Source of the DNA: Bryobacteraceae bacterium
GTDB taxonomy: Bacteria > Acidobacteriota > Terriglobia > Bryobacterales > Bryobacteraceae
Assembly (NCBI GenBank): GCA_035293845.1
Contig: DATGMB010000240.1
Coordinates: forward strand, 1,476 to 65,475
DNA length: 64,000 bases
Direction of reading: 5' to 3'
Below, piece by piece: positions 1 to 64,000 of this stretch. Below the pieces are notes generated by a model. It did not search any database. It had not been told where the DNA came from and worked only from the letters and a program-made list of their open reading frames with translations. Within the stretch, counting starts at the first letter, position 1, and each line of letters begins with the position of its first letter. The translations under genes and the position numbers were made by a program.

Positions 1-94
1 CGCAGCGGTTCTGGCGACTCGCTCGTACGGAAACGTCGTTGCCGTACCTTGATCGCCGCAGCCTGCTAAGGATCGAATGTGATGGAATACAGAC

Positions 95-2530
95 ATGCTT
101 GCTGGGTTGCAAGACTTAGTCTACGCGGTTCGGCTCTGGCGTAAGTGGCCTGGGTTCGCCCTGGCCGCCGCCGCGACATTAGCACTCGGGATCGGCGTAA
201 ATACGGCGGTCTTCAGCATTATCGACGCAGTCCTGATTCATCGACTTCCCTTTGCCAACGGCGACCGCATTGTTCAGGTCATGCGACACTACTCGTCTGG
301 CCGCGTCGATAACTCACTCTCGATACCTGATTTCGTTGACTTGAAGCAGCAGATGAAGAGTTTCGCAAATATAGCAATTGTGGATTGCTGCCAAGCGAAG
401 CTTATGACCAACACGACCGAGACACAGCGCGTAGTAGTGGCCAAGATTTCACCCGACCTGCTTTCTCTGTTAGGCTTTAAACCACTTTTGGGTCGGAGCT
501 TTACAAGCGAAGAAGCCGAGCCAGGACAGGATACAGTCGCCATTTTGTCTGATCGTTTTTGGCATGAGGGCTTTGCGGGTAGACGTGACGTTGTGGGCCG
601 TTCCGTCATCCTTGATGGAATTGCATTCACGGTCGTCGGTATCCTGCCTCCCGAGTTTCTTCTCATGCCCCAGGCTGACATTCTCGTTCCGTTTACCCTG
701 AAAGAGTCGCGCTTCCGAAATGCACGCTCCTATTGGAATTTCAATGTTTACGCGGAGATCGCCCCGCGATCGTCGCTCGACCACGCGTTGGTTGAGATAA
801 GTGCTGTTGCAGCACGTTTGAGGGCGGCGTATCCGGACACTGACAGAGACCAAGACTATCTGTTGGTCCCTTTGCGGGACCGACTAGTTGGCAAGGTGCG
901 TCCTGCGCTCCTCCTGCTGATGACAGCGGTAGCAATTGTGTTGCTGATCGCGTGTGCAAATGTAAGTATCATGCTTCTGGCGCGAGCTTCGCCACGGCGG
1001 CGCGAGTTCGCGATCCGAGTCGCGCTCGGCGCATCCCGAGGCCGCATCGTCCAGCAACTGTCGATGGAGTGCTTTCTCCTTTCGTTCTTAGGTTTCAGTG
1101 GGGCTATAGCGGCAGCTCGAGGTTTCTTAAAAGTTTTGCTTGTCATCCTCCCTCCGAATCCGGCGCAGTCGCATGATATTGGCCTTAGCCTTCCGGTGCT
1201 CGCGTTCAGTGCGACGCTCGCAATAGGCGCTGCTATTTTAGCCGGCACTGGTCCTGCGTTCGAGGTCAGCATCGGAAATCTGGCAAGCTCGCTGACGGCT
1301 CGCATGTTGTCCGGAAGTGAGCGATGGCGATCGCGCGCGATACTTGTCTTTGGGGAATCCGCACTTGCCTTGATACTAACGGTGGTTGCAGGGTTGGTTC
1401 TGAAGAGCTTCCTTCAGGTGACGCGCCACAATCTCGGCTACGCCACCAAGGGGGTCCTCACCTGTGGCGTATCCGTGGACCGAGCTCATAGATCATTGGA
1501 GGCGGCCACACTTTTGTTCCGGCAAATTCGCGAAGGCTTATCAGAATTGGCCGGCGTGGAGGCGGTGGGGGCCGGGTCCAACGTGCCCACTGAACAAGGC
1601 GGTACCATAAGCTTCACCGTAGCGGGTCGGCCAGTTCCACCGAGCTCCGCCGCGGCACCTGCCGCATTGTGGCGATTCGTCACGCCGGGTTACTTCGAAG
1701 CCCTCGGCCTCCGACTTGTTGGCGGCCGGGTGTTCTCGGAGAGAGATGCTGGTACATCGGAACCGGTGGTGATCATTAATCAAGCATTCGCCAGTAAGTA
1801 TTTTCCTAACGCAAATGCAATCGGACAGCATCTACACCTCGGCGCATCGTTCGACGCGAGTGTGGGCGATATTGGTGAGCGAGAAATTATCGGGATCATT
1901 GCGAACGCCCTTCTCGTATCGCCGTACGAGCCAGACCGGCCAACGCTATATATACCTTTAGCGCAGATCCCGCCAAGCATATCCACTCAGGTGGGCGGTC
2001 TCAATATATTTGTACGCGCATCCGACATTGCAAATCTGAGAAACACAATCAATGGAAGGCTACGTCGTATCGACGCCGGACTATCGATATCGCACGTCCG
2101 CACGGCAGAGGAGTTGCTGGCCGATTACATCACGCCACAGAGGTCTAATCTAATTCTCCTAAGCTCCTTCGCTGGCATCAGCTTATTGCTAGCCGCAATT
2201 GGCATCTACGGGGTCGTCTCGTATTCTGTTGAGGCGCGTCGCTCTGAAATCGGAATTCGGCTTGCTCTTGGCGCTCAGCGGCGCGAAATCGTACGCCTCA
2301 TCCTTTGGCGCGGGATGAAACCGGTAGCGGCTGGCATTATGATCGGCGTTGTGATCGTTCTGCTTATCGGTCGGTCTGTTCAGAGCTTTTTTTACGGTGT
2401 TAGCCCGATCGACCTCCAGACAATTGTAATCGCCAGTCTGCTTTTCATGGGAGTTGCGCTCACGGCCAACCTCCTTCCCACATTGCGCGCGCTCAAAGTC
2501 GATCCCGCACACGTTTTACGGAGCGAGTAG
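95..2530 (+). CDS. ABC transporter permease, MacB/FtsX family, duplicated ADOP-like architecture (811 aa)
   Basis: The ORF is full length. The N-terminus QDLVYAVRLWRKWPGFALAAAATLALGIGVNTAVFS is the typical MacB-like permease start. Two FtsX-type 4-TM modules lie around aa 270-400 and 690-811. The GC content is visibly lower than in the rest of the window. Confidence 0.85.
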   Translation: MLAGLQDLVYAVRLWRKWPGFALAAAATLALGIGVNTAVFSIIDAVLIHRLPFANGDRIVQVMRHYSSGRVDNSLSIPDFVDLKQQMKSFANIAIVDCCQAKLMTNTTETQRVVVAKISPDLLSLLGFKPLLGRSFTSEEAEPGQDTVAILSDRFWHEGFAGRRDVVGRSVILDGIAFTVVGILPPEFLLMPQADILVPFTLKESRFRNARSYWNFNVYAEIAPRSSLDHALVEISAVAARLRAAYPDTDRDQDYLLVPLRDRLVGKVRPALLLLMTAVAIVLLIACANVSIMLLARASPRRREFAIRVALGASRGRIVQQLSMECFLLSFLGFSGAIAAARGFLKVLLVILPPNPAQSHDIGLSLPVLAFSATLAIGAAILAGTGPAFEVSIGNLASSLTARMLSGSERWRSRAILVFGESALALILTVVAGLVLKSFLQVTRHNLGYATKGVLTCGVSVDRAHRSLEAATLLFRQIREGLSELAGVEAVGAGSNVPTEQGGTISFTVAGRPVPPSSAAAPAALWRFVTPGYFEALGLRLVGGRVFSERDAGTSEPVVIINQAFASKYFPNANAIGQHLHLGASFDASVGDIGEREIIGIIANALLVSPYEPDRPTLYIPLAQIPPSISTQVGGLNIFVRASDIANLRNTINGRLRRIDAGLSISHVRTAEELLADYITPQRSNLILLSSFAGISLLLAAIGIYGVVSYSVEARRSEIGIRLALGAQRREIVRLILWRGMKPVAAGIMIGVVIVLLIGRSVQSFFYGVSPIDLQTIVIASLLFMGVALTANLLPTLRALKVDPAHVLRSE

Positions 2531-2538
2531 CTAAATGT

Positions 2539-2958
2539 GTGTTCGGTGGAACCGTCTGGGAGCTTACTTCGAGGTCAGACTTTACGCGCGTCGCCTCGCC
2601 ATTCTCGGAAGCAGCCCAGGTTCACGTTTGGCTCCATGACTGTCGGACTCAATTTGAGAAACTTGCCGCCGCTAGAGGGGAAGAATCGTGGCGCGCTACA
2701 GTCTACGGACCGCGGAAGTTCGAGGATATGGACCGTGATGATCGTGTCCGGGCTTGCTACCAGCACTGTGCTCTGAAGTGGGTCATGTCGGAACGCATGA
2801 CAAATCAGACTCTACGCGAACGGTTTCGGCTCCCAGAGAGCAAGAGCGCGATTGTCTCTCAGGTGATCGGAGCGGCGATCGACTCGGGACTGGTCAAGCC
2901 GGACGAAGCCGTTGGGGGCTCACGAAAGTATGCTCGCTATTTGCCGTTTTGGGCCTGA
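2539..2958 (+). pseudogene. C-terminal remnant of a RecG-like ATP-binding/HTH regulator (AlbA_2/HATPase_c_4 family), N-terminal domains missing
   Basis: This GTG-initiated 139-aa ORF begins 8 nt after the permease stop. Only the tail (...RACYQHCALKWVMSERMTNQTLRERFRLPESKSAIVSQVIGAAIDSGLVKPDE...KYARYLPFWA) looks like the winged-helix C-terminus of ~450-500-aa proteins of that family. The family was recalled from memory and not searched. Confidence 0.4.
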
Positions 2959-3124
2959 GGGGTTCATTTAAGCTAAAGAGTCTTGACAACACCTCCCCGG
3001 GCGTAAGCACTTGAAAGTCAATAGCTTCTTATTTAAGCTCGTCCTTCGCGGTTCCCCACCGAGGGCGTAAGGTGCGATTCCGGGCAGGATGGCGCGATCG
3101 GCACACGGCAGCGTAGCTCCAGGC

Positions 3125-4096
3125 TCAGTACCGCCACAGCCAGCGGGCTTTCTCCAGCACCTTCTCCACATTCGGCAGGAAGGCCTCTTCGAGCGGCGGG
3201 CTGTAGGGCACGGGCGTATCGGGCGCGGTAACGCGGAGAATCGGCCCGTCCAGGTATTCGAAGACCGTCTCGGTGATGCTCACCGCCAGCTCGCCCGCCA
3301 GGCCCGCGGTGCGGGTGTCCTCGTGGACCAGCAGCACCTTCGAGGTCTTTTTGACGCTCTCGCAGACGGTTTCGCGATCGAGCGGCAGCAGCGTGCGCAG
3401 ATCGACCACCTCGGCCGAGGCGCCTTCCGCAGCCAGCCGTTCGGCGGCTTCGAGGGCAGTCCAGACCATGGCGCCGTAGGCCACGATGGTCAGGTCTTTG
3501 CCTTCCCGGACGACCTTGGCCTTGCCGATGGGCACGGTGTAATCGGCGGCAGGAAGGTCCTCCTTGATCTTGCGGTAGAGGCCCTTGTGCTCGAAGAAGA
3601 TGACGGGGTCGTTGTCGCGAATTGCGGCCTTGATGAGGCCTTTGGCATCGTAGGCCGTCGCCGGCGCGACGACCTTCAGGCCGGGCGTCTTGACGAACCA
3701 CATTTCCGGGTTCTGGGAATGGAACGGGCCGCCGTGGATACCGCCGCCCGAGGGAGCGCGGATCACGATCGGCACGGGCGCGTCCCAGCGGTAGCGGCAT
3801 TTGGCGGCGAAATTCACAATCTGGTCGAAACCGCAGGAAATAAAATCGGCGAATTGCATTTCGGCGACCGGCCGAAGGCCGAGAAACGACGCGCCGATGG
3901 CGGCCCCCACAATGGCGGCCTCGGAAATGGGCGTATCGACGACGCGCTTTTCGCCGAAGCGCTCGAGGAAGCCGGCGGTCACCTTGAAGGCGCCGCCATA
4001 AACGCCGATGTCCTCGCCGATGCAGAACACGGCGGGGTCGCGTTCCATTTCTTCCCAAAGTCCTTCACGGATGGCTTCGAGATAGGTGGTGGGCAT
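3125..4096 (-). CDS. 2-oxoacid (pyruvate/acetoin/branched-chain) dehydrogenase E1 component, beta subunit
   Basis: The 323-aa product reads MPTTYLEAIREGLWEEMERDPAVFCIGEDIGVYGGAFKVT...VVDTPISEAAIVGAAIGA, a transketolase-like pyrimidine-binding plus C-terminal domain pattern. It lies 3 nt downstream of the alpha subunit gene. Confidence 0.9.
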   Translation of the reverse strand: MPTTYLEAIREGLWEEMERDPAVFCIGEDIGVYGGAFKVTAGFLERFGEKRVVDTPISEAAIVGAAIGASFLGLRPVAEMQFADFISCGFDQIVNFAAKCRYRWDAPVPIVIRAPSGGGIHGGPFHSQNPEMWFVKTPGLKVVAPATAYDAKGLIKAAIRDNDPVIFFEHKGLYRKIKEDLPAADYTVPIGKAKVVREGKDLTIVAYGAMVWTALEAAERLAAEGASAEVVDLRTLLPLDRETVCESVKKTSKVLLVHEDTRTAGLAGELAVSITETVFEYLDGPILRVTAPDTPVPYSPPLEEAFLPNVEKVLEKARWLWRY

Positions 4097-4099
4097 GGG

Positions 4100-5110
4100 C
4101 TACTCGGTTCCGTACACGCCTTCAGTCAACGTGGCCGGATCGGGAAACGGGCATTTTTCCGCCCAGGCGACGGCATCGTCAATCTCGCGCAGGATTTCGG
4201 CGCGCGCGGCGTCGAGCTGACCGCGCCCGGCCCAGCCGTTTTCGATCATGCGCTGTTCGAGGCGCACGATGGGGTCGAGCTTGCCCCATTCCTCGAACAG
4301 TTCCGACGGCACGTAGTGCGCGGCGTCATGCGCGGAGTGGCCGGTCATGCGGAAGGTCTTGCACTCGAGCAGGTACGGGCCGAGACCGGCGCGGGCGTGC
4401 GCGACGGCGCGGCCGGCGGCCTGGTAGACGGCAAAAACGTCATTGCCATCGACAATCTCCGCGGGGATGCCGTAGGCCGGGCCCTTATCGGCGATGTGGG
4501 CGCAGGCCATCTGCTGCGATAGCGGCGTCGAATAGGCGTACTGATTGTTGTTGCAAATGAACACCACGGGCAGCTTCTGGACGGCCGCGAAGTTGACGCC
4601 CTCATGCCAATCGCCGCGGCTGGTGGCGCCGTCGCCGAAGTAGGAGAAGCAGACGCCGTCAATGCCCTTATAGCGCATGGCCAGCGCCGTGCCCGCCGCG
4701 ACGGGGACGGTGGCGGCGAGCGCGCTGATGATGGAGACCAGGCCGAGCTGCAGGTCGCCCATGTGCATGTTGCCATCGCGGCCGCGCGTGGGGCCGGCGG
4801 CGCGGCCCATGTACTGCGCGAAGATCTGGCGGGGCGTCATGCCGCGGATGAGCATCACCGCCATATCGCGGTGGGACGGGAACAGCACATCCTGGGGCTC
4901 CGAATGGAGCGCCGTGCCGACCGGGATGGCTTCCTGGCCGCGGCCCACGTAAACGCCGCCGACGATCTTGCCCTGCCGGTAAAGCTTGCGTTCGATGCGG
5001 TCCTCGATTTCCCGCATCAGGACCATGTAGTGCAGAAAGCGGCCCGCCAGGGCGGCTTCGCTGCCGGAATGGGTCTCTTGGTGCGGAGAGATAGCCTGTG
5101 CGATGCCCAT
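4100..5110 (-). CDS. 2-oxoacid dehydrogenase E1 component, alpha subunit (TPP-dependent)
   Basis: The 336-aa product carries the TPP-binding motif region YFGDGATSRGDWHEGVNFAAV...ICNNNQYA. It is paired with the beta subunit gene. Confidence 0.9.
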   Translation of the reverse strand: MGIAQAISPHQETHSGSEAALAGRFLHYMVLMREIEDRIERKLYRQGKIVGGVYVGRGQEAIPVGTALHSEPQDVLFPSHRDMAVMLIRGMTPRQIFAQYMGRAAGPTRGRDGNMHMGDLQLGLVSIISALAATVPVAAGTALAMRYKGIDGVCFSYFGDGATSRGDWHEGVNFAAVQKLPVVFICNNNQYAYSTPLSQQMACAHIADKGPAYGIPAEIVDGNDVFAVYQAAGRAVAHARAGLGPYLLECKTFRMTGHSAHDAAHYVPSELFEEWGKLDPIVRLEQRMIENGWAGRGQLDAARAEILREIDDAVAWAEKCPFPDPATLTEGVYGTE

Positions 5111-5295
5111 TTTTTGTGGATACCCCGGTTAGTATAGCGCGTTAGTACCGCCTGGCATGGGCGGCGTGCCGGATCGGGCGCCAGGGCTGCGGGTCGGATG
5201 CAGGGCGGGCGCGCGGTCCCGTTCCGCACAAAACGGCCTCCCGCCTGGCCCCTCACGCCGGCTGCCCGCCATTACCCTGAAGTAAGGAGGGAGCG

Positions 5296-7161
5296 GTGCA
5301 CGCACAGCATGGCTACCCGCGCCCGCAACTGGAGCGGCCGGAGTGGTTCAGCCTGGATGGAGAGTGGGAATTTGCGCTGGATCCGGAGGCGGTCTGGAAA
5401 ACGCCCGGCGAACCGGACTGGAACGCACGCATTCGCGTTCCGTTCGCCCCTGAGACACCCGCCAGCGGCGTCGGGAACACGGGATTTTACCGGGCCTGCT
5501 GGTACCGGCGGCAATTCGATGCGCCCCGTTTGCGGGCGGGCGAGCGGCTGGTGCTGCATCTGTGCGCCGTGGATTCCTGCGCGACGGTGTGGGTCAACGG
5601 CCATCTGGCAGCGACACACCGCGGCGGGTACACCCCGTTCTCCGCGGAGATCACGGAGCACCTGAATGCGGGCGGGCCCCAGACCGTGGTGGTGCGCGCC
5701 TATGACGATCCCGCCGACCTGGCGAAACCGCGCGGCAAGCAGGACTGGCAGCTTCATCCCCACTCGATCTGGTATTACCGGACCACCGGCATCTGGCAGA
5801 GCGTCTGGATGGAGCGGCTGCCGGAGACGGCGCTCGGCCAGGTGCGCTGGACGCCGAACGTCGAGCGCTGGGAGGTCGGCTTCGAGGCCTGGTTGAGCGG
5901 CAAACGGCGCGACGACCTGCGGCTCAACGTGAAGCTCTATGCGGGCGACGACCTGCTGGCGGACGATACCTACGCCGTGGTCGCCCACGAGGTGCACCGG
6001 CGAATCGCGCTCTCCGACCCCGGCATCGACGATTACCGCAACGAGCTGCTGTGGAGCCCCGAAACACCGAACCTGATCTACGCCGAGCTGCGGCTCAGCG
6101 ATGAGCGCGGGCAACTGCTCGATACCGCGCGCAGCTACACGGCGCTGCGCGCGATCGGCGCGCAGGGCGACAAGTTCGTGCTGAACGGGCGGCCCTACCA
6201 GTTGCGGATGGTGCTCGACCAGGGCTATTGGCCGGAGACCGGACTCACCGCGCCGGATGACGATGCCTACCGGCGCGACGTGGAGCTGGCCAAGGCGATG
6301 GGCTTCAACGGCGTGCGCAAGCATCAGAAGATCGAAAGCCCGCGCTACCTGTACTGGGCGGATACGCTGGGGCTGGTGGTGTGGGAGGAGATGCCGAGCG
6401 CGTACCGCTTCACGCGGCAATCGATCGAGCAGGTGACGCGCGAATGGACGGAAGCCCTGGCCCGCGATTCGAGCCACCCGTGCATCGTTGCCTGGGTGCC
6501 CTTCAACGAATCGTGGGGCGTGCCGGACCTGCCCGATAGCCCGGCGCAGCGCCACTACGTGCAGGCGCTCTATCACCTCACCAAGACGCTCGACCCTTCG
6601 CGGCCGGTGATCGGCAACGACGGGTGGGAGAGCGTGGCGACGGACATTATCGGGATTCACGACTACGACGACCAGCCGGAGCGGCTCGCGAAGCGGTACG
6701 TGGTGGAAGAGATTCCGCGGCTGTTCAAGCGCGAGCGTCCGGGAGGCCGGCTGCTGATGCTGCAGGGCGAAGCGCTCGAGCAGCCCATCATGCTGACGGA
6801 GTTCGGCGGCATCGCGTTTTCGCGCGATGCGGCGCATACCTGGGGCTACTCGCGGTCCGATACGGAAGAGGATTTCGGCCGCCGGTATCTGGAGCTGCTG
6901 AAGGTGGTGCGCGCGCTGCCCATGCTGGCCGGCTTCTGCTACACGCAGTTCGCCGATACGTACCAGGAAGCCAACGGACTACTCTATGCCGATCGCACGC
7001 CCAAGTTCGCGATCGAGCACATCGCGCTGGCGACCCGCGGGCCGCGCACGCAGCGCGATTTTCAGATCGTCTGGGAGTGGCGCGAGCGCCTGATGAACCA
7101 ACAGCGGCAGCAGTACGTGATTCCCAGCGAGGACCACCACACGGCGCATGACCCGCGATAA
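5296..7161 (+). CDS. Glycoside hydrolase family 2-like (beta-galactosidase/glucuronidase/mannosidase class)
   Basis: The GTG start is preceded by AAGGAGGGA. The N-terminus YPRPQLERPEWFSLDGEWEF is followed by a sugar-binding beta-sandwich and then a TIM barrel with WVPFNESWG (acid/base) and IMLTEFGG (nucleophile) motifs. Confidence 0.8.
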   Translation: MHAQHGYPRPQLERPEWFSLDGEWEFALDPEAVWKTPGEPDWNARIRVPFAPETPASGVGNTGFYRACWYRRQFDAPRLRAGERLVLHLCAVDSCATVWVNGHLAATHRGGYTPFSAEITEHLNAGGPQTVVVRAYDDPADLAKPRGKQDWQLHPHSIWYYRTTGIWQSVWMERLPETALGQVRWTPNVERWEVGFEAWLSGKRRDDLRLNVKLYAGDDLLADDTYAVVAHEVHRRIALSDPGIDDYRNELLWSPETPNLIYAELRLSDERGQLLDTARSYTALRAIGAQGDKFVLNGRPYQLRMVLDQGYWPETGLTAPDDDAYRRDVELAKAMGFNGVRKHQKIESPRYLYWADTLGLVVWEEMPSAYRFTRQSIEQVTREWTEALARDSSHPCIVAWVPFNESWGVPDLPDSPAQRHYVQALYHLTKTLDPSRPVIGNDGWESVATDIIGIHDYDDQPERLAKRYVVEEIPRLFKRERPGGRLLMLQGEALEQPIMLTEFGGIAFSRDAAHTWGYSRSDTEEDFGRRYLELLKVVRALPMLAGFCYTQFADTYQEANGLLYADRTPKFAIEHIALATRGPRTQRDFQIVWEWRERLMNQQRQQYVIPSEDHHTAHDPR

Positions 7162-8332
7162 GCCAGGCGGCGCCGGCCGGCTGGAAGAGCCGCCCCGCGA
7201 AAGGCTCTTCCGGTCGTTTTGGATGGCCGGCTTCGAGTGCTCCTGCCAGATCAACGCGGCCGGCACGCGGCTCGATATGACGGCGGCTCTGCAGCACGAC
7301 GTGTACGCCGCCGAGGACTACCGGCGGATTCGCGAGCTCGGCATGGAGGTGGCGCGCGACGGCCTGCGCTGGCACCGGATCGACCGCGCCGGGCGGTACG
7401 ACTGGTCCTCCTGGCTCCCGATGCTGGACGCGGCCGGCGAGGCCGGCGTGCAGGTGATCTGGGACCTGTGCCACTACGGCTGGCCGGACGATCTCGACAT
7501 CTTCTCCGGCGCGTTTCTGGAGCGGTTCGCAGCCTATGCCGCGGCGGCGGCGCGGGTGCATGTGGAGCGCACCGGCAATCCGGGCTTCTGGACGCCGGTG
7601 AATGAGATCAATTTCTTCACGTGGGCGGCGACCCGCGACCTGATGTTCCCGTATGCGCACGGGCGCGACGGCGAGCTGAAGCGGCAGCTCGTGCGCGCGG
7701 CGATCGCGGCGGTGCGGGCGGTGCGGGCGGAAGCTCCGGGCGCGCGCTTCGTGTTTCCGGAGCCGCTGATCCACAACGTGCCGCCGCGGTGGCGGCCGTG
7801 GGACAAGGCGCCGTCGCAGATGCAGCGCGCGAGCCAGTTCGAAGCGTGGGACATGATTGCCGGGCGCGTCGAGCCGGAGCTGGGCGGAGCGGAGGAGCAT
7901 CTGGATATCGTAGGGGTCAACTTCTACGCCGCCAATCAGTGGGAGGTGCCCGGCGGGCGGAAGCTGCACTGGGACAACGGTTCGAACGATCCGCGCTGGG
8001 TGCCGCTCCACCGTCTGCTGGCCGAGGTGGCGGAGCGCTACCGCCGTCCGCTGTTTCTGGCCGAGACGAGCCATTACGGCATCGGGCGAGCCGACTGGCT
8101 GAACGAGATCGCGCGCGAATGCCGCAAAACGGTGGACGCCGGCGTGCCGCTCCACGGCGCGTGCCTGTACCCGATCCTCGACCGCTTCGACTGGGAGGAC
8201 CGGACGCACTGGCACAACAGCGGGCTGTGGGACATGGTGCCGAACGGCCGCGGCCACTACCGGCGCGTGCTGAACGAGGAGTATGCGGCGGCGCTGCGGC
8301 GGGCGCAGGAACTCCTTGGGGTTGGGGATTAG
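7148..8332 (+). CDS. Clan GH-A glycoside hydrolase, GH1-like
   Basis: The product has FWMAGFECSCQ..., TPVNEINFF (acid/base-like NE) and LFLAETSHYG (nucleophile-like E). It overlaps the GH2 gene by 14 nt. Its TAG stop lies inside the G-rich heptamer repeat. Confidence 0.6.
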   Translation: MTRDKPGGAGRLEEPPRERLFRSFWMAGFECSCQINAAGTRLDMTAALQHDVYAAEDYRRIRELGMEVARDGLRWHRIDRAGRYDWSSWLPMLDAAGEAGVQVIWDLCHYGWPDDLDIFSGAFLERFAAYAAAAARVHVERTGNPGFWTPVNEINFFTWAATRDLMFPYAHGRDGELKRQLVRAAIAAVRAVRAEAPGARFVFPEPLIHNVPPRWRPWDKAPSQMQRASQFEAWDMIAGRVEPELGGAEEHLDIVGVNFYAANQWEVPGGRKLHWDNGSNDPRWVPLHRLLAEVAERYRRPLFLAETSHYGIGRADWLNEIARECRKTVDAGVPLHGACLYPILDRFDWEDRTHWHNSGLWDMVPNGRGHYRRVLNEEYAAALRRAQELLGVGD

Positions 8333-8350
8333 GGATTGGGGATTGGGGAG
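8317..8350 (+). repeat. G-rich heptamer array GGGGTT-GGGGATT-AGGGATT-GGGGATT-GGGGAG (G-quadruplex-capable), family copy 1
   Basis: Read directly as tggggttggggattagggattggggattggggag. The 19-mer TAGGGATTGGGGATTGGGG (8330-8348) recurs as a reverse complement at 63104-63122. Confidence 0.85.
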
Positions 8351-8368
8351 CCGCGCGAGCGGTAGAAT

Positions 8369-8890
8369 TTGGGCATGCCGCACCAGTTCACCACTTCGTA
8401 TCTCGAGGATTCGCTGGCGATGTTCCGGCAATACAAGCAACAGGCCGAGCGCGCCATGGCGCAGGTCTCCGACGGGCAACTCTTTGCAGTTCTCGACGGG
8501 GAGGCGAATTCGATCGCGCTGATCGTCAAGCACATGGCCGGAAACATGCGGTCGCGGTGGACGGATTTTCTGACCACGGACGGTGAAAAGCCGGACCGCA
8601 ACCGCGACAGCGAATTCGAAGAGCCGCCGGCGACGCGCGAGGAAATGATGCGGCTGTGGGAGGACGGCTGGCGGCGGGTATTCGCGGCGATCGAGCCGCT
8701 GACGGAAGCGGACCTGGCACGCACGGTGACGATCCGCGGCGAGCCGCACTCGGTGATGCAGGCGATCCAGCGGCAGATCGCGCACTATGCCATGCACATC
8801 GGGCAGATCGTTCTGCTGGCGAAGCATTTCGCGGGCGCGGAGTGGAAGACGCTGACGATTCCGAAGAGGAAGGCAGGAGCCAGGAGTTAG
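8369..8890 (+). CDS. DinB-superfamily protein (DUF1572-like)
   Basis: The 173-aa product reads ...NSIALIVKHMAGNMRSRWTDFLTTDGEKPDRNRDSEFE...HYAMHIGQIVLLAKH, a four-helix-bundle DinB-like pattern. The start could be ATG 8375. The last codons and the TAG stop (8888-8890) are encoded by the AGGAG heptamer repeat. Confidence 0.7.
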   Translation: MGMPHQFTTSYLEDSLAMFRQYKQQAERAMAQVSDGQLFAVLDGEANSIALIVKHMAGNMRSRWTDFLTTDGEKPDRNRDSEFEEPPATREEMMRLWEDGWRRVFAAIEPLTEADLARTVTIRGEPHSVMQAIQRQIAHYAMHIGQIVLLAKHFAGAEWKTLTIPKRKAGARS

Positions 8891-8968
8891 GAGACAGGAG
8901 TCAGGAGTCAGGAGTCGGAATGCGGGGCGCGCCTCCAGGCTTGTGAGCTCCTGTCTCCTTCCTCCTAT
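8867..8968. repeat. AGGAG-heptamer / CTCCT inverted-repeat hairpin (family locus A), likely bidirectional terminator
   Basis: The left arm is gaggaaggcaggagccaggagttaggagacaggagtcaggagtcaggagtc and the right arm is gagctcctgtctccttcctcctata. A perfect 12-bp stem forms between aggagacaggag (8889-8900) and ctcctgtctcct (8948-8959). The element sits between convergent genes. Confidence 0.8.
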
Positions 8969-10236
8969 ATCCCGTACAGCTTTTTCGCGTTGTCCCGCAG
9001 GACCATGCGTGCCAGCTCGCTCGCACGTTCCCGCGTGATTTCACCGTCGCGGAGCATGGCGGTCAGCGCGATGGCCAGGGCTTTGCGTCCGGCGCGGGCG
9101 GCCGCGACCAGGGATTCTTCCCATCCCATTTCATCGCTGTAGGGATAGGCATCGGTCGCGAACATCACTTTTTCGGGCACGAACTCCAGCCATTCGCGGA
9201 GCGTTTGGGCGAGCGTGGCCGGTGCGAGCGACAAAGACTGCGCGGAGAAATCGACGTAAGCGTTGGGCTTGGTGAGCAGGGCGGTGATTTCGCGGGTAAA
9301 CGGCCAGCCGCCGTGGATCATGACGAATTTCGTCTTGCGCAGTCCAGGATCGTCGAGCACGGATTCGAGGTTCAGCGGGTTGGCGCCGGCGACGTCGAAA
9401 TATCCTCCCGCGCCGGCCATGGTGTGGATGTGGACGGCCATGCCGAGGCGGCCGCATTCGGCGGCGATGTAGCGGAAGAAGTAATCCTGGAGCGGCTTGT
9501 ATTCGGCTTCCGAAAGGGCGGCGTGACGGGCATAAATTCGCTCGGCCGCGGCGCGGTCGACGGCATCGAACGAAAGCGAGCGGAGATAAGCGGCTTCGAA
9601 CTTTCCGGCGATGGCGCCGCCCTGGCGCTGGCGTTCGAGAGTCGGGGTCACCACGCGCGCGAGATACCCGGCGAGCGTGGCGGGCGGCGCGGTGAGGCCG
9701 GAATCGCGGAGATAGCGCTCGCGCAGCTTGTCTTCGAGCGCGAAAAACGACTTGCGGTCGGAGTTGCGGGCGGCGAGCGCATCGGTGGGGAGCGGGTACA
9801 TCAGGGCGTCGAGGTAGGGCACCCAGCGGAAGCGCGGCGGCTGAATGCTCGGGCCCATTTTGACGCGGTTGGCGAACAGGATCTCGATGCCGGCGCGGTC
9901 GAGCACCCAGGCGGGATAGGCGTTGCCGCGCTCCTGGATGGCGCGGGCTTTGGCGGCGCGGTCCGTGGAGCCGTACAGAGCGCGGGCGGCGTCGAGGACG
10001 GCCGGCGCGCCGGGCCGGAGATTGACGGGATCGGATTCGGGCTCCATGTTGTCGACGGGCAGGGCGTCGAAGAAGCGGTCGGCGGGCTCGCCGGGCGCGG
10101 TGACGCGGACGGGGTGCGCGTGATTGTCGATGGCGGGGATGCGGTCGATTTCCGCGGCGAGATCGGGGTCGGCCGCGGGGCGGTCGCGGGCGCATCCGGC
10201 AAGCAGGAGGAGGGCGATCAGGAGAACGCGTATCAC
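8965..10236 (-). CDS. Amidohydrolase-family metal-dependent hydrolase, lipoprotein
   Basis: The lipobox signal is MIRVLLIALLLLAGC. The IDNHAHP metal-binding motif is followed by a TIM-barrel amidohydrolase-like pattern (HIHTMAG...MIHGGWP...ATDAYP). Confidence 0.75.
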   Translation of the reverse strand: MIRVLLIALLLLAGCARDRPAADPDLAAEIDRIPAIDNHAHPVRVTAPGEPADRFFDALPVDNMEPESDPVNLRPGAPAVLDAARALYGSTDRAAKARAIQERGNAYPAWVLDRAGIEILFANRVKMGPSIQPPRFRWVPYLDALMYPLPTDALAARNSDRKSFFALEDKLRERYLRDSGLTAPPATLAGYLARVVTPTLERQRQGGAIAGKFEAAYLRSLSFDAVDRAAAERIYARHAALSEAEYKPLQDYFFRYIAAECGRLGMAVHIHTMAGAGGYFDVAGANPLNLESVLDDPGLRKTKFVMIHGGWPFTREITALLTKPNAYVDFSAQSLSLAPATLAQTLREWLEFVPEKVMFATDAYPYSDEMGWEESLVAAARAGRKALAIALTAMLRDGEITRERASELARMVLRDNAKKLYGI

Positions 10237-10282
10237 GGCTACAGATTTTACCTATACCTGATCTCTAGTTCTGCCCGATACA

Positions 10283-11980
10283 TTGGTATCATTGCGATAC
10301 ATGAGGTTTCTCGCGCCGCTCGTCCTATTTCTGTCTATGGCAGGCCATTCGCAGGACCGCTCGCAGGCGCGGTCGATGGTGATGACGGACCGCGGGATCG
10401 TGGCGACCAGCCAGACGCTCGCGTCGCAGGCCGGCGCGCAGGTGCTGGCGCGGGGCGGTTCGGCGATGGATGCGGCCATCGCGGCCAATGCGGTGCTCGG
10501 CGTGGTGGAGCCGGAAAGCTGCGGGTTGGGCGGCGACCTGTTCGCGATTTACTGGGAGGCGAAGACCGGAAAGATTACGGGGATCAACGCCAGCGGCTGG
10601 GCGCCGCGCGCGCTTTCGATCGATTTTCTGAAATCGCTCGGCAATAAAGAGATGCCGCAGGAGGGCATCCAATCGGTGACCGTGCCGGGAGCGGCGGATG
10701 GCTGTGAGAAGCTGCATCAGCGCTTCGGCAAACTGCCGTGGAAGGACCTGTTCCAACCCGCGATCTATTATGCCGAGCACGGCTACCCCGTGACGGAAAT
10801 AATCGCGGCGGCGTGGAGGATGGAGGAGGCGAAACTGGCCAAGGATGCCAACGCCTCGAAGATCCTGCTGCACAATGGCGCGGCACCGCGGGCGGGAGAG
10901 GTGTTTCGCGATCCGCAGATGGCGGCGGCGTACCGGCTGCTGGCTACAGAGGGCGCGGCGGCGTTTTACCGCGGCGCGATCGCCAAGGCCATCCTGCGAA
11001 CGAGCGAGCGGCTGGGCGGCAAGATGGAGGCGGCGGACCTGAGCGAGTTCCAGTCCGAATGGGTTGAGCCGCTTTCCACCGATTATCACGGCTGGAAGGT
11101 GTACGAGCTGCCGCCGAGCGGGCAGGGGATCGCGGCGCTCGAGATGCTGAACCTGTTCTCGCTGTTTCCCCTGGCGACGCTTCCGCCGCGCGGCGTCGAG
11201 GAAGTGCACGTGCAGATGGAGGCGCAGAAGCTGGCCTACGCGGATCTCGAGCGTTACGTGGCGGACATGCGCTTCAGCCAGGTGCCGGTGGCCGGGATGC
11301 TCTCGATGGATTACGCGCGGGAGCGGGCAAAGCGGATCGATCGCGAGAAAGCCAGCGCGTGCGTGGCGGAGCCGGGACATCCGCCGGGGGTGCCAGCGGG
11401 GAACACGATTTACCTTTCGGTGGTGGATAAAGACGGCAACATCGCGTCGCTGATCCAGAGCCTGTACCAGCACTTCGGCTCGGGCGTGGTGGTGGATGAC
11501 TACGGCTTCGCGCTGCAGAACCGCGGCGGGCTGTTCGAGATGAATCCGGCGCATCCCAATGCGCTGGCCGGGCGGAAACGCCCGTTCCACACGATCATTC
11601 CGGCGTTCATGGAGAAGGGCGACATCCACATGGGCTTCGGAATCATGGGCGGGCTGAACCAGGCGCAGGCGCACGCGCAGTTCGTTTCCAACGTGGTCGA
11701 CCACGGGATGAACATCCAGATGGCGCTCGAGGCGCCGCGGTTCACCCGGATCAAGTTCGGCGACTGCGAGTTTTCCGTGGAGAGCCGCTTCGCGCCGGCG
11801 GTGATTACCGGGCTCGTGGGGAAGGGCCACAAACTGAAGGTGCTGGGTGAATTTGCGAGCGACGTGGGCGGCGGGCAGGCCGTGATCCACGATGCGAAAA
11901 CGGGCGTGAACTACGGCGCGTCCGACCCGCGCAAGGACGGGGCCGCGGTGCCCGAGCCGGCGCCGTATTTCGGGCAGTAA
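10283..11980 (+). CDS. ggt: Gamma-glutamyltransferase
   Basis: The 565-aa product has a signal peptide. Family motifs are GGSAMDAAIAANAVLGVVEP, the autoprocessing region PAGNTIYLSVVDKDGN, and GSGVVVDDYGFALQNRG...GGLNQAQAHAQ. Confidence 0.9.
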   Translation: MVSLRYMRFLAPLVLFLSMAGHSQDRSQARSMVMTDRGIVATSQTLASQAGAQVLARGGSAMDAAIAANAVLGVVEPESCGLGGDLFAIYWEAKTGKITGINASGWAPRALSIDFLKSLGNKEMPQEGIQSVTVPGAADGCEKLHQRFGKLPWKDLFQPAIYYAEHGYPVTEIIAAAWRMEEAKLAKDANASKILLHNGAAPRAGEVFRDPQMAAAYRLLATEGAAAFYRGAIAKAILRTSERLGGKMEAADLSEFQSEWVEPLSTDYHGWKVYELPPSGQGIAALEMLNLFSLFPLATLPPRGVEEVHVQMEAQKLAYADLERYVADMRFSQVPVAGMLSMDYARERAKRIDREKASACVAEPGHPPGVPAGNTIYLSVVDKDGNIASLIQSLYQHFGSGVVVDDYGFALQNRGGLFEMNPAHPNALAGRKRPFHTIIPAFMEKGDIHMGFGIMGGLNQAQAHAQFVSNVVDHGMNIQMALEAPRFTRIKFGDCEFSVESRFAPAVITGLVGKGHKLKVLGEFASDVGGGQAVIHDAKTGVNYGASDPRKDGAAVPEPAPYFGQ

Positions 11981-12064
11981 GACACCTCGCGCCGATGACG
12001 CCGGCTCACCGATGAGCCACTTGAATCCGGATCTGACTGATTTTAAAGGGGCGAATTTTGCCAA

Positions 12065-12083
12065 GTGGATCATCATGATCCAC
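12065..12083. repeat. 19-bp perfect palindrome GTGGATCAT-C-ATGATCCAC between convergent genes
   Basis: Read directly. It lies in a locally AT-rich spacer between the ggt end (11980) and the biotin carrier gene end (12103). Confidence 0.6.
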
Positions 12084-12102
12084 CTCGCGGCTCGGGGGCG
12101 GG

Positions 12103-12603
12103 CTATTCGATGGTCGCCAAGACCTCGCCGGCCGCGACCGCCGCGCCCTCTTTCACCGCGATCGACGCCACTTTTCCGGCGCGGGGCGCCTTCATTTCGT
12201 TCTGCATTTTCATGGCTTCGACGACCATCAGGCCCTGGCCGGCTTCGACTGCGTCGCCGACTGCGGCGAGGACGCGGACCACTTTGCCGGGCATCGGCGC
12301 GGAAACGGTCTGGACGCCGCCGGCGCCGGCTGTGCCGGAACGGCGGCGGAAGCGGCGCGGGTCGCGCACCTCGATCTCGAAGCGATAGCCTTCGATCGCG
12401 ACGACCAGGCTCCCGGCGCGCTCCTCGACGCGGGCTTCGTAAGACCGGCCGTCCATGAGGATGGAATAGACGCCGGGCTCGGGCGTTTCCACCTGCGCCG
12501 CGCGCTCGGGTCCTTCGCCGAGCCGGAAGCGGCAATCGGGCGCGGGGGCGAGGATCTCGATGGAATCCTCCGGGCCGGCGTTGACTGTGAGTGCGAGTTT
12601 CAT
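12103..12603 (-). CDS. Biotin carboxyl carrier / biotinyl-domain protein with N-terminal BT-like extension
   Basis: The C-terminal biotinylation motif is VVEAMKMQNEM. Its ATG overlaps the stop of the upstream biotin carboxylase gene (ATGA). Confidence 0.8.
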   Translation of the reverse strand: MKLALTVNAGPEDSIEILAPAPDCRFRLGEGPERAAQVETPEPGVYSILMDGRSYEARVEERAGSLVVAIEGYRFEIEVRDPRRFRRRSGTAGAGGVQTVSAPMPGKVVRVLAAVGDAVEAGQGLMVVEAMKMQNEMKAPRAGKVASIAVKEGAAVAAGEVLATIE

Positions 12604-14090
12604 CGGAGCAGTTCGCTCCTGCCGGCTTCAAGCCAGCGGCTGGCTGGGGCTGCGGGTGCCGGAGAGGGCGCGGACGCGGCGGCATGGAGGGCCGCGGCAA
12701 GCGCGGCCACGGCGGCCAGTTCGGGCGGCGGCGCGGGCGGCGCGGTGCGGGCGAAGAATTCGTCGATGAAGCCGGTGTGCAGGTTGCCGGCGCGGAATTC
12801 GGGGTCTTCGAGGATCTGGCGGAAGAAGCCGATATTGGTGCGGATGCCGCCGACTTCATACTCGCGGAGCGCGCGCAGCATGCGGCCGATGGCCTCCTCC
12901 CGCGTTCCGGCCCACACCGCGAGCTTGGCGAGCAGCGGGTCGTATTCCATGGGGACGGTCCAGCCCTCATAGACGCAGCCATCGAGACGGATGCCGGGGC
13001 CGAGCGGCCGCGTGAGGCGGGTCAGCCTGCCGGGGGAAGGGAGAAAGTTGTTGTACGGATCTTCGGCGTAGATGCGGCACTCGATGGCGGAGCCGGTCCA
13101 GCGGACGTCGTCCTGGCGAATCGTGAGATGCCCGCCCGCGGCGATTTCGACCTGGAGGCGGACGAGGTCGAGGCCGGTCGCCAGTTCCGTGATGGGGTGC
13201 TCGACCTGCAGCCGCGTGTTCATCTCGAGGAAGTAAAAGCGTCGGTCCCGATCGACGAGGAATTCCACGGTGCCCGCATTGTAGTAACCCGCGGCGCAGG
13301 CGGCGCGGACGGCGGCCTCGCCCATGGCGCGGCGCAGTTCGGGATGTTGCGCGACCAGCGGCGAGGGGCATTCCTCGATGACCTTCTGATGGCGGCGCTG
13401 GATCGAGCATTCGCGCTCGCCCAGGTGGATCATGTGGCCGTAGCGGTCGCCGAGAACCTGGATTTCGATGTGGCGCGGGCGCTCGATCAGCTTTTCGACA
13501 TAGAGCGCAGGATCGCGGAAGGCGCGTTCGGCTTCGCTCGCCGCATTGCGGAACGCGGATTCGAGGTCGGATTCCCGGTCGACACGGCGCATGCCCTTGC
13601 CGCCGCCGCCGGACACGGCCTTGAGGAGCACCGGGTAACCGTGGGTAGCGGCGAAGGCGCGGGTCTCTTCGAAGGTGATGCTGCGATCGGTCCCCGGGAC
13701 GACCGGGGCGCCGCCGGCGATGGCGGTCCGGCGCGCGGCGGTCTTCGATCCCATGGCGCGGATCGAGGCGGCGGAAGGCCCGATGAAGACGATCCCGGTG
13801 TCCTCGCAGGCGGCGGCGAAATCGGCGTTCTCGCTGAGGAATCCGTAGCCGGGGTGAATGGCTTCGGCGCCGTGCCGGCGGGCGGCATCGAGAATGCGGT
13901 CGATGCGGAGATAGCTTTCGGACGAGGGCGCGGGCCCGATGTGTTCGGCTTCATCGGCCATGCGGACGTGGAGCGAGGTGCGGTCGGCGTCGGAGAAGAC
14001 GGCCACGGAGGAGATGCCCATTTCGCGGAGCGTGCGGATCACACGGACGGCGATCTCGCCGCGGTTGGCGACCAGGACCTTGCGGAACAC
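12600..14090 (-). CDS. Biotin carboxylase (acetyl/propionyl/methylcrotonyl-CoA carboxylase alpha-type BC domain)
   Basis: The N-terminus is MFRKVLVANRGEIAVRVIRT. ATP-grasp motifs follow (GYPVLLKAVSGGGGKGMR, EMNTRLQVEHPITE). The Ala/Pro-rich C-terminal linker resembles the one inside single-chain PCC/MCC alpha subunits. Confidence 0.9.
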   Translation of the reverse strand: MFRKVLVANRGEIAVRVIRTLREMGISSVAVFSDADRTSLHVRMADEAEHIGPAPSSESYLRIDRILDAARRHGAEAIHPGYGFLSENADFAAACEDTGIVFIGPSAASIRAMGSKTAARRTAIAGGAPVVPGTDRSITFEETRAFAATHGYPVLLKAVSGGGGKGMRRVDRESDLESAFRNAASEAERAFRDPALYVEKLIERPRHIEIQVLGDRYGHMIHLGERECSIQRRHQKVIEECPSPLVAQHPELRRAMGEAAVRAACAAGYYNAGTVEFLVDRDRRFYFLEMNTRLQVEHPITELATGLDLVRLQVEIAAGGHLTIRQDDVRWTGSAIECRIYAEDPYNNFLPSPGRLTRLTRPLGPGIRLDGCVYEGWTVPMEYDPLLAKLAVWAGTREEAIGRMLRALREYEVGGIRTNIGFFRQILEDPEFRAGNLHTGFIDEFFARTAPPAPPPELAAVAALAAALHAAASAPSPAPAAPASRWLEAGRSELLR

Positions 14091-14134
14091 GTGGAGATTG
14101 TAACAGGCGTGCGGGCAATTCGAGCCTGCTAGAA

Positions 14135-14686
14135 TTGACTTCCATGGCCCTGGACTCGATAGAAGGATCGCTCAAAGAGCGGGGCGTCCGGCTGACGCGG
14201 CAGCGGCAGATTCTCCTGGACCTGATCGACAAAACGGGCGAGCATCTCGACGCCGAGCGGCTCTACCAGATGGCCAAGGAGAAAGACCCCAAGCTGAACC
14301 GCGTGACCGTTTACCGCACGCTGAAGATGCTGAAGGCCGGCGGGCTGGTCGATGAGCTGGACCTGATGCACTACGCGGGCGACCAGCATTATTACGAGAC
14401 GCGGCGGAAACAGGAGCACGCGCACGTCGTCTGCCTGCGCTGCGGCAAGGTGGAGGAGTTTTTCGGCGAGCCGCTGCAGCGGCTGCGCAAGCAGATCGAG
14501 AGCCACTTCGGTTTCCAGGTTTTGCTGGCGCGGACCGAGGTGGGGGGCTATTGCGCGCACTGTCAGACGCTGCGCTCGCGCGAAGTGGAGGACATCCGCC
14601 GTTCGGAGGAGGCTCAGGAGACGGCCGGCGCATCGCGGAACCGGACGGCGCGGCCGCGGGCGCGTGCGAGCCGGACGCGCCGCTGA
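14135..14686 (+). CDS. Fur-family metalloregulator with ~38-aa basic C-terminal tail
   Basis: The wHTH reads RLTRQRQILLDLI...VTVYRTLKML. The metal and Zn sites are HAHVVCLRCGKVEEF...GGYCAHCQ. The extra tail is ...RNRTARPRARASRTRR. Confidence 0.85.
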   Translation: MTSMALDSIEGSLKERGVRLTRQRQILLDLIDKTGEHLDAERLYQMAKEKDPKLNRVTVYRTLKMLKAGGLVDELDLMHYAGDQHYYETRRKQEHAHVVCLRCGKVEEFFGEPLQRLRKQIESHFGFQVLLARTEVGGYCAHCQTLRSREVEDIRRSEEAQETAGASRNRTARPRARASRTRR

Positions 14687-16377
14687 TGCCGGGCGAATCG
14701 GGGGGGGAGAGCCGGCCGGCCGCCGGCGCGGAGGCGGCGTCGCTGATCGTCGTGGATCCGAGCGGGCACCGGTCGCGGGTGGCGATCGAGCCGCTGCCCT
14801 TCCGCATCGGCCGGCACGCCGAGAACCACCTGATCCTGCGGGACAGCCGGGCCTCGCGCACACACGCCCGCATCGTGGCCGAGGGCGGCGAATACTGGCT
14901 GGAGGATTGCGGCAGCCGCCACGGCACGTTTCTGAACGGCCGGCGCGTGGCTCGCGCGGCGCTGCGCAACGCCGACCGCATCGATTTCGGCGCGCCGGAC
15001 TCCTACCAGCTCATCTTCGCGCTGGACGCGGCGGAGATGCGGCGGCTGATGGAGCAGATCGCCGCGCCGGAGGGCCACCCAGGCCAAGGGGTGGGCGCGA
15101 ACATGGCCAAGCTGCGCGCCATCCTGGATCTGGCGCGCACGCTGCAGAGCTCGTTTTCCGTGGATGACGTGCTGGCGCAGGTCGTCGACGCGGCGCTTGC
15201 GGTCACGGGCACCGAGCGCGGCTTCCTGATGCTGCGCACGGCGCAGGGTCTCGAGACGCGCGTGGCGCGGCACCGCAGGGGGCACAAGCTGCGGGAGGAC
15301 GATCTGCGCGTGCCGCGCGAAGTCCTGCACCGGGCGCTCCAGCACCGGCGCGAGCTGCTTTCCATGAACTTCGACCCGGTATCGGCCGGGACGACGGCGC
15401 AGAACAGCATCGCGGACCTCGAGCTGCGCAGCGTGGTGTGCGTCCCGCTGGTGCGCATCCGGGCGGGGCAGGGCGATGCGACCAGCGTGCTGAAGGCCGG
15501 CGCGGAAACGGTCGGGCTGCTCTACATGGATTCGCGCGTGGCGGCGGCGGACCTGGCGGGCGGCAACCGGGAACTGCTGCAGACGCTCGCCATCGAAGCG
15601 TCCACGGTGCTCGAAAACGCGCGGCTGCTCGAAGAGGAGCGCGCCAAGCAGCAGATGGAAGAGGAGCTGCGGCTGGCGCGCACGATCCAGCAAAGTCTGC
15701 TGCCGGGCCGGGTGCCGGAGGGCGGCTGGCTGCGCGCGGCCGGCAGCAGCGTGGCTTCGCGCCAGGTCGGCGGGGACTACTTCGATGTGACGAACGTGGC
15801 GCCGCACTGCTGGTCCGCGGTGGTGGCGGATGTATCGGGAAAGGGCGTGGCCTCGGCGCTGCTTGCGTCCCTGATCCAGGGAGCGCTGATCGCGGCGACG
15901 GATCACCCGGCAGCGCTGGGACATCGCACGGAGCGGCTCAACCGCTTCCTGCTGGACCGCACCGGCGGGGAAAAGTACGCGACGGTCTTCTACTGCCTCA
16001 TTATGGAGAACGGCGCGCTGCATTACGTGAATGCGGGGCATTGCGCGCCGCTGCTCGTGCGGCCGGACGGCGCGCATCGCACGCTGGAGGCGACGGCCAT
16101 GCCGGTGGGGATGCTGGATGGCGCGGAGTACGCGGTCGCGGCGGAGCGCCTCGAGCGCGGCGACAAGATCGTGATCTATACCGACGGCGTCAGCGAAGCG
16201 CAGAACACGGCCGGCGAATACTTCGGCAAGCGCCGGATTCGGGAGGTCGCGGCGGCGCATGCTGGGGCGGGGTGCGCGGACGTCCACCGGGCGCTTCAGG
16301 ACGCCGTGGCGGCATTCACCGAAGGCGCGGCGCAGACGGACGATATCACGCTGCTGGTGCTGGAATACGCGGGGTAG
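14686..16377 (+). CDS. FHA-GAF-PP2C (SpoIIE/RsbU-type) serine phosphatase
   Basis: I place the start at ATG 14686, which overlaps the Fur stop (TGATG). The FHA region is PLPFRIGRHAENHLILRDSRASRTHARIV...HGTFLNG, followed by a GAF-like middle. PP2C motifs are GGDYFDV, VADVSGKGV and VIYTDGVSEA. Confidence 0.8.
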   Translation: MPGESGGESRPAAGAEAASLIVVDPSGHRSRVAIEPLPFRIGRHAENHLILRDSRASRTHARIVAEGGEYWLEDCGSRHGTFLNGRRVARAALRNADRIDFGAPDSYQLIFALDAAEMRRLMEQIAAPEGHPGQGVGANMAKLRAILDLARTLQSSFSVDDVLAQVVDAALAVTGTERGFLMLRTAQGLETRVARHRRGHKLREDDLRVPREVLHRALQHRRELLSMNFDPVSAGTTAQNSIADLELRSVVCVPLVRIRAGQGDATSVLKAGAETVGLLYMDSRVAAADLAGGNRELLQTLAIEASTVLENARLLEEERAKQQMEEELRLARTIQQSLLPGRVPEGGWLRAAGSSVASRQVGGDYFDVTNVAPHCWSAVVADVSGKGVASALLASLIQGALIAATDHPAALGHRTERLNRFLLDRTGGEKYATVFYCLIMENGALHYVNAGHCAPLLVRPDGAHRTLEATAMPVGMLDGAEYAVAAERLERGDKIVIYTDGVSEAQNTAGEYFGKRRIREVAAAHAGAGCADVHRALQDAVAAFTEGAAQTDDITLLVLEYAG

Positions 16378-16420
16378 AACCGCTATGTACGCGGGACGCA
16401 TCGTCGCGCTGGACTTCCGA

Positions 16421-17218
16421 ATGCCAGAGAAGCTAAAGATTTTGATTACAGGCGCGGCACGTGGCATAGGAATGGCAACGGCGCAGGTACTTGCCAACCG
16501 AGGGCATTCCGTCGTTGCCACCGACATATCCCCGTTGAGTGGATTGCAAGGCATCCAGGCACATATGCTCGATGTCACCAGCGATGACTCCGTGGCGCAG
16601 TGCCTTAAAGAGGTTGGTCCGCTCGATGCAATCGTCAACAACGCAGCAATATTTGTTGGCGGAGGTCCGGTGGAAGGCTATCCACTGGATCGTTTCCGAC
16701 AGACGTTCGAGACAAACACGCTCGGCGCGTTGCGCGTAATCCAGGCGGTGTTGCCCGCCTGGCGAAAGCGGGGTTCCGGCGTCATCGTGAATGTATCGAG
16801 TGTGAACGGCCGAGTCTCCTCGCCGCTCCGAGCAGCGTACAGCGCCTCCAAGTTCGCGCTCGAAGCCTTGACGGAGTCACTGCACCTGGAAGTCCGTCAC
16901 TTTGGAATACGCAGCGTGTTAATTGAGCCCGGAGCGATCGCTACTGGCAGGAAACCGATCGAGCCTCATCAAGGACCAGCCGACTACGCCGGACTTTGGG
17001 AGCAGTGTGCCGGAGCCGATACCAAAACGACGGGGCCAAATGGCCCACCCGGACCCGAAGTTGTTGCATTAGCTATCGCGCGTGCAATCGAAGACCCCGC
17101 GACACCGCTCCGTGTACCGGTCGGCCAAGACGCTGAGATGATTTTGGGCTTGCGAAGAAGCCTTGACGATCAAGCATTCGAAGAGGCAATGAGAAAGGCC
17201 CTTGGGTTTACGTGGTGA
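16421..17218 (+). CDS. Short-chain dehydrogenase/reductase (SDR)
   Basis: The product has ILITGAARGIGMA (TGxxxGxG), NNAA and the catalytic YSASK. I chose the start at MPEKLK. GC and GC3 are clearly lower than in the neighbours. Confidence 0.8.
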   Translation: MPEKLKILITGAARGIGMATAQVLANRGHSVVATDISPLSGLQGIQAHMLDVTSDDSVAQCLKEVGPLDAIVNNAAIFVGGGPVEGYPLDRFRQTFETNTLGALRVIQAVLPAWRKRGSGVIVNVSSVNGRVSSPLRAAYSASKFALEALTESLHLEVRHFGIRSVLIEPGAIATGRKPIEPHQGPADYAGLWEQCAGADTKTTGPNGPPGPEVVALAIARAIEDPATPLRVPVGQDAEMILGLRRSLDDQAFEEAMRKALGFTW

Positions 17219-17338
17219 TGAGATGCAAGCCTCACTGACCAGGAGCGGCGTAGAGTCGCACCTGACGAAAAACGCCCGAGTATGAGATCTGGCATGACAA
17301 CCGGTCCGCGACCTGGAGCTTCCCAAGGCAAAAATTAA

Positions 17339-17372
17339 GGCCGGCCGGATCGCGCCTCGATTCCGGCCGGCC
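17339..17372 (-). terminator. Intrinsic-terminator-like hairpin oriented for the minus strand
   Basis: An 11-bp GC stem pairs ggccggccgga with tccggccggcc around a 12-nt loop. On the minus strand it is followed by cuuaauuuuugcc. No convincing minus-strand gene lies upstream of it. Confidence 0.4.
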
Positions 17373-17683
17373 CTCGGCAGCGGTCCAAGCCGTCCTCGCG
17401 GCCGCTCCGATGCGGCGGGGACGGCCCTGGAGGCAATCGACAGCGCTGCCGGCGACGTTCCCTCACGTGGTTACGCCCACAGTATACGCCGCAGTCGGAC
17501 CGGTGCATCCGAATTGACGGGCTGCGCCCGTAGGACAACGCACGGATCGGGCCTCCAATTTGTCCGAAAAGAAGCGGCCGGCCATAAAAAAATCGAATCG
17601 CGGCCATTCAAACTTCTGCTTTGGCGGCCTGTGGCCGGGCGTTGGACAATGAGGCTGATACTGCGCCGCTCCATAAGGATCGT

Positions 17684-19078
17684 ATGATGCGACATTCCAT
17701 ACTATTTCGTGCGTTCTGGTTAAGTTTTGTGCCGGCCATGTTGCTGGCGCAGGGCACGCCGGACCCGCAGGCCAGGATCGCGGCGCTCGAGACCGCGGCG
17801 CGCAACGCGCAGAGCGCCGGAGACAACGCCTGGATGCTGGTGAGCTCCGCCCTGGTGCTGATGATGACCGGTCCCGGCCTGGCGCTCTTTTACGGCGGAC
17901 TGGTGCGGCGCAAGAACGTGCTCGGCACCATGATGCAGAGCTTCGTGCTGATGGCCGTCGTGACGGTGCTGTGGGCGGTGGTGGGGTACAGCCTGGCTTT
18001 CGGCTCATTTTCGCCGGTCGTGGGCGATTTGCGCTATGCCTTCCTGCACAACGTCGGCGCGGCGCCGAATCCGGATTACGCGGGCACCATTCCGCAGCAG
18101 ACGTTCATGGTCTACCAGTTGATGTTCGCGATCATCACGCCGGCGCTGATTTCCGGTGCGTTCGCCGAGCGGATGAAATTCAGCGCCATGCTGCTGTTCA
18201 CGGTGCTGTGGAGTCTGTTCATCTATTTCCCGATGGCGCACATGGTGTGGGGCAAGGGCGGGCTGCTGAATGCGTTTTTGGGCGGATCGATTCCGTGCTT
18301 CGATTTCGCCGGCGGGACGGTGGTGCACATCACCTCGGGCGTTTCGGCGCTGGTGTGCGCGCTGTATCTGGGCAGGCGCCTCGGTTACCCGTCGGTGCCG
18401 TTCAAGCCGCACAACCTGGTGCTCAGCTTCATCGGCGCCTGCCTGCTGTGGGTGGGCTGGTTCGGGTTCAACGCGGGGAGCGCGCTGGCGGCATCGAGCC
18501 TGGCGACCAGCGCATTTGTGGCGACGCATTTCGGCGCGGCGGCAGCGGCGCTGGGCTGGATGGCGGCCGAATGGATCGGGCACGGCAAGCCGAGCGTGCT
18601 GGGCGGAATCTCGGGCGCGGTCGCGGGGCTGGTGGCGATTACGCCGGCATCGGGCTTTGTGGAGCCGTTTCCGGCGCTGCTGATCGGCGCCTGCGCGGGC
18701 GTGGCCTGCTACTTCATGGTCACAGCCGTGAAGAGCAAGTTCGGGTATGACGATTCGCTCGATGCGTTCGGTGTGCACGGGGCCGGCGGAACGCTGGGGG
18801 CCATCCTCACGGGCGTGTTTGCCACCAGTGCGGTCAATGACGGGCTGAAGGATGCCGCGGGCAAGGTCCTGCCGCTGGGGCTGGTGGACGGCAAGCCGGT
18901 TCAGGTGTTATACCAAGCCGTGGGCGTGGCGATCGCGTGGGTGCTCGCCATCGTGGGGACGATTGTGATCCTGAAGATCTGCGACGCGCTGGTGGGCGTG
19001 CGGATCTCCAAGGAACAGGAGGTCGAGGGGCTCGACCTGAGCATGCACGGGGAGGAAGGATATATTTTCGAGGCGTAG
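17684..19078 (+). CDS. amtB: Ammonium transporter
   Basis: The signal-like N-terminus is MMRHSILFRAFWLSFVPAMLLAQG. Amt motifs are AFAERMKFSAMLLF, DFAGGTVVHITSG and FGVHGAGGTLGAI. Confidence 0.9.
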   Translation: MMRHSILFRAFWLSFVPAMLLAQGTPDPQARIAALETAARNAQSAGDNAWMLVSSALVLMMTGPGLALFYGGLVRRKNVLGTMMQSFVLMAVVTVLWAVVGYSLAFGSFSPVVGDLRYAFLHNVGAAPNPDYAGTIPQQTFMVYQLMFAIITPALISGAFAERMKFSAMLLFTVLWSLFIYFPMAHMVWGKGGLLNAFLGGSIPCFDFAGGTVVHITSGVSALVCALYLGRRLGYPSVPFKPHNLVLSFIGACLLWVGWFGFNAGSALAASSLATSAFVATHFGAAAAALGWMAAEWIGHGKPSVLGGISGAVAGLVAITPASGFVEPFPALLIGACAGVACYFMVTAVKSKFGYDDSLDAFGVHGAGGTLGAILTGVFATSAVNDGLKDAAGKVLPLGLVDGKPVQVLYQAVGVAIAWVLAIVGTIVILKICDALVGVRISKEQEVEGLDLSMHGEEGYIFEA

Positions 19079-19081
19079 CTC

Positions 19082-19420
19082 ATGAACAAGATCGAAGCGA
19101 TTATCCAGCCGTTCAAGCTCGACGAGGTGAAGGAGTCTCTCAAGGCCATCGGCATCGATGGCATGACCATTACGGAAGTGCGGGGCCACGGCCGGCAGAA
19201 GGGCCATAAAGAGGTCTACCGCGGCCAGGAATACAATGTCGACCTGTTGCCCAAGGTGAAGATCGAGCTGGTGGTGCCGGCGGAGCGCAAGGACGAGGTG
19301 ATCCGTACGCTCAGCTTCGCGGCGCGCACCGGCAAGATCGGCGACGGCAAGATCTTCGTCTACGAGGTGGCCGAGGCCATTCGGATCCGCAATGACGACC
19401 GTGGAGACGCCGCCCTCTGA
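19082..19420 (+). CDS. glnK: Nitrogen regulatory protein P-II
   Basis: The 112-aa product reads MNKIEAIIQPFKLDEVKESL...TITEVRGHGRQKGHKEVYRGQEY (T-loop Tyr51). It lies 3 nt downstream of amtB. Confidence 0.95.
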   Translation: MNKIEAIIQPFKLDEVKESLKAIGIDGMTITEVRGHGRQKGHKEVYRGQEYNVDLLPKVKIELVVPAERKDEVIRTLSFAARTGKIGDGKIFVYEVAEAIRIRNDDRGDAAL

Positions 19421-21773
19421 CCTGCTGACGCTGGCGGAGCGGACGGCACAGGTGGACCGGCTGGCGGCAGAGGTAGAGGATCTGCCGCACCAGGGATTTG
19501 CTCTGCTGGCGGTCGGGGGCTACGGGCGCCGGCACCTGTTTCCGTATTCCGATATCGACTTGCTGCTGCTGTTCGAATCCGAGCGGCTGATGACGGCGTC
19601 GAAGCCCGCCATCGCGGCGTACCTGCAGCGGCTCTGGGATGCGGGGCTGCGGGTGAGCCAGTCCGTGCGGACGCCGGCGGAGTGCCTGCAGGTCCACCCG
19701 GATAATATCGAATTGAACGTCAGCCTGCTCGACCAGCGGTACCTGGCGGGCGACCGCGCGCTATACGCGGAGCTCGCGCGCCGGCTGCCGCACTTCCTGC
19801 AGGCGAGCCGCGAGCCGCTGGCCCGCAACCTGACGCAACTGGCGCGGCAGCGCCACGCGCGCTACGCGGACACCTTCTACCATCTGGAGCCGAACGTCAA
19901 GGAAGGGCCGGGCGGGCTGCGCGATTATCAGCTCCTGCGCTGGCTCGACCAGTTACGGGACAGCGGGGGGAGCGAGCCCCCCGCCGAGTTGCGCGAGGCG
20001 TTCGCCTCGCTGGCGCACATCCGCTGCTTCCTCCACCAGCAGGCCGGGCGCGACCAGAACGTGCTCACCTTCGACGCGCAGGATGCGCTGGCCGAGCACG
20101 AGCACGCGGGCGACTCCGCCGCGTGGATGCGCGGCTACTACCGGCACGCGCGCGCGGTGTTCCGCGCCGCGGCGCGAGCGATGGAAAATTCCGAAGCGCA
20201 CGCGAGCGCCCTGTTCGCGCAGTTCCGCGACCGGCGCTCGCGGCTCAGCAATGCCGATTTCAGCGTGCTGCGCGGGCAGGCGCATTTCCGGACGCCGCAA
20301 CGGCTCGCGGCGCAGCCGGAATTCGTGCTGGAGCTGTTCGAATTCACCGCGCGGCACGGTGTGCGGCCATCCTTCGAAGCCGAGCAGCAGATCCAGGACC
20401 GGCTGCCGCAGTTGCGCCGCCATTTCGCGGAGCCGCCGGGCGCGCCGCTGTGGCCGGCGGTTTCCCGCATTCTGGAGCTGCCGCACGCTGCCGCCGCGGT
20501 GCGCGCCATGCACGACTGCGGGGTGCTGGGCGCGATTTTTCCGGAGCTGGATGGAATCGAGTGCCTGGTCGTGCGGGACTTCTATCATCGATACACGGTC
20601 GATGAGCACACGCTGGTGGCGCTCGACAAACTCGCGGCGGCGGACGGGCCATTCCGCGATCTGCTGGCGGAAGTTCGGGCGCCCGCGGTGCTCCGCTTCG
20701 CCTTGCTCTTCCACGATTCGGGCAAAGCGGCCGGGGAAGGCCACGTGGATGCGGGCCTCCGGCTGGCGGAAGCCGCGGCGCGCCGCATCGGCATGCCGCC
20801 GCCGGAGCGCGATACGGTCTTGTTCCTGATCCGCCGTCACCTGGATCTCTCCGCGGCGATGCGGTCGCGCGACCTGTTCGACCCGGAAGCGATCCACGCG
20901 CTGGCGCAGCAGGTGGAAACGGTGGAGCGGCTGAAGGCGCTGGCGCTCCTCACGTACGCCGATATCAGCGCCGTGAATCCCGCCGCGATGACGCCGTGGC
21001 GCGCCGAGCAGCTCTGGCAGCTCTACCTGATGCTTCACGCGGAATTCACGCGGGAGCTGGAATCGGAGCGCGTGGAGGCAGCGGATTCCGACTTCCTGCG
21101 CGGTCTGCCGACGCGGTACCTGCGGACCCACACGCCGGAAGAGATCGAGATGCACCTGGCGCTCGAAGCGCGCCGGGCGAGCGCGCCGGGCGGCGTGGCC
21201 GTGGATTTGCGGCGCCTGGACGCTGCGTGGCAGCTTACGCTGATCGCAGGCGACCGCCCCGGCCTGTTCGCTGCCGCCGCCGGGACCATCTCCAGCTTCG
21301 GGATGAACATCGTCCGGGCGGAGGCATTCGCCAACAGCCAGGGCCTGGTGCTCGATACATTCGCGTTCGAGGATCCGCACCGCACGCTGGACCTCAACCC
21401 GCCGGAAGTGGAAAGGCTGCGCGCCACGGCCGAACGCGTGATTGCGGGCAAGCTGAACGTGCGCGATCTGCTGCGCCATCGGCCGAAACCGCCGCTGCCG
21501 AGCCGCAAAGCGGCATTCGCGCCGCGGATTTCGTTCGATTCGGACGCCAGCCGGTCCGCCACGCTGGTGGAAATTGTCGCGCAGGACCGGCCGGGGCTGC
21601 TGTACGATTTGGCCTCGGCGATTTCAGCAAGCGGGGCCAATATCGAGGTGGTGTTGATCGATACGCAGGCGCATAAGGCGATCGACGTGTTCTACGTGAC
21701 CGCTGGCGGGCACAAGCTGGATGAGCAGCGGCAGGCGGCGCTGGGCGAGGCGCTGCGTAAGGCGGCGGGATAG
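19392..21773 (+). CDS. glnD: [Protein-PII] uridylyltransferase/uridylyl-removing enzyme
   Basis: The nucleotidyltransferase motif is GGYGRRHLFPYSDIDLLLLF and the HD domain reads LLFHDSGKA. Two C-terminal ACT-like repeats follow. The ORF overlaps glnK by 29 nt, so the true start is uncertain. Confidence 0.9.
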   Translation: MTTVETPPSDLLTLAERTAQVDRLAAEVEDLPHQGFALLAVGGYGRRHLFPYSDIDLLLLFESERLMTASKPAIAAYLQRLWDAGLRVSQSVRTPAECLQVHPDNIELNVSLLDQRYLAGDRALYAELARRLPHFLQASREPLARNLTQLARQRHARYADTFYHLEPNVKEGPGGLRDYQLLRWLDQLRDSGGSEPPAELREAFASLAHIRCFLHQQAGRDQNVLTFDAQDALAEHEHAGDSAAWMRGYYRHARAVFRAAARAMENSEAHASALFAQFRDRRSRLSNADFSVLRGQAHFRTPQRLAAQPEFVLELFEFTARHGVRPSFEAEQQIQDRLPQLRRHFAEPPGAPLWPAVSRILELPHAAAAVRAMHDCGVLGAIFPELDGIECLVVRDFYHRYTVDEHTLVALDKLAAADGPFRDLLAEVRAPAVLRFALLFHDSGKAAGEGHVDAGLRLAEAAARRIGMPPPERDTVLFLIRRHLDLSAAMRSRDLFDPEAIHALAQQVETVERLKALALLTYADISAVNPAAMTPWRAEQLWQLYLMLHAEFTRELESERVEAADSDFLRGLPTRYLRTHTPEEIEMHLALEARRASAPGGVAVDLRRLDAAWQLTLIAGDRPGLFAAAAGTISSFGMNIVRAEAFANSQGLVLDTFAFEDPHRTLDLNPPEVERLRATAERVIAGKLNVRDLLRHRPKPPLPSRKAAFAPRISFDSDASRSATLVEIVAQDRPGLLYDLASAISASGANIEVVLIDTQAHKAIDVFYVTAGGHKLDEQRQAALGEALRKAAG

Positions 21774-21784
21774 CGGGCGCCGGG

Positions 21785-22222
21785 TCAGTCGCGCCGGTAG
21801 ATGCGCTTGATGCGGTGTTGCGATCCAACCAGTCCGAAGGCGAGGCCGTCGCCGGCCGTGCCGATCGATGGGGCAACGTAGTTGGGGTGAGCCGCTATCG
21901 CCGCCAGCGGGAAAAGGGCCGCTGCCGTAGCGCCGGCCGCGATGCCGCCGAAGAGCAGCGCCCGGTGGACACGTTCGGCGTGCGAACGGAAAATATAGAC
22001 GTCATCCACGTCGGCCTTCTGCACCGTCACCTGGCCGGTCTGTGTTTCCAGGGTGACCGCGTCCGCGCTGGCGCGAACGAATTTCCCCGCGTTCGTGACG
22101 AAGCCCGAGGTCACCATGATCGGAGCCCCGGCTTGCATCGCCTCCACTTGCTGCCAATCGGCCCGGCCGGCGCCCGCCAGCAGGAACAGGCCGCTAACGA
22201 GAAGAATCAGTTGCTTGGGCAT
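21785..22222 (-). CDS. Hypothetical secreted/membrane protein (145 aa)
   Basis: The product has a signal peptide (MPKQLILLVSGLFLLAGAG) and a C-terminal Gly/Ala-rich hydrophobic segment. I recognise no family. Confidence 0.5.
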   Translation of the reverse strand: MPKQLILLVSGLFLLAGAGRADWQQVEAMQAGAPIMVTSGFVTNAGKFVRASADAVTLETQTGQVTVQKADVDDVYIFRSHAERVHRALLFGGIAAGATAAALFPLAAIAAHPNYVAPSIGTAGDGLAFGLVGSQHRIKRIYRRD

Positions 22223-22381
22223 CGGTAGAGATTGTATGCAATTCCGGAAGCGAAGGGAAGCCCGGGTCGCAGGCCTTGGCGTTATGGCTAATCGGGCATC
22301 AGCACCGGGATGACCCGGTTACTGTGCCGGCAGGAGGCACGGCAGGGCTAAGTCGCGCAGGCTCGCGCAACACGCTCACGA

Positions 22382-22524
22382 CCAGGGCCAAAAAACAATC
22401 CGCTATCCTGAAGAGAACGGGCATGCGGGACCCCATCCACATTATCGGCGGCGGGCTGGCGGGCAGCGAGGCGACGTGGCCGGCAGCGCTGGACGAGGCG
22501 CTGCGGAAGGCTGCCGGGTAGCGG
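22382..22524 (+). pseudogene. Chimeric remnant: copy of the trmFO promoter and first 19 codons fused in frame to a copy of the last ~13 codons of glnD
   Basis: 22382-22480 aligns to 22954-23050 at about 88% identity (58-nt coding part: 4 mismatches). 22482-22524 aligns to 21734-21776 (37/43). The encoded peptide is MRDPIHIIGGGLAGSEATW|PAALDEALRKAAG*. Confidence 0.75.
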
Positions 22525-22536
22525 ATCGAGGCCGAT

Positions 22537-22911
22537 ATGCAGCGGCTCCGAGGCAGAGTGGTCAGCGGGCGCGCGAATTTCGGCTTTTGGATCGAACGCC
22601 TGAATGCGTTCTACGCTGAGAAGACCGGTATGCGGCTGTACCCAGGAACGCTCAATATCGAACTGCCCGCTCCGTATTCTCTACCGGCGAGTGTCCTGCG
22701 GCTAGAAGCGAAGGAGTATGGAGGAACCGTCTCGGTGAGCATTGTACCGTGCCGGATTTTCGATCGCCCTGCTTTTCTGCTCCGCACGGATCCAAATGAA
22801 CAAGGTACAGGGCATCACTCGCGGAACATCATCGAGATCGCGACGGATGTTCGGCTGCGGGATATTTTTCAACTGAAGGACGGAGATTGGGTAGAGGTCG
22901 AATTGCCGTGA
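22537..22911 (+). CDS. DUF120 / archaeal-type CTP-dependent riboflavin kinase-like protein (124 aa)
   Basis: The product reads LRGRVVSGRANFGFW...RLYPGTLNIEL...VPCRIFDRPAFLLR...IIEIATDVRLRDIFQLKDGDWVEVEL, which matches the RibK-like pattern G.V.SG...PGTLN...PC.I...EI.A...LR..L.LKDGD.V. GC is markedly lower than in the flanks. Confidence 0.7.
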   Translation: MQRLRGRVVSGRANFGFWIERLNAFYAEKTGMRLYPGTLNIELPAPYSLPASVLRLEAKEYGGTVSVSIVPCRIFDRPAFLLRTDPNEQGTGHHSRNIIEIATDVRLRDIFQLKDGDWVEVELP

Positions 22912-22992
22912 ACCTGCCTTCTGGCGAGCAAACAGGCTCATCACGACCCCGAGCCAGGGCGAAAATCAATCGGCTATCCTGAAGGTTCGGGC

Positions 22993-24327
22993 ATGCGGGA
23001 ACCCATCCACATCATCGGCGGCGGGCTGGCCGGCAGCGAGGCGGCGTGGCAGATTGCGCGGCGGGGCGGGCGGGCCATCCTCTACGAAATGCGTCCGGTG
23101 CGGCCCACACCGGCGCATCGCTCGGACCGCCTGGCCGAGCTGGTGTGCAGCAACTCGCTCAAATCGGAGCAGGAGAACACCGCGTCCTGGCTGCTCAAGG
23201 AGGAGCTGCGGCGCTGCGATGCGCTGCTGCTGCGCGCGGCCGAAAAGGCGCGCGTGCCCGGCGGCCACGCGCTCACGGTGGACCGCGAGATCTTTTCCGC
23301 CGAGGTGACGGCGGCGGTGGCGGGCGAGCCGCGCATCGAGCTGCGGCGCGAGGAAGTCACGCGCATCCCGGAGGGCATCGTCATCATCGCCACCGGCCCG
23401 CTCACCAGCGATGCGCTGGCGCAGGAGATCGGCCGGCTGACCGGCTCGGACCGCTTGTTTTTCTTCGACAGCATCAGCCCGATCGTGGAGGCCGATTCGG
23501 TCGATACCTCGATCGCATTCTGGGCTTCGCGCTATGGCAAATCGAGCACGGGCACGGACGATTACCTGAACTGCCCGCTAGATCGCGAGCAGTACGAGCG
23601 CTTCGTGGACGAGCTGCTGCGTGCGGAAAGTGTGGCTTCCCACATCGAGGAGAGCGGCACGCCCTTTTTCGAAGCCTGCCTGCCGATCGAAGAGCTGGCG
23701 CGGCGCGGGCGCGATACGCTCCGTTTCGGTCCCATGAAGCCGATGGGGCTCATCGACCCGCGCACCGGACGGAGACCCTGGGCCGCGGTGCAGTTGCGGC
23801 AGGAAAACCTGCGCGCCGACAGCTTCAATCTGGTCGGGTTTCAGAACCACCTGAAGTTCGGCGAGCAGGCGCGCATCCTCCGCATGATTCCCGGCCTCGA
23901 GCGCGCCGAGTTCCTGCGCTACGGCCAGATCCATCGCAACACGTACATCAACGCGCCGGCGCTCCTCACGCCAACGCTGCAACTGCGCGCGCGGCCGGAA
24001 GTGTTTTTCGCCGGTCAGATTTCGGGCGTGGAGGGTTACGTGGAGTCCATCGCGACCGGCCTGATGGCCGGGATGCATGCCGCCGCGCTCGCCTCCGGAA
24101 GCGAGCCCCGGCCGCTCGCTGCCGCCACCGCGATGGGCTCGCTCTGCCGCTACGTCTCGGGCGCCGACCCCAATCGCTACCAGCCGGCCAACATCACCTT
24201 CGATCTGCTGCCGCAGCTCGATCCCGAGACGTATCAGCGGCTGCGGCACGACAAGAAGGCGCGCCACGCCGAGGTCTGCCGCCGCGCTCTGGAAGCGCTG
24301 GATCAATACCTGCATGTCCACGTCTGA
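22993..24327 (+). CDS. trmFO: Methylenetetrahydrofolate--tRNA-(uracil54-C5)-methyltransferase
   Basis: The FAD motif is IHIIGGGLAGSEAAWQIA. Family motifs include ELVCSNSLKS and VFFAGQISGVEGYVES. The product is 444 aa. Confidence 0.92.
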   Translation: MREPIHIIGGGLAGSEAAWQIARRGGRAILYEMRPVRPTPAHRSDRLAELVCSNSLKSEQENTASWLLKEELRRCDALLLRAAEKARVPGGHALTVDREIFSAEVTAAVAGEPRIELRREEVTRIPEGIVIIATGPLTSDALAQEIGRLTGSDRLFFFDSISPIVEADSVDTSIAFWASRYGKSSTGTDDYLNCPLDREQYERFVDELLRAESVASHIEESGTPFFEACLPIEELARRGRDTLRFGPMKPMGLIDPRTGRRPWAAVQLRQENLRADSFNLVGFQNHLKFGEQARILRMIPGLERAEFLRYGQIHRNTYINAPALLTPTLQLRARPEVFFAGQISGVEGYVESIATGLMAGMHAAALASGSEPRPLAAATAMGSLCRYVSGADPNRYQPANITFDLLPQLDPETYQRLRHDKKARHAEVCRRALEALDQYLHVHV

Positions 24328-25258
24328 GGATCGGGCCGGGCATGCCCGGCCCCTACAGCCGGCCTCGGAGCTTGCGCGCCAGATCGATCGGTACCGGCAA
24401 GAACTGGTGCGGACCGGCGCCTCGCCCCACACGGTGGACGCTTACGCCGCGGACCTGGCGCAGTTCCTCGAATTCCTCTCGCCGCCCGAAGCCGCGCCGC
24501 CCGCGCCATCGGCGGTCGATCTGCTGATCCTGCGCGAGTGGCTGGCGTGGCTTTACGGGCAGAAGCTCGATCCAGTCACCATCCGGCGCAAGCTGGCGGC
24601 GGTGCGCGGGCTGTTCCGCTTCATGCTGCGCGAAGGCGCGGTCCCGGTCAACGTGGCGCGGCTGGTGCGGACGCCACGCGCGGCGAAACGCCTGCCGGAA
24701 GTGCCTTCGGCCGAACAGGTGAACAGCCTGCTCGATGGGGTGGCCGCGCGCAAGCTCGAGCGGCCGCACCCGGCGCGCGACCGCGCCATTTTCGAGCTGC
24801 TCTACGGTTGCGGCATGCGGGTCAGCGAGCTCGCCGGATTGAACTTGGAGGACATCGACCGCACCGCCGGCTGGCTGCGGCTGCGCGGCAAAGGCCGCAA
24901 GGAGCGCCAGGTGCCGCTGCCGCGCCAGGCGGCGGAGGCGCTGGAGCGGTATCTGGGCGAGCGGCCCGTGGTCCGCGACGAGCCGGCCGTGCTTCTGAAC
25001 CACCGCGGACGACGCCTCACGCGGCAAGGCATCGCCGGGATCGTCAAGCTCTACGCCACGTGCCTGGCCGGCGACCCCTCGCTGCATCCTCACAGCTTCC
25101 GCCACGCGTATGCCACGCATCTGCTTTCGGCCGGAGCCGATCTGCGCGCGATTCAGGAGTTGCTCGGCCACGCCCGGCTTTCCACCACGCAGAAGTACAC
25201 GCAGGTCTCGCTCACCGATCTGATGGCGGTGTACGATAAGGCGCACCCCAAGGCGTAG
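24314..25258 (+). CDS. xerC: Tyrosine recombinase XerC/XerD
   Basis: I chose the start at MSTSEDRAG, which overlaps the trmFO end by 14 nt. Catalytic motifs are ARDRAIFELLYGCGMRVSE, HSFRHAYATHLL and LGHARLSTTQKYTQV. Confidence 0.85.
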   Translation: MSTSEDRAGHARPLQPASELARQIDRYRQELVRTGASPHTVDAYAADLAQFLEFLSPPEAAPPAPSAVDLLILREWLAWLYGQKLDPVTIRRKLAAVRGLFRFMLREGAVPVNVARLVRTPRAAKRLPEVPSAEQVNSLLDGVAARKLERPHPARDRAIFELLYGCGMRVSELAGLNLEDIDRTAGWLRLRGKGRKERQVPLPRQAAEALERYLGERPVVRDEPAVLLNHRGRRLTRQGIAGIVKLYATCLAGDPSLHPHSFRHAYATHLLSAGADLRAIQELLGHARLSTTQKYTQVSLTDLMAVYDKAHPKA

Positions 25259-25263
25259 CCTGC

Positions 25264-26664
25264 ATGTCCCTCGCCCTGGCAGATCTGAAACGGGAATTCC
25301 GTCCCATGCTGCGGCTGGCCGCGCCGCTGGCAGCGGCCGAGGTCGGCGGGATGGTGATGGGCATCGTGGATACCATCATGGCCGGGCCGCTCGGCCCGGC
25401 GGCGGTGGGAGCGGGAATCCTGGGGAACATGATCTTCTATCCCCTGGCCAGCAGCTTCATCGGCATGCTGCTCGGCATGGATACGCTGGTGGCGCAATCG
25501 CATGGCGCGGGCGATCCGCGCGACTGCCGCCGCACCCTGATCAATGGATTCTGGCTCGGCCTGCTGATCACGCCGTTGATCGCCGGCCTGATCCTGGCGG
25601 CTCTGCCGATCATCGCCGCCTCTGGCGCCAATCCGCGGGTCATGGAGCAGTGCACGCCCTACGCGCACGCGCTGCTGTGGGGAATTCCGGCGTTTATGCT
25701 CGCCACGGCGTTCCGGCGCTATCTGCAGGCGGTGGATATCGTGCACCCGATCACGTTCGCGCTCGTCAGCGCCAACGCGGTCAATGTCGCGGGCGACTGG
25801 GCGCTGATGTACGGCCATCTGGGCGCGCGCGCGATGGGCCTGGCGGGATCCGGATGGTCGACCTCCCTTTCGCGCTTGTACATGATGCTGGTGCTCGGGG
25901 GCGCGGTGGTGTGGAACGAGCGGCGAACGGGCGGACTGCTCTTCCGGATGAGCTGGCGGCCGGATCTGGCGCGCCTCCGCCGGCTCATCGCGCTCGGGCT
26001 GCCGGCCACCGGGCAGATTGCGTTCGAAGGCGCGGTCTTCGGCGTCGTCACGGTGCTGGCGGCCCGGCTGGACGCGGTCTCTCTTGCCGCCCACGGGATC
26101 GCTGTGCAGGTCATCGCCACCACATTCATGGTGCCGCTGGGGATCAGTTCCGCCGCCGCGGTGCGGGTCGGGCAGGCAATGGGACGCAAGGACGCGCGCG
26201 GCGTGGCCGCGGCCGGATGGGCGGCCCTGCTGCTCAGCAGCCTGTTCATGGGCGCGGCCGGCGTCGCGCTGTGGACTGTGCCTCGCTGGATCGTGCGCGT
26301 ATTCATCGCCGATGCCGCCGTGATCGCATCGGGCGCGGTGCTGCTGCGCATCGCCGCGTTCTTCGAGCTGTTCGACGGCCTGCAGATCGTGGCCACCGGC
26401 GCGCTAAGGGGCGTTGGCGACACGCGCACGCCGATGATCGCGCACCTCATCGGCTACTGGGTCATCGGGATGCCGGTGGCGTATGCGCTTTGCTTCCGAT
26501 TCGGCTGGGGCGCGCCCGGAATCTGGGTCGGGCTGAGCGCCGCGTTGATCCTGATCGGAGCGGCGCTGGTGTGGGTGTGGCGATCGGCGGCCCTCAAAAA
26601 CTCCAGAGAACGCTCGTATACCCCGTATTCGCGTGAAAGTTCTGGTAGTAGCCCAATAAATTGA
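25264..26664 (+). CDS. MATE-family multidrug/toxin efflux transporter
   Basis: The 466-aa product has a ~12-TM profile. Its N-terminus LKREFRPMLRLAAPLAAAEVGGMVMGIVDTIMAG is typical of NorM/DinF-type MATE proteins. Confidence 0.85.
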   Translation: MSLALADLKREFRPMLRLAAPLAAAEVGGMVMGIVDTIMAGPLGPAAVGAGILGNMIFYPLASSFIGMLLGMDTLVAQSHGAGDPRDCRRTLINGFWLGLLITPLIAGLILAALPIIAASGANPRVMEQCTPYAHALLWGIPAFMLATAFRRYLQAVDIVHPITFALVSANAVNVAGDWALMYGHLGARAMGLAGSGWSTSLSRLYMMLVLGGAVVWNERRTGGLLFRMSWRPDLARLRRLIALGLPATGQIAFEGAVFGVVTVLAARLDAVSLAAHGIAVQVIATTFMVPLGISSAAAVRVGQAMGRKDARGVAAAGWAALLLSSLFMGAAGVALWTVPRWIVRVFIADAAVIASGAVLLRIAAFFELFDGLQIVATGALRGVGDTRTPMIAHLIGYWVIGMPVAYALCFRFGWGAPGIWVGLSAALILIGAALVWVWRSAALKNSRERSYTPYSRESSGSSPIN

Positions 26665-28666
26665 ATTGCTGGTTGTAGTTATAAAACTGATATCCCGCGT
26701 TCCAACGGAGTTTCTCCGAGATCCGGATCGATAAGCGCGCCATCGGCGCGTGATAGGTCAGCGGGAACGTCTGCACGGAATCGAGCAGCGATGCGATCGG
26801 GTCCGTAACGCCCGCGGGCGCCGGGGCGGGCCGCCCGTCGCCCGTATCTTTCGTGATCGAATATCCGAGGTACACATCCGCGCGCCGCCGGACGGCGAAG
26901 TGCGCCGCCAGCGTGCCGGAATGGATGTTGCTCAAGTAATACGACACATAGCCCGTTTGTAATTGCGTGCGGAAGCCGGCGCCGGCGAAGAACGCGAGGC
27001 CGCCGGTAGTGTCCAGGTGCAGCTTGAGGTAACTGGCGTCGATCGAAAACCAATCCCGCGGCGTCCAGGAGCCGCCCGCGCTGTACTGCCGCGAATGCGA
27101 ATCGAACGGCGTGAGTGTGGAGGGCGCGTTCAGGTTGTAATCCTGGCGGTATCCCGCGGAAAGCTGCACGCGGCGCGTGCGGTACTCGGCGCGGCCATGG
27201 ATCGAGTGGAAGTTCTTCTCGCTGACCGGCGTGAGCGGGTTATTCGACCGCCCGATGCCCGCGTCGAGGGTCACGCTGAAGGGCTTCCACGGCCGGAAGC
27301 GCACTCCGGCGCGCGCCGAGTTCATATGGTTGCTGACCTGGTAGACATCGTTCTCGGTGGAGTTGGCGAAGGCGGGAATGGTGAGCCCTTCCACGGTGCG
27401 CACGGGCCGGTCGGAGTAATCGTAGCCCGCGAAAAAGCCGAGCTTCGGGGTGAGCCGGTAATCTACGGTGGTCGCGTTGGTGTACATGCGCACGCCGAGA
27501 TAGCGGAAGTAAACCGTCGCGCCGGTGTTGAGCCCGTTGTCTAGTTCGGTGTAACTGGAAGGCCCGTCCGTGCGGTTGCTCAGCACCGATGTCCCGTTGG
27601 TCACGGTCAGCCGTTCGGTGGGAAATAACTGCACGGTGAAGTTGCCGGCGAGGTCGTCGCGATGGGCATTGCCGCCGGCAACGATCTGGCGGGCAGCGGC
27701 CGCGCCGAACTGGCTCGTGCCGAGCGCCAGCTCATCCAGCAGGAAGTCGTTATTGCCGCTGACATAGGTGAGACGCGCGTCCATACCCCAGCGTTTGCGG
27801 CGCGTGAACAGGTTGCCGAGCCAGCCGGGATTGGCGCCGTGGATGGGCGCGGCGCGGTTGAAGTGATTGAGCACGGTCTGGTCGCCCGGCGTGGCGGAGC
27901 CGATGGCGCCGGCGGCGGCCGAGTAGGGCGTGTCGTCCTTGAAAAAATCCCAGCGCCGCGTGACGGTGAAGCGGAATCCGGCAAAATCGAATTCGGCGCC
28001 CAGGCGGTACTCGTTCCAGTGGCGCTTTACATCCAGGAACACCGGGTAGCCGCTCCCGTTGGGATCGAACTCCTGCGCGGTGGAAAGCGCCGGGCCATCC
28101 TCCGTGTTCCGGCCGTAACCGAGGTGGAAGCGGATGCGCGACTGAGGGAACAGCGTCAGCTCGTGGTCCTGCATGCGCCGCTCGGTATCCATGCTGTGCA
28201 GCCCCTGGGTTGCGAGCAGCGGGACCGCGCCGGAAATGCCGAGACCGTAATTGCCCGTGGCGGTCAGGGCCGGATTGTAGTAATCGTCCAGGCGCCAGAG
28301 CAGATCGTACCGGTAGAGGCCGTTCTTTTCCGCGTGAAGCATGGCGGACTGGTACGGATCGCCGCCAAGGCCCAGAGTGTTCAGCAGAATCTCGTCGAAC
28401 AGGCGGCCGTGGCCGTCGCGGGAACGGATGGCGAAACTGCTCCCCAGCAGCCGCGCGCCATCATGGTAGTTATCGACGCTGCGGTACATGCCAAGATCGC
28501 CGCCCGGCATCGCCCAGCGGTAGCCGAGTTCCCAGGACTGCGTGATGTTGTAGTCGCTGCTGTTTTCGCCGCGCGGCCCGCCGACCTGCGCCGGGGTGGG
28601 CGCCACGGGTTCCTGGGCCGCCGCCGCCACTGCCAGTCCCACGAGAATGCAGATACGCGTCGCCAT
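26594..28666 (-). CDS. Outer-membrane beta-barrel protein, MtrB/PioB-like (690 aa)
   Basis: The start at ATG 28666 has a GAGGTG RBS, 5 nt after the decaheme gene stop. The signal peptide is MATRICILVGLAVAAAAQEP. Composition is rich in alternating Tyr/Gly/Asn/Arg strands and the C-terminus is ...SVLWSF. The family assignment rests on size and synteny only. Confidence 0.6.
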   Translation of the reverse strand: MATRICILVGLAVAAAAQEPVAPTPAQVGGPRGENSSDYNITQSWELGYRWAMPGGDLGMYRSVDNYHDGARLLGSSFAIRSRDGHGRLFDEILLNTLGLGGDPYQSAMLHAEKNGLYRYDLLWRLDDYYNPALTATGNYGLGISGAVPLLATQGLHSMDTERRMQDHELTLFPQSRIRFHLGYGRNTEDGPALSTAQEFDPNGSGYPVFLDVKRHWNEYRLGAEFDFAGFRFTVTRRWDFFKDDTPYSAAAGAIGSATPGDQTVLNHFNRAAPIHGANPGWLGNLFTRRKRWGMDARLTYVSGNNDFLLDELALGTSQFGAAAARQIVAGGNAHRDDLAGNFTVQLFPTERLTVTNGTSVLSNRTDGPSSYTELDNGLNTGATVYFRYLGVRMYTNATTVDYRLTPKLGFFAGYDYSDRPVRTVEGLTIPAFANSTENDVYQVSNHMNSARAGVRFRPWKPFSVTLDAGIGRSNNPLTPVSEKNFHSIHGRAEYRTRRVQLSAGYRQDYNLNAPSTLTPFDSHSRQYSAGGSWTPRDWFSIDASYLKLHLDTTGGLAFFAGAGFRTQLQTGYVSYYLSNIHSGTLAAHFAVRRRADVYLGYSITKDTGDGRPAPAPAGVTDPIASLLDSVQTFPLTYHAPMARLSIRISEKLRWNAGYQFYNYNQQFNLLGYYQNFHANTGYTSVLWSF

Positions 28667-28671
28667 GCGGT

Positions 28672-29613
28672 TCACCTCAGGAAATACTGGTCGGCATTGG
28701 ACCCGTGAATGCGCACGTGGCACGCCGTGCACCGCTGGAATCGGGGGTCGAGCAGATTGTGCCGCGCCGATTGAATATCCACGCCCTGGTTGCGCGTGCC
28801 GGAGCCGCCGCCGTTGTGGCATTCCAGGCAGAGCGTGAACACCACCGGCCGCCGCAGCAGGCGGGCATTCATCGAGCCGTGCGGATAATGGCAAGTGTTG
28901 CAGCCCTCCACCGCCACCGAGGGATGCTCGTAAACGAACGGCCCGCGCTTATCCGCATGGCATTTCAGGCACGGCTGCTCATTGCCCAGAGCCTGCTCGA
29001 CCATGCGCGGCCGCTGCCCCATCGCGGAGGTGGGAGCGAAGGCGCCGTGCGGATTGTGGCAGTCCGAGCATTCCATGAAGCCCTCGTCGACGCGGTGTTT
29101 CGAGGGCATGGCGAACTGCGCGCGAATGGTGGCGTGGCAGGTATAGCACAGCTCGTGCTCCGGCTTGGCCAGCAGGTGGCGGGACGCGGAGGAATGGTGG
29201 ATCGAGTGGCAGTTCGTGCAGGCCACACCGTTCAACGTGTGCTCCGAGCGCTGGATGTTGACCTTGCCGAAATCGCGCGCGTGGCATCCCAGGCAGTCCT
29301 CCATCACCTGGGCGGTGGTCATGAGCGAGAACGCGTGCGGAATCGTCGCCTTGCCGCCGCGCGCCTCCACGTGCGCCGCGCCCGGGCCGTGGCAGCCCTC
29401 GCAGCCGCTCCGCGCCGGCGGCGCGTCGCCCGAAACCAGGGTCTTGAAATGCGGATTGCGGTAAAAATTATGCCAGACGTCCGGATGGCAAGTGCGGCAC
29501 GCGTTGCTTCCCACGAAGCCGCCGGGGGCGTGGGTTACGTTCAATTGGGTCTGCGCCGCCGCCACCCCCACCCACACCAAGAACCAAAGGACCAGCCACC
29601 CGGCGCGTGCCAT
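28672..29613 (-). CDS. Periplasmic decaheme c-type cytochrome, DmsE/MtrA/PioA/MtoA family
   Basis: The 313-aa product has a signal peptide and exactly ten CXXCH motifs: CRTCH, CEGCH, CLGCH, CTNCH, CYTCH, CSDCH, CLKCH, CNTCH, CLECH, CTACH. The C-terminus is CTACHVRIHGSN. Confidence 0.85.
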   Translation of the reverse strand: MARAGWLVLWFLVWVGVAAAQTQLNVTHAPGGFVGSNACRTCHPDVWHNFYRNPHFKTLVSGDAPPARSGCEGCHGPGAAHVEARGGKATIPHAFSLMTTAQVMEDCLGCHARDFGKVNIQRSEHTLNGVACTNCHSIHHSSASRHLLAKPEHELCYTCHATIRAQFAMPSKHRVDEGFMECSDCHNPHGAFAPTSAMGQRPRMVEQALGNEQPCLKCHADKRGPFVYEHPSVAVEGCNTCHYPHGSMNARLLRRPVVFTLCLECHNGGGSGTRNQGVDIQSARHNLLDPRFQRCTACHVRIHGSNADQYFLR

Positions 29614-29651
29614 ACTCAGAATGATACTGAAGTGTTTGGGTCTTAGAACAC

Positions 29652-31031
29652 ATGGGAAAAGAATTTACCTTGGCTCCGCACTCTTTTCCGCCGGTTCAAA
29701 CGAAATACCGGCGGGTAGCGACCCCGCTGCCGGTTCCGGAGTCGCTTCCGGCGCTCGAAAAGCTGTATGAGTGCGAGCCGCGCGCCATGCGCGGCCAGCC
29801 GCCGGTGGTGTGGCACCGGGCGGAGGGTTTTCAGGTCTGGGATGCCTGGGGAAACTGCTGGATCGACTGGTCCTCCGGCGTGCTCATCGCCAACGCCGGC
29901 CATGGCCGCCGGGAGATCGCCGATGCGATTGCGGCCCAGGCCCAGGCCCATCTGCTCACCAGCTTCTCTTTCGCCAATGAACCGCGGGCGCGGCTGGCTG
30001 AAAAGCTGGTTTCGATTCTCCCCGAACCGCTCAAGAAGGTGTTTCTCTACAGCGTCGGCTCGGAGGCCGTAGAGTGCGCCTTGAAACTGTGCCGCACCTG
30101 GGGCGTCAAGACGGGCGGGCGCTCCAAGCACGTCATCGTCTCCTATGACAAGGCGTTCCACGGCCGCACGCTCGGGGCGCAGCAGGCCGGCGGCATCCCA
30201 GAGCTGAAGCAGTGGATCGTCAACCTGGACCCCGGCTTTGTGCAGGTCCCCTTTCCGGACGGTTTCCGCACACCGGACACATCCTTCGAGAGTTTCGAGC
30301 GCGCCCTGCGCGAGCGGGGCGTCGAGCCGCAGAACGTGGCGGGCGTGATTCTCGAAACCTATCAGGGCGGGAGCGCGGCTTTTGCGCCCGTGCGCTATAT
30401 GGAGGCGCTGCGGCAGTGGTGCACCGGGCACAAGGCCCTGCTGGTCTGTGACGAGATCCAGGCCGGCTTCGGCCGCACCGGCACGCTATGGGGCTTCGAG
30501 CAATACGGTATCGTGCCGGATATTGCGGTGTTCGGCAAGGGAATCTCCGGCTCGCTGCCGCTTTCCGCCGTGGCCGGCCGTCCCGAGGTGCTGGATCTGT
30601 ATCCGCCGCTCAGCATGACTTCGAGCCATGCCGGCAACCCCGTCTGCTGCGCCGCCGCGCTGGCCTCCATCGATCTGGTCCTGAACGAAAAGCTGGCGGA
30701 GCGCGCCCGCAAGAGCGGCGCCGTCCTGCACCGCGGGCTTAAGGCCATGGCCGCCCGCTTCCCGCAGATCGGCTGTGTCGCGGGCAAGGGACTGGTCGCC
30801 GGCCTGGCCTGCGTCCGGCCCGGCACCACGGAGCCCGATGCCGACCTGGCTTTCGACGTGGTGCAGCGCGCGCTGCACAAGGGCGTGCTCATGTTCGCCC
30901 CCGTCGGGTTCGGCGGCGCGACGATTAAAATCTGCCCTCCGCTGGTGATTCCGGAGGACGCGGTGATCGAGAGCGTCCAGGCCCTGGAGGAAGCCTTCGC
31001 GGAAAGCGTGCGGCAGGCGGCCAGTGCGTGA
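29652..31031 (+). CDS. Class-III (omega-/GABA-type) PLP-dependent aminotransferase
   Basis: Family motifs are SGSEAVECALKL, LVCDEIQAGFGRTGTLWGFE and the PLP Lys in VFGKGISGS. Confidence 0.85.
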   Translation: MGKEFTLAPHSFPPVQTKYRRVATPLPVPESLPALEKLYECEPRAMRGQPPVVWHRAEGFQVWDAWGNCWIDWSSGVLIANAGHGRREIADAIAAQAQAHLLTSFSFANEPRARLAEKLVSILPEPLKKVFLYSVGSEAVECALKLCRTWGVKTGGRSKHVIVSYDKAFHGRTLGAQQAGGIPELKQWIVNLDPGFVQVPFPDGFRTPDTSFESFERALRERGVEPQNVAGVILETYQGGSAAFAPVRYMEALRQWCTGHKALLVCDEIQAGFGRTGTLWGFEQYGIVPDIAVFGKGISGSLPLSAVAGRPEVLDLYPPLSMTSSHAGNPVCCAAALASIDLVLNEKLAERARKSGAVLHRGLKAMAARFPQIGCVAGKGLVAGLACVRPGTTEPDADLAFDVVQRALHKGVLMFAPVGFGGATIKICPPLVIPEDAVIESVQALEEAFAESVRQAASA

Positions 31032-32203
31032 TGGATGTCCTCCTCATCGGCGCGGGGATGATCGCCCACGATCAGATTCTGCCCTCGCTGCTTCATCTCC
31101 AGCGACGGGGGCGGATCGGCGAAATCTCCGTCTGCGCCTCCACGCACGAATCCGTCCGCCGGCTCGCCGAAGCGGAGGCGATCCGCCGCGCATTTCCCGG
31201 CCAGTCCTTTCGCATGCACCCGGCCGCGCCCGCGCCCGCGCCACAGCCGGAACTCTACCGCGCGGTCCTGGCCGGTCTGCCGCCGCGGCAGTTGGCGGTG
31301 ATCGCGCTGCCGGACCAACTGCACTACGAAGCCGTCATGGAGGCGCTTCACCGCGATCAGCATGTCTGCGTGGTCAAGCCGCTGGTGCTGCGCCACGCTG
31401 AGGCCGCCGCTATCCGGGACGAGGCCCGCCGCCGCAATCTCCTCGTCGGCGTGGAATACCACAAGCGCTTCGACGATCGCAGCCTGCTCGCCCGCCGCGC
31501 CTACCGCGAGGGCCGCTTCGGCGAGTTCCGGCTCGGCACGGCCTGCCTGCTCGAAAAGTGGTATTACCGCCACTCCAACTTCCAGAACTGGATGACCGCC
31601 GAGCACTCCGACGCGTTCACTTATATCGGCTGCCATTACGTGGACCTGGTCCACTTCATCACCGGCCTCCTGCCCGCGGCCGTCAGCGTTTACGGCATTC
31701 TGGACCGCTTTCCGAACGGCCGCGAGGGCTATCTTTGGACCGATGCCCGCGTCCTGTGGAGCAACGGCGCCTGCCTGAACGTGCAGAACGCTCTCGGGTT
31801 TCCCGATGCCGCGCCCGGCAGCAACACGCAGGGCCTCACGCTCTATTGCCAGGGAGGCGATGCCGGCGGCTGGCTGGCGCATTCCGATCAATACCGCGGC
31901 TTGCAGCACTGCTATGTCTCGCCCCCGTCTTACACCGAGCCCAGCCCCGACTATTTTCAGTACGTGGACGCCGGCGGCCCCGGCCTCAATCCCGTCGGCT
32001 ACGGCTTCCGCTCGATCGAGGCGATCGTGGAGGCGGCCATTGCGGTCGAAAGTGGCCGCAAAACGCTCGAGGAGATCGATGCGGCGGGCCTCATCGCCAC
32101 GCCCGCCAACAGCAGCTATAACGAGCGGGTGATCGAGGCCGCGCGCGAATCCATCCGGAACGGCGGCCGCGAGGTCCGCTTCGCGGCGGAAGCGCAGGTA
32201 TGA
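31028..32203 (+). CDS. Gfo/Idh/MocA-family NAD(P)-dependent oxidoreductase
   Basis: The Rossmann N-terminus is DVLLIGAGMIAHDQILP. The motif VVKPL is followed by EYHKRFD. The start overlaps the aminotransferase stop (GTGATG). Confidence 0.75.
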   Translation: MMDVLLIGAGMIAHDQILPSLLHLQRRGRIGEISVCASTHESVRRLAEAEAIRRAFPGQSFRMHPAAPAPAPQPELYRAVLAGLPPRQLAVIALPDQLHYEAVMEALHRDQHVCVVKPLVLRHAEAAAIRDEARRRNLLVGVEYHKRFDDRSLLARRAYREGRFGEFRLGTACLLEKWYYRHSNFQNWMTAEHSDAFTYIGCHYVDLVHFITGLLPAAVSVYGILDRFPNGREGYLWTDARVLWSNGACLNVQNALGFPDAAPGSNTQGLTLYCQGGDAGGWLAHSDQYRGLQHCYVSPPSYTEPSPDYFQYVDAGGPGLNPVGYGFRSIEAIVEAAIAVESGRKTLEEIDAAGLIATPANSSYNERVIEAARESIRNGGREVRFAAEAQV

Positions 32204-32312
32204 GCGCGTGCGTATTTCGTCTCCGTACGGCAGCGCGCGCCGCATTCCGCCGGGCGTCGCATTTCCCACAAGCGGGGTTTGACACCGGATCGCGCGCGCA
32301 CGATGATGGCGC

Positions 32313-33101
32313 TTGACGGATGGCAGAGGTTCCGTGCGAGTCTCGATCCTGATCCCGGTTTATAACGAGTTCCCCACGCTGCCGCTGGTGCTGGAGCGCG
32401 TCATCGCCGCGCCGCTCCCGGCCGGATGCGAAAAGGAGATCGTGGTGGTGGACGACGGCTCGACCGACGGCACCACGGACCTGCTCGACCGCCTGAAGAC
32501 CGATGAGCGCTTCGCCATCGTGCACGTCCACCATTCCGTCGTGAACTTTGGAAAGGGCGCCGCCCTTCGCATCGGCATTGCCAAGGCCAGCGGCGATGTC
32601 ATCCTGGTGCAGGATGGCGATCTGGAGTACGATCCTCGCGACTACGTCAAAGTGCTCCAGCCGCTCGTCGAAGGCGCCGCCGACGTGGTCTACGGATCGC
32701 GTTTCCGCGGCGGCGTGCGGGGCATGAAGTGGTCGAACTGGCTGGCCAACCGCATTCTGACGCTGGCCGCGAACGTCCTGTACCGCGCCGCCATCACGGA
32801 CGAGGCCACCGCGTACAAGGCCTTCCGGACCTCCTTGCTACGATCGATCCGTTTGCGCGCGATGCGTTTCGAATTCTGCCCGGAGGTCACCGCCAAAGTG
32901 CGCCGCCTGGGCCACACGATCCACGAAGTGCCGATCTCCTACAGCCCGCGCGGCATCCTGGACGGCAAAAAGATTCGCGCCCGCGACGGCTACGAAGCGC
33001 TCTGGACGCTCATCCGCTACCGCTTCGCCTCCGTCCACTCCTTCTCGGCCGCGCCGGCGCCGCAGAGCACGACGAAAACCGCGCTCAGCGGCGTGCGATA
33101 G
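32313..33101 (+). CDS. Family-2 glycosyltransferase, polyprenol-phosphate sugar synthase-like (DPM1/ArnC/GtrB type)
   Basis: Family motifs are [20 protein letters not shown] and QDGDLEYDP (DxD). The protein is short and soluble. The start may be the downstream GTG at about 32334. Confidence 0.85.
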
Positions 33102-34407
33102 CCGTTCTCGCCCGGCGCGCCTTCCAAAGAAAATCGCCCGCCACGACGGCCACGAACAGGATTTCCAGGTCCACCGTGGTGCGGTACCGCGGCTCGCCCA
33201 TGTCGAACAGGCAGCAGATCGCCGCGGTGTACAGGATCGTGGCCATCCCGGCGGCAAAAATGAACCGCTGCGCCGTGTTCTCCAGCCACTCCGGCACGGG
33301 CAGCGCCCGCCGGCCCAACCACAGTCCGGCCCAGACGACGAACACCGGCCAGAAGACGAATGCGAGCCCCACCTGCGCCGCCATGCTCACCGCGCGCAGG
33401 GCCCGGCCCTGGTTGGTCTGCTTGCTGAGGTCCGGGAACCAGAAGTGCACGAACCCGCGCCCTACCTCCTCGAGGTAAGCCAGCGGGTGTCCCAGGATCA
33501 GGCGCACAAACACGTCCCGCTCGTAGCGGGCCAGTTGCTGGCGCGTCATGCCCTTCATCCGCCCGAGCTCGTCGCGCGTATACAGGCTGGTCCAGTAGAT
33601 ATTGCGGTTGGGGTTGCCGTATGCGGCGTTGCGGGTGGCCACCAGCACATCCCGCAACTGGCGGTCCGGAATGTCTTCATAAAGGGTGACCGTCCGCGTC
33701 CCCAGGTGGAAGCCGACGGTGTAGGTCAGGCCGGGATCGTGGAACCGCACGAAATTGTTGGCCATCACACCGCCGACGATCAGGCAGTACGGCGCCATCA
33801 ACCAGGCGGCCATCCGAACGCCGCGCCCGCCGAAATAGACGGCGAGCAGCGCCATGAGCACAAGCGGCAGCAGTTGATTCTGCGGACGCGTCAGCGTGGC
33901 CAGAGCGAAGGCCGTCCCGCTGAGGGCCAGCCGCCACGGGGCGCGGCGGCCCGGCCATAGCCCGGCGAATCCCGCGGCCACCAGGAATTCGAAAAGCCCT
34001 TCGCTCAGAATGTACGCGTCCTTCTGGACGAAGCCCGGCAGCACGGCGATCGCCGCGAACAGCGCAATGAGTACCCCGTTCACACCCATCGCTGCCAGCA
34101 CCCACGCGAGCAGTCCCACGGCTGCCAGGTGTAGCGCCAGCGAGAGCAGGAAGAAGCCGCGCCCCGTTCCCGCCAGGAGCACGAACAACGGCAGCCCGGG
34201 CGTGCGCGGCTGCTGGATTTCGAAATGGCCGGTAGCGATCGCCCGCGCCGCTTCCAGGTACTCCGGCGTATCGGTGGCGTGGAACGGCGCATCTTTCCAC
34301 ACGGCGGCGTAAAACGCCGTGACCAGAGCGGCAAATAGAATGGCCGCAGGAACCGCCCATCGGGAGCGGGGCTGGCGGATATGGGAAGCGATCGCTGGCG
34401 CCGTCAC
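33085..34407 (-). CDS. Polytopic membrane protein, GT-C-fold (ArnT/PMT-like) glycosyltransferase candidate
   Basis: The GTG 34407 start has a GAGGAG RBS 5 nt upstream. There are about 10 or more hydrophobic segments, and the first loop carries an acidic motif ([14 protein letters not shown]). It converges on the GT2 gene with a 17-nt overlap. The fold assignment is an inference. Confidence 0.5.
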
Positions 34408-34800
34408 TCGTTCTCCTCGATTCGGTGGCGGGCCGCGGGCGAGTAAAAACCGGACGTCCACGCGGACGGCACAGGACTTGAGCGATCCGGCCCGTAATAT
34501 TGCTCCCGCCAGAATATCCCGAATCTCCCGAATGGCAACGTCAGTGAACGGCCAATGTGTTCGCGCGACCACTCGCCTGCCCGGCAAAGCCGGCCGGTGC
34601 GTGCGTGCGCGCACGCCTCAGCCGCCGATTCCGGCTCGGTTCTCACGTGTCGGGCAAAAGTCGGAGAAGGTTACTGTAACCCGCTCGTCCGTTCCGAAGT
34701 TTTGGTAAACCGCTTGCAACCTGTCTAGCCAGTTTGCGGCAGCGAGTGCCTGCCGCAAGTCAAGCGCTGCTTCGACGAGAACAAAGGAGTTGCACAAGGT

Positions 34801-35451
34801 ATGAAAATCGGAACCATGATTCTCGCAGCGGGTATCACGGCCTTGGGGCTCGCTACGCTCCTAACCCCCGGCAAAGCCCAGGGCCCGCTGTACGATCGCG
34901 TGGATGTCCACATCCCCTACAGCGTGACCGTCGGCGACAAGACGCTACCGCCGGGAGATTACGTCATCCAGCAGATGCGCGACCAGGGCGGTGGAAGCCG
35001 CGTACTGTTGATCTACTCGGAAAATGGCACCAGATTCGAAACGTCGGCGATGACGATTCCCGCTCTGGACGTGAATACGCCCGAGCACACCTCGGTCGTG
35101 CTGCATCATTTCGGACCGGACTATTACTTCGACAGGGTCTGGATTCAAGGAAAGGACTACGGCTACGAATTCCCGCTCCCGGCGGCTGTGAAGATGCGTG
35201 AGAAGGAGAGGATGGAGCCCGTCACGCTCGCCGCCACGTACTCCACGGTGACCGAGCAGGCGCCTCCGGCCGCTCCGGAATCGACGCCCGCACCGCCGGC
35301 GCCGACCACCACCGCGCCGCCGCCTCCGGCCCCCGCTCCGGCACCGGCACCGGCTCCCGCAATCCCGAAGACTTCCGCCGGCTGGCTCATGATGCTGCTG
35401 GGCGGCAGTTCGCTTTCCGGCGTCGGCCTCGCGCTGCGCCGCAAACGGTAA
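34801..35451 (+). CDS. Secreted protein with C-terminal sortase-type sorting signal (IPKTSAG + TM + RRKR)
   Basis: The signal peptide is MKIGTMILAAGITALGLATLLTPGKAQG, followed by a ~140-aa domain and a Pro/Ala/Thr linker (…PAPAPAPAPAPA). The C-terminus is IPKTSAG-WLMMLLGGSSLSGVGLAL-RRKR. It lies immediately upstream of the sortase gene. Confidence 0.6.
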   Translation: MKIGTMILAAGITALGLATLLTPGKAQGPLYDRVDVHIPYSVTVGDKTLPPGDYVIQQMRDQGGGSRVLLIYSENGTRFETSAMTIPALDVNTPEHTSVVLHHFGPDYYFDRVWIQGKDYGYEFPLPAAVKMREKERMEPVTLAATYSTVTEQAPPAAPESTPAPPAPTTTAPPPPAPAPAPAPAPAIPKTSAGWLMMLLGGSSLSGVGLALRRKR

Positions 35452-35496
35452 CGCCAATCGAAAACACGAGCGCCCCGAATCCAAAGGACCTGGCCC

Positions 35497-36153
35497 ATGT
35501 CACGCAAGCGGCTCAATACGATCTCCTTCCTGCTGATCGCCGCGGGCGCGTTTTTCCTGCTATGGGGCGCTCGTGAATATATCGGTTCCCTCACCGGCCA
35601 GGTCGAAGCCGAGCACGAATTTGAGCAATCGCTGTCCACAGGCTCTCCACCGCCCGAAGTCTCCGAATCTCCCAACACGGATTCCGAACCTCCCCTGCTC
35701 GAGACGGAGCCCGCGCCAACCCCGGCCCCCGCGCGTCCCAAACCCGGCGAGACCGTCGCCAAGCTGACGATTCCCCGTCTCGATGCCAAGCTGTACGTGG
35801 TGGAAGGCGACCGCATGGCCGATCTCCGCCGCGGCCCCGGCCACCTCATCGGCACGGCCATGCCGGGCGTCAACGGCAACTGCGTCATCGCGGGCCACCG
35901 CGATACCCACTTCCGCGTGCTCAAGGATATCCGCAAGGGCGACGACATCATCATCGAGACGTCCGCCGGCGAATACCTCTATCGCGTCCGCTCCGAGCGT
36001 GTGATCTCGACCGAGGACACCGAAGTCCTCGATCCTACCCCCGATGCCGAGCTCAGCCTGATCACCTGCTATCCGTTCTATTACGTCGGCAACGCCCCGG
36101 AGCGCTTCCTGGTGGAAGCGCAGCTCGTCGGCGCCATCCGTTCGTCGTCGTAA
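35497..36153 (+). CDS. Sortase-family cysteine transpeptidase
   Basis: An N-terminal TM anchor and a Pro-rich linker are followed by the catalytic His (VIAGHRDTHF), the Cys in LSLITCYPF (TLxTC-like) and a conserved Arg (APERFLVEA). Confidence 0.8.
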   Translation: MSRKRLNTISFLLIAAGAFFLLWGAREYIGSLTGQVEAEHEFEQSLSTGSPPPEVSESPNTDSEPPLLETEPAPTPAPARPKPGETVAKLTIPRLDAKLYVVEGDRMADLRRGPGHLIGTAMPGVNGNCVIAGHRDTHFRVLKDIRKGDDIIIETSAGEYLYRVRSERVISTEDTEVLDPTPDAELSLITCYPFYYVGNAPERFLVEAQLVGAIRSSS

Positions 36154-36164
36154 AATAGCGGGTA

Positions 36165-37349
36165 ATGCAACCCACCTCGGATGAGTATTACCGGATACAG
36201 AAGCTCCCCCCGTACGTCTTCGCCGTCATCAACGAGATGCGCGCCAAGGCGCGCGCCGCAGGGATCGATGTCATCGATCTCGGCATGGGCAATCCGGACG
36301 GCGCCACGCCGCGCGCTGTGGTGAACAAGCTGGTCGAAGCCGCCCGCAACCCCCGCAACCACCGCTACTCGCAGTCGCGGGGCATCCCGAAGCTGCGCGA
36401 GGAGATCGTCCGGCGCTATCGCGACAATTACGGCGTCGAGCTCGATGCCGAGCGCGAAGCGATCGTGACCATTGGCGCCAAAGATGCCCTGGCGCATCTG
36501 CTCTTCGCCGCTCTCGGCCCCGGCGACGTGGTGGTTTCGCCCAATCCCGCCTACCCCATCCACCAGTACGGCGTCTTCATGGCGGAGGGCCACGGCTGCA
36601 TGCTCCCTATGCCCACCGCCGCCGAATTTCTGGAGCGGCTTCACGATCTCTTCCGCACCTCGACGCGCAAACCCAAATTTCTGCTGATCTCCTTTCCGCA
36701 CAACCCGACCACGACGTGCGTGGATCTCGATTACCTGCGCGAAATCGTCGAGCTCGCCCAGCGCCACGGCACGATGATCATCCACGATTTCGCCTACGCC
36801 GATCTCGGTTTCGACGGCTATCGGGCACCCAGCATTCTGCAGGTGCCCGGAGCCAAGGAAGTGGCCGTGGAGATCTTCTCCATGTCGAAGAGCTACAACA
36901 TGGCCGGCTGGCGCGTCGGATTCTGCCTCGGCAACCCGCGCCTGATCGCCGCCTTGGCCCGCATCAAAAGCTACCTCGATTACGGCGTGTTCCAGCCCAT
37001 CCAGATCGCCTCGATCATTGCCCTGCGCGAGTGTGAAGAAGATACGCGCAAGATCTGCGCGATCTATCAAAGACGCCGGGACGTTCTGGTGAGCGGCCTC
37101 AAGCGCGCCGGCTGGCCGGTGGAGAAACCGCGCGGCTCGATGTTCCTTTGGGCGCCGATTCCGGAGCGGTTTCGCTCGCTCGGCTCGCTCGAATTCGCCA
37201 AGCTGCTGCTCGAAAAAGCGCAGGTCGCGGTCTCGCCGGGTATCGGCTTCGGCCCCATGGGCGAGGGCTTCGTTCGCTTCGCGTTCATCGAAAACGACCA
37301 GCGCCTGCGCCAGGCCACGCGCTCGATCGGGCATTTCCTGAAGCACTAG
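36165..37349 (+). CDS. Class I/II PLP-dependent aminotransferase (AlaA/AspC-like)
   Basis: Family motifs are LPPYVFAVINE, GNPDGATP and the PLP Lys motif FSMSKSYNMAGWRVGF. Confidence 0.85.
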   Translation: MQPTSDEYYRIQKLPPYVFAVINEMRAKARAAGIDVIDLGMGNPDGATPRAVVNKLVEAARNPRNHRYSQSRGIPKLREEIVRRYRDNYGVELDAEREAIVTIGAKDALAHLLFAALGPGDVVVSPNPAYPIHQYGVFMAEGHGCMLPMPTAAEFLERLHDLFRTSTRKPKFLLISFPHNPTTTCVDLDYLREIVELAQRHGTMIIHDFAYADLGFDGYRAPSILQVPGAKEVAVEIFSMSKSYNMAGWRVGFCLGNPRLIAALARIKSYLDYGVFQPIQIASIIALRECEEDTRKICAIYQRRRDVLVSGLKRAGWPVEKPRGSMFLWAPIPERFRSLGSLEFAKLLLEKAQVAVSPGIGFGPMGEGFVRFAFIENDQRLRQATRSIGHFLKH

Positions 37350-37378
37350 CGCGCGCCCGCGCTACAATACAAGCGGCC

Positions 37379-37885
37379 GTGTCCCGCGATGACATCCTCG
37401 TTCTCCTCCGTGAAAGGATTGTCCGCTTCGCGGCATCTCATCTATCGAGGGACGCCGCCGAGGACCTGGCGCAAGAGGTGCTCATGGTGCTGCACGAGAA
37501 ATACCCCCACCTCGACCGCGCCGAAGACCTCCTGCCTCTCTCGCTCCAGATCGTGCGGTTCAAAATCATGAGCCTGCGCCGCAAGGCAGTCCGCCGCGGC
37601 GAGTATACCCAGGTGTCCGTCACGGATATCCCGCTGCCCGACCTCGATCACAACCCGGCCGACTCGTTGGAACGCAAGCAGATGCTCGAGCGCCTGGCGC
37701 GCGCGTTCTCCCAACTCGGCGGACGCTGCCGGGAGTTGATGCGCCTCAAGCTCGAAGGGCGCAGCTTTCCGGAAATCCAGAAAATCCTCGGCGCGCGCTC
37801 CCTGAATACCGTCTACACCTGGGACCACCGCTGCCGCAAAAACCTGCTGGAATCGCTGGGCGGCGATTGGGAGGGGCGCCGATGA
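37379..37885 (+). CDS. ECF-type RNA polymerase sigma-70 factor
   Basis: I chose the GTG start at 37379. Region 2 reads AEDLAQEVLMVLHEKY and region 4 HTH reads ELMRLKLEGRSFPEIQKILGARSLNTVYTWDHRCRKNL. Confidence 0.8.
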   Translation: MSRDDILVLLRERIVRFAASHLSRDAAEDLAQEVLMVLHEKYPHLDRAEDLLPLSLQIVRFKIMSLRRKAVRRGEYTQVSVTDIPLPDLDHNPADSLERKQMLERLARAFSQLGGRCRELMRLKLEGRSFPEIQKILGARSLNTVYTWDHRCRKNLLESLGGDWEGRR

Positions 37886-39129
37886 ACCCGCGCGACATCG
37901 AAAAGCTCCTCGGCGGATATGCCGCCGGCACCCTCACCGATGCCGAGCAGCAGGCCCTCTGCGAAGCGGCGCTCCACGATCAGGCCCTCTTCGATGCGCT
38001 CCTGCGCGAGCAGCCCCTGCGCGACCTTCTGCGCGACCCCGCCTCGCGCGAGCGCCTGCTGGCGGCTCTCGATCCCCCGCCGCGCCGTGCCTGGCTTTGG
38101 CGCCCGGTCGCGGCCGCCCTCGCGATGGCCGCCATCGCCGTGGTCGCGGTGTCGATCGCCCGCCGTCCGCGCCCGGTCCTGATATCGAGAGCCGTTCAGC
38201 CGGCGGCCCCCGCTGTTAGCGGGAAGCCGCAGGCGGCAACGCAACCCCCCGTGGCGCATACCGATAGCCTGCGCGCTGCGGCCGATGCGCCGGTACAACA
38301 GAAGCAACCGCGGCCCCTGGCTCGCGCGCGCAGCATGGCCCCCGTCGCGGCGCCGTCCCCGCCAGCTGCTCCGGCGCCGGCAGCGCTACCGGTTCCTGCC
38401 GCCGCCGGGAACACGTTCGCTGCCGCATCCGCGCCCCCGCCGGCCGGCGACGCCGGCGCGAGCCTGCAAGGAGTCGTCCGCGATCCGACCGGCGCCGCCA
38501 TCCCCGACGCCACCGTCGTCGCCATCAACAAATTCACCGCCGAATCCGCCCAAGCTTCCACCAATCCCGCCGGACGATACGAGTTCTCCCGGCTCCGTCC
38601 TGGAATCTATAGCCTGAGCGCGCATGCCCGCGGCTTCAGTCCCACCGCCATCAAGGAAGTCCCCGTCCAGGCACAGGCCGCCCGTGACCTGATGCTCCAG
38701 GTCGGGTCCAAGGCCGAATCGGTGGAAGTCTCCGCCGCCGCTCCGCTCCTCGCCGCCGCGGCGCGGAGGGTCTCTGCGGCAGCGCTGGCCCTGCGCTACT
38801 CCATCCTTCGCCGCGATGCGGCCGGCCAGTTCGTCGACGCATCCCTCGCCGATCTTCATCCCGGCGATGTCGTCGAGCTGCGCATCACCGCTCAGCAGAA
38901 CGGTTATCTCTCGATCGGCGGCGGGCTCCCTGTGGCCCTGACCGCGATGGCGCCTTACACAACTTCGTCCTTCACAGGGCCGTCCGAGCTGAAAATCATC
39001 TTCGCCACGCAGCCGCAGCGCGAGGCGCCGCTCGCGGTTCCCGCGGCCGCGAACTGGCAAAACGGCGAATTCCTCGTCGCCGCGCGCCAACCGGGTCAGC
39101 CGCTGGTCTTCACCGTCAAGCTACCGTAG
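37882..39129 (+). CDS. Anti-sigma-factor-like membrane protein with extracytoplasmic CarboxypepD_reg-like and C-terminal beta domain
   Basis: The ATG overlaps the sigma factor stop (ATGA). The N-terminus LLGGYAAGTLTDAEQQALCEAAL is anti-sigma-like and there is one TM (WLWRPVAAALAMAAIAVVAVSIA). The extracytoplasmic part contains GVVRDPTGAAIPDATVVAINKFT...AGRYEFSRLRPGIYSL. Confidence 0.55.
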   Translation: MNPRDIEKLLGGYAAGTLTDAEQQALCEAALHDQALFDALLREQPLRDLLRDPASRERLLAALDPPPRRAWLWRPVAAALAMAAIAVVAVSIARRPRPVLISRAVQPAAPAVSGKPQAATQPPVAHTDSLRAAADAPVQQKQPRPLARARSMAPVAAPSPPAAPAPAALPVPAAAGNTFAAASAPPPAGDAGASLQGVVRDPTGAAIPDATVVAINKFTAESAQASTNPAGRYEFSRLRPGIYSLSAHARGFSPTAIKEVPVQAQAARDLMLQVGSKAESVEVSAAAPLLAAAARRVSAAALALRYSILRRDAAGQFVDASLADLHPGDVVELRITAQQNGYLSIGGGLPVALTAMAPYTTSSFTGPSELKIIFATQPQREAPLAVPAAANWQNGEFLVAARQPGQPLVFTVKLP

Positions 39130-40207
39130 ACCGCGCGCCGGTCCCCGCCTCCAGAAATTGCCGGGCCACGCGCGGCGCATCGAACCGCGCGACCCGCTCC
39201 AGGCCCGCGCGCGCCTGCGCCTCGCGGTCCGCTTCCGACCGGTAAAGCCGCTCGATCGCCGCGGCCAGCGCCTCGGCATCGTCCGGCTCGGCCAGGGCTG
39301 CATGCGGCGCCACCTCCGGAATCGCGCCCGCCCGCGCGCCCACGATCGGCTTGCCGGCCGCCATCGCCTCGAGTAGCACGATCCCGAACCCCTCCTGCAC
39401 GCTTGGCAGGCAGAACACCGAGGCCCGCCGGTATTCGCGCGCCAGCTCCGCGCGCGAAACGTCGCCCAGCCACTGCACCGCCGGCGCAAGCTGCAGATCC
39501 CGGGCCAGCCGCCGCCAGTCCGCCGCGCACGGCCCATTGCCCACGATTCGCACCGCCAGCTCCGGAATTCGCCCGCGCAGCCGCGCCGCCGCCCGCAGCA
39601 GCACGTCCACGCGCTTCCGCCGGTAGAACCGGCCCACGAACAGCACCGTGAAACGGTTGCCGCCGCCGGGTTCGTCCGCTTCCGCCAGCGCCCTCCGCCA
39701 CTCCCCCAGGTCGATCAGCTCCGGCACTACGGCCGGAGCGCATTGCAATCCGTAGAACTCCGCCGCCCGCTCCGCCGAATAGCGGCTCGTGGCGATCGCC
39801 CGCCCCGCCCGCTCCAGGTGCAGCCGCTCCCGCCGGGCCTGTGCGGACATGGTCCACCGCGTCAGCCCGCGCTCGAAGCGGGCTTCGTCGGCAATCACGC
39901 CCTTCAATGCCGCCACGTGCCCGGCTGCGCCCGCGATGCGGTACCCGTCCATATCGAATCCGACCGTCAGGTCGTGCTCCGGCGATATCCGCAGCCGGCG
40001 GTTGAAGAGCAGCCGCTCCGCCGTGTACACCGGCAGCCGCACCTGCGGCGTCTCGTAATTCACGCGATGTCCCAGCGCCTCGAGCGCGCGCCCCAGTACG
40101 GAAATCCCCACATAGGTTCCGCTGCCGCGGCGCACGTCGAGCGGTGTTGCTGTTAAGAATCGAATCCTCACGTCGTCCGAACGCGGGCTCCTGGGCCCTA
40201 TTACCAT
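39116..40207 (-). CDS. Family-4 (GT-B) glycosyltransferase
   Basis: The EX7E region reads PSVQEGFGIVLLEAMAAGKPIV. The start may be GTG 40171 (VRIRFLTATPLD). It overlaps the convergent anti-sigma-like gene by 14 nt. Confidence 0.8.
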   Translation of the reverse strand: MVIGPRSPRSDDVRIRFLTATPLDVRRGSGTYVGISVLGRALEALGHRVNYETPQVRLPVYTAERLLFNRRLRISPEHDLTVGFDMDGYRIAGAAGHVAALKGVIADEARFERGLTRWTMSAQARRERLHLERAGRAIATSRYSAERAAEFYGLQCAPAVVPELIDLGEWRRALAEADEPGGGNRFTVLFVGRFYRRKRVDVLLRAAARLRGRIPELAVRIVGNGPCAADWRRLARDLQLAPAVQWLGDVSRAELAREYRRASVFCLPSVQEGFGIVLLEAMAAGKPIVGARAGAIPEVAPHAALAEPDDAEALAAAIERLYRSEADREAQARAGLERVARFDAPRVARQFLEAGTGARSTVA

Positions 40208-40465
40208 GATACCGGGCCAGTGTGGCCGGACCTCTTCCGTGATGTATCCGCCAACTCCCGTGCTCTGGTGCGCCGCTGCTCCGCATTCCGTCCCGTTGGC
40301 CCGCCCGGTTCGTGTATCTACTCACGTCGTGGAGTCTTCCCCCATTGGTTCCGGGAGGTAAATAGCAAATCATTTTTGCTCTCGCCCGTTATAATCCCGT
40401 GCAGGCTGTCTGACAGACGATTCACTAACTAACGAAACGACGGCCGCAATTTCGGAGGAGTATTC

Positions 40466-43400
40466 ATGAACCGCCTGATCGCTGCCGTAGCGATTCCCGC
40501 CGCGTTCGCCGCGGCGGCGCTTGCCCAGACGCCATCGGTCACCTTCCTGGGCATGGATACCACCACGCGTGGAAACTGGAAAGGAGTATACGGATCGGAT
40601 GGCTATGTGCTATCCGATTATGCGCTCGCCGTGCCTTCCTACAGCCAGTTCAACGCCGTCAACGTCAATCAACGGCTGCTGGATACCTGGAGCTGTTCGC
40701 CCGACCCGGGCTTCACCTGCGATCCCCGCGAGTTGCAAAAGCAGCCCTACGCCTACAGCCCGCTCGAGCGCGTCGAAGGTTATTACTATAGCCGGATGTC
40801 GGACGATTTCCAGTTAAGCACCACCGACGGGCAGACTCACCGTATTGCGCTCTACTTTTGCGACTATGAGTTCTACGGGCGCCAGATTAGCGTAATCGCA
40901 CATAACACCAATACCGGTGCGGTTCTCGACACCCGCACGCTGAATAACTACTCCGGCGGCGTGTACCTCGTCTATAACTACACCGGCAACGTGGATTTCG
41001 AGGTCCTCGATAACATCGTGCCCACCACCGACTACATCCCCAACGGCACCGTCAGCGGCTTCTTCTGGGGTGGCTCGGGCGGCCCGCCCACGCCCGCGCC
41101 CAATGGCCCGGTGGTGAATTTCAGCCCGCTCGGCCCGCAGTCCGGGGCGGTGGTTTCCGGCACGGTGCCGATCCAGGTCTCGCTCGATGACGTTCCCGGC
41201 GTCACCAGCGTACAGCTCCAGCTCGATGGCCAGAACCTCGGGGCGCCCATGCAGTACTTCGTCACCAATCCGATCGGCAACCCGCCGGTGCCGCTGCCCT
41301 TCAACTACAACTGGGACACCACCACCGCAACCAACTGCTCCCATACCCTGACCGCGATCGCCATCGACGCGAATGGATTCCAGGGGGCTTCGCCGGCGCT
41401 CACCCTGACCGTGAATAACGGCCCGTCCAACTGCGGCAACAATCCCACGCCCGTCGCCACTCCGACGTTCAGCCCACTGCCCGGCGCATTCAACACGACC
41501 CAGCAGGTCTCACTGAACACCACCACACCCGGCGCCTCGATCCGCTACACCACCGATGGCGTCACCAACCCCACGGACACGGGCGGCACGCTGTACACCG
41601 GGCAGCCCATCACGGTCGCGAGCACTACCACGATCAAAGCGATCGCCTACGAATCCGGCATGCCGGACAGCAGCATCGCCACCGGAACCTATACGATCAA
41701 CACCGGACCCCGCGGCGGCGGAACGCTGGGCCTGGTGCAGTCGAATGGCGCCGCCAGCGGAGCGCCCGGCAATACTTACCAAACCGTCGCTTTCAATAGC
41801 CCGGTTGCGGGCGGCGATACGATTTTCGTCTTCGCGCAATACTACGGTCCGGCTGTCACGGCCACCGCCACCGATACCTGCAACGACCAGTTCACGCCGA
41901 TCTCCGGCTCGCCGGTCAGCAACGGCTCGAGCGGCACGGCGCATTGGTGGGTGGCGAAGAACGTGGCCGGCGGCAACTGCCAGGTGACCGTGAGCTACAG
42001 TTCGCCCACTTCCTACGGCGGCATCGCCATCCTGGAGGTCTCCGGCCTCGGTCCGAATCCGGCGCTCGATCAGCAGGGCAGCGGAACCGGCAACAGCGGT
42101 ACGGCGTCCGCTTCCCTCAACGCCTCCGTCGCGAACAGCTTCGCCATCGCGCAGGTCTGGTCGGATGCCGGTGGCGGCGTCTCGCTGGGCGGTAACTGGA
42201 CCACCCAGGAGCGCACTCGCTTCTCCACGCTCTACCAGAGCAACATGGCGGGCTGGCAGATTTTGTCCGCGCCCGGTGCGGCCGGGGTCTCTGCCGCGGT
42301 GGGCAGCGGGCCATGGATTGCGATGGTGGCCAATTTCTATAACCCCGGCGGCAGCCCCGGCCAGGTCGCGAACCCGGCGTTCAATCCGCCCGGCGGCGCT
42401 TACACGTCGCCGGTCGCGATCAGCACCACGACCGCGGGCGCCACCATCCGCTACACCACGGACGGCAGCACGCCCTCGGAAACGAACGGAACCATTTACA
42501 CCGCGCCGATCGCGCTGAGCGCCACCACCACCATCAAAGCGATCGCCTATAAATCCGGCCTGACCGATAGCGGCGTCGTCAGCGCAACCTATACCGTAAG
42601 CAAGGGGACCGTGGCCAGCCCGGTGTTCAATCCGCCGGCCGGGGCCTACACCATGCCGGTGGCCATCAGCAGCGCGACACCGGGCGCGACCATCCGCTAC
42701 ACCATCGACGGCAGCACACCATCCGAGACGCACGGCACGGTTTACAGCGCGCCGATCACGCTGGCCGCGACCACGACCATCCAGGCGATCGCTTATGAGA
42801 GCGGGTATACCGATAGCCCCGTGGTCTCCGCCACCTACACCGTCGGAGCGCCGCCGGGCATTTCGCTCGTGCAGTCCAACGCCACCGCGACGTCCGCGCC
42901 CGGCAATACCAGGCAGTCGGCCGCGTTCAGCTCGCCCACGGCCGCCGGCAACACGATTTTCGTGTTCGTCCAGTATTACGGCCCAGCCGTGACCGCCACC
43001 GCCACCGACACCTGCGGCGACCAGTTCCAGGAAATCTCCGGCTCGCCCGTTTCCAACACCAGCGGCGACCGCGGCGCGGCCCACTGGTTCCTCGCGAAGA
43101 ACATCGGCGGCGGCTCCTGCATGGTGACCGTGAACTACAGCTCGCCGACCAACTACGGCGGCGTCGCCATCTTCGAAGTGTCCGGCCTCGGCGCGAATGT
43201 GATTCTCGATCGGTCCGCCAGCGGCTCGGGCACCGGCGGAACGGCTTCGGCATCCATCGCGACCACCCACCCGAACAGCTTCGCCATCGCGCAGGTCTGG
43301 TCGGATGCCGGCGGCGGCGTTTCGCTGGGCGGCAACTGGACGACCCAGGAACGTACCCGCTTCTCGACGCTCTACCAGAGCAACATGGCCGGTTTCCAGG

Positions 43401-43489
43401 TGCTCGGCTCGACCGGCACGGTATCCCTTGCCACAACAGTAAACTACGGCCCCTGGATCGCCATGGTCGCCAACTTCTACGGCCAGTGA
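40466..43489 (+). CDS. Large secreted multidomain protein (1007 aa): N-terminal GNWKGVYG domain, Ig-like domain, three chitobiase/hexosaminidase-C-like (Fn3-associated) modules and two copies of an unknown ~205-aa domain
   Basis: The RBS GGAGGAG precedes the signal peptide MNRLIAAVAIPAAFAAAALAQT. The ...GA(S/T)IRYT(T/I)DG..P....GT.Y..PI....TTTI(K/Q)AIAY(E/K)SG module occurs three times (aa 329-412, 634-711, 716-793). The unknown domain spans aa 421-625 and 799-1005. Confidence 0.75.
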   Translation: MNRLIAAVAIPAAFAAAALAQTPSVTFLGMDTTTRGNWKGVYGSDGYVLSDYALAVPSYSQFNAVNVNQRLLDTWSCSPDPGFTCDPRELQKQPYAYSPLERVEGYYYSRMSDDFQLSTTDGQTHRIALYFCDYEFYGRQISVIAHNTNTGAVLDTRTLNNYSGGVYLVYNYTGNVDFEVLDNIVPTTDYIPNGTVSGFFWGGSGGPPTPAPNGPVVNFSPLGPQSGAVVSGTVPIQVSLDDVPGVTSVQLQLDGQNLGAPMQYFVTNPIGNPPVPLPFNYNWDTTTATNCSHTLTAIAIDANGFQGASPALTLTVNNGPSNCGNNPTPVATPTFSPLPGAFNTTQQVSLNTTTPGASIRYTTDGVTNPTDTGGTLYTGQPITVASTTTIKAIAYESGMPDSSIATGTYTINTGPRGGGTLGLVQSNGAASGAPGNTYQTVAFNSPVAGGDTIFVFAQYYGPAVTATATDTCNDQFTPISGSPVSNGSSGTAHWWVAKNVAGGNCQVTVSYSSPTSYGGIAILEVSGLGPNPALDQQGSGTGNSGTASASLNASVANSFAIAQVWSDAGGGVSLGGNWTTQERTRFSTLYQSNMAGWQILSAPGAAGVSAAVGSGPWIAMVANFYNPGGSPGQVANPAFNPPGGAYTSPVAISTTTAGATIRYTTDGSTPSETNGTIYTAPIALSATTTIKAIAYKSGLTDSGVVSATYTVSKGTVASPVFNPPAGAYTMPVAISSATPGATIRYTIDGSTPSETHGTVYSAPITLAATTTIQAIAYESGYTDSPVVSATYTVGAPPGISLVQSNATATSAPGNTRQSAAFSSPTAAGNTIFVFVQYYGPAVTATATDTCGDQFQEISGSPVSNTSGDRGAAHWFLAKNIGGGSCMVTVNYSSPTNYGGVAIFEVSGLGANVILDRSASGSGTGGTASASIATTHPNSFAIAQVWSDAGGGVSLGGNWTTQERTRFSTLYQSNMAGFQVLGSTGTVSLATTVNYGPWIAMVANFYGQ

Positions 43490-43525
43490 TTCACACTGCG
43501 CCGCGCCTGGCCGATAAGCCAGACT

Positions 43526-43825
43526 GTGACGCGGTTCTGGAATGACGCTCTGGCAATCCTCGATACGGCGAGCCGGGCGCCCGAGGCTGGCGCGGCAAAC
43601 GGCCTGGCCGTAGTGGTCGAGCGCTCCGGCGGCTTGCGGATTGTGATGGGCGAAGGCTGGAGCGCCGAAGGCCTGCAAGCGCACTTCGGCGCCTCCGCGG
43701 TCTACCAGGTGACACATTCGCCGCGGTCCGTATGTGTCGAAGGCCGCGGCCCCGGCGAGAGCTGCACCCTGCGCCGCTCCGTTGTAGGGCAGGTCCATGG
43801 CCTGCCTTACGCTCTCCTTTCCTGA
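43526..43825 (+). CDS. Hypothetical small protein (99 aa, GTG start)
   Basis: The ORF has high GC3 and fits the 37-nt gap before the next gene if that gene starts at 43863. I recognise no family, and it could be non-coding. Confidence 0.3.
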   Translation: MTRFWNDALAILDTASRAPEAGAANGLAVVVERSGGLRIVMGEGWSAEGLQAHFGASAVYQVTHSPRSVCVEGRGPGESCTLRRSVVGQVHGLPYALLS

Positions 43826-43862
43826 AGGCCACAGGCCCGCCCCGCGGCGTTACGATATCTCC

Positions 43863-45113
43863 ATGCGTTTCACCATCCCCGCCGTGGCTTTCGCCGCGCT
43901 TTCCGTTCTGCTGCTGGCCCAGTCCAACCGCCCATCCGATCCGCGCAGTCAGACCACCTTCTTCGTCCATCGCCTGTCCGACGACCACGCCGAAGGCATC
44001 GCCCTCCTCGATATGAACGGCGATGGCCGCCCCGATCTCGTGAGCGGCGCTTACTGGTACGAGAATCCAGGTTCGCAGGGCGGCGAGTGGAAGCGCCACC
44101 AATGGCGGACCGTCGACATCGTCGGCGAATTCGTCTCCGACTGCGGGGAATGGGCCGTCGATGTTAACCACGATGGCGCGCCCGATATCGTCACCGTCGG
44201 CTGGATGACCGACGGGCTCTGGTGGTACGAGAATCCGAAGAAGCCGGACGTGCTCTGGCAGCGCCACCTCATCGCCCACACGATCGAGACCGAAGGCGGC
44301 TGGATGGCCGACCTCAATGGCGATGGCAAGCCCGATCTCGCCCTCGCCCATTACGGCCACGCCGGCATGTTCTGGGTCGATTTCGCCGGTGCCGAGCCGG
44401 CCGTCCACCACGTGGGCGGCTCCGCCGAGGACGGCCACGGCGTCGGCATCGCCGATATCGATGGCGACGGCAAGCCCGATCTGCTCTCGGTCCACGGCTG
44501 GTTCCGCAATCTCGACGGCGGCCACGACCGCTGGGAGTGGCACGGCGAATGGAACCTCGGCGACGCCGGTTTCCCCATCATCGGCTACGACGTCAACCGC
44601 GACGGCCGCATGGACCTGATCTACGGCCAGGGCCACAATTACGGCCTTTACTGGCTCGAGCAGAAGCCGAACCACGAGTGGCAGCGACACGTCATCGACC
44701 AGTCCTTCTCCCAATCCCATGCCCTGGCGATGGCGGATCTCGATGGCGACGGCGAGCCCGAGCTCATCACCGGCAAGCGCTACCGCGGCCATGACGGCGG
44801 CGATCCCGGGTCCTACGATCCGCTGGTCGTCTATTACTACAAGCTCAATCGTGCAACCCAGGAATGGTCGCGCGTGCCGATTTCCGTGAACGGCACGGCC
44901 GGCGTCGGCACCCAGATCCTCGCCGCCGACTTGGATGGCGATGGCGACCTGGATCTCGCCACCGCCGGCAAGACCGGCGTGCATTTCTTCGAGAACCTGC
45001 GCGTTAACACGGTGCCCAAAGCGCAGCGCGAGAAGGAAATCCTGCTGAATCACACGAGCTGGCCGTTCCCCGGCGAAGGCTCGCCCGCGGAGTGGCAGCA
45101 TTCCAAGAAGTAG
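43863..45113 (+). CDS. FG-GAP/VCBS-repeat (integrin-alpha-like beta-propeller) secreted protein
   Basis: The signal peptide is MRFTIPAVAFAALSVLLLAQS. The motif D(L/M/V/I)(N/D)GDG.PD(L/I) recurs at least 7 times (DMNGDGRPDL, DLNGDGKPDL, DIDGDGKPDL, DLDGDGEPEL, DLDGDGDLDL, ...). Confidence 0.8.
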   Translation: MRFTIPAVAFAALSVLLLAQSNRPSDPRSQTTFFVHRLSDDHAEGIALLDMNGDGRPDLVSGAYWYENPGSQGGEWKRHQWRTVDIVGEFVSDCGEWAVDVNHDGAPDIVTVGWMTDGLWWYENPKKPDVLWQRHLIAHTIETEGGWMADLNGDGKPDLALAHYGHAGMFWVDFAGAEPAVHHVGGSAEDGHGVGIADIDGDGKPDLLSVHGWFRNLDGGHDRWEWHGEWNLGDAGFPIIGYDVNRDGRMDLIYGQGHNYGLYWLEQKPNHEWQRHVIDQSFSQSHALAMADLDGDGEPELITGKRYRGHDGGDPGSYDPLVVYYYKLNRATQEWSRVPISVNGTAGVGTQILAADLDGDGDLDLATAGKTGVHFFENLRVNTVPKAQREKEILLNHTSWPFPGEGSPAEWQHSKK

Positions 45114-45134
45114 AGGGCCGGCGTGGCCGGTGCG

Positions 45135-45479
45135 TCAGGCCTTCCGCTTCAGCAGCCCGATCGTATTCCCATCCGGGTCCGCGAACCACGCGAACATCCC
45201 GGCGCCGGGGAGGGTGACGGGCGGCACCACGGTCTTTGCCCCGAGCGACTCGGCCTTCCGCAGGCTGGCCGCCACGTCATCGACCTCCACGTAAAACATC
45301 GTGTAATGCTGCGGCTCGTGACCGAGCGCGGTGATGTGGCCGGCAATCGCGCCCCCGGTTGAAATGTTGTGAGCGGGCCCCTGTTCCTCGATCGACCAAT
45401 CGAAGAGGGCGGAATAGAAACCGGCGGTTTTGGCGCGGTCGCGGCAACCAATCTCAAAGTGAACGACGGGATTGGGCAT
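45135..45479 (-). CDS. VOC/glyoxalase-family protein (114 aa)
   Basis: The product reads MPNPVVHFEIGCRDRAKTAGFYSALFDW...FADPDGNTIGLL, a typical glyoxalase/bleomycin-resistance fold. The longer ORF in the track is an upstream extension. Confidence 0.8.
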   Translation of the reverse strand: MPNPVVHFEIGCRDRAKTAGFYSALFDWSIEEQGPAHNISTGGAIAGHITALGHEPQHYTMFYVEVDDVAASLRKAESLGAKTVVPPVTLPGAGMFAWFADPDGNTIGLLKRKA

Positions 45480-45508
45480 GGCCCAGTATAACCGGAATTG
45501 GGCCGCGG

Positions 45509-46618
45509 CTATCCCTCTTTTTTCTCCATCCAGCTCGACCAGTATTCCTTCCACTCCACCTGCTCGCCCGCGGGCAGAACGTGGATGGGGTTCAATCCAT
45601 CGAGCATCACGGCGTACTCGTCGGTCTGGGTCTTCTTCGCCTGGTTGGCCAGCGCCTTCGGATGCGGGCCGTGGTGGATGCCGCGCGGATGCAGCGTGGC
45701 GTACCCAGCCTTGATGTTGTCCTTGCTGAAGAAATCGCCGTCGTGGTAGAAGATGAACTCGTCGTAGTCGGTGTTGCGGTGGAAGAAGGGGACGCGCAGC
45801 GCCGCCGGGTCCTGTTCGAGCGGCCGCGGCAGGAAACTGCACACCACCGCGCCGCCCGTCATGAACGTAGTGTGGGCGCTCGGCGGCAGGTGCGCGCGGT
45901 GGCTCATGATCGGCCGGATATCCCGCATGTTGATCTTCCACACGGTCAGGTCGCCCTTCCACCCGACCACATCGATCGGATTGAACGGATAAACCACCTT
46001 CGAAATCTCATCTTCGACCTTGATCCGCACCTCCCATTCCCGGTGGTCGTCGAGATACGGCGCGGGCTCGGGCGTCGTGATCACGCCAGGATCGTAGAGC
46101 GCATGCTGGCCGATGAGTCCCTTATCCGGCTGCTCGAATTCGGTGCGGGATTGCACAATCAGGAAAAAGTTGTCCTGAGACTCCGGCATGATGCGGTACG
46201 TGACGGCGCGCGGGATCACGAGATAATCGCCGCGCTCGAAGCGCAGCGGCCCGAAATCCGTCTCGATGACGCCCTGGCCGCGGTGGACGAACAGCAATTC
46301 GTCGCCATCGGCGTTGCGGTAGTAGAAGGGCATCGGCTGGGAGCGGCGGGAGACGTAGAGGCGGATGTCATCATTGCCCAGGAATGCGACGGGCATGCCT
46401 TCGGGGTCGCGGCAGTCCGTGGGGGAGAGCTGGTTCAGGTCGAACAGGTGCGGCCGCAGCTTGCCTTCGAAGCGAATCCATCCCGTGGGTGGATGGGCGT
46501 GATACAGGTGAGCGCTCTTGCCGTAGAAACCCTTGCGGCCGTGCTCCTCCTCGTAGGTTCCTTCCGGGATGCCGACGTGGGCCTGCTGAGCGACCTTGCC
46601 CTTCTTCAGCGGGTACAT
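45509..46618 (-). CDS. hmgA: Homogentisate 1,2-dioxygenase-family cupin dioxygenase
   Basis: The 369-aa product reads ...FYYRNADGDELLFVHRGQGVIETDFGPL...FFHRNTDYDEF...LHPRGIHHGPHP. The gene symbol is tentative. Confidence 0.75.
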   Translation of the reverse strand: MYPLKKGKVAQQAHVGIPEGTYEEEHGRKGFYGKSAHLYHAHPPTGWIRFEGKLRPHLFDLNQLSPTDCRDPEGMPVAFLGNDDIRLYVSRRSQPMPFYYRNADGDELLFVHRGQGVIETDFGPLRFERGDYLVIPRAVTYRIMPESQDNFFLIVQSRTEFEQPDKGLIGQHALYDPGVITTPEPAPYLDDHREWEVRIKVEDEISKVVYPFNPIDVVGWKGDLTVWKINMRDIRPIMSHRAHLPPSAHTTFMTGGAVVCSFLPRPLEQDPAALRVPFFHRNTDYDEFIFYHDGDFFSKDNIKAGYATLHPRGIHHGPHPKALANQAKKTQTDEYAVMLDGLNPIHVLPAGEQVEWKEYWSSWMEKKEG

Positions 46619-46692
46619 GGGGTACCTCCGATTTCAGGATAGCCGCAAAAAGGCGGGTTGGGGACTGGCGGTTGGAGGGCGCGGAGGTGCGG

Positions 46693-46854
46693 TTATTCCT
46701 CTTCTTCCGGAGGCGGGGGCGTGGCCGGGGTCGAGATCACGTACTTCTCCGACGCCCAGTTGCCCAGATCGATGAGGCGGCAGCGCTCGCTGCAGAAGGG
46801 GAATTCGGCATCGCCGGGCTGGACCTCGACTTTTTTGCAGACCGGGCACTTCAT
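46693..46854 (-). CDS. yacG: DNA gyrase inhibitor YacG (zinc-finger, 53 aa); absent from the supplied ORF track
   Basis: My own translation is [53 protein letters not shown]. It matches the YacG pattern CP.C...PFCS.RC..IDLG.WA. Its ATG overlaps the rimO TGA (ATGA). Confidence 0.75.
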
Positions 46855-48281
46855 ATGGCGATCTGAATGAGCGGCGCGGGCTCAAAGCGGGGCGCTTCTT
46901 CCGTTCCCGGCAGCAAGGTGCCGACGAGATCGTAATCGTGCGCTTCGGTGACGCGCAGGCGGCGGATTTCGCCCTGCCGCGGTGCGGCGCCTTCGAAATC
47001 GTTGATCAGGACGACGCCGTCGATTTCGGGCGCCTGGGTCGGAAGGCGGCCTTCCCAAAGCAGGTCGGTCTCGCGCGAAGGGCCCTCGACCAGCACCGGT
47101 AATTCAGAGCCCACCAGCGCGCGGTTGCGCCGGCGCGCGATGCGGCGCTGGATCGCCATCAGGCGGCGCTTGCGGTTGTGGATGGTGCGGCCGTCCACCT
47201 TGCCGTCCAGGTGGAAGCTGGCGCTGGTGTCCTCGTCGGAATAGGTGAACACGCCGAGGTTATCGAAGCGGGCGGCTTCGACAAATTGGCAGAGCTCGTC
47301 GAAATCCGCGGCCGTTTCGCCGGGGAAGCCGACGATCATGCTGGTGCGGATGGCGACTCCGGGAATCGTGCGGCGGATGCGCTCGATCAGCTTCAGGAAG
47401 ATCTCACCCGAAGCGCCGCGCTTCATGCGCTTCAGAACGGCCGCGCTCGCGTGCTGCAGCGGCATGTCGATGTATTTGACCAGGGAGGGGTGCTCCGCGA
47501 TGGTATCGAGCAGCCGCTGCGTGACCTTGTTGGGGTACGCATAGAGGAAGCGGACCCACTTCTCGTGCGGCGTTTCGATTTGGGCGAGGCGCGCGAGCAG
47601 GTGGGCGAGGCCGTCCTTCAGGCCGAGGTCTTCGCCATAGCAGGTGGTGTCCTGGCCGATCAGATTGATCTCGCGGATGCCCTGCCGGAAGAGGCGGGTC
47701 GCCTCCGTGACGACGGATTCGAAGCGGCGGCTGCGAAACGCGCCGCGGTATTGCGGGATCACGCAGAAGGTGCAGGGGTGGTCGCAGCCCTCGGCGATTT
47801 TCATGTAGGCGAAGTGGCGCGGTGTGGCGAGGACGCGCGGCGTGAGGTCGTGATAGAGGTACGGCTCCGCGGCGCCGGCGCCGGGCGCTGACGAGCCTTC
47901 GCAGAGATCCACAATCCGGTCCAGCTCGTTGGTGCCGACCAGCGCATCGACCTCGGGCATCTCCTGGCGGATATCGCCGTGGTAGCGTTCCACCAGACAG
48001 CCCGCGACGATCAGCTTTTGCGCGCGGCCGATCTTTTTGTACTCCGCCATCTCGAGGATGGTATCGACGGATTCCTTCTTGGCGGGGTCGATGAAGCTGC
48101 ACGTGTTGACCACCAGGACATCGGCCTGATCGGGATGAGGAGTGAGCTCGTGGCCCCGGGCGACGAGCTGGCCCATCATGACCTCGCTATCGACCAGATT
48201 TTTGGGGCAGCCCAGAGAAATGAAACCGACTTTCAAGCGTGTGCACCAAACGGAAGTTGGGATCTTCCTCCAGGATACCAT
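46851..48281 (-). CDS. rimO: Ribosomal protein S12 methylthiotransferase
   Basis: The UPF0004 N-domain reads [16 protein letters not shown]...VVNTCSFI, the radical-SAM motif is [15 protein letters not shown], and a C-terminal TRAM domain follows. The start is ambiguous (ATG 48281, TTG 48236 or ATG 48323). ATG 48323 lies in the loop of an upstream hairpin, so I disfavour it. Confidence 0.85.
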
Positions 48282-48288
48282 TGCGCTT

Positions 48289-48353
48289 GACGCAGAGACG
48301 GGGAGACGCAGAGGGATAATCATGGGTTCCTCCGTGTCTCTGCGTCTCTCGTC
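48289..48353. repeat. Inverted repeat built from tandem octamers (ACGCAGAG/ACGGGGAG)
   Basis: The left arm gacgcagagacggggagacgcagaggg faces the right arm cctccgtgtctctgcgtctctcgtc. A perfect 11-bp stem pairs 48303-48313 with 48338-48348. It lies in the divergent rimO / GH5-like intergenic region. Confidence 0.7.
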
Positions 48354-48430
48354 AAAGCGAGAGCTGCAAGCTTGACGGAAGCCCGCGCAACACGGTATTG
48401 TCGGACCAATCTCGCTTTGCCTGAAACGAA

Positions 48431-49588
48431 ATGAAACGCTTACTCATCGCCCTCCTGCTGATCGCAGCATCGGCGCTGACGCAGTCGCAGAAATGGCCCG
48501 AAGAGAAGGCCAACGACTGGTATGCGCGGCAGCCGTGGCTGGTGGGCAGCAATTATATTCCGGCCTACGCGGTCAACCAGTTGGAGATGTGGCAGGCGGA
48601 CACGTTCGACCTGGACCGCATCAACCTGGAGTTCATCTGGGCGGAGAACCTGGGGATGAACACCATGCGGGTGTTCCTGCACGACCTGCTGTGGAAGCAG
48701 GATCCTTCGGGCTTCCGGTCGCGCATCAACAAGTTCCTCGGCGTGGCAAAGCGGCACCACATCCGGCCGATCTTCGTGTTGCTCGATTCCTGCTGGGACC
48801 CGTTCCCCGAAATGTTCCACCAGCGGCCGCCGCAGCCGGGGATTCACAACTCGCGATGGGTGCAGAGTCCGGGCGCCAACGCGCTGGCGGACCCCAAGCA
48901 GGAGCTCCGCATCCTCGAGTACGTGCAGAACGTGATCCTGGCGTTCGCCGATGACGACCGCATTCTGGCCTGGGATGTGTGGAACGAGCCGGACAACCTG
49001 AATCAGTCGAGCTACGGGAAAGTGGAGGACCCCAACAAGCTGCAGCACGTGACCGCGCTGCTGCCGAAGGTGTTCCAGTATGCGCGATCCGGCCGGCCGA
49101 CGCAGCCGCTGACCTCCGGGCTGTGGCACGGCGACTGGTCCTCGCCCGAAAAGCTGAGCGCGATCGAGAAGATCCAGGTCGAGCAATCGGATTTCATTTC
49201 GTTCCACAACTACGGCAAGCCGGAAGAGTTCACGAAGCGCGTCGAGGAGCTGCAACAGTTCAAGCGCCCGATCTTCTGCACGGAGTACATGGCGCGGACC
49301 AACGGCAGCACGTTCCAGGGGATTCTGCCGATCGCCAAGAAGTACCGCGTGGCGGCCTACAACTGGGGGCTGGTGGCGGGCAAGACCCAGACCTGGCTGC
49401 CGTGGGATTCCTGGCAGCACCCGTATGCCGGCGACCGGCAGGCGCCATCGGTCTGGTTCCACGATATCTTCCGGACCAACGGCGTGCCGTATAGCCAGGA
49501 GGAAGTGGATTTCATCAAGACCATCATCGGGGAAGCGCAGCAGCAGTCGCAGGGGAAGGCGAAGAAGAAGAGCTCGGGAGCGCTGTAG
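48431..49588 (+). CDS. Clan GH-A glycoside hydrolase (GH5-like endoglycanase), secreted
   Basis: The signal peptide is MKRLLIALLLIAASALTQS. The acid/base-like motif is AWDVWNEPDN and the nucleophile-like motif is IFCTEYMA. Confidence 0.65.
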   Translation: MKRLLIALLLIAASALTQSQKWPEEKANDWYARQPWLVGSNYIPAYAVNQLEMWQADTFDLDRINLEFIWAENLGMNTMRVFLHDLLWKQDPSGFRSRINKFLGVAKRHHIRPIFVLLDSCWDPFPEMFHQRPPQPGIHNSRWVQSPGANALADPKQELRILEYVQNVILAFADDDRILAWDVWNEPDNLNQSSYGKVEDPNKLQHVTALLPKVFQYARSGRPTQPLTSGLWHGDWSSPEKLSAIEKIQVEQSDFISFHNYGKPEEFTKRVEELQQFKRPIFCTEYMARTNGSTFQGILPIAKKYRVAAYNWGLVAGKTQTWLPWDSWQHPYAGDRQAPSVWFHDIFRTNGVPYSQEEVDFIKTIIGEAQQQSQGKAKKKSSGAL

Positions 49589-49593
49589 CGCGG

Positions 49594-49980
49594 TTAGCTC
49601 GCTCCGTGCCTTCGGCGCCGCTCCGCCGCCCGGACTTCGAGTTCGTTCAGCCCGAAATAGTGGGCCACTTCATGCCAGACGGTTTCGTCCACCATGCGCT
49701 TCAGGTGTTCGGGGCTGTGCGCGAGGCGTTCGTGCGGTCCCTGGAAAATCACGATCCGGTCCGGCATGGCGTACGGCTCGAACACGCTGCGCGTGGGTAG
49801 CGGCCGGCCTTCGTAGAGACCCAGCAGCGTCCCGCCGCGCGGCACGCCGCCGCGCGCGAGTTGCGCCGGCGAGGGTTCCGCTTCCACCAGGATCGCCACG
49901 TTCTGCAGACGGCGGCGGAAGCGCGTGGGAATGCGGGCGCAGGCCTCGGCGACCAGGCGGTCGAACTCGCGGGAATCCAT
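49594..49980 (-). CDS. Zincin-like metallopeptidase family protein (DUF1025/Zincin_1)
   Basis: The 128-aa product carries the HExxH-like motif TVWHEVAHYFGL near the C-terminus. Confidence 0.7.
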   Translation of the reverse strand: MDSREFDRLVAEACARIPTRFRRRLQNVAILVEAEPSPAQLARGGVPRGGTLLGLYEGRPLPTRSVFEPYAMPDRIVIFQGPHERLAHSPEHLKRMVDETVWHEVAHYFGLNELEVRAAERRRRHGAS

Positions 49981-50046
49981 CTGTTGTTATTCTATTTCCC
50001 GGCCGAAACCGCCGCTGAGAGTGGATGCGCGCCAGGCTCGTGGCGG

Positions 50047-50141
50047 ACGAAAAACCGCTAACGATTAGCGGCCGATCACGCTAACCTGCTGATTCCACAA
50101 GTCCGAAAATTCCAAAACCGCTAAAATTAGCGGTTTTTCGT
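50047..50141. repeat. 95-bp AT-rich element bounded by perfect 15-bp terminal inverted repeats (ACGAAAAACCGCTAA ... TTAGCGGTTTTTCGT), each end forming its own CCGCTAA/TTAGCGG hairpin
   Basis: Read directly. Hairpin 1 pairs 50055-50061 with 50065-50071 and has its U-tail on the minus strand. Hairpin 2 pairs 50114-50124 with 50127-50137 and has its U-tail on the plus strand. It could be MITE-like or a pair of outward-facing terminators. Confidence 0.6.
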
Positions 50142-50280
50142 TTCTCGAAGCGATTTCACGGCCCGCTTCCGGCTGGCTGGACCCCCGTGCTGCCGACTTG
50201 CCGGGCTCCGGATTCGAGCCAGTCATCCGTGTCCGCAACGAGGAGCGGAAAATCGGCGGGGCCTGCTGTTATTCTATTTT

Positions 50281-50973
50281 TTGGCCGCTAACCAAACCAG
50301 ACGAATCGTAGTCGCCATCGACGGCCCATCCGGCGCGGGCAAAAGCACCATCGCGCGGCGCGTCGCCGAACGCCTCGGCTTCACCTATATCGATACCGGC
50401 GCCATGTACCGCGCCGTGGCGCTGTGGGGCGTGCGCCAGGGCGTGAGCCCGGACGATATGCACCGCATGGAGCAGCTTGCGCTGGCGGCGACCATCGACC
50501 TCTCGCCCGGCCGCATCTGCCTCAACGGAGAAGATGTGACCGAGGCCATCCGCACGCCCGAGGTCTCGAACGGCGCCTCGCGAATCGCCGTCATCCCGGG
50601 CGTCCGCCGCGCCATGGTCGCCAAACAGCGCGAGCTGGGCGAGCGCATGAGCGTGGTGATGGAAGGCCGCGATATCGGCACGGTGGTATTTCCCCGCGCG
50701 GACGTCAAAATCTACCTGGATGCCCACCCTCCGGAGCGCGTCCGCCGGCGCCTGAAGGAAGTGAACGCCAAAGGCGAAACGGTCACCGAGGCGGACCTGA
50801 CGGCGCAGATGCGGGAGCGGGACCAGCGCGACAGCACGCGCGCCGATGCGCCGCTCTCGCAGGCGCCCGATGCCGTCTATCTCGACTCCACGGGTCTCAG
50901 CATCGAGGAGGTCGAAGAAGCGGTGCTGCGCATCGTGCGCTCGCGCGTGAGCAACGGAAAGGAAATGCGGTGA
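50281..50973 (+). CDS. cmk: Cytidylate kinase
   Basis: The start is TTG. The P-loop reads VAIDGPSGAGKSTIARRVA and is followed by YIDTGAMYRAV. Confidence 0.9.
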   Translation: MAANQTRRIVVAIDGPSGAGKSTIARRVAERLGFTYIDTGAMYRAVALWGVRQGVSPDDMHRMEQLALAATIDLSPGRICLNGEDVTEAIRTPEVSNGASRIAVIPGVRRAMVAKQRELGERMSVVMEGRDIGTVVFPRADVKIYLDAHPPERVRRRLKEVNAKGETVTEADLTAQMRERDQRDSTRADAPLSQAPDAVYLDSTGLSIEEVEEAVLRIVRSRVSNGKEMR

Positions 50974-52427
50974 AGGATCTGCTCGTGATGAAATTCGGCG
51001 GCACCAGCGTGGGCTCGGCCGAGCGCATGCGCGCCGCCGCCCGTCTCGCCGCCGAGGAAGTCCGGCGGCGGCCCGTGGTGCTGGTGGTTTCGGCGATGTC
51101 CAAAATCACCGACCTGCTGCTCGATACCATGCGGCACGCCGAAGGCGGCGACCAGGCCGGGATCGGGCGCAACCTCGCCGCGCTGCGCGAGCGCCACGAA
51201 CAGGCCTGCCGCGAGCTGCTGCCGGAGCCTTGCCAGGCCGCCGCGCTGGCGCAGGTCCGCGAGCTGATCGCCGAATTCGAGCGCATCGTGCGCGGCATGG
51301 CGCTGCTCAACGAGCGGCCGCCGCGGTCCGTGGATGAAGCGGTGGCGGCCGGCGAACGGCTCTCCTCGGTGCTTGTGGCCGCGCACCTGAACGCCGAAGG
51401 CATTCCGGCCGCGGCGGTCAACGCCTGGAACGTGGTGGTCACGGACGCCGTTTTCGGCAATGCCTCGCCCCTCATGGAGCCCACCCGTGAAAAGGCGAAG
51501 GCGGCGCTGCTGCCGCTGCTGGCCGAAGGGCGAATGCCCGTGGTCACCGGGTTCAACGGCGCGACCGCCGACGGCCGCCCGACCACGCTGGGGCGCGGCG
51601 GCTCCGATTTTTCGGCTTCGATTATTGCCGCCGCTCTCGACGCGGCCGAGCTGTGGATCTGGACCGACGTCGATGGCATCATGAGCGCCGATCCGCGCCT
51701 GGTGCCGGACGCCCAGGTGCTGGCCGAAATCACCTACGCCGAAGCGGCCGAGCTGGCTTATAACGGCGCCAAAGTGCTGCACCCGCGGACGCTGGCGCCG
51801 CTGGTCGAAAAGAAGATTCCGGTCTGGAGTAAGAACAGCTTCGCGCCGGAAAAACCGGGGACGAAGATCGTGCCCGCGGTAGCGTTCGCGGGCGGCGCGC
51901 GCGCCGTGGCTTCCATGCCCAACGTGGCGCTGGTGTCGCTCGAGCCGGCCAGCCCCGAGCTGAACGGCGTGCAGGTCATGGCGCGGGCGCTCGATGCCGT
52001 GGCGCGGTCCAACGTCGAGGTGCTGTTGCTTTCGAGCTCCAGTTACCGCCAGAATTTCTGCTTCCTGGTGCGGCAGGAGGAACTGGAGCGCTCGGTGGCG
52101 GCCATTGAAGCGGCGCTCGCGCTGGAGCTCGCCCACGGCTATCTCAAGCCATTGCAGGTTGACCGCCAGGTCGGGCTGCTGGCCGCGGTCGGGGAGGGCA
52201 TGCAGGGGCAGGCCGGCCTTGCGGGCCGCATTTTTACGGCCATCTCCCGCGCCCATGTGAACGTCATCGCCATCGCACAGGGATCGAGCGAGCTCACCAT
52301 CGCGGTTGTGGTGGGCCGCGACGGCCTCGAACGGGCCGTCCGCGCGGTGCATGCCGAATGCGGCCTCGGCCTGCGCCCGCCGATGCCGGTGTTTACGTTT
52401 CCGATGGCAAGGCGGAGAGAGGAATAG
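50970..52427 (+). CDS. lysC: Aspartate kinase
   Basis: The GTG start overlaps the cmk stop (GTGA). The N-terminus is (M)KDLLVMKFGGTSVGSAERM, with LGRGGSDFSA and C-terminal ACT domains. The TAG stop (52425-52427) lies inside the heptamer repeat. Confidence 0.9.
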   Translation: MKDLLVMKFGGTSVGSAERMRAAARLAAEEVRRRPVVLVVSAMSKITDLLLDTMRHAEGGDQAGIGRNLAALRERHEQACRELLPEPCQAAALAQVRELIAEFERIVRGMALLNERPPRSVDEAVAAGERLSSVLVAAHLNAEGIPAAAVNAWNVVVTDAVFGNASPLMEPTREKAKAALLPLLAEGRMPVVTGFNGATADGRPTTLGRGGSDFSASIIAAALDAAELWIWTDVDGIMSADPRLVPDAQVLAEITYAEAAELAYNGAKVLHPRTLAPLVEKKIPVWSKNSFAPEKPGTKIVPAVAFAGGARAVASMPNVALVSLEPASPELNGVQVMARALDAVARSNVEVLLLSSSSYRQNFCFLVRQEELERSVAAIEAALALELAHGYLKPLQVDRQVGLLAAVGEGMQGQAGLAGRIFTAISRAHVNVIAIAQGSSELTIAVVVGRDGLERAVRAVHAECGLGLRPPMPVFTFPMARRREE

Positions 52428-52505
52428 GAGTCAGGAGCCAGGAGACAGGAGCGGGAATTGCGGCGCCGGCCGCTCCTGACTCGTGTCTTCTGACTCCTCA
52501 CTCCC
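52415..52505. repeat. AGGAG-heptamer / CTCCT inverted-repeat hairpin (family locus B)
   Basis: The sequence reads gagagaggaataggagtcaggagccaggagacaggagcgg ... ccgctcctgactcgtgtcttctgactcctcactccc. The inner perfect 9-bp stem pairs 52446-52454 with 52470-52478 around a 15-nt loop. An outer stem pairs ggagtcag with ctgactcc. Confidence 0.8.
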
Positions 52506-52519
52506 TTCTTCGCTATAAT
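52490..52519 (+). promoter_or_regulatory. Candidate sigma-70 promoter for ppiD
   Basis: CTGACT (4/6 to TTGACA) lies 18 nt upstream of a perfect TATAAT (52514-52519), about 40 nt upstream of the ppiD ATG. The -35 element is embedded in the right arm of the repeat. This is sequence-pattern evidence only. Confidence 0.3.
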
Positions 52520-52558
52520 GGTATTTCCGCATAGGAGTCCAGGAGTCTTCTCACACAT

Positions 52559-54487
52559 ATGTTTGATCTGTTTCGCAGCCGAGATAAAGCCGTGCGCATC
52601 CTGCTCGGGGCGCTACTGGTTCTGGTGGCGCTGTCGATGCTGACTTACCTCATCCCCAGCTACGGCAACGGCGGATCGGCTGACACCAGCATCGTAGCCG
52701 AAGTCGGCAAGGAGCCCATCACCCAGCTCGAAGTGCAGCGGATCGTCCAGAACAGCATGCGGGGCCGCCAGCTTCCGCCCGAGCTGCTGCCGAACTACGT
52801 GCCTCAGATTGTCGATAACATCGTCACGGAGCGAGCCCTCGAGTATGAGGCCCGCCGCCTCGGTCTGCAGGTGACCGACGCGCAGGTGAGCGACTACATC
52901 CGGCAGAACGTGCCGATGCTGTTTCAGGACGGCAAATTCGTGGGCACGCAGGCCTATGCGGCGTTCCTGGCCCAGCAAAATATGAGCATCCCGCAGTTTG
53001 AAAATGAGGTCCGCCGCCAGTTGCTGGTGACGCGCATGCGGGATATCGCGGTGCAGGGCGTGGTGGTGACGCCGCAGGAAATCGAGCAGGAATACCGCCG
53101 CAAGAACGAGAAGATCAAGATCGCTTACGTAAAGATTCCGTCCGACAAGTACAAGGCGGAAGTTGAGCCCACCCCGGCCGAAATCGAGCAGAACTTCAAG
53201 ATCAACCAGGCGAAATACAACGTCCCGGAGCGCCGTAACCTGGCGATCCTGATCGCCGACCAGGCCAAGCTGGAGCAGACGGTCAGCCCGACCGATGCCG
53301 ATCTGCAGCGTATCTACAATCAGAACCAGTCCAACTACCGCGTTCCCGAGCAGGTCAAGGTGCGGCACATCCTGCTGAAGACGATGGGAAAGCCGGCATC
53401 GGATGAGGCCGCCATCAAGGCCAAGGCGGAAGATATTCTCAAGCAGGTGAAGGCCGGCGCGAATTTCGCCGACCTGGTGAAGAAGTACTCCGAGGACCCC
53501 GGTTCTGTGAATAGCGGCGGCGAATACACCGTGCAGCGCAACGGCCAGATGGTGAAGGAGTTTGAAGACGCAGCCTTCCGGCTGAAGCCCGGCGAGAGCG
53601 AAATCGTCAAGACGACCTACGGCTACCACGTTTTTCAGGTGATGCAGCACGACCCCGCGCGGCTGAAGCCGTTCGATGAGGTCAAGGCTCAGATCGCCGC
53701 GGATTGGAAGAAGCAGCGCGTCAACGACATGCTGCAGAACATCGAGGACAAGGCGCAGGGACTCCTGCAGAAGGACCCGGCGCATCCCGAGCAGGTGGCT
53801 GCTTCGTTGAACATGCAGGTGGTGCGGGCCGAAAACGTGGAGCCCGGCAAGCCGCTTCCGGAGATCGGTGTCAACAACGATTTCGACCAGGCCATCACGG
53901 GGCTAAAGGCGGGTGAAGTTTCGGCGCCCGTGGCCCTGCCCGGCAACAAGATCGCGCTCGCGGTCGTCACCGCCGTCCAGCCCGCCCGGCCGGCGACCCT
54001 CGACGAAGTGCGAAGCCAGGTGCGCGATGCCATGGTGCAGAACCGCCTCGCCGCCGCCGTGCAGAAGCACGCCAAGGAGCTGGTGGACAACGCCAAGGCG
54101 AATGGCGGCGACCTGGCCAAAGCCGCCAAGTCTATGGGCCTCGAAGCCAAGACGTCCGATGAAATCAAACGGGACGGCGCGATCGAAGGTGTCGGCTCCG
54201 CCGCCTACGTCCAGGAAGCCTTCCTGGACAAGGACGGGACGGTGTTCGGGCCGATTCCCACGCCGGATGGCACGCTCGTGGTCGAGGTGCTCAACCACAT
54301 CCCGCCGGACATGTCGAAGCTGCCCGAGCAGCGCGCGGCGATTCGCGACGATCTGAAGCGGACCAAAGCGACCGATCGCGATTCGCTGTTCGAAGCCGGC
54401 CTGCGCGCCTCGCTCATCAAGCAGGGGACCATCAAGATCCACCAGGATGTGATCAACCGCATGATCGCCAATTACCGGGGCGCGTAA
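52559..54487 (+). CDS. ppiD: Periplasmic chaperone / peptidyl-prolyl isomerase PpiD (SurA-N + parvulin)
   Basis: The N-terminal TM anchor is ILLGALLVLVALSMLTYLI. The parvulin domain reads VKVRHILLKT...ADLVKKYSEDPGS...TYGYHVFQV. The product is 642 aa. Confidence 0.8.
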   Translation: MFDLFRSRDKAVRILLGALLVLVALSMLTYLIPSYGNGGSADTSIVAEVGKEPITQLEVQRIVQNSMRGRQLPPELLPNYVPQIVDNIVTERALEYEARRLGLQVTDAQVSDYIRQNVPMLFQDGKFVGTQAYAAFLAQQNMSIPQFENEVRRQLLVTRMRDIAVQGVVVTPQEIEQEYRRKNEKIKIAYVKIPSDKYKAEVEPTPAEIEQNFKINQAKYNVPERRNLAILIADQAKLEQTVSPTDADLQRIYNQNQSNYRVPEQVKVRHILLKTMGKPASDEAAIKAKAEDILKQVKAGANFADLVKKYSEDPGSVNSGGEYTVQRNGQMVKEFEDAAFRLKPGESEIVKTTYGYHVFQVMQHDPARLKPFDEVKAQIAADWKKQRVNDMLQNIEDKAQGLLQKDPAHPEQVAASLNMQVVRAENVEPGKPLPEIGVNNDFDQAITGLKAGEVSAPVALPGNKIALAVVTAVQPARPATLDEVRSQVRDAMVQNRLAAAVQKHAKELVDNAKANGGDLAKAAKSMGLEAKTSDEIKRDGAIEGVGSAAYVQEAFLDKDGTVFGPIPTPDGTLVVEVLNHIPPDMSKLPEQRAAIRDDLKRTKATDRDSLFEAGLRASLIKQGTIKIHQDVINRMIANYRGA

Positions 54488-54491
54488 CCGC

Positions 54492-55166
54492 GTGCTCCAC
54501 TGGCTGCTGGACTTTTACCGCACGCTCACCAACCCGGAGCGCCTGATCGAGCTGCTGAGCACGATGCTTACGGGATGGCTCGGATACGCCGCTCTGTTCG
54601 CGATCGTGTTCTCGGAAACCGGCCTGCTGATCGGCCTGGTGCTGCCCGGCGATTCGCTCCTGTTCACCGTAGGCGTGGTCGCCGGCGCCGGGCACCTGGA
54701 TATTTTTCTGGTCAACCTGCTGCTGGTCACGGCGGCCATCCTGGGCGATTCCACCGGCTACCTGCTGGGCCGCCAGACCGGCCCGCGCATCTTCAGCCGC
54801 CCGGATTCGCGCCTCTTTAAGCAGGAATACGTCACGCGCACCAAGGCGTTTTACGACCGCTACGGCGGCAAGACGATCCTGTTCGCGCGCTTCCTGCCGA
54901 TTGTCCGCACCTTCGCCGCCTACCTGGCCGGCGTGGGCCAAATGCCGTACCTGCGCTTCCTGCCCTTCAGCATGGGCGGCGCGCTCGCCTCGGTCTCCCT
55001 GGTCACGCTGGCGGGCTACGGGCTGGGTGGAATCCCCGTGGTGCGGCAGAATTTCGATAAGGCGATCCTGGGGATCATCGCGCTTTCCCTGTTGCCCAGC
55101 GCGATTGAGTTCTGGAGAGCGCGGCGGGAATCGTCGCGCGCGGCGAACGGGAATTCCAGGAGCTAG
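54492..55166 (+). CDS. DedA-family (SNARE-associated) membrane protein
   Basis: The product reads ...FSETGLLIGLVLPGDSLLFTVG...ARFLPIVRTFAAYLAGV. The TAG stop (55164-55166) is supplied by the heptamer repeat. Confidence 0.85.
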   Translation: MLHWLLDFYRTLTNPERLIELLSTMLTGWLGYAALFAIVFSETGLLIGLVLPGDSLLFTVGVVAGAGHLDIFLVNLLLVTAAILGDSTGYLLGRQTGPRIFSRPDSRLFKQEYVTRTKAFYDRYGGKTILFARFLPIVRTFAAYLAGVGQMPYLRFLPFSMGGALASVSLVTLAGYGLGGIPVVRQNFDKAILGIIALSLLPSAIEFWRARRESSRAANGNSRS

Positions 55167-55298
55167 GAGTTAGGAGCTAGGAGAGCGGCGGCGTAGGCTC
55201 GAAGGAGGCGGCTGGTCTCATCGAGCACGGCAAGCAAATTCGCCCGTGTCGCCGTAGCCCAGGTCTTGCGTCAGGATCCTAACTCCTGCTCCCCTATA
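55157..55298. repeat. AGGAG-heptamer / CTCCT inverted repeat (family locus C) between convergent genes
   Basis: The left arm is ccaggagctaggagttaggagctaggagagc and the right arm is gtcaggatcctaactcctgctcccctata. A perfect 11-bp pairing joins aggagttagga (55165-55175) to tcctaactcct (55277-55287). Confidence 0.75.
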
Positions 55299-56568
55299 CG
55301 AACCGGTACTCCCCGGGCACCGGCAGCGGCGGGACCGGCACCTTGACCTGGTAGCCGAACTCTTTCGGGAGTAAGTCCTGCTGCGAGTTCATCATCATGT
55401 CCCACGTGACTTTCTGGCCGGAGTAAGCCGCCTCGCGCCCCATCAGACACGTCATGGTGCTCTCGGCGACGGCCATCGCTTCGTTGATGTATGGTCCCTT
55501 GCCGAGAATGCTGTTCACCATATCGACGTGCTCCTGCACGTAGGGGTCGACGGGGAGCCGCGCGCCGCGGAGTTGCACGCTGTCGATCACGCCCTTCGTG
55601 CCCACAATGCGCTCGCTGACGTTCTGCGCCGCGGGGTTGCGGTACTGTCGGCAGTGGCTTGAAAGGTGAACGCCGTTTGCGTAGACGAAATCGGCGTGCA
55701 CGTGGTCGTAGATATTGCCGTACTCTTCCTCGCGCGGGCGCCAGGCCGCGCCGCCGCTCGCGACGGCCTCCACCGGGTGCGCGCCCATGAACCAGTTGCA
55801 GACATCGATATTGTGCAGGTGCTGCTCCACAATCTGATCGCCGGAGAGCCACACGTGCGCATACCAGTTTCGATGCTGGTATTCCATATCGCCCCACTTC
55901 GGGTCGCGCTTGTGGTTGGGGAACACATCGCTCTGGAAATTGAGCACGGGCGTGCCGACCCAATTGGCGTCGAGCGCGACGATTTCGCCGAATTCGCCGT
56001 TCTTCAGGCGCTGGTACTTATCGAGATACCAGGCCTGCGAGCGCCGCTGCGCGCCGGATTTCACGGTCAGCTTCATCTCTTCGGACTTTTTCGCCGCGGC
56101 CATGAAGCGGCGCAGGTTGACGGGATCGGTGGCAAACGGCTTTTCGCAGAAGATGTGCTTTTTCGCTTCGACCGCGGCTTCGAAGTGCAGCGGGCGATAA
56201 GCCGGGTAAGTGGCCAGCATGACGATATCGACCGATTCGATCACCTTCTTATATGCATCGAAGCCGATGAAGTGGTGCTCGGGATCGACCTTGACGCGGT
56301 CGGCGAGCGCCGGCGGCAGGCGCTTGGATTTGCGGAGACAGTCTTCCAGACGGTCTTCGAAAACGTCGGCCAGCGCGACGATCTCGACGTTGTCGCAGCC
56401 GGTGAGGATGTTCTGAATGGCCTGCGTGCCTCGGCCGCCGCAGCCGACGAGCCCGGCCTTGAGCTTCTCGTTGCCGGCGCCGCGCACCAGCTCCGGTTTC
56501 ACGATCTGGAAAGCGGCGGCGCCCGCGGCGGCGGATGTTAAAAAGGACCTGCGCGTAGGATTCTGCAT
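55294..56568 (-). CDS. Gfo/Idh/MocA-family oxidoreductase with Tat signal
   Basis: The ATG 56568 start has an AGGAGG RBS. The twin-arginine signal is MQNPTRRSFLTSAAAGAAAF and the Rossmann motif is LKAGLVGCGGRGTQA. Confidence 0.8.
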   Translation of the reverse strand: MQNPTRRSFLTSAAAGAAAFQIVKPELVRGAGNEKLKAGLVGCGGRGTQAIQNILTGCDNVEIVALADVFEDRLEDCLRKSKRLPPALADRVKVDPEHHFIGFDAYKKVIESVDIVMLATYPAYRPLHFEAAVEAKKHIFCEKPFATDPVNLRRFMAAAKKSEEMKLTVKSGAQRRSQAWYLDKYQRLKNGEFGEIVALDANWVGTPVLNFQSDVFPNHKRDPKWGDMEYQHRNWYAHVWLSGDQIVEQHLHNIDVCNWFMGAHPVEAVASGGAAWRPREEEYGNIYDHVHADFVYANGVHLSSHCRQYRNPAAQNVSERIVGTKGVIDSVQLRGARLPVDPYVQEHVDMVNSILGKGPYINEAMAVAESTMTCLMGREAAYSGQKVTWDMMMNSQQDLLPKEFGYQVKVPVPPLPVPGEYRFV

Positions 56569-56626
56569 GGGACCTCCTGGAACCGGCACCATTTTATCCG
56601 AATTCGAGGAGCGTGCGAGGGATGCC

Positions 56627-57385
56627 CTAAGGACGCCGCAGGATTTTGTGGACAATCTCCGGCCAGAATTCCTGCACGATATTGATGGGTATCGAGAGTA
56701 AGATCTGTTCCGACCCGTTCACCAGGGTGTATCTCGCCTTGCTTTCGCCGATCGGGATCCAGGTTGTGGAAACCGCGGTTGCGGCGTAATAACTGGTCAG
56801 GTTCGCGATGTTCACCGTGGTGTGCCCCTGGCTGTTGTACGTCAGGAAGCTGAAGGCGACCGCGTGGCGGATGCGCCGCTTGAAACCTGTTTGCCCGCTT
56901 GAGATGTAGCGGACGTCCTCATGCAACGGGACGGCGAGCGCAGCCTGGAAGGTCCCCTGGAGGATTGCGGTCGCAAGTCGCGAGCCCAGCCGTTTGCCGT
57001 AGCCCTCAAACCCGCCGCCCCATGCGGAAGGTGAATTGCTCGCCTGGTCCAACACCAAAGATGTGAAGACCGGACCGACGTAAGCGCCCGCCGAAGCATA
57101 GTTCATCTTCCAATAAAGCTTCCAGCGCTCCCTTCCGGTCAGGGGACGCCAATTCAAGGCCGAAACAGAGCTCAGGCCAGTGATCGGATTCACATTGAGG
57201 GGCTGGTTCGGGGTTGCCGCGGGCGCACTCGGAGTTCCTGCCGGAGAACCGGGACCGGACGGTGGACCGCTGCCGCCGGGGGATTGTGCCAAAAGCCGCG
57301 CCGGCGTTATCAGACCCGCAACAGCCGCGAGGAAAAGCACGCTGGAGCCAAGCCGAACCTTCCTGAAGAGCCTGTCCGAAATCAT
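56627..57385 (-). CDS. Hypothetical secreted protein (252 aa)
   Basis: A signal peptide and a Gly/Pro/Ser-rich linker (SPGGSGPPSGPGSPAGTPSAPAATP) precede a ~180-aa domain of unknown family. GC is lower than in the neighbours. Confidence 0.5.
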   Translation of the reverse strand: MISDRLFRKVRLGSSVLFLAAVAGLITPARLLAQSPGGSGPPSGPGSPAGTPSAPAATPNQPLNVNPITGLSSVSALNWRPLTGRERWKLYWKMNYASAGAYVGPVFTSLVLDQASNSPSAWGGGFEGYGKRLGSRLATAILQGTFQAALAVPLHEDVRYISSGQTGFKRRIRHAVAFSFLTYNSQGHTTVNIANLTSYYAATAVSTTWIPIGESKARYTLVNGSEQILLSIPINIVQEFWPEIVHKILRRP

Positions 57386-57564
57386 GGATGCGAGCGGGAG
57401 CCGACCCCGTATCTGAGGAGATGCAAGCGGGCCTGAAAAGGATAAATAAATTTCCGGTCCGGCTAGGGCTGAAAGTCATCAGCCGATCTTTCCCGCAGGC
57501 GATCCGTCCTGCACACTGGCGAGCAATCAGCCGTGCCCGCGCGAACCCACAGCGAACCGGCCGG

Positions 57565-58887
57565 TTATCTGCCCGCCGTGACCCGGTACAACCCCGACGC
57601 GTGCGGCGCCAGTGTAAACGTGTACCCGCCGGCCGCGGCGCCGAGATCCTTCCGCTCCCAGAGGTCGCGCAGCAGGCACCGCTCGGGAAGTTGCAATGCG
57701 CCCCAATCCACGTGGATCGTAGCGGGGCGATCGCCGGAATTGAAGACGCCGAGGTATTTTGCGTTTGGCTCCGGCGCGGCGGCGGTCCAGGCAACCTGCG
57801 GTCCCGCCTGCCAGAATGGGTATCCGTGTTGTCCCTGCTGATCCACCGCCAGCACTTCGTCGTTGGTCAGGAGCGACAGCGTGAAATCGTCATTGGTTGG
57901 CAGGTCGCCGCCAAACATCAGCGGCGATTGCGCGATCGACCACAGGCTCATCACGGTTTTCGCTTCGTCGTGCGTGAAGCGGCTCGTGCGGTCGTTGCCG
58001 CGCTCGGCCCGCAGGCCGATATGGCCCAGGGGCAGCATGTCGGCGTCCGGCCACGCTCCCGGCCTGCCCACGCCGCCCCACACGGAGAGCAGCAGGAACA
58101 TCTGCTTGAGCGATTGCCAGTCGTCCCAGAAATCGTCCGAGATGCGCCACAGATTCGCGTTCTCCTGCAGGAACGCCAGATCTTTGATTGTGGCGGGGCC
58201 CGGTGAAAGGCTGAGCACGATGCTGCGCCCGGTCTTCGCAATCGCGCGATGCAGGGCCGCGATCTCATCGCGATGCACGGGGCGTGCGATGTCATCGGCC
58301 TTGATGTAGTCGACGCCCCATTCGGCGTACAGCCGGAGCAGCGAATCGTAGTAGTCCTGGGCGCCCGGACGGCTCATGTCCACTCCGTACATGTCGCTGT
58401 TCCACGGGCAGACCGAGTGGATGTCCGCGATTTCGGCGGCGCGGGCCCGGCTGCCGGAGACGGGCAGATTCTCGCGCACCGCCTGCCGCGGTATACCGCG
58501 CATGATGTGAATGCCGAACTTCAGTCCGAGTCCGTGAATATAATCGGCGAGGGGCTTGAACCCGCGCCCGCCGGCGGCCGAGGGAAACCGGTTTTCCGCC
58601 GGGATCAGCCGCCCGTAGCCGTCCATCGCAAGTTCCGCGTTCGGCCGGTAGCCGTGTGCCTGCGGATGCATCTCCGACCACTGAATGTCCACAACCACGT
58701 ACTGCCAGCCGTGCGGCTTCAAGTAGCGCGCCATGGAATCGGCATTGGCCTTCACCTCGGCCTCCGTGACCGTGGTGCCGTACGCATCCCAACTGTTCCA
58801 TCCCATCGGCGGCCGGGCGGCAGGCAGCTCGGCGCCGCTGGAAAGACCGGCTAGAACGAGAGAGGCAATCGCGGCGAGGGCTCGCAT
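57565..58887 (-). CDS. Alpha-galactosidase, glycoside hydrolase family 27-like, secreted
   Basis: The product has a signal peptide, then PPMGWNSWDAYG, WGVDYIKADD (nucleophile Asp region), and a C-terminal beta-sandwich. Confidence 0.85.
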   Translation of the reverse strand: MRALAAIASLVLAGLSSGAELPAARPPMGWNSWDAYGTTVTEAEVKANADSMARYLKPHGWQYVVVDIQWSEMHPQAHGYRPNAELAMDGYGRLIPAENRFPSAAGGRGFKPLADYIHGLGLKFGIHIMRGIPRQAVRENLPVSGSRARAAEIADIHSVCPWNSDMYGVDMSRPGAQDYYDSLLRLYAEWGVDYIKADDIARPVHRDEIAALHRAIAKTGRSIVLSLSPGPATIKDLAFLQENANLWRISDDFWDDWQSLKQMFLLLSVWGGVGRPGAWPDADMLPLGHIGLRAERGNDRTSRFTHDEAKTVMSLWSIAQSPLMFGGDLPTNDDFTLSLLTNDEVLAVDQQGQHGYPFWQAGPQVAWTAAAPEPNAKYLGVFNSGDRPATIHVDWGALQLPERCLLRDLWERKDLGAAAGGYTFTLAPHASGLYRVTAGR

Positions 58888-58947
58888 AGAATTCGTGGCG
58901 CTATTTTCTCATGAGGCGCGTGCCGCGTCGGATGCGCCGGACGCGCC

Positions 58948-59739
58948 TTACCGGATCAGCTCTTTGAGCCGTTTCCACGCTTCCTCGCGCGCCTTGACAT
59001 TCGCGGCATGCGTCGGCGCTTTGCTGGTCGGATCCTCGCCCTCGCGCATGAATCCATGGCCGGCGCCTTCGTAGATTACCGGCTCGTACTTCTTCCCGGC
59101 GGCCTTCATCTTCTCTTTGGTCGGCTCGACCGTTGCGGTGACGCGCGCGTCGTTGCCGCCGTAGAAACCGTAGACGGGCGCTTTGATGCGCTCCAGGCCG
59201 TCCTTGGGCGGACCGCCGTAGAAGACGAAAGCGGCTTTCAGATCCGGCCGGTTCGTCGCGTACCGGAAGCTCTGGCCGCCGCCGTAGCAGAAGCCGGCGA
59301 CGTAGAGATTGCCGCTGGCGGAAGGCTGTTTGAGCGCGTAGTCGGCGGCGGCGTTGAGGTCGGCGGTGATCTGGTCGTCCGGCAGGTCGCGGATGGCCTG
59401 GCCGACAGCCGTCGAATCCATCGACTTCGTGCCGCCGCCATTCGGCCCTTTGCCGCTCAGCAGGTCCGGCGCGATGGCGATGTAGCCCGCGGCGGCGAAC
59501 TCATCGGCCGCGAGCTGCGCCCAGTCGGAAAGCCCGAAGATTTCGTGAATCACGAGCACCACTGGCGCTTTGCGGCTAACCTCCGGGTAGACGATGTAGG
59601 CGTCGACCGCCCGTCCGTCATGCTGCAGTTTGACCCATTCGCGGTGGCGCGGGGACTTTTCCAGTTTCTCCTTCGCCCAATCCTGGGCGTGGAGGGCGGG
59701 AGCGAGCATGGCGGCGAGAGACAGCAGGAGGAGCTTCAT
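58948..59739 (-). CDS. Dienelactone hydrolase-family alpha/beta hydrolase, secreted
   Basis: After a signal peptide the product reads VLVIHEIFGLSDW, with the nucleophile elbow VAGFCYGG and then YEGAGHGF. Confidence 0.85.
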   Translation of the reverse strand: MKLLLLSLAAMLAPALHAQDWAKEKLEKSPRHREWVKLQHDGRAVDAYIVYPEVSRKAPVVLVIHEIFGLSDWAQLAADEFAAAGYIAIAPDLLSGKGPNGGGTKSMDSTAVGQAIRDLPDDQITADLNAAADYALKQPSASGNLYVAGFCYGGGQSFRYATNRPDLKAAFVFYGGPPKDGLERIKAPVYGFYGGNDARVTATVEPTKEKMKAAGKKYEPVIYEGAGHGFMREGEDPTSKAPTHAANVKAREEAWKRLKELIR

Positions 59740-59757
59740 GGGGATAAAGTAGCAGAA

Positions 59758-59809
59758 GTCAGGAGCTAGGAGCTAGGAGCCACAGGACGCGCTCCTTCGC
59801 TCCAGGAGC
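59758..59809. repeat. AGGAG-heptamer / CTCCT repeat (family locus D)
   Basis: The sequence is gtcaggagctaggagctaggagcc-acaggacgc-gctccttcgctcc-aggagc. It spans the 3' end of the GNAT gene and the 5' leader of the dienelactone hydrolase gene. Confidence 0.7.
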
Positions 59810-60261
59810 ACCGTGTCGCGCCACGTGCCGCGCAGGCAGCCGATGCGCTCGCGCACGCCGACGACGCGGAAACCGGCGCGGCGGTGCAGTGCGATGCTGG
59901 GGAGATTTTCGGGGAAGATTCCGGCCTGCAAGGTCCAGATTCCCTGGTGCTCCGATTCGGCGATCAGCGCCGCGAGCAGCGCCCGGCCCACTCCCTGCCC
60001 GCGCGCCCGCGCCGCAACGTAGATACTCACTTCGGCAACGCCGCCGTAGACGCATCGGGACGAGACCGGGCTGAGGGCGGCCCAGCCCAGTACGGCGCCG
60101 TCCGCGCGCGCTACCAGCCGGCTGTGCGGCAGGTGGCGGGCGTCCCATTCCGGCCAATCCGGGGCCGCGGCCTCGAAGGTGGCATTGCCGGTCGCGATGC
60201 CCTCTTCGTAAATCGAGCGGACGGACGGCCAATCCGTGGCCGTCATGGGTTCCAGTGTCAT
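59773..60261 (-). CDS. GNAT-family N-acetyltransferase (phosphinothricin acetyltransferase-like)
   Basis: The 162-aa product reads IYEEGIATGNATFE...SIYVAARARGQGVGRALL...ALHRRAGFRVVG. Its TAG stop lies in the repeat. Confidence 0.85.
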   Translation of the reverse strand: MTLEPMTATDWPSVRSIYEEGIATGNATFEAAAPDWPEWDARHLPHSRLVARADGAVLGWAALSPVSSRCVYGGVAEVSIYVAARARGQGVGRALLAALIAESEHQGIWTLQAGIFPENLPSIALHRRAGFRVVGVRERIGCLRGTWRDTVLLERRSASCGS

Positions 60262-60272
60262 CTGGTTTCAGG

Positions 60273-61124
60273 TCAGTGCGTCATCGCGTAGACGACGTAA
60301 TTCACGCCCAGCCGGATGCCCAGCGCGGAAAACTTCTCCGGATACCGCGGATCGTCGGCCCATTCCCAGGAATCGCCGACGTCGTTGTTGAACGTCATCG
60401 TGACCATCAGGCGGCCCTTGTCGTCGTAGATGCCGCGCCAGTGCGGGACGGTGCCCTCGGCGCGGCGCGACATCGGGCCGCGGCGCGAGAGCGCCCATTG
60501 GCCCAGGATCTGGTAACGGTCGTCGAGGTCGTAGACGGCGTGGAAGACGGGGTCGGCGTTTTCGATCTCGACGATGGGGCGGTCGGGGAAAACCTTGTGC
60601 ATCGTCTCGTCGAAGCGTTCCCATTCGTCATCGTTCCAGAAATCGTCCATGTAGATGAAGCCGCCGCGCAGTAGAAATTCGCGCAGGATTTTCACCTGCG
60701 GATCGGTCAGCTTCCAGTCGCCCATCTCGCCGGCAACCAGCCAGGGCCAATTGAAGAAGTCGTCGGCATCGTCGGGATTCACGGGCTGCTCGGAGGAGCG
60801 CGCGGAGATGCGCGTGAGGCGGCGGAGCGCAGCGGCGAAGTGGCGGTCGGCGCGCGGATAGTCCTGCGTCCAGCTCGTGCCGCCCTCGCGCCAGTCCGGC
60901 AGGCCGCCCCAGCGGCTCCAGCGGCTGAAGCGGGCATTGGGATGCTGCGGATACATCAGCCGCGCCTGCACCCATTCGGCCGGCTCCAGATAATCCGGCG
61001 GCAGCGGGATATTGTCGTATCCCTCCATGCTGCGGTAAACGCGGAAGGGGCGCTGCGCATACACGGCGCCGATGAGCAGCAGCGCGAGACCGCCGCCGCA
61101 GACACACGCGCGGCGATTAAGCAT
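60273..61124 (-). CDS. DUF4159-domain protein
   Basis: The product reads WTQDYPRADRHFAAALRRLT...FFNWPWLVAGEMGDWKLTD...LREFLLRGGFIYMDDFW. I chose the start at MLNRRA (61124), 4 nt after the upstream stop. ATG 61160 is also possible. Confidence 0.65.
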   Translation of the reverse strand: MLNRRACVCGGGLALLLIGAVYAQRPFRVYRSMEGYDNIPLPPDYLEPAEWVQARLMYPQHPNARFSRWSRWGGLPDWREGGTSWTQDYPRADRHFAAALRRLTRISARSSEQPVNPDDADDFFNWPWLVAGEMGDWKLTDPQVKILREFLLRGGFIYMDDFWNDDEWERFDETMHKVFPDRPIVEIENADPVFHAVYDLDDRYQILGQWALSRRGPMSRRAEGTVPHWRGIYDDKGRLMVTMTFNNDVGDSWEWADDPRYPEKFSALGIRLGVNYVVYAMTH

Positions 61125-62025
61125 AAGCCGCCTCCACCTGCTTGCGAAGGAACGCCACATCGCGCTTGATGGCCGCCGGCTGGTCCGAGGTTGGATAGTC
61201 GACCGCGACGGACACCGGGCCGGTAAACCGCGCCCGCGCCAGGCCCGCGAACAGCTTCGGCCAGTCCACCATGCCCTCGCCGAGCGGGCAGGCCGCGCGT
61301 TTCCAGGCGCCGCCCTCCTTCGTCCAGTAGAAATCGCGCGCCGTCACCATGCGGATGCGCGGCAGCGCCAGCCGGAACGCGGTCTCCCAGCCCGGCCCGC
61401 CCTGCTCGACCGCATAGCCGGCGTCGAAATCGTAGCCGACGGTGCGCGGGTCCATGCCGCGGATCAGCATCTGCGCGTCCCAGATCGCGCCGCCGAACTG
61501 GCCCGCCACGTTCTGGATCAGCACCGTCATATTGGCCGCGCGCGCCAGCGCGGCGAGCCCGGCGAGGTCGCGCTGCACCTCGGCCAGGCGGGTTTCGATT
61601 TCGCCGCCGGTGTATTTCCAGTGGCCGGCGCGGAACAGCGGAACGCCCATCTGGCTGGCGAAGCCCGCCATGGTGCGGATCGTGTCGTCGGCGAGCGAGG
61701 TGTAGCCGGTCGTGAGGACGGGCACATCCACGCCGGCGCCCGTGAGGGCCTCGATGGCGCGTTCCACGTCCAGGTCGAAATGCTCGCGGCGGATGTGGCT
61801 GCCCGGCATTACCGCGAGGTCGCAGCCATCCACGCCCAGGCTGCGCAGCACCGGGCCGAGCTCGTCATAGCCGATCTGGATCAGGACCTGCGAATAGAGG
61901 CAGATGGAGGGCGTGGTGCGCGCTTTGGGCCCGGCGGCCTGGCGATCTTGCGCGGCCCGCGCCTGCCATGCCGCGGCGGCGCCGGCGAGGATTTGGCGTC
62001 TCGAAAGGGCCATGCGCGAATCCAT
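61117..62025 (-). CDS. Xylose-isomerase-like TIM-barrel sugar-phosphate isomerase/epimerase with Tat-like signal
   Basis: The signal MDSRMALSRRQILAGAAAAW is followed by a TIM-barrel AP-endonuclease-2-like pattern. The upstream part of the track ORF is an artefactual extension. Confidence 0.75.
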   Translation of the reverse strand: MDSRMALSRRQILAGAAAAWQARAAQDRQAAGPKARTTPSICLYSQVLIQIGYDELGPVLRSLGVDGCDLAVMPGSHIRREHFDLDVERAIEALTGAGVDVPVLTTGYTSLADDTIRTMAGFASQMGVPLFRAGHWKYTGGEIETRLAEVQRDLAGLAALARAANMTVLIQNVAGQFGGAIWDAQMLIRGMDPRTVGYDFDAGYAVEQGGPGWETAFRLALPRIRMVTARDFYWTKEGGAWKRAACPLGEGMVDWPKLFAGLARARFTGPVSVAVDYPTSDQPAAIKRDVAFLRKQVEAAYA

Positions 62026-62027
62026 TG

Positions 62028-63047
62028 CTATTGTAGTCTTTTCCGCGGCGCCGTCTGGCCTGCCGCCTTGCGCAGCACGGCTTCGCGATCGCCCTTCTGC
62101 CATGCCTGCTCGACCTCCTGGTCCTTCATCCCCGCCAGGCGGCCCGCTAACAGGAACGGCGGCAGCGCGTAGCGCGGCGTTTTCCAGCGGGCCATCTCGA
62201 GCACCGCGTCGAGCGCGCGCTCGCGGATCTGGCCGAGGACCGGGGCAGCGCCGTGGTCGGTGAGCGAAAGCAGCAACTGCACCGCGCCCGTGCGGTCGGT
62301 CAGCACGACTGAGTGCAGCAGTTCGACCGCCCATGTCGCCGGAATGCGCAGGCCCAGAGCCGGCCGGCTGGAGGCCAGCACCGCGACCGCGTGCAGCGCG
62401 TGCAGGCCGTTGGCGCGCACGGTTTCGTCGGGGTCCTGGATAGCGAGTTGCAAATCTTCGATAATGTCCGCTTTATTCGGCGCGTAGCCGATCATGGCGG
62501 CGGCCGCGGCGCGCTGCTCCGGATCGGGATCGTTGCGCAGGGCATCGCGGAGCATGTCCAGATGCGTGGTGGCGTATTCGCCGAAGCGGTCCTCGAGGGC
62601 GCGGGCGTCCGGGTCCGCCATGATCGCGTGCCCGGCGGTGAGGTCTTCGGCATCGGTCCCGCGCGCCGCGGCCCGCTGCACGGCGGCCAGATACCGGCCG
62701 TAAAGCTCCATGACGTCCTCCGGCAGATTCACCGCGCCCGTCGGGCCGGCGCGAAAGGTCGGATGCGGGGCGCCCTTCTCCTCGATCCCGAGGAACAGGA
62801 CGGCCTCCCGCCCCTCGCAGCAGATCGCCTCGACGCGGGCCAGCACCACCCCCGGGATCTCCGCCAGCCGGTCTTCGAGATCGCCCTTCGAGGGCGGTAG
62901 CGGGTCGCCGGTCTTCAGCCGAATCGATTGCAGGATGCGCTGCGGCGTGAGGATGCGCAATCCATAGAAATTGATGTCACCGACCACCGGCGCCTGCGCC
63001 ATGCCGGCGGCCGCCAGGCACACGAACGCCAACGCGAGTTGCTTCAC
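62028..63047 (-). CDS. Secreted protein with N-terminal POTRA-like module and HEAT/ARM-like repeats
   Basis: The GTG 63047 start gives the signal (M)KQLALAFVCLAAAGMAQA. The region DINFYGLRILTPQRILQSIRLKTGD is POTRA-like, and helical repeats follow. The family is uncertain. Confidence 0.5.
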   Translation of the reverse strand: MKQLALAFVCLAAAGMAQAPVVGDINFYGLRILTPQRILQSIRLKTGDPLPPSKGDLEDRLAEIPGVVLARVEAICCEGREAVLFLGIEEKGAPHPTFRAGPTGAVNLPEDVMELYGRYLAAVQRAAARGTDAEDLTAGHAIMADPDARALEDRFGEYATTHLDMLRDALRNDPDPEQRAAAAAMIGYAPNKADIIEDLQLAIQDPDETVRANGLHALHAVAVLASSRPALGLRIPATWAVELLHSVVLTDRTGAVQLLLSLTDHGAAPVLGQIRERALDAVLEMARWKTPRYALPPFLLAGRLAGMKDQEVEQAWQKGDREAVLRKAAGQTAPRKRLQ

Positions 63048-63100
63048 GATAGTGGGACGCACGGGGCGCACCGTGCGGTTCCCCGGAACCGCGCCGCTTC

Positions 63101-63128
63101 GGCCCCCAATCCCCAATCCCTATTTCCC
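63101..63128 (-). repeat. G-rich heptamer array, family copy 2 (minus-strand sense TAGGGATTGGGGATTGGGGGCC)
   Basis: The plus strand reads ggcccccaatccccaatccctatttccc. Its reverse complement shares the 19-mer TAGGGATTGGGGATTGGGG with 8330-8348. Confidence 0.85.
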
Positions 63129-63278
63129 AGGTTTTCCCGCCAACACCAGCGGAACGATCGCGCCCACGATCGCCCCCACGATCAACGCCTTGTTCCCCGC
63201 GCCCATCGCATCGGCCAGCAGTCCCAGCAGCGAGCCGATTCCGGCTCCGATAATGGTCACCGCAATCCGCTTGACCAT
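63120..63278 (-). CDS. Small Gly/Ala-rich membrane protein (52 aa); absent from the supplied ORF track
   Basis: My own translation is MVKRIAVTIIGAGIGSLLGLLADAMGAGNKALIVGAIVGAIVPLVLAGKPGK*. Its ATG overlaps the ftsB stop (TAATG). Two glycine-zipper-like TM segments are present. Confidence 0.5.
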   Translation of the reverse strand: MVKRIAVTIIGAGIGSLLGLLADAMGAGNKALIVGAIVGAIVPLVLAGKPGK

Positions 63279-63574
63279 TATTTCTTCGCCGGCTCGCCGA
63301 TGATGTAAATTTTCTCGTTGGGACGCGCCAGCTTCAGGCGTTCGCGGATTTCGAGTTCCTGCTCGGCGGGGTTTTCCTCCAGGCGGCGGATGTGCTCGCG
63401 CTTACGTTCGATTTCCTGCGCCAGCCCGGCATTGCGCTTTTCCATTACGCGTATCTGCGCGCGCTTCTCCTGGAGCGCGCGGAACCCGTGGGGACCTTCG
63501 AGGGTGAATAAGGCGTAAGCGGCAACGATCACGAGCGCAATACCATAGGCAAAGCGGGACAGGGGCGCTTTCAT
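63278..63574 (-). CDS. ftsB: Cell-division protein FtsB/DivIC (septum formation initiator)
   Basis: The product reads MKAPLSRFAYGIALVIVAAYALFTL (TM), followed by a coiled coil QEKRAQIRVMEKRNAGLAQEIERKREHIRRLEE...ELEIRERLKLARPNEKIY. Confidence 0.75.
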   Translation of the reverse strand: MKAPLSRFAYGIALVIVAAYALFTLEGPHGFRALQEKRAQIRVMEKRNAGLAQEIERKREHIRRLEENPAEQELEIRERLKLARPNEKIYIIGEPAKK

Positions 63575-63637
63575 CGCAGTTTGGCCTGGAAGATAATAGT
63601 AACATCCTCGACGCATTCTGTTTCGCGAATTTTTGTC

Positions 63638-63961
63638 ATGACCGATAAGCTTGTGATCCTCAGTACTTGTGCCTCCGAGGCAGAGGCCGCGACTCTGGCT
63701 GGCCTGCTCATCGAGAGGCGCCTCGCGGCCTGCGTCAACGTGGTCGCTGGTGTGCGCAGCTTCTACCGATGGCAGGGAAAGGTCGAGTCCGGGCAGGAGG
63801 CGCTGCTGGTGATCAAGTCCTCGCGTGGCCGGTTCGCCGAGCTGCGCGCGGCCATCGAGCAGGCGCATTCTTACGACGTTCCCGAAATCATCGCCCTGCC
63901 GATCGAGGACGGCGCCGCCCCCTATCTCGCCTGGATGCAGGAAAACCTGGAGAACGCGTGA
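63638..63961 (+). CDS. cutA: Divalent-cation tolerance protein CutA
   Basis: The product reads MTDKLVILSTCASEAEA..LA..LIERRLAACVNVV.GV.SFYRWQGKVE...E.LL.IK...YDVPEIIALPI, the classic CutA1 pattern. Confidence 0.9.
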   Translation: MTDKLVILSTCASEAEAATLAGLLIERRLAACVNVVAGVRSFYRWQGKVESGQEALLVIKSSRGRFAELRAAIEQAHSYDVPEIIALPIEDGAAPYLAWMQENLENA

Positions 63962-64000
63962 CCCTCGGCCCTTCCGCGCCGCCTCTGGCGCTGATCTTCG

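Follow-up and report, generated by a model that had tools for sequence, protein, structure and literature searches.

Between a DinB_2 gene and a convergent amidohydrolase gene of a Bryobacteraceae-like acidobacterium, a run of heptamers with AGGAG cores faces an arm of CTCCT cores, and both genes terminate within this element. The question raised by the locus is to which class of repeats such arrays belong, how they came to lie at gene ends and what they might do there. It was pursued in the window, i.e., the whole stretch of 64,000 nucleotides in which the locus lies, in close relatives and in bacterial and viral genomes at large. The reading arrived at, held with a probability of about 0.55, is that AGGAGNN arrays are one sequence type of the bacterial heptanucleotide simple-sequence repeats (SSRs), anchored at ORF ends, grown by slippage and forming hairpins where they are paired. 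The initial annotation had not recognized them as a described repeat family. They do belong to the heptanucleotide tandem repeats (Mrazek, 2007, going by the summary passages in PMC4679880; Rehm, 2015, PMC4692102), and a literature search by exact word (AGGAGTC, AGGAGTT, TCAGGAG and related words) retrieved no paper describing these particular units.

Structure of the element between the DinB_2 and amidohydrolase genes

The upstream ORF (171 aa, DinB_2/DUF1572) begins with ATG at 8375 and stops with TAG 8888-8890, and the convergent ORF (423 aa, Amidohydro_2, minus strand) stops with TAG 8965-8967; it was thus confirmed that both genes end inside the element, referred to as locus A, which is composed as follows.

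8873..8916, plus strand: left arm of six AGGAGNN units, of which units 1-3 encode AGARS and the DinB_2 TAG stop (8888-8890)
8917..8947, no strand assigned: loop, GGAATGCGGGGCGCGCC..., with GGAAT(T)GCGG..GCGCC in common with the loop of locus B
8948..8968, minus strand: right arm of three AGGAG units (TAGGAGGAAGGAGACAGGAG), the first of which holds the Amidohydro_2 TAG stop (8965-8967)

Read directly, the left arm runs gcAGGAG, ccAGGAG, ttAGGAG, acAGGAG, tcAGGAG, tcAGGAG and tc, flanked by degenerate heptamers only (gaagagg and ggaatgc). The array itself had been correctly recognized; the count of seven consecutive heptamers is reduced to six perfect units (cores 8875-8914). The reported perfect 12-bp stem, in which 8889-8900 (AGGAGACAGGAG) pairs with 8948-8959 (CTCCTGTCTCCT), proved correct, and AGGAG at 8882-8886 can additionally join CTCCT at 8962-8966 across a 2x2 internal loop. 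That each arm starts with TAGGAG holds for the amidohydrolase side, where TAG lies in the first unit, and not for the DinB side, where it lies in the third. Likewise, the last residues of the DinB protein are repeat-encoded as proposed, the tail AGARS* being array sequence as opposed to RSEGMARKHA* in a 96%-identical homologue, whereas in the amidohydrolase this applies to the last codon and the stop alone (..LYGI* in the window versus ..LYGL* in homologues, at equal length).

Further heptamer arrays in the window

Three related arrays were confirmed at 52426-52451 (four units), 55158-55183 (four units) and 59761-59779 (three units), here termed loci B, C and D, and two arrays of a second heptamer family were added to them.

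52425..52454, plus strand: left arm of locus B, the TAG stop of an aspartate kinase gene (52425-52427), which runs directly into four AGGAG units and then CGG
52455..52469, no strand assigned: apical GC-rich stem-loop of locus B, GAATTGCGGCGCCGG
52470..52498, minus strand: right arm of locus B, four units in the register of the left arm, the cores of two of them being mutated (AGAAG, ACGAG)
55158..55183, plus strand: left arm of locus C, four AGGAG units, the first encoding the final codons of a VTT/DedA gene and its TAG (55164-55166)
55184..55275, minus strand: "loop" of locus C, what remains of the 3' part of a 23S_rRNA_IVP (PF05635) gene, 285 bp of which are missing from the window
55276..55296, minus strand: right-arm remnant of locus C, TAGGGGAGCAGGAGTTAGGAT, beginning at the TAG stop of a GFO_IDH_MocA gene (55294-55296)
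59761..59779, plus strand: locus D, an unpaired three-unit array (CTAGGAG), antisense between two minus-strand genes
8316..8349, plus strand: (TTGGGGA)n array, representing another heptamer family in this class, in which the variant unit TTAGGGA gives the TAG stop (8330-8332) of ORF 7148-8332
63104..63120, minus strand (sense strand): GGGGATT array between DivIC and HEAT genes, with two or more units

All arrays of the window are situated at ORF boundaries. Hairpins A and C lie between convergent genes, and hairpin B between the aspartate kinase stop and the TATAAT (52514-52519) of a SurA/PpiC-type gene, 18 nt before which a -35-like CTGACT is found inside the right arm. At locus D, CTA 59773-59775 is the TAG stop of a GNAT gene; this array is antisense and flush with the stop, which runs against the orientation rule described below. 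Loci A and B were observed to have in common a unit order (..CC..AC..) as well as the loop motif GGAAT(T)GCGG..GCGCC.

The pattern AGGAGNNAGGAG matched 15 times in the 64-kb window, always inside the four loci, whereas 100 shuffles that preserved dinucleotides averaged 0.02 matches; the AGGAG arrays therefore exceed chance. With TRF, period-7 repeats of 6.1, 3.9, 3.7 and 2.9 copies were obtained, with exact AGGAG cores in runs of 6, 4, 4 and 3. Three of the four loci are inverted pairs that form hairpins of 75-140 nt, and RNA folding gave -59.5 kcal/mol for locus A (z -4.6 against shuffles), -64.5 kcal/mol for locus B (z -5.6 against shuffles) and -65.8 kcal/mol for locus C (z -2.8), the fold of locus D being non-significant (z -1.3). 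In all three hairpins the arms pair via repeated cores, the interiors are unalignable and the spacer dinucleotides of opposite arms are mismatched, so that covariation across these three copies is not meaningful. Rfam 15 yielded no match at gathering score anywhere in the window; near loci A and B there were sub-threshold matches only, to eukaryotic miRNA-precursor hairpins. CRISPR, tRNA-linked and coding-repeat readings were excluded by the period of 7 and the ORF map.

Comparison with close relatives

The arrays are young and unstable; they are gained and lost between genomes 4-12% apart, and their unit number changes fast. The left arm of locus C has four units in the window and five in relative L202 (96% nt identity), in which locus D counts six units instead of three and the CCCCAAT array (63104..63120) three units instead of two; relative L205 (88% identity) has neither locus C nor locus D nor the CCCCAAT arrays. 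Relative L191 (93-96% nt identity) is without an array at either site around the DinB gene. Neither L191 nor L208 has the (TTGGGGA)n array, both showing only a single GGGATTAG or TAG instead, and the stop context GGGATTAG of this 394-aa ORF, unexpanded in L191, is a candidate seed. Sorted by DinB homologue, the locus A element is patchy: it is present at 100, 99, 90 and 86% aa identity and absent at 96, 89, 88 and 79%. In the 90%-identical homologue (P0122) the DinB tail seems to be encoded by an array and includes the translated loop sequence, and in L208 the arms of locus A enclose 240 nt with a 48-aa ORF. It was further observed that arrays coincide with indel junctions relative to L191 and L202.

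Since they usually start at or overlap stop codons, the arrays replace the last few codons of the gene and in many cases provide its TAG; the overwriting of C-terminal tails and stop codons is directly visible, and the suspected donation of stop codons was borne out by comparison with homologues and relatives. At locus B the aspartate kinase stop has changed from TGA to TAG at the same codon. Here, about 90 nt are wholly different from the 96%-identical L202, with sharp borders and flanks of about 97% identity, and comparison with relatives indicated that the array hairpin took the place of an older, strong and unrelated hairpin, which is decayed in L205 (z 0.2). At locus C the DedA protein has gained 3 aa from the array. 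The 23S_rRNA_IVP gene between the arms, of which the window retains the remnant, is intact in L202 (122 aa), where the right arm has five units; L205 has neither the arms nor this gene.

Across more distant relatives, no array was present at the amidohydrolase orthologues in 80 loci of related Acidobacteria, and no period-7 array of any kind in the 444 kb that these loci comprise. A conserved cis-regulatory element was ruled out on this ground, and the arrays are not a conserved gene-specific regulatory RNA.

Distribution and positional rules across genomes

The family extends well beyond the window. A search for (AGGAGNN)3AGGAG gave at least 120 matches in GTDB species genomes and at least 120 in viral contigs; among the matches listed, arrays of (AGGAGNN)≥4 are spread over at least 15 phyla, with Bryobacteraceae and further Acidobacteriota among the carriers, and are found in phages too. 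The same few units (AGGAGTC, AGGAGTT, AGGAGTG, AGGAGAC, AGGAGGC) recur across phyla at GC contents of 31 to 77%. The surroundings of AGGAG arrays from about 120 genomes among the matches listed (877 kb, a biased sample inasmuch as its loci were chosen by AGGAG arrays) contained 324 arrays of period 7, compared with 24, 24, 16 and 12 of periods 5, 6, 8 and 9. Dozens of different period-7 units were encountered, GGGGATT and TAACTGA included, and 112 of the period-7 arrays were without AGGAG. A general association with 23S_rRNA_IVP (PF05635) genes was rejected, since in tblastn against all loci the L202 protein matched locus C and the window remnant only.

The enrichment at gene 3' ends that the initial annotation anticipated was found: in 46 of 72 arrays with a same-strand 5' gene, the array starts within -16 to +15 nt of the stop, and the modal start among these sense arrays is -2, i.e., TAGGAG. 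Of the convergent spacers 17% carried arrays, as did 14% of the co-directional and 5% of the divergent ones, the last being depleted about 3-fold. The nearer ORF lay on the 5' side of the G-rich strand in 80 of 100 AGGAG arrays and in 73 of 98 other heptamer arrays. CTCCT within 150 nt of an array was downstream in 87 cases and upstream in 11, and paired arrays were AGGAG-first in 18 cases against a single opposite one. Across genomes, an inverted partner accompanies only some 15% of AGGAG arrays, and the hairpin is therefore not their defining property.

Known heptamer repeats

Heptamer tandem repeats have been reported from bacteria since 1990 and have counted as the commonest class of long SSRs since 2007; to this heptanucleotide class belong the cyanobacterial STRR (Mazel, 1990) and the long SSRs (Mrazek, 2007), as far as the summary passages in PMC4679880 describe them. 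Like these, the present arrays consist of at least three head-to-tail copies of a 7-nt unit, are dispersed over mostly intergenic loci, show an excess of period 7, unit polymorphism with variable unit number and a positional rule, and have a sporadic phylogeny. For the G-rich heptamers GGGNATC and GGGGAYT of Xanthomonas and Nostoc, the rule is that the G-rich strand lies near the 5' ORF, with overlap of stop codons, and that such repeats seldom separate divergent ORFs (Rehm, 2015, PMC4692102), and the AGGAG arrays sampled follow it; as in Nostoc, the GGGGATT unit itself also occurs in the window. Unlike STRR and GGGNATC, AGGAGNN combines an invariant Shine-Dalgarno (SD)-like core with two variable bases and allows no canonical four-tract G-quadruplex, its host here is an acidobacterium, and three of the four window loci are inverted pairs.

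A resemblance in architecture is offered by the "class 3 global regulator binding sites" of Geobacter metallireducens, eight opposite-strand pairs of about five tandem MTYCTGA heptamers each (Aklujkar, 2009, PMC2700814, Fig. S5, Table S4), whose supplement sequences (..CTCCTGAATTCTGAATTCTGACTCCTGA..) are annotated as following one gene at its 3' side and preceding the next at its 5' side (PMC2700814). They too are paired and adjoin gene ends, and the window unit TCAGGAG fits their consensus in reverse complement (CTCCTGA). In contrast to the window, the Geobacter units are mostly ATTCTGA or CTTCTGA and only some are CTCCTGA; the sites were read as putative IHF/HU-type protein sites, with no relation to stop codons noted there (Aklujkar, 2009). 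TAACTGA arrays, intergenic tandem heptamers of 2-43 copies, were described from marine Beggiatoaceae, Cyanobacteria and Bacteroidetes (MacGregor, 2015, PMC4679880), the same odd set of phyla, and were suspected of spreading horizontally or of acting post-transcriptionally. They were found, with the unit AACTGAT, in the same loci as AGGAG arrays; unlike the latter, they are mostly placed shortly before start codons, and inversion is exceptional (1/170). Finally, the L202 state of locus C, with a PF05635 gene between complementary arms, resembles the 23S rRNA intervening sequences (IVS; S23p/23S_rRNA_IVP) of Coxiella and Leptospira, although the element lies outside rRNA and the likeness is limited to this locus. 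In the Coxiella IVS, two to three tandem GACAGAT heptamers precede the ORF and vary between strains (PMC4990558).

To this body of knowledge the present comparison adds an SD-like unit with the same few variants recurring in at least 15 phyla and phages, before-and-after comparisons at 4-12% divergence in which array rise, unit change, overwriting of stops and tails and hairpin replacement can be followed, and a geometric reading of the paired form, also noted in Geobacter, as two ORF-anchored arrays that make a hairpin.

Proposed origin and possible function

Under the SSR reading, the arrays would grow from short local seeds by slipped-strand mispairing, and selection at the ORF boundary would halt their growth. 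Where both ORFs flanking a short spacer carry arrays, these would therefore be inverted and yield AGGAG-first hairpins, turning the spacer into a long imperfect AGGAG...CTCCT hairpin on both strands. Several points speak against this reading: passive slippage plus selection by themselves leave the G-rich strand polarity and the preference for 7 nt unaccounted for, locus D deviates in orientation, one group of jumbo phages has CTCCT-first hairpins, and locus B has the look of a sharp-bordered wholesale replacement, unlike gradual growth. Together with the unit order and loop motif common to loci A and B, the replacement at locus B hints at copying between loci.

In transcripts the hairpin would most likely be a putative 3'-end structure devoid of a U-tract, acting as bidirectional terminator or insulator and as a block to 3' exonucleases, by analogy with REP. 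REP, BIME and REPIN elements are extragenic hairpins after stops, often between convergent genes and in inverted pairs, and they are known to influence termination as well as the stability of mRNA 3' ends. Each REP arm is a unique palindrome that bears a conserved 5' tetranucleotide of the GTAG type and is mobilized by a RAYT transposase. The arms considered here are instead tandem heptamers of variable number with no fixed palindrome, and no RAYT was seen in the window. Their placement is terminator-like, downstream of a stop and before the next promoter (B) or between convergent genes (A, C). No U-tract typical of an intrinsic terminator follows hairpins A, B and C (the tails being AUAUCCCG, CACUCCCUUCUUCG etc.), and a terminator function is for this reason a matter of position only.

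Alternative explanations

The paired arrays might represent a hairpin element that moves or is copied between sites, in the manner of a MITE, REPIN or IVS, with AGGAG/CTCCT arrays as terminal inverted repeats, which would insert stop-to-stop, sometimes with a small gene, and later collapse to an empty hairpin. This is unlikely, though it keeps the largest share of probability among the alternatives. It draws on the sharp-bordered replacement of about 90 nt at locus B relative to L202, on the order ..CC..AC.. and the motif GGAAT(T)GCGG shared by A and B, on the patchy presence of locus A among relatives and on the cargo-like interiors, i.e., the 240 nt with a 48-aa ORF in L208 and the 122-aa 23S_rRNA_IVP gene between the locus C arms of L202, an architecture like that of 23S rRNA intervening sequences, which with its arms is lacking in L205; tandem heptamers also precede the S23p ORF of the Coxiella IVS (PMC4990558). 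Against it, no target-site duplication was seen at locus B aligned with two relatives and no transposase was in view, the left and right arms are not copies of each other but differ in spacer dinucleotides and unit numbers, and the central regions of A, B and C are mutually unrelated: in the comparison of internal sequences for a MITE, with few copies, A and B shared GGAAT(T)GCGG..GCGCC only, and the interior of C is a gene remnant. Moreover, tblastn found no other 23S_rRNA_IVP homologue near about 150 arrays in the 877 kb, and the roughly 85% of arrays that are unpaired elsewhere follow an identical polarity rule.

Alternatively, the arrays could be functionless mutational debris in the least constrained 3'-end spacers, their hairpins being without effect on expression. 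Rapid turnover and absence in relatives, the decay of the hairpin at the locus B site in L205 (z 0.2) and the unpaired state of locus D and many arrays elsewhere are what one would expect of debris. Structures of -52 to -65 kcal/mol in or just after coding ends would, however, probably not leave transcription and RNA decay unaffected, compact phage genomes contain plenty of arrays, and the 18:1 orientation together with the 3-fold avoidance of divergent spacers calls for some directional force, which leaves debris rather improbable.

Quite improbable, too, is that the arrays are multivalent sites at which an oligomeric protein binds nucleic acid in a 7-nt register and thereby affects termination or translation at gene ends. 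Candidates would be an IHF/HU-like global regulator at the DNA level and a HutP-like NAG-N4 or CsrA-like GGA reader at the RNA level; HutP reads UAG triplets at 4-nt spacing. The recurrence of few identical units across phyla at GC contents of 31 to 77% would suit such a reader, as would the paired MTYCTGA heptamers annotated as putative global-regulator sites (Aklujkar, 2009, PMC2700814) and the S1, Csp or CsrA binding proposed for TAACTGA arrays (MacGregor, 2015, PMC4679880). Per position, the AGGAG core varies by 3.8% and the spacer by 10.1% (267 units outside the search seed), which is weak evidence, biased towards intact cores by the array-finding method, and the version of this comparison with array-edge units is uninformative by construction. 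On the other hand, dozens of unrelated heptamer units per genome set would need many readers, the arrays are not conserved at orthologous genes, and in hairpin form the motifs are base-paired.

It is very doubtful, furthermore, that an unrecognized, lineage-sporadic polar process makes G-rich heptamers outward from ORF ends, for example by the addition of repeats to 3' ends at intergenic DNA breaks and subsequent rejoining, in a repair resembling telomere healing. Such polar synthesis would cover the 7-nt register, the G-rich polarity, the AGGAG-first inverted pairs and the stop-to-stop replacement of spacers, as well as the placement of arrays at indel junctions in comparison with L191 and L202 and the units shared by at least 15 phyla and phages.

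Least probable is the idea, close to the ribosome or 16S-3'-end decoy of the initial annotation, that AGGAG mimics SD and CUCCU anti-SD sequences, serving as a 30S/16S 3'-end decoy, a re-initiation platform or a ribosome-dependent stabilizer, for which no support was found: arrays with non-SD cores (GGGGATT and many others) obey the same positional rules, and orthologous sites in close relatives do without the elements. AGGAG is indeed the SD core, arrays begin directly at stop codons, the STAB-SD stabilizers of Bacillus are a precedent for SD-like stabilizer elements, and about 8 of 49 sense arrays lie at most 20 nt from a downstream start. Of 651 units, however, 414 have T at position 6 and only 85 have G, and complementarity to the anti-SD is not extended because the base after AGGAG is mostly T and not G. 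Only 17 of 51 called starts in the lineage have even a 4-nt SD-like match, many looking leaderless, and the SD-like units are sequestered within hairpins. The window arrays are 50-110 nt from any downstream start or face gene ends, none being placed like a functional SD (about 5-10 nt before a start); the only exception is the right arm of locus C in L202, where AGGAGG precedes the GTG of the IVP gene by 9 nt.

Implications and minor observations

For annotation, the heptanucleotide SSR reading carries a warning, as many gene ends, stops and short C-terminal tails in such genomes are repeat-encoded and strain-variable. If it is true that the hairpins terminate or stabilize transcripts, the arrays would provide Acidobacteria with a self-renewing supply of 3'-end structures without U-tracts. 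Two further observations concern viruses: arrays are abundant in compact phage genomes, and one group of jumbo phages carries opposite, CTCCT-first perfect hairpins.

Results

The tract at 8867-8968 (locus A) has the sequence reported in the initial annotation, although six perfect period-7 AGGAG cores were found there and not seven heptamers. The 12-bp stem described for it is exact, both gene ends assigned to it were recovered, and three related arrays (loci B, C and D) are indeed present elsewhere in the window.

Array loci and neighbouring features of the window
8316-8349: (TTGGGGA)n array (TRF), overlapping the end of ORF 7148-8332
8875-8914: AGGAG cores of locus A
8888-8890: TAG ending the DinB_2/DUF1572 gene (171 aa)
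8889-8900 with 8948-8959: stem of hairpin A
8965-8967, minus strand: TAG ending the Amidohydro_2 gene (423 aa)
42373-42843: 246-bp tandem duplication (TRF; 1.9 copies, 78% match)
52426-52451: array of locus B, after an aspartate kinase gene and before a SurA/PpiC-type gene
55158-55183: array of locus C, between a VTT/DedA gene and a convergent GFO_IDH_MocA gene
59761-59779: array of locus D, between GNAT and dienelactone hydrolase genes, both on the minus strand
63104-63120: (CCCCAAT)n, 2+ units (TRF), G-rich on the minus (sense) strand, between DivIC-like and HEAT-repeat genes

All 15 matches to AGGAGNNAGGAG in the window, against 0.02 expected, lie inside the four array loci. RNA folding gave -59.5 kcal/mol (z -4.6) for locus A and -64.5 kcal/mol (z -5.6) for locus B, a weaker structure for locus C (z -2.8) and no significant structure for locus D; no U-tract follows hairpins A, B and C, and Rfam families yielded no match.

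Five ORFs of the window end flush with a sense-oriented array, and 'stop-codon donating' describes the arrays accurately, as a consequence of their abutting ORF ends. DinB owes its final five residues and its stop to an array, DedA is three codons longer and takes its TAG from one, the TGA of the aspartate kinase is changed to the TAG of TAGGAG at unchanged length, and the last codon and stop of the amidohydrolase are altered; only the GFO gene keeps its ancestral TAG, just past which the array begins. Similarly, the TAG of ORF 7148-8332 (8330-8332) comes from a variant unit, TTAGGGA, of the (TTGGGGA)n array. This array is of the cyanobacterial STRR1 / Nostoc GGGGAYT type, TTGGGGA / CCCCAAT being the classic cyanobacterial heptamer.

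A scan for (AGGAGNN)3AGGAG in one genome per GTDB species returned at least 120 matches, and a separate viral scan also at least 120. Those listed from cellular genomes include Cyanobacteriota, Planctomycetota, Verrucomicrobiota, Bacteroidota, Nitrospirota, Gemmatimonadota, Chloroflexota, several proteobacterial classes, Acidobacteriota (with a Bryobacteraceae MAG) and others. A few units (AGGAGTC, AGGAGTT, AGGAGTG, AGGAGAC, AGGAGGC) recur across genomes of 31-77% GC. In 877 kb of fetched sequence, 324 arrays had period 7, versus 24, 24, 16 and 12 for periods 5, 6, 8 and 9, with dozens of non-AGGAG units, GGGGATT and TAACTGA among them. Because period 7 dominates with so many other units, AGGAGNN is one sequence type within a general heptanucleotide tandem-repeat phenomenon. 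AGGAG arrays often directly abut other heptamer arrays (GCCAGTA, CTCGCTA, CTGGAAG, GCCAGAA, GCTCACA, GGAACCA), forming mosaics in various phyla (contigs L004, L005, L078, L082, L084, L097).

Positions were counted on a greedy ORF map of cellular loci. Where a same-strand gene lay on the 5' side (n = 72), 46 arrays started -16 to +15 nt from its stop, with the mode at -2 (TAGGAG); median distances in the remaining three flank classes were 54-140 nt. The nearer ORF was the one 5' of the G-rich strand for 80/100 AGGAG arrays and 73/98 other heptamer arrays, an exact match to the GGGNATC repeats, which likewise lie closer to the 5' ORF (Rehm et al., PMC4692102). Within 150 nt of the arrays, 87 CTCCT lay downstream versus 11 upstream, and at least two CTCCT were found downstream of 18 arrays versus upstream of one. 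Arrays occupied 17% of convergent, 14% of co-directional and 5% of divergent spacers, the last being the longest, yet least occupied.

Homologue names point to a Bryobacteraceae-like lineage. Among relatives, locus A is identical in L207 (99.7% nucleotide identity). L202 (GCA_037025425.1; 96% over window 44.5-64 kb) has five units at locus C versus four in the window, six versus three at locus D, with different spacers, and three versus two in the CCCCAAT array. In L205 (88%) the arrays of loci C and D and the CCCCAAT array are all absent, and 45 nt of ordinary sequence separate the DedA TGA from the GFO TAG. L191 (93-96%) has no array at either DinB-flanking site, and its DinB ends in RSEGMARKHA* versus AGARS* in the window. 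Its extra DNA lies exactly at these two sites (0.95 kb at 780-1790, with a MocR-like aminotransferase fragment; 1.4 kb at 2330-3790, with two ORFs), so that arrays coincide with indel junctions. In L191 the 394-aa ORF terminates with one copy of GGGATTAG, which could plausibly have seeded the GGGGATT array of the window; the site of that array is array-free in L191 and L208. At locus A, L208 (DinB 86% amino acid identity) has AGGAG arrays flush with both stops (2-3 and 5 units), 240 nt apart with a 48-aa ORF between them, and a DinB homologue of 90% identity (P0122) has the tail RRQESGDGSRNAARSS, a translated A-type array plus loop. None of 80 amidohydrolase orthologues (57-94% amino acid identity) has an array, nor was any period-7 array found in the surrounding 444 kb; all 80 stop at the codon of the window protein, with ..LYGL* versus ..LYGI* in the window.

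At locus B, an AGGAG hairpin of 87 nt in the window stands in place of a hairpin of a different family (TTGACGCAGAGAC..) in relatives, with sharp borders from the stop codon to ~10 nt before the TATAAT of the next gene. The replaced type folds at -57.1 kcal/mol (z -8.0) in L202, is decayed in L205, and has a copy at window 48289-48346 (-50.8 kcal/mol, z -6.2). This second dispersed family has arms built from short tandem units of period ~8, TTGACGCAGAGAC(A/G)C(A/G)GAGAC; in the relatives it lies at L202 3777-3842 and 7932-8001 and at L205 7949. The SurA/PpiC-type gene has a promoter-like site (52490-52519) with a -35-like CTGACT within the right arm of hairpin B and a TATAAT conserved in L202 and L205. 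Between it and ATG 52559, ATAGGAGTCCAGGAGTC (52531-52547; two AGGAGTC spaced by 8 nt, 13 nt before the ATG) is kept in L202 and almost fully in L205. It therefore predates the array of locus B, and may represent a seed or a Shine-Dalgarno (SD) region.

At locus C, the arms in L202 flank an intact 23S_rRNA_IVP (PF05635) gene (10679-11047, 122 aa), which has its stop inside the left array and an AGGAGG from the right array 9 nt before its start. The 'loop' in the window is the 3' remnant of this gene after a 285-bp deletion (55166-55277, minus strand). The layout is like that of a 23S rRNA intervening sequence, but intergenic. The gene, of the S23p-type four-helix-bundle Avd family, is intact in three related assemblies.

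Discussion

The window arrays are a new AGGAG-type, acidobacterial, largely paired form of a known class. They were not recognised earlier as a described family; however, heptanucleotide tandem repeats were treated by Mrazek (2007, as cited in PMC4679880) and Rehm (2015, PMC4692102), and the Geobacter metallireducens genome paper reported eight inverted pairs of 5x MTYCTGA heptamers adjoining gene ends, some units of which, CTCCTGA, are the reverse complement of the window's TCAGGAG. In an exact-word literature search, AGGAG units themselves were not named in any paper found. The main value of the window is an unusually clear view of array birth and gene-end reshaping.

The simplest reading of the paired form is geometric: each array would be anchored where an ORF ends, the G-rich strand directed away from it, so that a short spacer with an array anchored on each of its two ORFs would hold an inverted pair, able to fold into a hairpin on either strand. 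A copy-and-paste or mobile element is kept alive by the sharp-bordered replacement at locus B, the IVP gene between the locus C arms in L202 and a loop motif common to loci A and B; against it, target duplications are lacking, the left arm of an element is not a copy of the right, interiors are unrelated between elements, and no IVP gene other than that of locus C occurs near ~150 arrays.

As to function, we infer that hairpins A-C would be 3'-end structures terminating, insulating or stabilising transcripts, by analogy with REP hairpins, because convergent genes flank A and C, and B is situated between a stop and a promoter-like TATAAT. A protein-binding role is weakly suggested by lower per-position variation in the AGGAG core than in the spacers (3.8% versus 10.1%, in a biased test). 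The SD/anti-SD decoy proposed earlier is disfavoured: unrelated heptamers obey the same positional rules, position 6 of the units is mostly T, not G, of 51 starts called in the lineage only 17 follow an SD-like motif, and close relatives do without the arrays. A polar synthetic process, e.g., the addition of repeats to DNA ends that are then rejoined, would account for the 7-nt unit, the G-rich strand facing away from ORFs, the AGGAG units shared across phyla and phages and the stop-to-stop spacer replacement, and we regard it as very improbable. Judged from the relatives compared, the arrays are lineage-specific, young, unit-variable and patchy, which is how simple-sequence repeats behave and not how a conserved regulatory RNA would.

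In many genes of this lineage a TAnnnT box stands 6-8 nt upstream of the ATG (window 8352-8377, ggTAGAATttgggcATG before DinB; many starts in L202, L205 and L001), which, with the few SD-like motifs, suggests frequent leaderless or very-short-leader mRNAs.

The AGGAG-first orientation rule is strong, not universal, because one jumbo-phage contig group shows reversed order, with perfect (CTCCTGC)n-ccgt-(AGGAGGC)n hairpins. Contigs L229, L233, L253, L256, L303 and L316 carry many of these, as (CTCCTGC)5-6 - ccgt - (AGGAGGC)5; IMG/VR contigs with such hairpins include 3300023029_000004 and 3300023035_000005 (95-157 kb). The phage (AGGAGGC)5 arms contain the full AGGAGG SD core, in an arm order opposite to that of the cellular elements.

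What the first reader, a model, noticed from the sequence alone, without database searches (positions are those of the whole stretch)
21734..23050. Chimeric trmFO-5'::glnD-3' junction: footprint of Campbell-type or tandem integration that added a second cassette between glnD and trmFO
Reading left to right, the order is: glnD 3' end (…AALGEALRKAAG* at 21734-21776), a minus-strand secreted-protein gene, a diverged copy of the trmFO upstream region plus its first 19 codons (22382-22480, ~88% identical to 22954-23050), a diverged copy of the last ~43 nt of glnD abutting it at ~22480/22481 (22482-22524, 37/43 identical), the DUF120 gene, and finally the intact trmFO promoter and gene. A trmFO-5' to glnD-3' join is exactly the novel junction created when a circularised (or tandemly duplicated) glnD3'-X-trmFO5' segment recombines into the trmFO-5' homology. 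The locus now carries two alternative inserts side by side, the secreted-protein gene and the DUF120 gene. The 7-14% divergence between copies suggests a homeologous donor (a related strain whose glnD-trmFO spacer carries DUF120) or an old event. The duplicated promoter, RBS and ATG (22423) open a 32-codon chimeric ORF ending 15 nt before the DUF120 ATG. The cargo may therefore be expressed from a captured trmFO promoter.
Basis: seen in the sequence. Interest (0 to 1): 0.7.

Follow-up and report, generated by a model that had tools for sequence, protein, structure and literature searches.

The report
Two-cargo recombination scar between glnD and trmFO
In this soil Acidobacterium (family Bryobacteraceae), the gap between the core genes glnD and trmFO is a small gene-swapping hotspot, and this strain carries two different versions of the gap joined head to tail, with a leftover trmFO-start/glnD-end stub at the join; it is a real and tidy example of a known kind of genome evolution, not a new system.

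Summary
A copy of the trmFO upstream region plus codons 1-19 (22354-22479) abuts a copy of the last 12 glnD codons plus the stop codon (22483-22524). Both copies score far above shuffled controls. Ten independently assembled metagenome contigs carry the same structure, so it is not an assembly artefact.

glnD-trmFO adjacency is limited to a narrow clade (TrmFO at least 87% identical). Within that clade the interval is a small hotspot free of mobile elements:
- empty in three lineages;
- an RHH+PIN toxin-antitoxin pair in one;
- an HTH_17 gene plus a 136-aa gene in same-species strains;
- SEC, a PIN-gene remnant, the stub and DUF120 in the window.

The differences between each stub and its functional copy are mostly at third codon positions (8 of 10, p=0.003). 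The two units therefore diverged as working genes in separate lineages.

Best explanation: two diverged alleles of the hotspot were joined by one illegitimate exchange at a GGCAG microhomology and one homologous exchange. A linear donor (homology-facilitated illegitimate recombination) and a circular donor (Campbell-type integration) give the same product.

No SEC-only or DUF120-only parental allele was found. Promoter capture is plausible but untested. This is a new member of a known kind, of modest interest.

The parts
19392..21773 (+). glnD (PII uridylyltransferase), intact; left core gene flanking the hotspot
   Evidence: 793-aa ORF; PF08335 plus ACT domains. The amtB-PII-glnD order is conserved in about 80 relatives.
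21730..21776 (+). functional copy of the glnD 3' end (repeat copy A, including the TAG stop and the following CGG)
   Evidence: Repeat family D3 and D9.
21785..22222 (-). SEC: 145-aa gene with a signal-peptide-like N-terminus and no family match; cargo of unit 1
   Evidence: ORF; no Pfam or NCBIfam match. Only 22 homologs, 58-80% identical, in unrelated contexts. Nucleotide homology to those loci spans 21783-22265.
22288..22331 (-). remnant of the C-terminus and stop codon of a PIN (VapC-like) toxin gene; relic of an older RHH+PIN cargo
   Evidence: Encodes ..RHSNRVIPVLMPD*, against ..RHGNKVIPVLMPD* in the PIN gene that L187 carries at the same site. 21-nt exact match; local alignment score 45 against a shuffle maximum of 28. 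PF01850 and RHH_1 annotations in L187.
22354..22422 (+). stub copy of the trmFO upstream (promoter-like) region, including GCTATCCTGAAG
   Evidence: Repeat D2/D8, 72% identical to 22925-22984. A TAYNNT-G(A/G)A element recurs upstream of trmFO in relatives.
22423..22479 (+). stub copy of trmFO codons 1-19
   Evidence: 4 differences from 22993-23049, 3 of them at third codon positions. Homology to relatives' trmFO stops at 22480 in most.
22478..22482 (+). novel junction; reads GGCCG where both parental genes read GGCAG (trmFO TGG CAG, glnD CGG CAG)
   Evidence: Read directly from the sequence.
22483..22524 (+). stub copy of the last 12 glnD codons, the TAG stop and CGG
   Evidence: 36/42 identical to 21735-21776; 5 of 6 differences are synonymous third-position changes. 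No other sampled glnD 3' end matches it.
22423..22521 (+). 32-codon chimeric ORF (TrmFO residues 1-19 fused in frame to the GlnD C-terminal 12 residues); ends 15 nt before DUF120
   Evidence: Called as a 32-aa gene in the contigs. The exact peptide is in the collection as a singleton cluster.
22537..22911 (+). DUF120 / CTP-dependent riboflavin-kinase-like gene; cargo of unit 2; GC 56% against 65.5% for the window
   Evidence: PF01982, E=1.4e-10; ribK_Meth, E=3e-12, below the curated cutoff. GC values. Nucleotide homology to relatives covers only 22535-22914. The native upstream motif is lost.
22925..22992 (+). functional trmFO upstream region (repeat copy B')
22993..24327 (+). trmFO, intact; right core gene flanking the hotspot
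   Evidence: PF01134, E=3e-90.
24314..25258 (+). xerC-like tyrosine recombinase; context only, a conserved neighbour of trmFO
   Evidence: PF00589 and PF02899. It follows trmFO in about 70 of 80 relatives, none of which has glnD upstream.

Best explanation
The glnD-trmFO interval is a small horizontal-transfer hotspot with no mobile-element genes. Different alleles of it, each with its own cargo and its own slightly diverged glnD end and trmFO promoter/start, circulate among related Bryobacteraceae lineages by homologous recombination in the flanking core genes.

The window carries a composite made from two such alleles:
- Unit 1: glnD end, SEC, a decayed PIN toxin gene, the trmFO promoter and codons 1-19.
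- Unit 2: the last 12 glnD codons, DUF120 placed 15 nt after the glnD stop, the trmFO promoter and trmFO.

The two units were joined by one illegitimate exchange and one ordinary homologous exchange in a long flank. The illegitimate exchange used the 5-nt microhomology GGCAG, which is shared by trmFO codons 19-20 and by a site 13-14 codons before the glnD stop. The homologous exchange lay either in trmFO (if DUF120 came in) or in glnD (if SEC came in).

This is the product expected of homology-facilitated illegitimate recombination (HFIR) with linear donor DNA. It is equally the product of Campbell-type integration of a circularised fragment.

Consequences:
- Both core genes stay intact.
- DUF120 is cut off from the glnD operon by the convergent SEC gene. 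It now lies behind a spare copy of the trmFO promoter region and a 32-codon in-frame upstream ORF, which probably drive its expression.
- The 11-17% divergence of the repeats should slow loss of either unit by recombination.

Shown: the anatomy, the reproducibility, the variable occupancy of the site, the third-position bias, the microhomology and the PIN remnant.
Inferred: the exchange mechanism, the order of events, expression and stability.
For: Repeats far above chance.

Same structure in 10 contigs from 10 samples and several assemblers, with one SNP in total across the region.

Site occupancy in the clade that shares amtB-PII-glnD-[ ]-trmFO-xerC-MatE:
- empty in L106 (85 nt), the P0150 contig (182 nt) and L189-L193 (112 nt);
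- RHH+PIN in L187;
- HTH_17 plus a 136-aa gene in L105, L185 and L186, whose flanks are 95-97% identical to the window.

No integrase or transposase in any cargo.

The interiors of the two units are unrelated genes.

8 of 10 stub-versus-functional differences are at third codon positions and 7 of the 10 changed codons are synonymous (binomial p=0.0034). The copies therefore diverged while both were parts of working genes.

Over a 102-nt core, the stub copy, the functional copy and L185 are about equidistant (83-86%), although the window and L185 flanks differ by only 2-6%.

Window-L185 divergence rises toward the site: about 2% at 19300-20500, about 5% at 20600-21699, about 10% in the last 77 nt of glnD and 6 differences in the first 47 nt right of the insert. 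Mosaic tracts in L083 and L186 show active recombination between strains.

The PIN remnant shows earlier cargo turnover in unit 1.

The junction lies where both parental genes read GGCAG. This falls within the 3-10 bp range summarised for HFIR in PMC6382021.

Against: - Neither parental single-cargo allele (glnD-SEC-trmFO or glnD-DUF120-trmFO) was found. The nearest SEC and DUF120 homologs (80% and 86% aa) lie elsewhere in their genomes. No sampled glnD 3' end matches the glnD stub.
- The two window copies of the trmFO upstream region share about 30 nt and three small motifs that L185 and L187 lack. An in-situ duplication would also produce this.
- The stub reads GGCCG, not GGCAG, so the microhomology is inferred from the functional copies.
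- The third-position test rests on only 10 differences.
- Natural competence of these bacteria is unknown.
- The simple sigma-70 scan finds no promoter in either upstream copy. There are no expression data.
Confidence: 0.7

Rival explanations
1. In-situ tandem duplication. A segment running from glnD codon -14 to trmFO codon 19 was duplicated within this lineage by slipped or illegitimate sister-strand exchange at GGCAG. The two copies later acquired different interiors through cargo replacement, and the functional gene ends were overwritten by recombination with relatives.
For: The junction topology is that of a tandem duplication. The two upstream copies share about 30 nt and the motifs CCAGGGC, CAATC and GAAG, which L185 and L187 lack. 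Strain-level recombination capable of overwriting the flanks is evident.
Against: The interiors share no homology at all (SEC plus PIN remnant against DUF120). At least two further replacement events are therefore required. The third-position bias of the differences is not what neutral decay of non-functional stubs would give. No intermediate form was seen.
Confidence: 0.15
2. Site-specific cassette insertion. The cargos are inserted and excised by a recombinase, for example the XerC-like enzyme encoded just downstream of trmFO, at a defined attachment site, as with integron cassettes or Xer-dependent integrative elements. The stub would then be part of a cassette boundary.
For: Several small cargos, in both orientations, occupy exactly the same intergenic site. 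A tyrosine recombinase gene lies one gene away.
Against: xerC follows trmFO in about 70 of 80 relatives, none of which has glnD or a cargo site upstream, so it looks like a housekeeping gene. No shared repeat or attC-like inverted repeat bounds the cargos; the inverted repeats found are weak. The cargo boundaries differ between alleles. The join uses pieces of the two core genes themselves rather than a common attachment sequence.
Confidence: 0.04
3. Artefact or chance. The duplication is either a mis-assembly of two co-occurring strains or a chance similarity in GC-rich sequence.
For: The sequences come from metagenomes containing related strains, and L083 may be a chimeric contig.
Against: Ten contigs from ten samples, built by different assemblers, agree across the junction. 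The join has at most 5 nt of overlap, too short for a k-mer assembler to bridge without reads that span it. The alignment scores are far above shuffled controls.
Confidence: 0.02

Closest known systems
Horizontal-transfer hotspots without mobile elements, flanked by core genes and diversified by double homologous recombination (Oliveira, Touchon and Rocha 2017, PMC5635113)
   Same: The same pair of flanking core genes holds different small cargos or nothing in related genomes. No integrase or transposase lies in the cargo. Divergence and mosaicism are elevated in the flanking genes near the site.
   Different: This hotspot is very small (0-1.2 kb) and lies in uncultured Acidobacteria. The window allele is not a clean replacement: it holds two alleles in tandem with a visible scar, which simple double homologous exchange does not produce.
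[quoted passage not shown] 2002; Meier and Wackernagel 2003, as summarised in PMC6382021)
   Same: One end of the new DNA could have been anchored in long homology (glnD or trmFO). The other end is joined at a short GC-rich microhomology (GGCAG, within the 3-10 bp range). The donor was diverged from the recipient.
   Different: HFIR was defined in laboratory transformation of Acinetobacter, Pseudomonas stutzeri and Streptococcus pneumoniae. Here it is inferred from a natural product only; competence, RecA dependence and donor form are unknown. In this case the 'foreign' part is itself flanked by homeologous copies of the recipient's own genes.
Campbell-type (single-crossover) integration of a circular molecule, giving direct repeats of the homology region around the insert
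   Same: Direct repeats of the homology region bracket an inserted segment, and the junction is the one a circle closed between the trmFO 5' end and the glnD 3' end would carry.
   Different: The repeats are only 47-127 nt long and 72-89% identical, poor substrates for a RecA crossover. There is no replicon, integrase or att site, and no circular form has been observed.
Type II toxin-antitoxin modules (VapBC-like RHH+PIN) as small cargo in variable genome regions
   Same: L187 carries an RHH+PIN pair at this site, and the window keeps a decayed C-terminal piece of the same PIN gene.
   Different: In the window the module is non-functional: only 14 codons remain. The two present cargos (SEC, DUF120) are not toxin-antitoxin genes.

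Membership tests
Core-gene-flanked HGT hotspot (PMC5635113) | The same flanking core genes hold variable gene content in related genomes | tested here: met
   Four states are seen between glnD and trmFO: empty (L106, the P0150 contig, L189-L193); RHH+PIN (L187); HTH_17 plus a 136-aa gene (L105, L185, L186); SEC plus DUF120 (window, L081-L090)..
Core-gene-flanked HGT hotspot (PMC5635113) | No recognisable mobile-element genes in the cargo (the MGE-free subclass) | tested here: met
   Pfam and NCBIfam give no integrase or transposase in any cargo. The neighbouring xerC follows trmFO in about 70 of 80 relatives, none of which has glnD or a cargo upstream.
Core-gene-flanked HGT hotspot (PMC5635113) | Elevated homologous recombination or diversity in the flanking core genes | tested here: inconclusive
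   Window-L185 divergence rises from about 2% to about 10% approaching the site, and mosaic tracts occur in L083 and L186. This rests on a few pairwise comparisons, with no genome-wide baseline.
HFIR product | Illegitimate junction at a short (3-10 bp), usually GC-rich microhomology | tested here: met
   Both functional genes read GGCAG at the join, and the stub reads GGCCG at 22478-22482. The length range is taken from PMC6382021.
HFIR product | The other end is integrated by homologous recombination in an anchor sequence | not testable with these tools
   The parental alleles are not sampled, so the homologous crossover point cannot be located.
HFIR product | RecA-dependent uptake of linear DNA by a naturally competent cell | not testable with these tools
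   The organism is uncultured and there is no experimental access.
Campbell-type integration | Direct repeats of the homology region flank the inserted DNA | tested here: met
   The trmFO upstream/5' repeats flank the glnD stub plus DUF120, and the glnD 3' repeats flank SEC through to the trmFO stub.
Campbell-type integration | A circular donor, and repeats long and similar enough to support the single crossover | tested here: inconclusive
   The repeats are 47 nt at 85%, and about 127 nt at 72-89%. The longest perfect runs, read from the sequences, are 17 nt and 11 nt. A circular form cannot be observed with these tools.
Simple tandem duplication | The two units are homologous along their whole length | tested here: not met
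   Unit interiors are unrelated: SEC plus the PIN remnant (minus strand) against DUF120 (plus strand), with no nucleotide similarity between them.
Integron-like or site-specific cassette array | Conserved recombination sites (attC-like inverted repeats or a common core) at the cassette boundaries, plus a dedicated integrase | tested here: not met
   No such repeats were found around the cargos. Boundaries differ between alleles. The only recombinase nearby is the conserved xerC.
DUF120 / CTP-dependent riboflavin kinase (PF01982) | Full-length match to the domain model above the curated cutoff | tested here: met
   PF01982: 41.6 bits against a cutoff of 25, residues 8-122 on model positions 1-120 of 121. 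The NCBIfam equivalog ribK_Meth scores only 46.5 against 168, so enzymatic equivalence to archaeal RibK is not established.

The most novel reading that the evidence does not exclude
The heteroallelic tandem could be a maintained two-way genetic switch rather than a passive scar. Recombination between the two glnD-end repeats would excise SEC, and recombination between the two trmFO-start repeats would excise DUF120. One chromosome could then regenerate either single-cargo allele, and the site might be serviced by a dedicated, still unrecognised mechanism, possibly involving the adjacent XerC-like recombinase. The 32-codon chimeric ORF would act as a selected leader that couples DUF120 translation to a spare trmFO promoter.
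Probability: 0.05. Interest if true: 0.6.

Novelty: new member of a known kind. Interest (0 to 1): 0.3.

Why it matters
This is a clear natural example, in an uncultured soil Acidobacterium, of how a hotspot free of mobile elements gains cargo. It shows two diverged alleles stacked by one microhomology join and one homologous exchange, with an older toxin-antitoxin relic still visible.

Such scars are rarely preserved well enough to read the mechanism. This one supports the view that recombination anchored in flanking genes, including its illegitimate variant known from laboratory transformation, shapes accessory gene content in nature.

It also gives a testable case of promoter capture by an imported gene. 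It does not reveal a new molecular system.

Tried and rejected
- Searched 80 GTDB relatives with TrmFO as query. None has glnD, SEC or DUF120 within 6 kb upstream of trmFO, so they could not supply single-cassette forms.
- Followed the closest DUF120 homologs (P0002, P0004, P0005, P0006) and SEC homologs (P0122, P0123, P0128) to their contigs. All lie in unrelated contexts.
- Looked for a donor by matching the two stubs against every glnD 3' end and trmFO 5' end collected. Nothing matches the glnD stub, and the trmFO stub is only 92% identical to L185.
- Considered DUF120's low GC as a sign of distant foreign origin. Its closest homologs are equally low in GC but sit in 57-60% GC relatives, so the likely source is a lower-GC Bryobacteraceae lineage and not a remote phylum.
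- Tested whether the hairpin motif of the empty site (GTAAGGGAGCG) is a dispersed REP-like element present in the window. It is not: one 1-mismatch hit, as expected by chance.
- The simple sigma-70 and terminator scan gave nothing useful at the stub.
- Pfam and NCBIfam could not classify SEC or the 136-aa gene of L185, so I do not call the latter a PIN toxin.
- The original HFIR paper (PMC122324) is not held in the library.
- Assembly artefact and chance similarity were rejected.

Full report
**1. Observation**

The window around 21700-23100 reads, left to right:
- the end of glnD (stop codon at 21771-23);
- a minus-strand 145-aa gene, here called SEC (21785-22222);
- a copy of the trmFO upstream region and the first 19 trmFO codons (22354-22479);
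- directly abutting it, a copy of the last 12 glnD codons plus the stop codon (22483-22524);
- a DUF120 gene (22537-22911);
- the real trmFO upstream region (22925-22992) and trmFO itself (22993-24327).

The trmFO-5' pair aligns at 113/132 overall and 89% over the ungapped 72-nt core. The glnD-3' pair aligns at 40/47. Alignment scores are 144 and 59, against dinucleotide-shuffle maxima of 41 and 34. In about 40 relatives, homology between their trmFO and the stub mostly stops at 22480.

The stub opens a 32-codon ORF (22423-21). It reads TrmFO residues 1-19 fused in frame to the GlnD C-terminus, and it stops 15 nt before the DUF120 ATG.

**2. Is the structure real?**

The exact DUF120 protein is encoded on at least 12 contigs. 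The ten I retrieved come from ten different ENA, JGI and Logan samples and from different assemblers. All carry glnD, SEC, the 32-aa ORF, DUF120 and trmFO as far as each contig extends. Across 21700-23100 they are identical to the window, apart from one SNP at 22343 in two contigs. The join has at most 5 nt of overlap, which an assembler cannot bridge without reads that span it. An assembly artefact is therefore very unlikely. Read mapping would be the formal proof.

**3. Context in relatives**

The window belongs to Bryobacteraceae (Acidobacteria), judging from the record titles of the closest loci.
- Among 80 GTDB species representatives with TrmFO 72-85% identical, none has glnD, SEC or DUF120 within 6 kb upstream of trmFO. 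About 70 of them have xerC right after trmFO.
- Among 80 metagenome loci retrieved with the GlnD C-terminus, only the two closest have trmFO downstream.

glnD-trmFO adjacency therefore defines a narrow clade (TrmFO at least 87% identical). Within this clade the order amtB-PII-glnD-[site]-trmFO-xerC-MatE is conserved, but the content of the site varies:
- Empty: an 85-nt spacer in L106, 182 nt in the P0150 contig, and 112 nt in L189-L193.
- A minus-strand RHH+PIN toxin-antitoxin pair in L187, whose TrmFO is 92% identical.
- A plus-strand HTH_17 (excisionase-like) gene and a 136-aa gene in L105, L185 and L186. These have TrmFO 99% identical and flanks 95-97% identical to the window, so they are the same or a sister species.
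- The SEC plus DUF120 composite in the window type.

No cargo encodes an integrase or transposase. This matches the hotspots without mobile elements that are described as diversifying by double homologous recombination in flanking core genes (PMC5635113).

**4. The two cargos**

*DUF120.* It is a common Bryobacteraceae gene, with more than 1300 homologs, many of them 77-86% identical. In every relative examined it sits in a different, unrelated neighbourhood.
- Nucleotide homology to those loci covers only the ORF plus or minus 3 nt (22535-22914).
- The upstream motif conserved in relatives (TGCTAGGTTTGA, then 5-6 nt, then ATG) is missing in the window, where the glnD stub stands in its place.
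- Its GC content is 56% in a 65.5% window. Its closest homologs have 53-55% GC and lie in loci of 57-60% GC. It therefore looks like an import from a lower-GC member of the family that has not yet drifted to the host's composition.

*SEC.* It has only 22 homologs (58-80% identical), none of them near glnD or trmFO. Its GC content matches the host.

No variant at 90% identity or more of SEC, DUF120 or the chimeric peptide exists in the 15-billion-protein collection. So neither parental single-cargo allele has been sampled.

**5. An older layer**

Between SEC and the stub, on the minus strand, 22288-22331 encodes ..RHSNRVIPVLMPD*. This is the C-terminus of the PIN toxin that L187 carries at the same site (..RHGNKVIPVLMPD*). 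The match includes 21 exact nucleotides, and the local score is 45 against a shuffle maximum of 28. Unit 1 therefore descends from an RHH+PIN allele. That allele later lost most of the toxin-antitoxin module and gained SEC next to glnD.

**6. Where did the two copies diverge?**

In the coding parts of the stubs there are 10 differences from the functional copies. Eight are at third codon positions, and 7 of the 10 changed codons are synonymous (binomial p=0.0034 against an expectation of one third). Non-functional stubs decaying in place would show no such bias. Most of the divergence therefore arose while each copy was part of a working glnD or trmFO in a separate lineage.

Over a 102-nt core, the stub copy, the functional copy and L185 are roughly equidistant (83-86%), although the window and L185 flanks differ by only 2-6%. 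Each hotspot allele thus carries its own old boundary sequences. Divergence between the window and L185 rises toward the site.

Mosaic tracts show that recombination between strains is active here. L083 switches from 20-25% divergence to identity at about 20050. L186 is identical to the window over 24900-27300 but 2-6% divergent elsewhere.

One caveat: the two window copies of the upstream region share about 30 nt and three small motifs that L185 and L187 lack. The two parental alleles were therefore close relatives of each other.

**7. The junction**

At the join, trmFO reads TGG CAG and glnD reads CGG CAG. The exchange therefore lies in a shared GGCAG, which reads GGCCG in the stub at 22478-82. 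This is a short GC-rich microhomology of the size reported for homology-facilitated illegitimate recombination, 3-10 bp (PMC6382021).

**8. Mechanism**

The simplest history needs one illegitimate exchange at GGCAG between two diverged alleles, and one homologous exchange. There are two equivalent routes with a linear donor:
- The donor is [glnD end-DUF120-promoter-trmFO...]. The homologous crossover lies in trmFO beyond codon 19, and the illegitimate join attaches the donor's left end to the recipient's trmFO codon 19.
- In the mirror image, SEC is the incoming part and the anchor lies in glnD.

Either route reproduces the structure as a normal double exchange. That route, however, needs a crossover within 47-127 nt of 72-89% identity, whereas the linear route can use kilobases of flanking homology. 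I therefore favour the linear (HFIR-like) route, but I cannot exclude the circular one.

A plain tandem duplication is excluded because the unit interiors are unrelated. Duplication followed by cargo replacement needs more steps and does not explain the codon bias.

A site-specific mechanism is unlikely. No shared boundary repeats exist, the boundaries differ between alleles, and xerC is a conserved neighbour of trmFO even where there is no site.

**9. Function**

In the donor-type unit, DUF120 starts 15 nt after the glnD stop, so it was probably read through from the amtB-glnB-glnD operon. In the composite, the convergent SEC gene intervenes.

The stub supplies a copy of the trmFO upstream region, including GCTATCCTGAAG. 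A TAYNNT-G(A/G)A element recurs 10-25 nt upstream of trmFO in many relatives. This suggests a -10-like promoter element with a short leader, although the simple sigma-70 scan finds nothing.

The in-frame 32-codon ORF ends 15 nt before the DUF120 ATG, and a GAGG lies 7-10 nt upstream of that ATG. Expression of DUF120 from the captured promoter is therefore plausible, but it is inference only.

The divergence of the repeats should slow recombinational loss of either unit. The uniformity of the ten contigs is consistent with a stable arrangement.

**10. Verdict**

- It is unproven in its specifics: whether the intermediate was circular, which lineage was the donor, and whether the promoter is used.
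- New here are the hotspot character of the site, the empty and alternative alleles, the PIN relic, the codon-position evidence and the microhomology.
- This is a well-preserved instance of known processes, not a new system. Interest is modest, at 0.3.

Noticed in passing
L083 (ERZ27279670 k141_796714), corresponding to window about 18614-20050 versus 20050-28911: The contig is identical to the window to the right of about 20050 (inside glnD), but 20-25% divergent to the left (amtB, PII, glnD 5'). It is either a natural recombinant strain or a chimeric contig end.
   Followed up: partly
window 24900-27300 versus L186 and L185: L186 has essentially no differences from the window over about 2.4 kb (1 in 24900-27299) but 2-6% elsewhere, whereas L185 is 2-6% divergent throughout. 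This points to mosaic homologous recombination between co-occurring strains.
   Followed up: partly
window 24300-24399 (xerC 5' end, overlapping the trmFO 3' end): There are 30 differences per 100 nt between the window and L185/L186, in flanks that otherwise differ by 2-6%. The called XerC is also 304 aa in those strains against 314 aa here. This is a hypervariable or replaced N-terminal segment.
   Followed up: no
L189 2745-2830 (empty glnD-trmFO spacer); related motifs in L106 and L107: The empty site holds a hairpin with a stem of about 25 bp (the 126-nt stretch folds at -65 kcal/mol, z=-5.7). It contains GTAAGGGAGCG / CGCTCCCTTAC, and similar motifs follow glnD in L106 and L107. It may be the glnD terminator or a REP-like element. 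It is absent from the window.
   Followed up: partly
L091 5980-6000, L094 4527-4547, L097 5980-6000 (upstream of DUF120 in relatives): A conserved TGCTAGGTTTGA motif lies 5-6 nt before the DUF120 ATG in otherwise unrelated contexts. It is probably the gene's own promoter or ribosome-binding region, and it is missing in the window.
   Followed up: no
window 41500-44800: Several families of diverged direct repeats (44-300 nt, 63-82% identical) with regular spacing. They look like domain repeats within a large gene and are unrelated to the finding.
   Followed up: no
L185 5255-5943; also L186 and L105: The alternative cargo is an HTH_17 (excisionase-like) gene overlapping a 136-aa gene with no Pfam or NCBIfam match. 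The arrangement resembles a toxin-antitoxin pair, but the second gene could not be classified.
   Followed up: partly

Follow-up and report, generated by a model that had tools for sequence, protein, structure and literature searches.

We identified a two-gene locus in a Bryobacterales genome that we interpret as the core, MtrAB, of an Mtr conduit whose genes are split across the genome. The conduit would probably serve outward electron transfer, and we assign this reading a probability of roughly 0.6. The pair, a decaheme c-type cytochrome followed by a predicted outer-membrane barrel, is a divergent member of a known Mtr-type system, Mtr-like clusters of Bryobacterales having been published in 2022 and 2026. 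It lies within a 64-kb stretch that is the whole of the DNA analysed here (the window), and the acidobacterial background proposed in an initial annotation made from the sequence is correct, the host being a soil- or peat-dwelling member of the Bryobacterales. The locus comprises the following features.

28672..29613, minus strand: mtrA/dmsE-like periplasmic decaheme c-type cytochrome (313 aa, signal peptide, ten CXXCH motifs, match to TIGR03508)
26594..28666, minus strand: predicted mtrB-like 26-strand outer-membrane beta-barrel (690 aa, signal peptide, VLWSF end; AF2 model and Foldseek)
28667..28671, minus strand: 5-nt intergenic gap between cytochrome and barrel genes (GAGGTG just upstream, within the end of the cytochrome gene)
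29614..29651, no strand assigned: 38-nt divergent intergenic region between cytochrome and aminotransferase genes (read from the sequence)

Judged by its sequence, the cytochrome is a member of the DmsE/MtrA decaheme family. Its CXXCH motifs number exactly ten (residues 39, 71, 107, 132, 156, 182, 215, 238, 262 and 295) and it has no CX3-4CH variants; 20,000 shuffles of its residues produced a mean of 0.1 CXXCH and a maximum of 3. The protein scored 266.3 bits against TIGR03508 (cut-off 192.2), covering positions 1-257 of the 258 in the model, and aligned to MtrA (PDB 6r2q chain A, E 2.4e-33) with all ten heme motifs in register. On NF041028, the model of the GSU2203/OmcK family, it reached 212 bits, under the cut-off of 325. 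The N-terminus, MARAGWLVLWFLVWVGVAAA/QTQ, has the appearance of a Sec signal peptide when read by eye, and the C-terminus is CTACHVRIHGSN. Export of this kind, together with a large barrel gene directly adjoining, is what would be expected of a DmsE/MtrA protein. There are 26 histidines, 16 of them outside the CXXCH motifs, a supply that by count would suffice for bis-His ligation of the hemes. The secreted 313-aa decaheme of the initial annotation, and its placement in the DmsE/MtrA family, were therefore both upheld by the recount and by the model and structure comparisons.

The arrangement of the two genes is compact. The barrel gene begins with an ATG at 28666, 5 nt past the cytochrome stop, and GAGGTG lies 7-12 nt upstream of this ATG, a layout from which co-transcription and translational coupling appear likely. 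A class-III aminotransferase gene starts on the opposite strand 38 nt from the cytochrome gene, and any promoter of the pair must overlap this 38-nt region or sit within neighbouring coding sequence. Scans for promoters and terminators at the pair were uninformative, the sigma-70 consensus being found at 1 site against 0.9 expected from shuffled controls. At the other end, a MatE gene converges with the barrel gene, the two overlapping by 71 nt at the 3' end of the latter. A GC3 of 0.79-0.83 in the minus-strand frames of the pair supports these, and not the antisense ORFs, as the real genes; the opposing frames 27662-28708(+) and 28705-29646(+) were rejected as high-GC shadow frames. A mobile island was likewise rejected, as the GC content equals the window mean and the neighbouring integrase-family gene has xerC/trmFO-like surroundings whose synteny is kept in ~28 related loci. 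All sequence-level statements that had been made about the locus held upon re-checking, including the decaheme-then-barrel order, the 690-aa barrel protein with its signal peptide and VLWSF end 5 nt downstream, and the unrelated neighbours (a MATE pump and the divergent aminotransferase).

The barrel protein (N-terminus MATRICILVGLAVAAAA/QE) is not recognised by the sequence models of the family to which we assign it. The initial annotation had named a failure to match MtrB/PioB-type models as grounds for giving up the conduit reading, and such a failure is what we observed: neither PF11854 nor TIGR03509 matched at E<=1, and no match was returned by Pfam, NCBIfam or phmmer, nor by two profile searches run against the sequences in the PDB. 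The wider barrel family comprises 1576 representatives at 50% identity. PF11854 matched none of 10 distant members, and TIGR03509 gave one marginal match (E 0.07) across 53 diverse members. NF041027, which describes the GSU2204 family, drew matches from 21 of these 53 (best E 4e-10), all of them weak, C-terminal and under the family cut-off, and none from the window barrel itself.

The functional reading survives the failed sequence models because the predicted fold has 26 strands and MtrB is its top structural match. The AF2 model is of moderate confidence (pLDDT 73.7, pTM 0.64) and contains 26 strands of at least 8 residues, in line with the strand count expected of a conduit barrel. Foldseek placed MtrB (6r2q_B) first, with E 2.3e-17 and TM 0.62/0.65, at a sequence identity of only 14%. 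We predict from this model an MtrB-like 26-strand barrel that would be wide enough to house a decaheme. Because both curated MtrB/PioB models fail, homology between the barrel and MtrB rests on the moderate-confidence model and on the weak, transitive matches to the GSU2204 family.

TonB-dependent receptors followed MtrB in the structural search at TM ~0.4. We rejected this identity for the barrel, since Pfam detected neither a plug nor a TonB box in it and the strands number 26 and not 22. The presence of receptor barrels among the matches, the only moderate AF2 confidence and the lack of any recognisable sequence family would nevertheless suit a picture in which no conduit forms: the decaheme would carry or store electrons as a soluble protein of the periplasm, and the barrel would be an outer-membrane protein that has nothing to do with it beyond a common operon. 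We consider this extremely improbable. The strand count is that of MtrB and not of a 22-strand barrel with plug, the TM score to MtrB is 0.62-0.65 against ~0.4 to the receptors, and the two genes adjoin in ~78 genomes, and also in family members only 25% identical, despite changing neighbourhoods.

In Bryobacterales the cytochrome and barrel genes stay close together and are conserved strictly as a pair. Across 80 species-level genomes the barrel is 49-64% identical, and wherever a related locus extends upstream of it, an ORF with 10 CXXCH comes directly before. With the barrel start codon chosen heuristically, the spacing of the two genes falls between -4 and +10 nt at 75 of 78 related loci. 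Of 84 loci, ~28 share the MatE/XerC/TrmFO side and ~20 the aminotransferase side, and all-vs-all clustering of the ORFs around these 84 loci returned no conserved third gene. As the flanking genes vary, selection acts on the cytochrome-barrel pair as a unit. Even distant members of the barrel family, ~25-28% identical, still sit after a decaheme, in their case within larger cytochrome clusters, one of which includes an NrfH/NapC-like protein and others cytochromes bearing MtrC-type domains. This strict co-conservation supports an arrangement in which the cytochrome would sit inserted in the barrel. The 26-strand barrel would span the outer membrane, the rod-like decaheme would thread through it, and a chain of ten bis-His hemes would carry electrons between the periplasm and the cell surface.

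A surface decaheme of the OmcA/MtrC type was not found with the pair in the 64-kb window. When all six frames were scanned for CXXCH, the cytochrome ORF was the sole open frame with more than one motif; the scan revealed no MtrC, CymA/NapC-type or small c-type cytochrome anywhere in the window, in agreement with the earlier claim for at least 25 kb on either side, and Pfam scans of ~45 window genes returned housekeeping functions only and no redox partner. MtrC was also absent within +/-10 kb of the pair in 79 of 80 related genomes. The description of the system as a minimal conduit without MtrC is thus true of the locus. As a statement about the genome it is unsafe, for two relatives possess the missing component. 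In one (L015), an OmcA/MtrC protein (TIGR03507, 498 bits) is encoded directly downstream of a barrel 61% identical to that of the window. In the other, the 2,099,385-bp Contig_40104_np1212, the pair and a solitary TIGR03507 MtrC (501 bits) lie ~486 kb apart; its barrel is 59% identical, and the pair is flanked, as in the window, by a divergent aminotransferase gene and GFO_IDH. This is the one relative in which an unlinked MtrC was established alongside the pair. Because its mtrC is unlinked, a partner that is missing from a locus, or even from a 64-kb stretch, gives no evidence for a minimal system. This MtrC family was itself solitary in all 58 MtrC-seeded loci (5 from genomes or assemblies and 53 from metagenomes).

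These results suggest that an OmcA/MtrC-family surface decaheme encoded at an unlinked locus probably, at slightly better than even odds, caps the conduit of the source genome, which would make it a split MtrCAB. Against this, the genome beyond the 64 kb may truly be without MtrC, and the solitary MtrC might instead serve separate four-gene Bryobacterales clusters of mtrCAB plus a tetraheme. Such clusters have been published as Group 5 of Baker et al. 2022 (PMC8805035) and as EET2 (bioRxiv 10.64898/2026.05.27.727921), which leaves the acidobacterial systems less uncharted than the initial annotation supposed when it called them poorly characterised. They occur in the same bacterial order as our pair and share with it a decaheme that matches TIGR03508 and a porin without a conserved domain whose model resembles MtrB (TM 0.68). 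They differ in having four genes (mtrC, dmsE, porin and a TsdA-like tetraheme), a contrast that rests on the description of EET2, whereas among the 80 loci related to the pair the tetraheme occurs in none and MtrC in one, downstream and not upstream. When the four-gene EET2 locus was sought by seeding on the L015 MtrC, only solitary mtrC loci were returned. Two-gene loci fell outside the design of the preprint, because its search was seeded on extracellular cytochromes (bioRxiv 10.64898/2026.05.27.727921). Bryobacterales, which are abundant in soil and peat, might perhaps run a dispersed Mtr system, in which a near-universal two-gene mtrAB, with a barrel invisible to the MtrB/PioB HMMs and so overlooked by tools built on them, is complemented by a strongly conserved mtrC that stands alone, hundreds of kb distant; we hold this generalisation to be possible and somewhat short of an even chance. 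Alternatively, the pair alone may act as a bidirectional conduit for humic substances.

If the pair were instead a truly MtrC-less conduit of the MtoAB or PioAB kind, then the terminal heme at the barrel mouth would trade electrons with its substrates without an intermediary, these being soluble or complexed species such as Fe(II), Fe(III) chelates or dissolved humic quinones, and inward flow in the form of Fe(II) oxidation or electron uptake would be possible. MtoAB of Sideroxydans and Gallionella and PioAB of Rhodopseudomonas palustris resemble the pair in their decaheme-plus-barrel core and in having no adjoining surface cytochrome, and the two-gene layout fits the published view of both as lacking an extracellular multiheme component. 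The absence of MtrC from the window, and from the surroundings of the pair in all related genomes but one, agrees with such a reading. The mature barrel contains no Cys and therefore lacks the N-terminal CXXC of Shewanella MtrB, which also fits. A precedent exists in Magnetospirillum AMB-1, a reported iron reducer with MtrAB and no MtrC (PMC7005843). We nonetheless regard a conduit without MtrC as unlikely. An unlinked MtrC occurs in the relative that shares the aminotransferase-side synteny, and MtrC is part of the operon in L015. The genes that typically accompany Mto and Pio systems, mtoD, mtoC/cymA and the HiPIP gene pioC, do not adjoin the pair and were found nowhere in the 64-kb window. 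The MtrB/PioB models cover MtoB and PioB but do not recognise the window barrel. PioA carries an N-terminal extension, and the window cytochrome has no such extension. Bryobacterales, moreover, are known for organotrophy and not for lithotrophic iron oxidation.

We retain the split Mtr conduit as the preferred reading, and its relation to the better-known systems can be stated as follows. Shewanella MtrA-MtrB (MtrCAB, PDB 6R2Q) has a decaheme of the same family with its ten motifs aligned, the cytochrome-then-barrel order, and the barrel that heads the structural matches to our predicted 26-strand model. It differs in that the window barrel, at 14% identity, is unseen by PF11854 and TIGR03509 and has no N-terminal CXXC, and in that the window pair is not preceded by mtrC and has neither cymA nor omcA nor mtrDEF in its vicinity. 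In Geobacter sulfurreducens, the pair GSU2203 (OmcK) and GSU2204 (NF041028/NF041027), both up-regulated with hematite and magnetite (PMC4070692), includes in GSU2204 the nearest curated sequence family to the barrel, and the cytochrome gains its 212 bits on the OmcK model. The scores nevertheless fall short of the thresholds set for both families, and NF041027 does not detect the window barrel; GSU2204 proteins also carry CXXCH and can be selenoproteins, unlike the window barrel with no Cys in its mature form.

The DmsE family supplies the best curated match of the cytochrome, the top model being named after DmsE, and Shewanella DmsE-DmsF is likewise a decaheme-plus-barrel core. Since Shewanella DmsEF serves the extracellular DmsAB, MtrAB-type cores can have partners other than cytochromes (PMC8805035, PMC9732548), and the pair could by analogy feed a non-heme extracellular terminal reductase, such as a molybdoenzyme, encoded elsewhere in the genome. 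We judge this very improbable. The surroundings of the pair, both in the window and at the 80 related loci, yielded neither a DmsAB-like nor another oxidoreductase gene, and MtrC is the sole surface partner ever seen adjoining the pair.

The direction of electron flow cannot be read from the sequence; in published trees MtrA, MtoA, PioA and DmsE do not fall into clades by function (PMC8805035). For the split conduit we think that electrons probably move mainly outward under anoxia, with Fe(III), humics or particulate organic matter as acceptors, a view that we favour by a small balance of likelihood. Transcripts of Mtr-like clusters from Bryobacterales occur in anoxic peat (bioRxiv 10.64898/2026.05.27.727921). 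For the inner-membrane step, we consider an ImcH-type or a CbcL-type enzyme a likelier feeder of the conduit than CymA; a 2018 survey of Acidobacteria counted 0 CymA, 2 CbcL/MtoC and 19 ImcH homologues (PMC6295460).

In many acidic soils and peatlands Acidobacteriota are the dominant group, and it is debated which pathway accounts for the "missing" anaerobic CO2 production there. With an MtrAB core present in ~80 or more Bryobacterales species and a barrel that falls outside PF11854 and TIGR03509, HMM surveys of iron-cycling and electron-transfer genes probably under-count this order. If the pair and the solitary mtrC assemble into one conduit, then a large share of the acidobacterial capacity for extracellular electron transfer would have been under-counted, and an Mtr system would be able to work without operon linkage. 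The pair itself is compact and lends itself to testing, by expression in a foreign host or by genetic work on Bryobacteraceae that can be cultivated.

Two adjacent minus-strand genes and the short gap upstream of them make up the locus considered here:

26594-28666, minus strand: barrel gene, 690 aa, with its own signal peptide and the C-terminal aromatic motif VLWSF
28672-29613, minus strand: decaheme cytochrome gene, 313 aa, ten CXXCH motifs and 26 His
29614-29651: divergent cytochrome/aminotransferase gap, 38 nt, with starts on opposite strands

Both ORFs of the initial annotation were recovered where it had placed them, and its count of ten CXXCH motifs was exact. No variant heme motifs were found in the 313-aa cytochrome, and shuffling its residues gave a mean of 0.1 CXXCH and a maximum of 3, against the real ten. 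A Sec signal peptide can be read in the cytochrome N-terminus (MARAGWLVLWFLVWVGVAAA/QTQ), and CTACHVRIHGSN is present at the C-terminus. The barrel ATG, with GAGGTG ahead of it, lies 5 nt past the cytochrome stop codon. GC3 was 0.79-0.83 in the cytochrome and barrel frames, indicating that the minus-strand frames are coding; long antisense ORFs were rejected as real genes on the GC3 of the opposing frames. A scan of both strands of the 64-kb window found no second open frame with more than one CXXCH. The lack of CymA is expected; a 2018 survey of Acidobacteria counted 0 CymA, 2 CbcL/MtoC and 19 ImcH homologues (PMC6295460).

The flanks were likewise as first described, with a MatE gene on one side and a class-III aminotransferase gene on the other. 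The MatE gene is convergent with the barrel gene and shares 71 nt with its 3' end (26594-26664), leaving no space for a terminator between them; the overlap is also present in a 96%-identical relative. The 38-nt divergent gap looks AT-richer than the surrounding sequence. Elsewhere the window carries:

95-2530: MacB/FtsX-type ABC permease gene, in the low-GC window end
17588-21773: nitrogen-regulation cluster (ammonium transporter, P-II, GlnD uridylyltransferase)
34801-36153: sortase-family gene beside a 216-aa protein without assignment
40466-45113: 1007-aa protein in which CHB_HEX_C/Fn3_assoc domains recur; FG-GAP repeat protein

Positions 1-4000 have a GC content of 0.56-0.60 against a window mean of ~0.65, and may be of foreign origin or merely of different composition. 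Between the nitrogen-regulation cluster and the MatE gene, and adjoining the latter, come trmFO and xerC-like genes; the xerC-like gene, of the integrase family, was rejected as a mobile-element sign and is housekeeping-like. The sortase-family, CHB_HEX_C/Fn3_assoc and FG-GAP genes probably encode surface proteins with no connection to the pair.

By sequence, the cytochrome belongs to the MtrA/DmsE family. It passes the NCBIfam DmsE-family decaheme model TIGR03508 (266 bits, cut-off 192) and scores below the cut-off of the GSU2203/OmcK model (212 bits, cut-off 325). Its sole strong match among PDB sequences was 6r2q chain A (E 2.4e-33, residues 29-307), which is MtrA of the Shewanella baltica Mtr complex, the molecule name in the search table being wrong. 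In the checked alignment the ten CXXCH motifs of the two proteins pair one-to-one. The concern that the cytochrome might instead be NrfB-like is answered by these results, since NrfB matched at E 5e-4 only. A DmsEF-like role, in which the pair would feed a non-heme reductase, has the DmsE-family model on its side, but no DmsAB-like gene lies near the pair in the window or in the 80 related loci, and we consider it very unlikely.

The barrel had been proposed as an MtrB/PioB-like protein, and in terms of sequence families this did not hold. A Pfam/NCBIfam scan returned no family at E<=1, PF11854 and TIGR03509 included, and a search of PDB sequences with the single protein and two family profiles gave no match. 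Its relatives form at least 787 clusters at 90% identity; each of these carries the label "hypothetical", and most come from Bryobacteraceae or Terriglobia MAGs. The family comprises 1576 representatives at 50% identity (E<=1e-3). AlphaFold2, given 58 sequences, produced a model (pLDDT 73.7, pTM 0.64) with 26 beta-strands each 8 or more residues long, 26 being the strand number cited for MtrB (supplement of bioRxiv 10.64898/2026.05.27.727921). Foldseek against the PDB placed MtrB (6r2q_B) first (E 2.3e-17, TM 0.62/0.65, 14% identity); the remaining matches were all 22-strand TonB-dependent receptors at TM ~0.3-0.45. Among 53 diverse family members, 21 gave weak matches to the GSU2204 family model NF041027 (best E 4e-10) and a single one matched TIGR03509 marginally. 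The predicted fold, together with this thin sequence bridge, indicates that the modelled architecture is MtrB-like and that the barrel is probably a remote homologue of MtrB, lying outside the curated MtrB/PioB family as now modelled. That the pair forms no conduit at all, as the silent family models might suggest, is set against this predicted fold and is extremely unlikely. Like 56 of 58 family members, the mature barrel is cysteine-free, and thus lacks the N-terminal CXXC found in Shewanella MtrB (PMC12175506).

Searching a single genome for each GTDB species yielded 357 relatives. In the best 80, barrel identity was 49-64%, and all except three were labelled Bryobacterales, Solibacteraceae or Terriglobia MAGs. 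A 10-CXXCH ORF lies immediately ahead of the barrel in every related locus having upstream DNA, and in 75 of 78 loci the two are separated by -4 to +10 nt (start codons chosen by a heuristic). When all flanking ORFs from 84 loci were clustered, no third gene emerged as conserved; ~28 of the loci share the MatE/XerC/TrmFO side and ~20 the aminotransferase/GFO_IDH side. Full synteny was seen in the nearest relative, GCA_037025425.1 (96% barrel identity). Even where barrels are 25-28% identical a decaheme still precedes them, there within richer clusters that hold extra cytochromes, a 544-aa protein resembling NrfH/NapC, or large MtrC-type-domain cytochromes. Strict adjacency across shifting flanks and distant members shows that the pair is a stable functional unit, whose partners are variable or encoded elsewhere. 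One distant pair, with a 775-aa barrel, sits in a seven-gene cytochrome cluster (Logan SRR22356423 contig, L084:6475-15180) with a 440-aa multiheme protein, two smaller cytochromes, a monoheme protein and the 544-aa NrfH/NapC-like protein, which may give this barrel family a complete pathway from inner to outer membrane. In a Solibacteraceae MAG (CAYMHP010000002.1, L039:421-6481), two giant multiheme ORFs (1324 aa with 51 CXXCH; 667 aa with 23 CXXCH) lie ~2.5 kb upstream of the pair on the opposite strand.

No MtrC was found within 10 kb either side of the pair in 79 of 80 related loci. The exception, in a Stordalen palsa MAG (L015), has an OmcA/MtrC decaheme ORF directly after the barrel (TIGR03507, 498 bits, cut-off 209). 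Homologues of this MtrC are abundant and strongly conserved (75-86% identity), and no MtrA- or MtrB-like gene lies beside them on an 8.67-Mb chromosome, in four more genome or assembly loci (two further distinct neighbourhoods) or in 53 JGI metagenome loci. On contig_40104_np1212 of ERZ26871208, recognised by its length of 2,099,385 bp among both the barrel and the MtrC hits and from which both loci were fetched, the pair at ~0.655 Mb has the same neighbours as in the window (divergent aminotransferase and GFO_IDH), and a solitary TIGR03507 MtrC (501 bits) lies at ~1.143 Mb, ~486 kb away; this is the one relative in which co-occurrence of the pair with an unlinked mtrC is proven. The description "without MtrC" therefore stands for the locus and is not demonstrably true of the organism. 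A truly MtrC-less conduit of the MtoAB/PioAB kind would agree with the 79 loci and sits poorly with these two relatives; we regard it as rather unlikely.

MtrC of Shewanella is a lipoprotein. The signal peptide of the Bryobacterales MtrC (L015:12281-14302), MRKYLASALLALAPVVLFNIASA/DD, is an ordinary one that lacks a lipobox cysteine, so this MtrC must be anchored at the surface in another way. Solitary mtrC genes in two genomes (L090:2719-8725 and L151:1-4731) share an upstream context of an 821-aa FecR/zf-HC2 anti-sigma-like protein, a DJC28_CD protein, a TAT-signal GFO_IDH oxidoreductase and an epimerase, preceded in L090 by an ECF sigma factor gene; this context could regulate mtrC.

Candidate mtrA/mtrB homologues were reported in Ca. 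Solibacter and Bryobacter in 2018, "none with complete operons" (PMC5900883). Baker et al. (2022) described a "Group 5" of MtrCAB clusters in Bryobacterales that has a tetraheme downstream (PMC8805035), and a 2026 preprint named this four-gene cluster EET2, its porin being without conserved domains yet a structural match to MtrB at TM 0.68 (bioRxiv 10.64898/2026.05.27.727921). Compared by description rather than by sequence, the published cluster has four genes, whereas the form in the window has two; the preprint search was seeded on extracellular cytochromes, so that two-gene loci fell outside its design (bioRxiv 10.64898/2026.05.27.727921). What appears to be new is the two-gene form conserved in ~78 or more species genomes, a barrel family that PF11854 and TIGR03509 do not cover and whose closest sequence family is GSU2204, and an mtrC unlinked from the pair, with rare mtrA-mtrB-mtrC fusion of the locus.

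The direction of electron flow is not readable from sequence, because MtoA and PioA form no function-specific clades (PMC8805035). By analogy with MtrAB, we infer that the decaheme would thread the barrel to form a heme wire across the outer membrane, and an unlinked MtrC would probably cap this conduit at the surface, giving a genomically split MtrCAB. The Bryobacterales are organotrophic, and a member of the order, Paludibaculum, reduces Fe(III). MtrC goes with reducers, not oxidisers (PMC7005843), and anoxic peat contains transcripts of related Mtr-like clusters from Bryobacterales (bioRxiv 10.64898/2026.05.27.727921). On these grounds we favour an outward flow of electrons, with Fe(III), humics or particulate organic matter as the acceptors.
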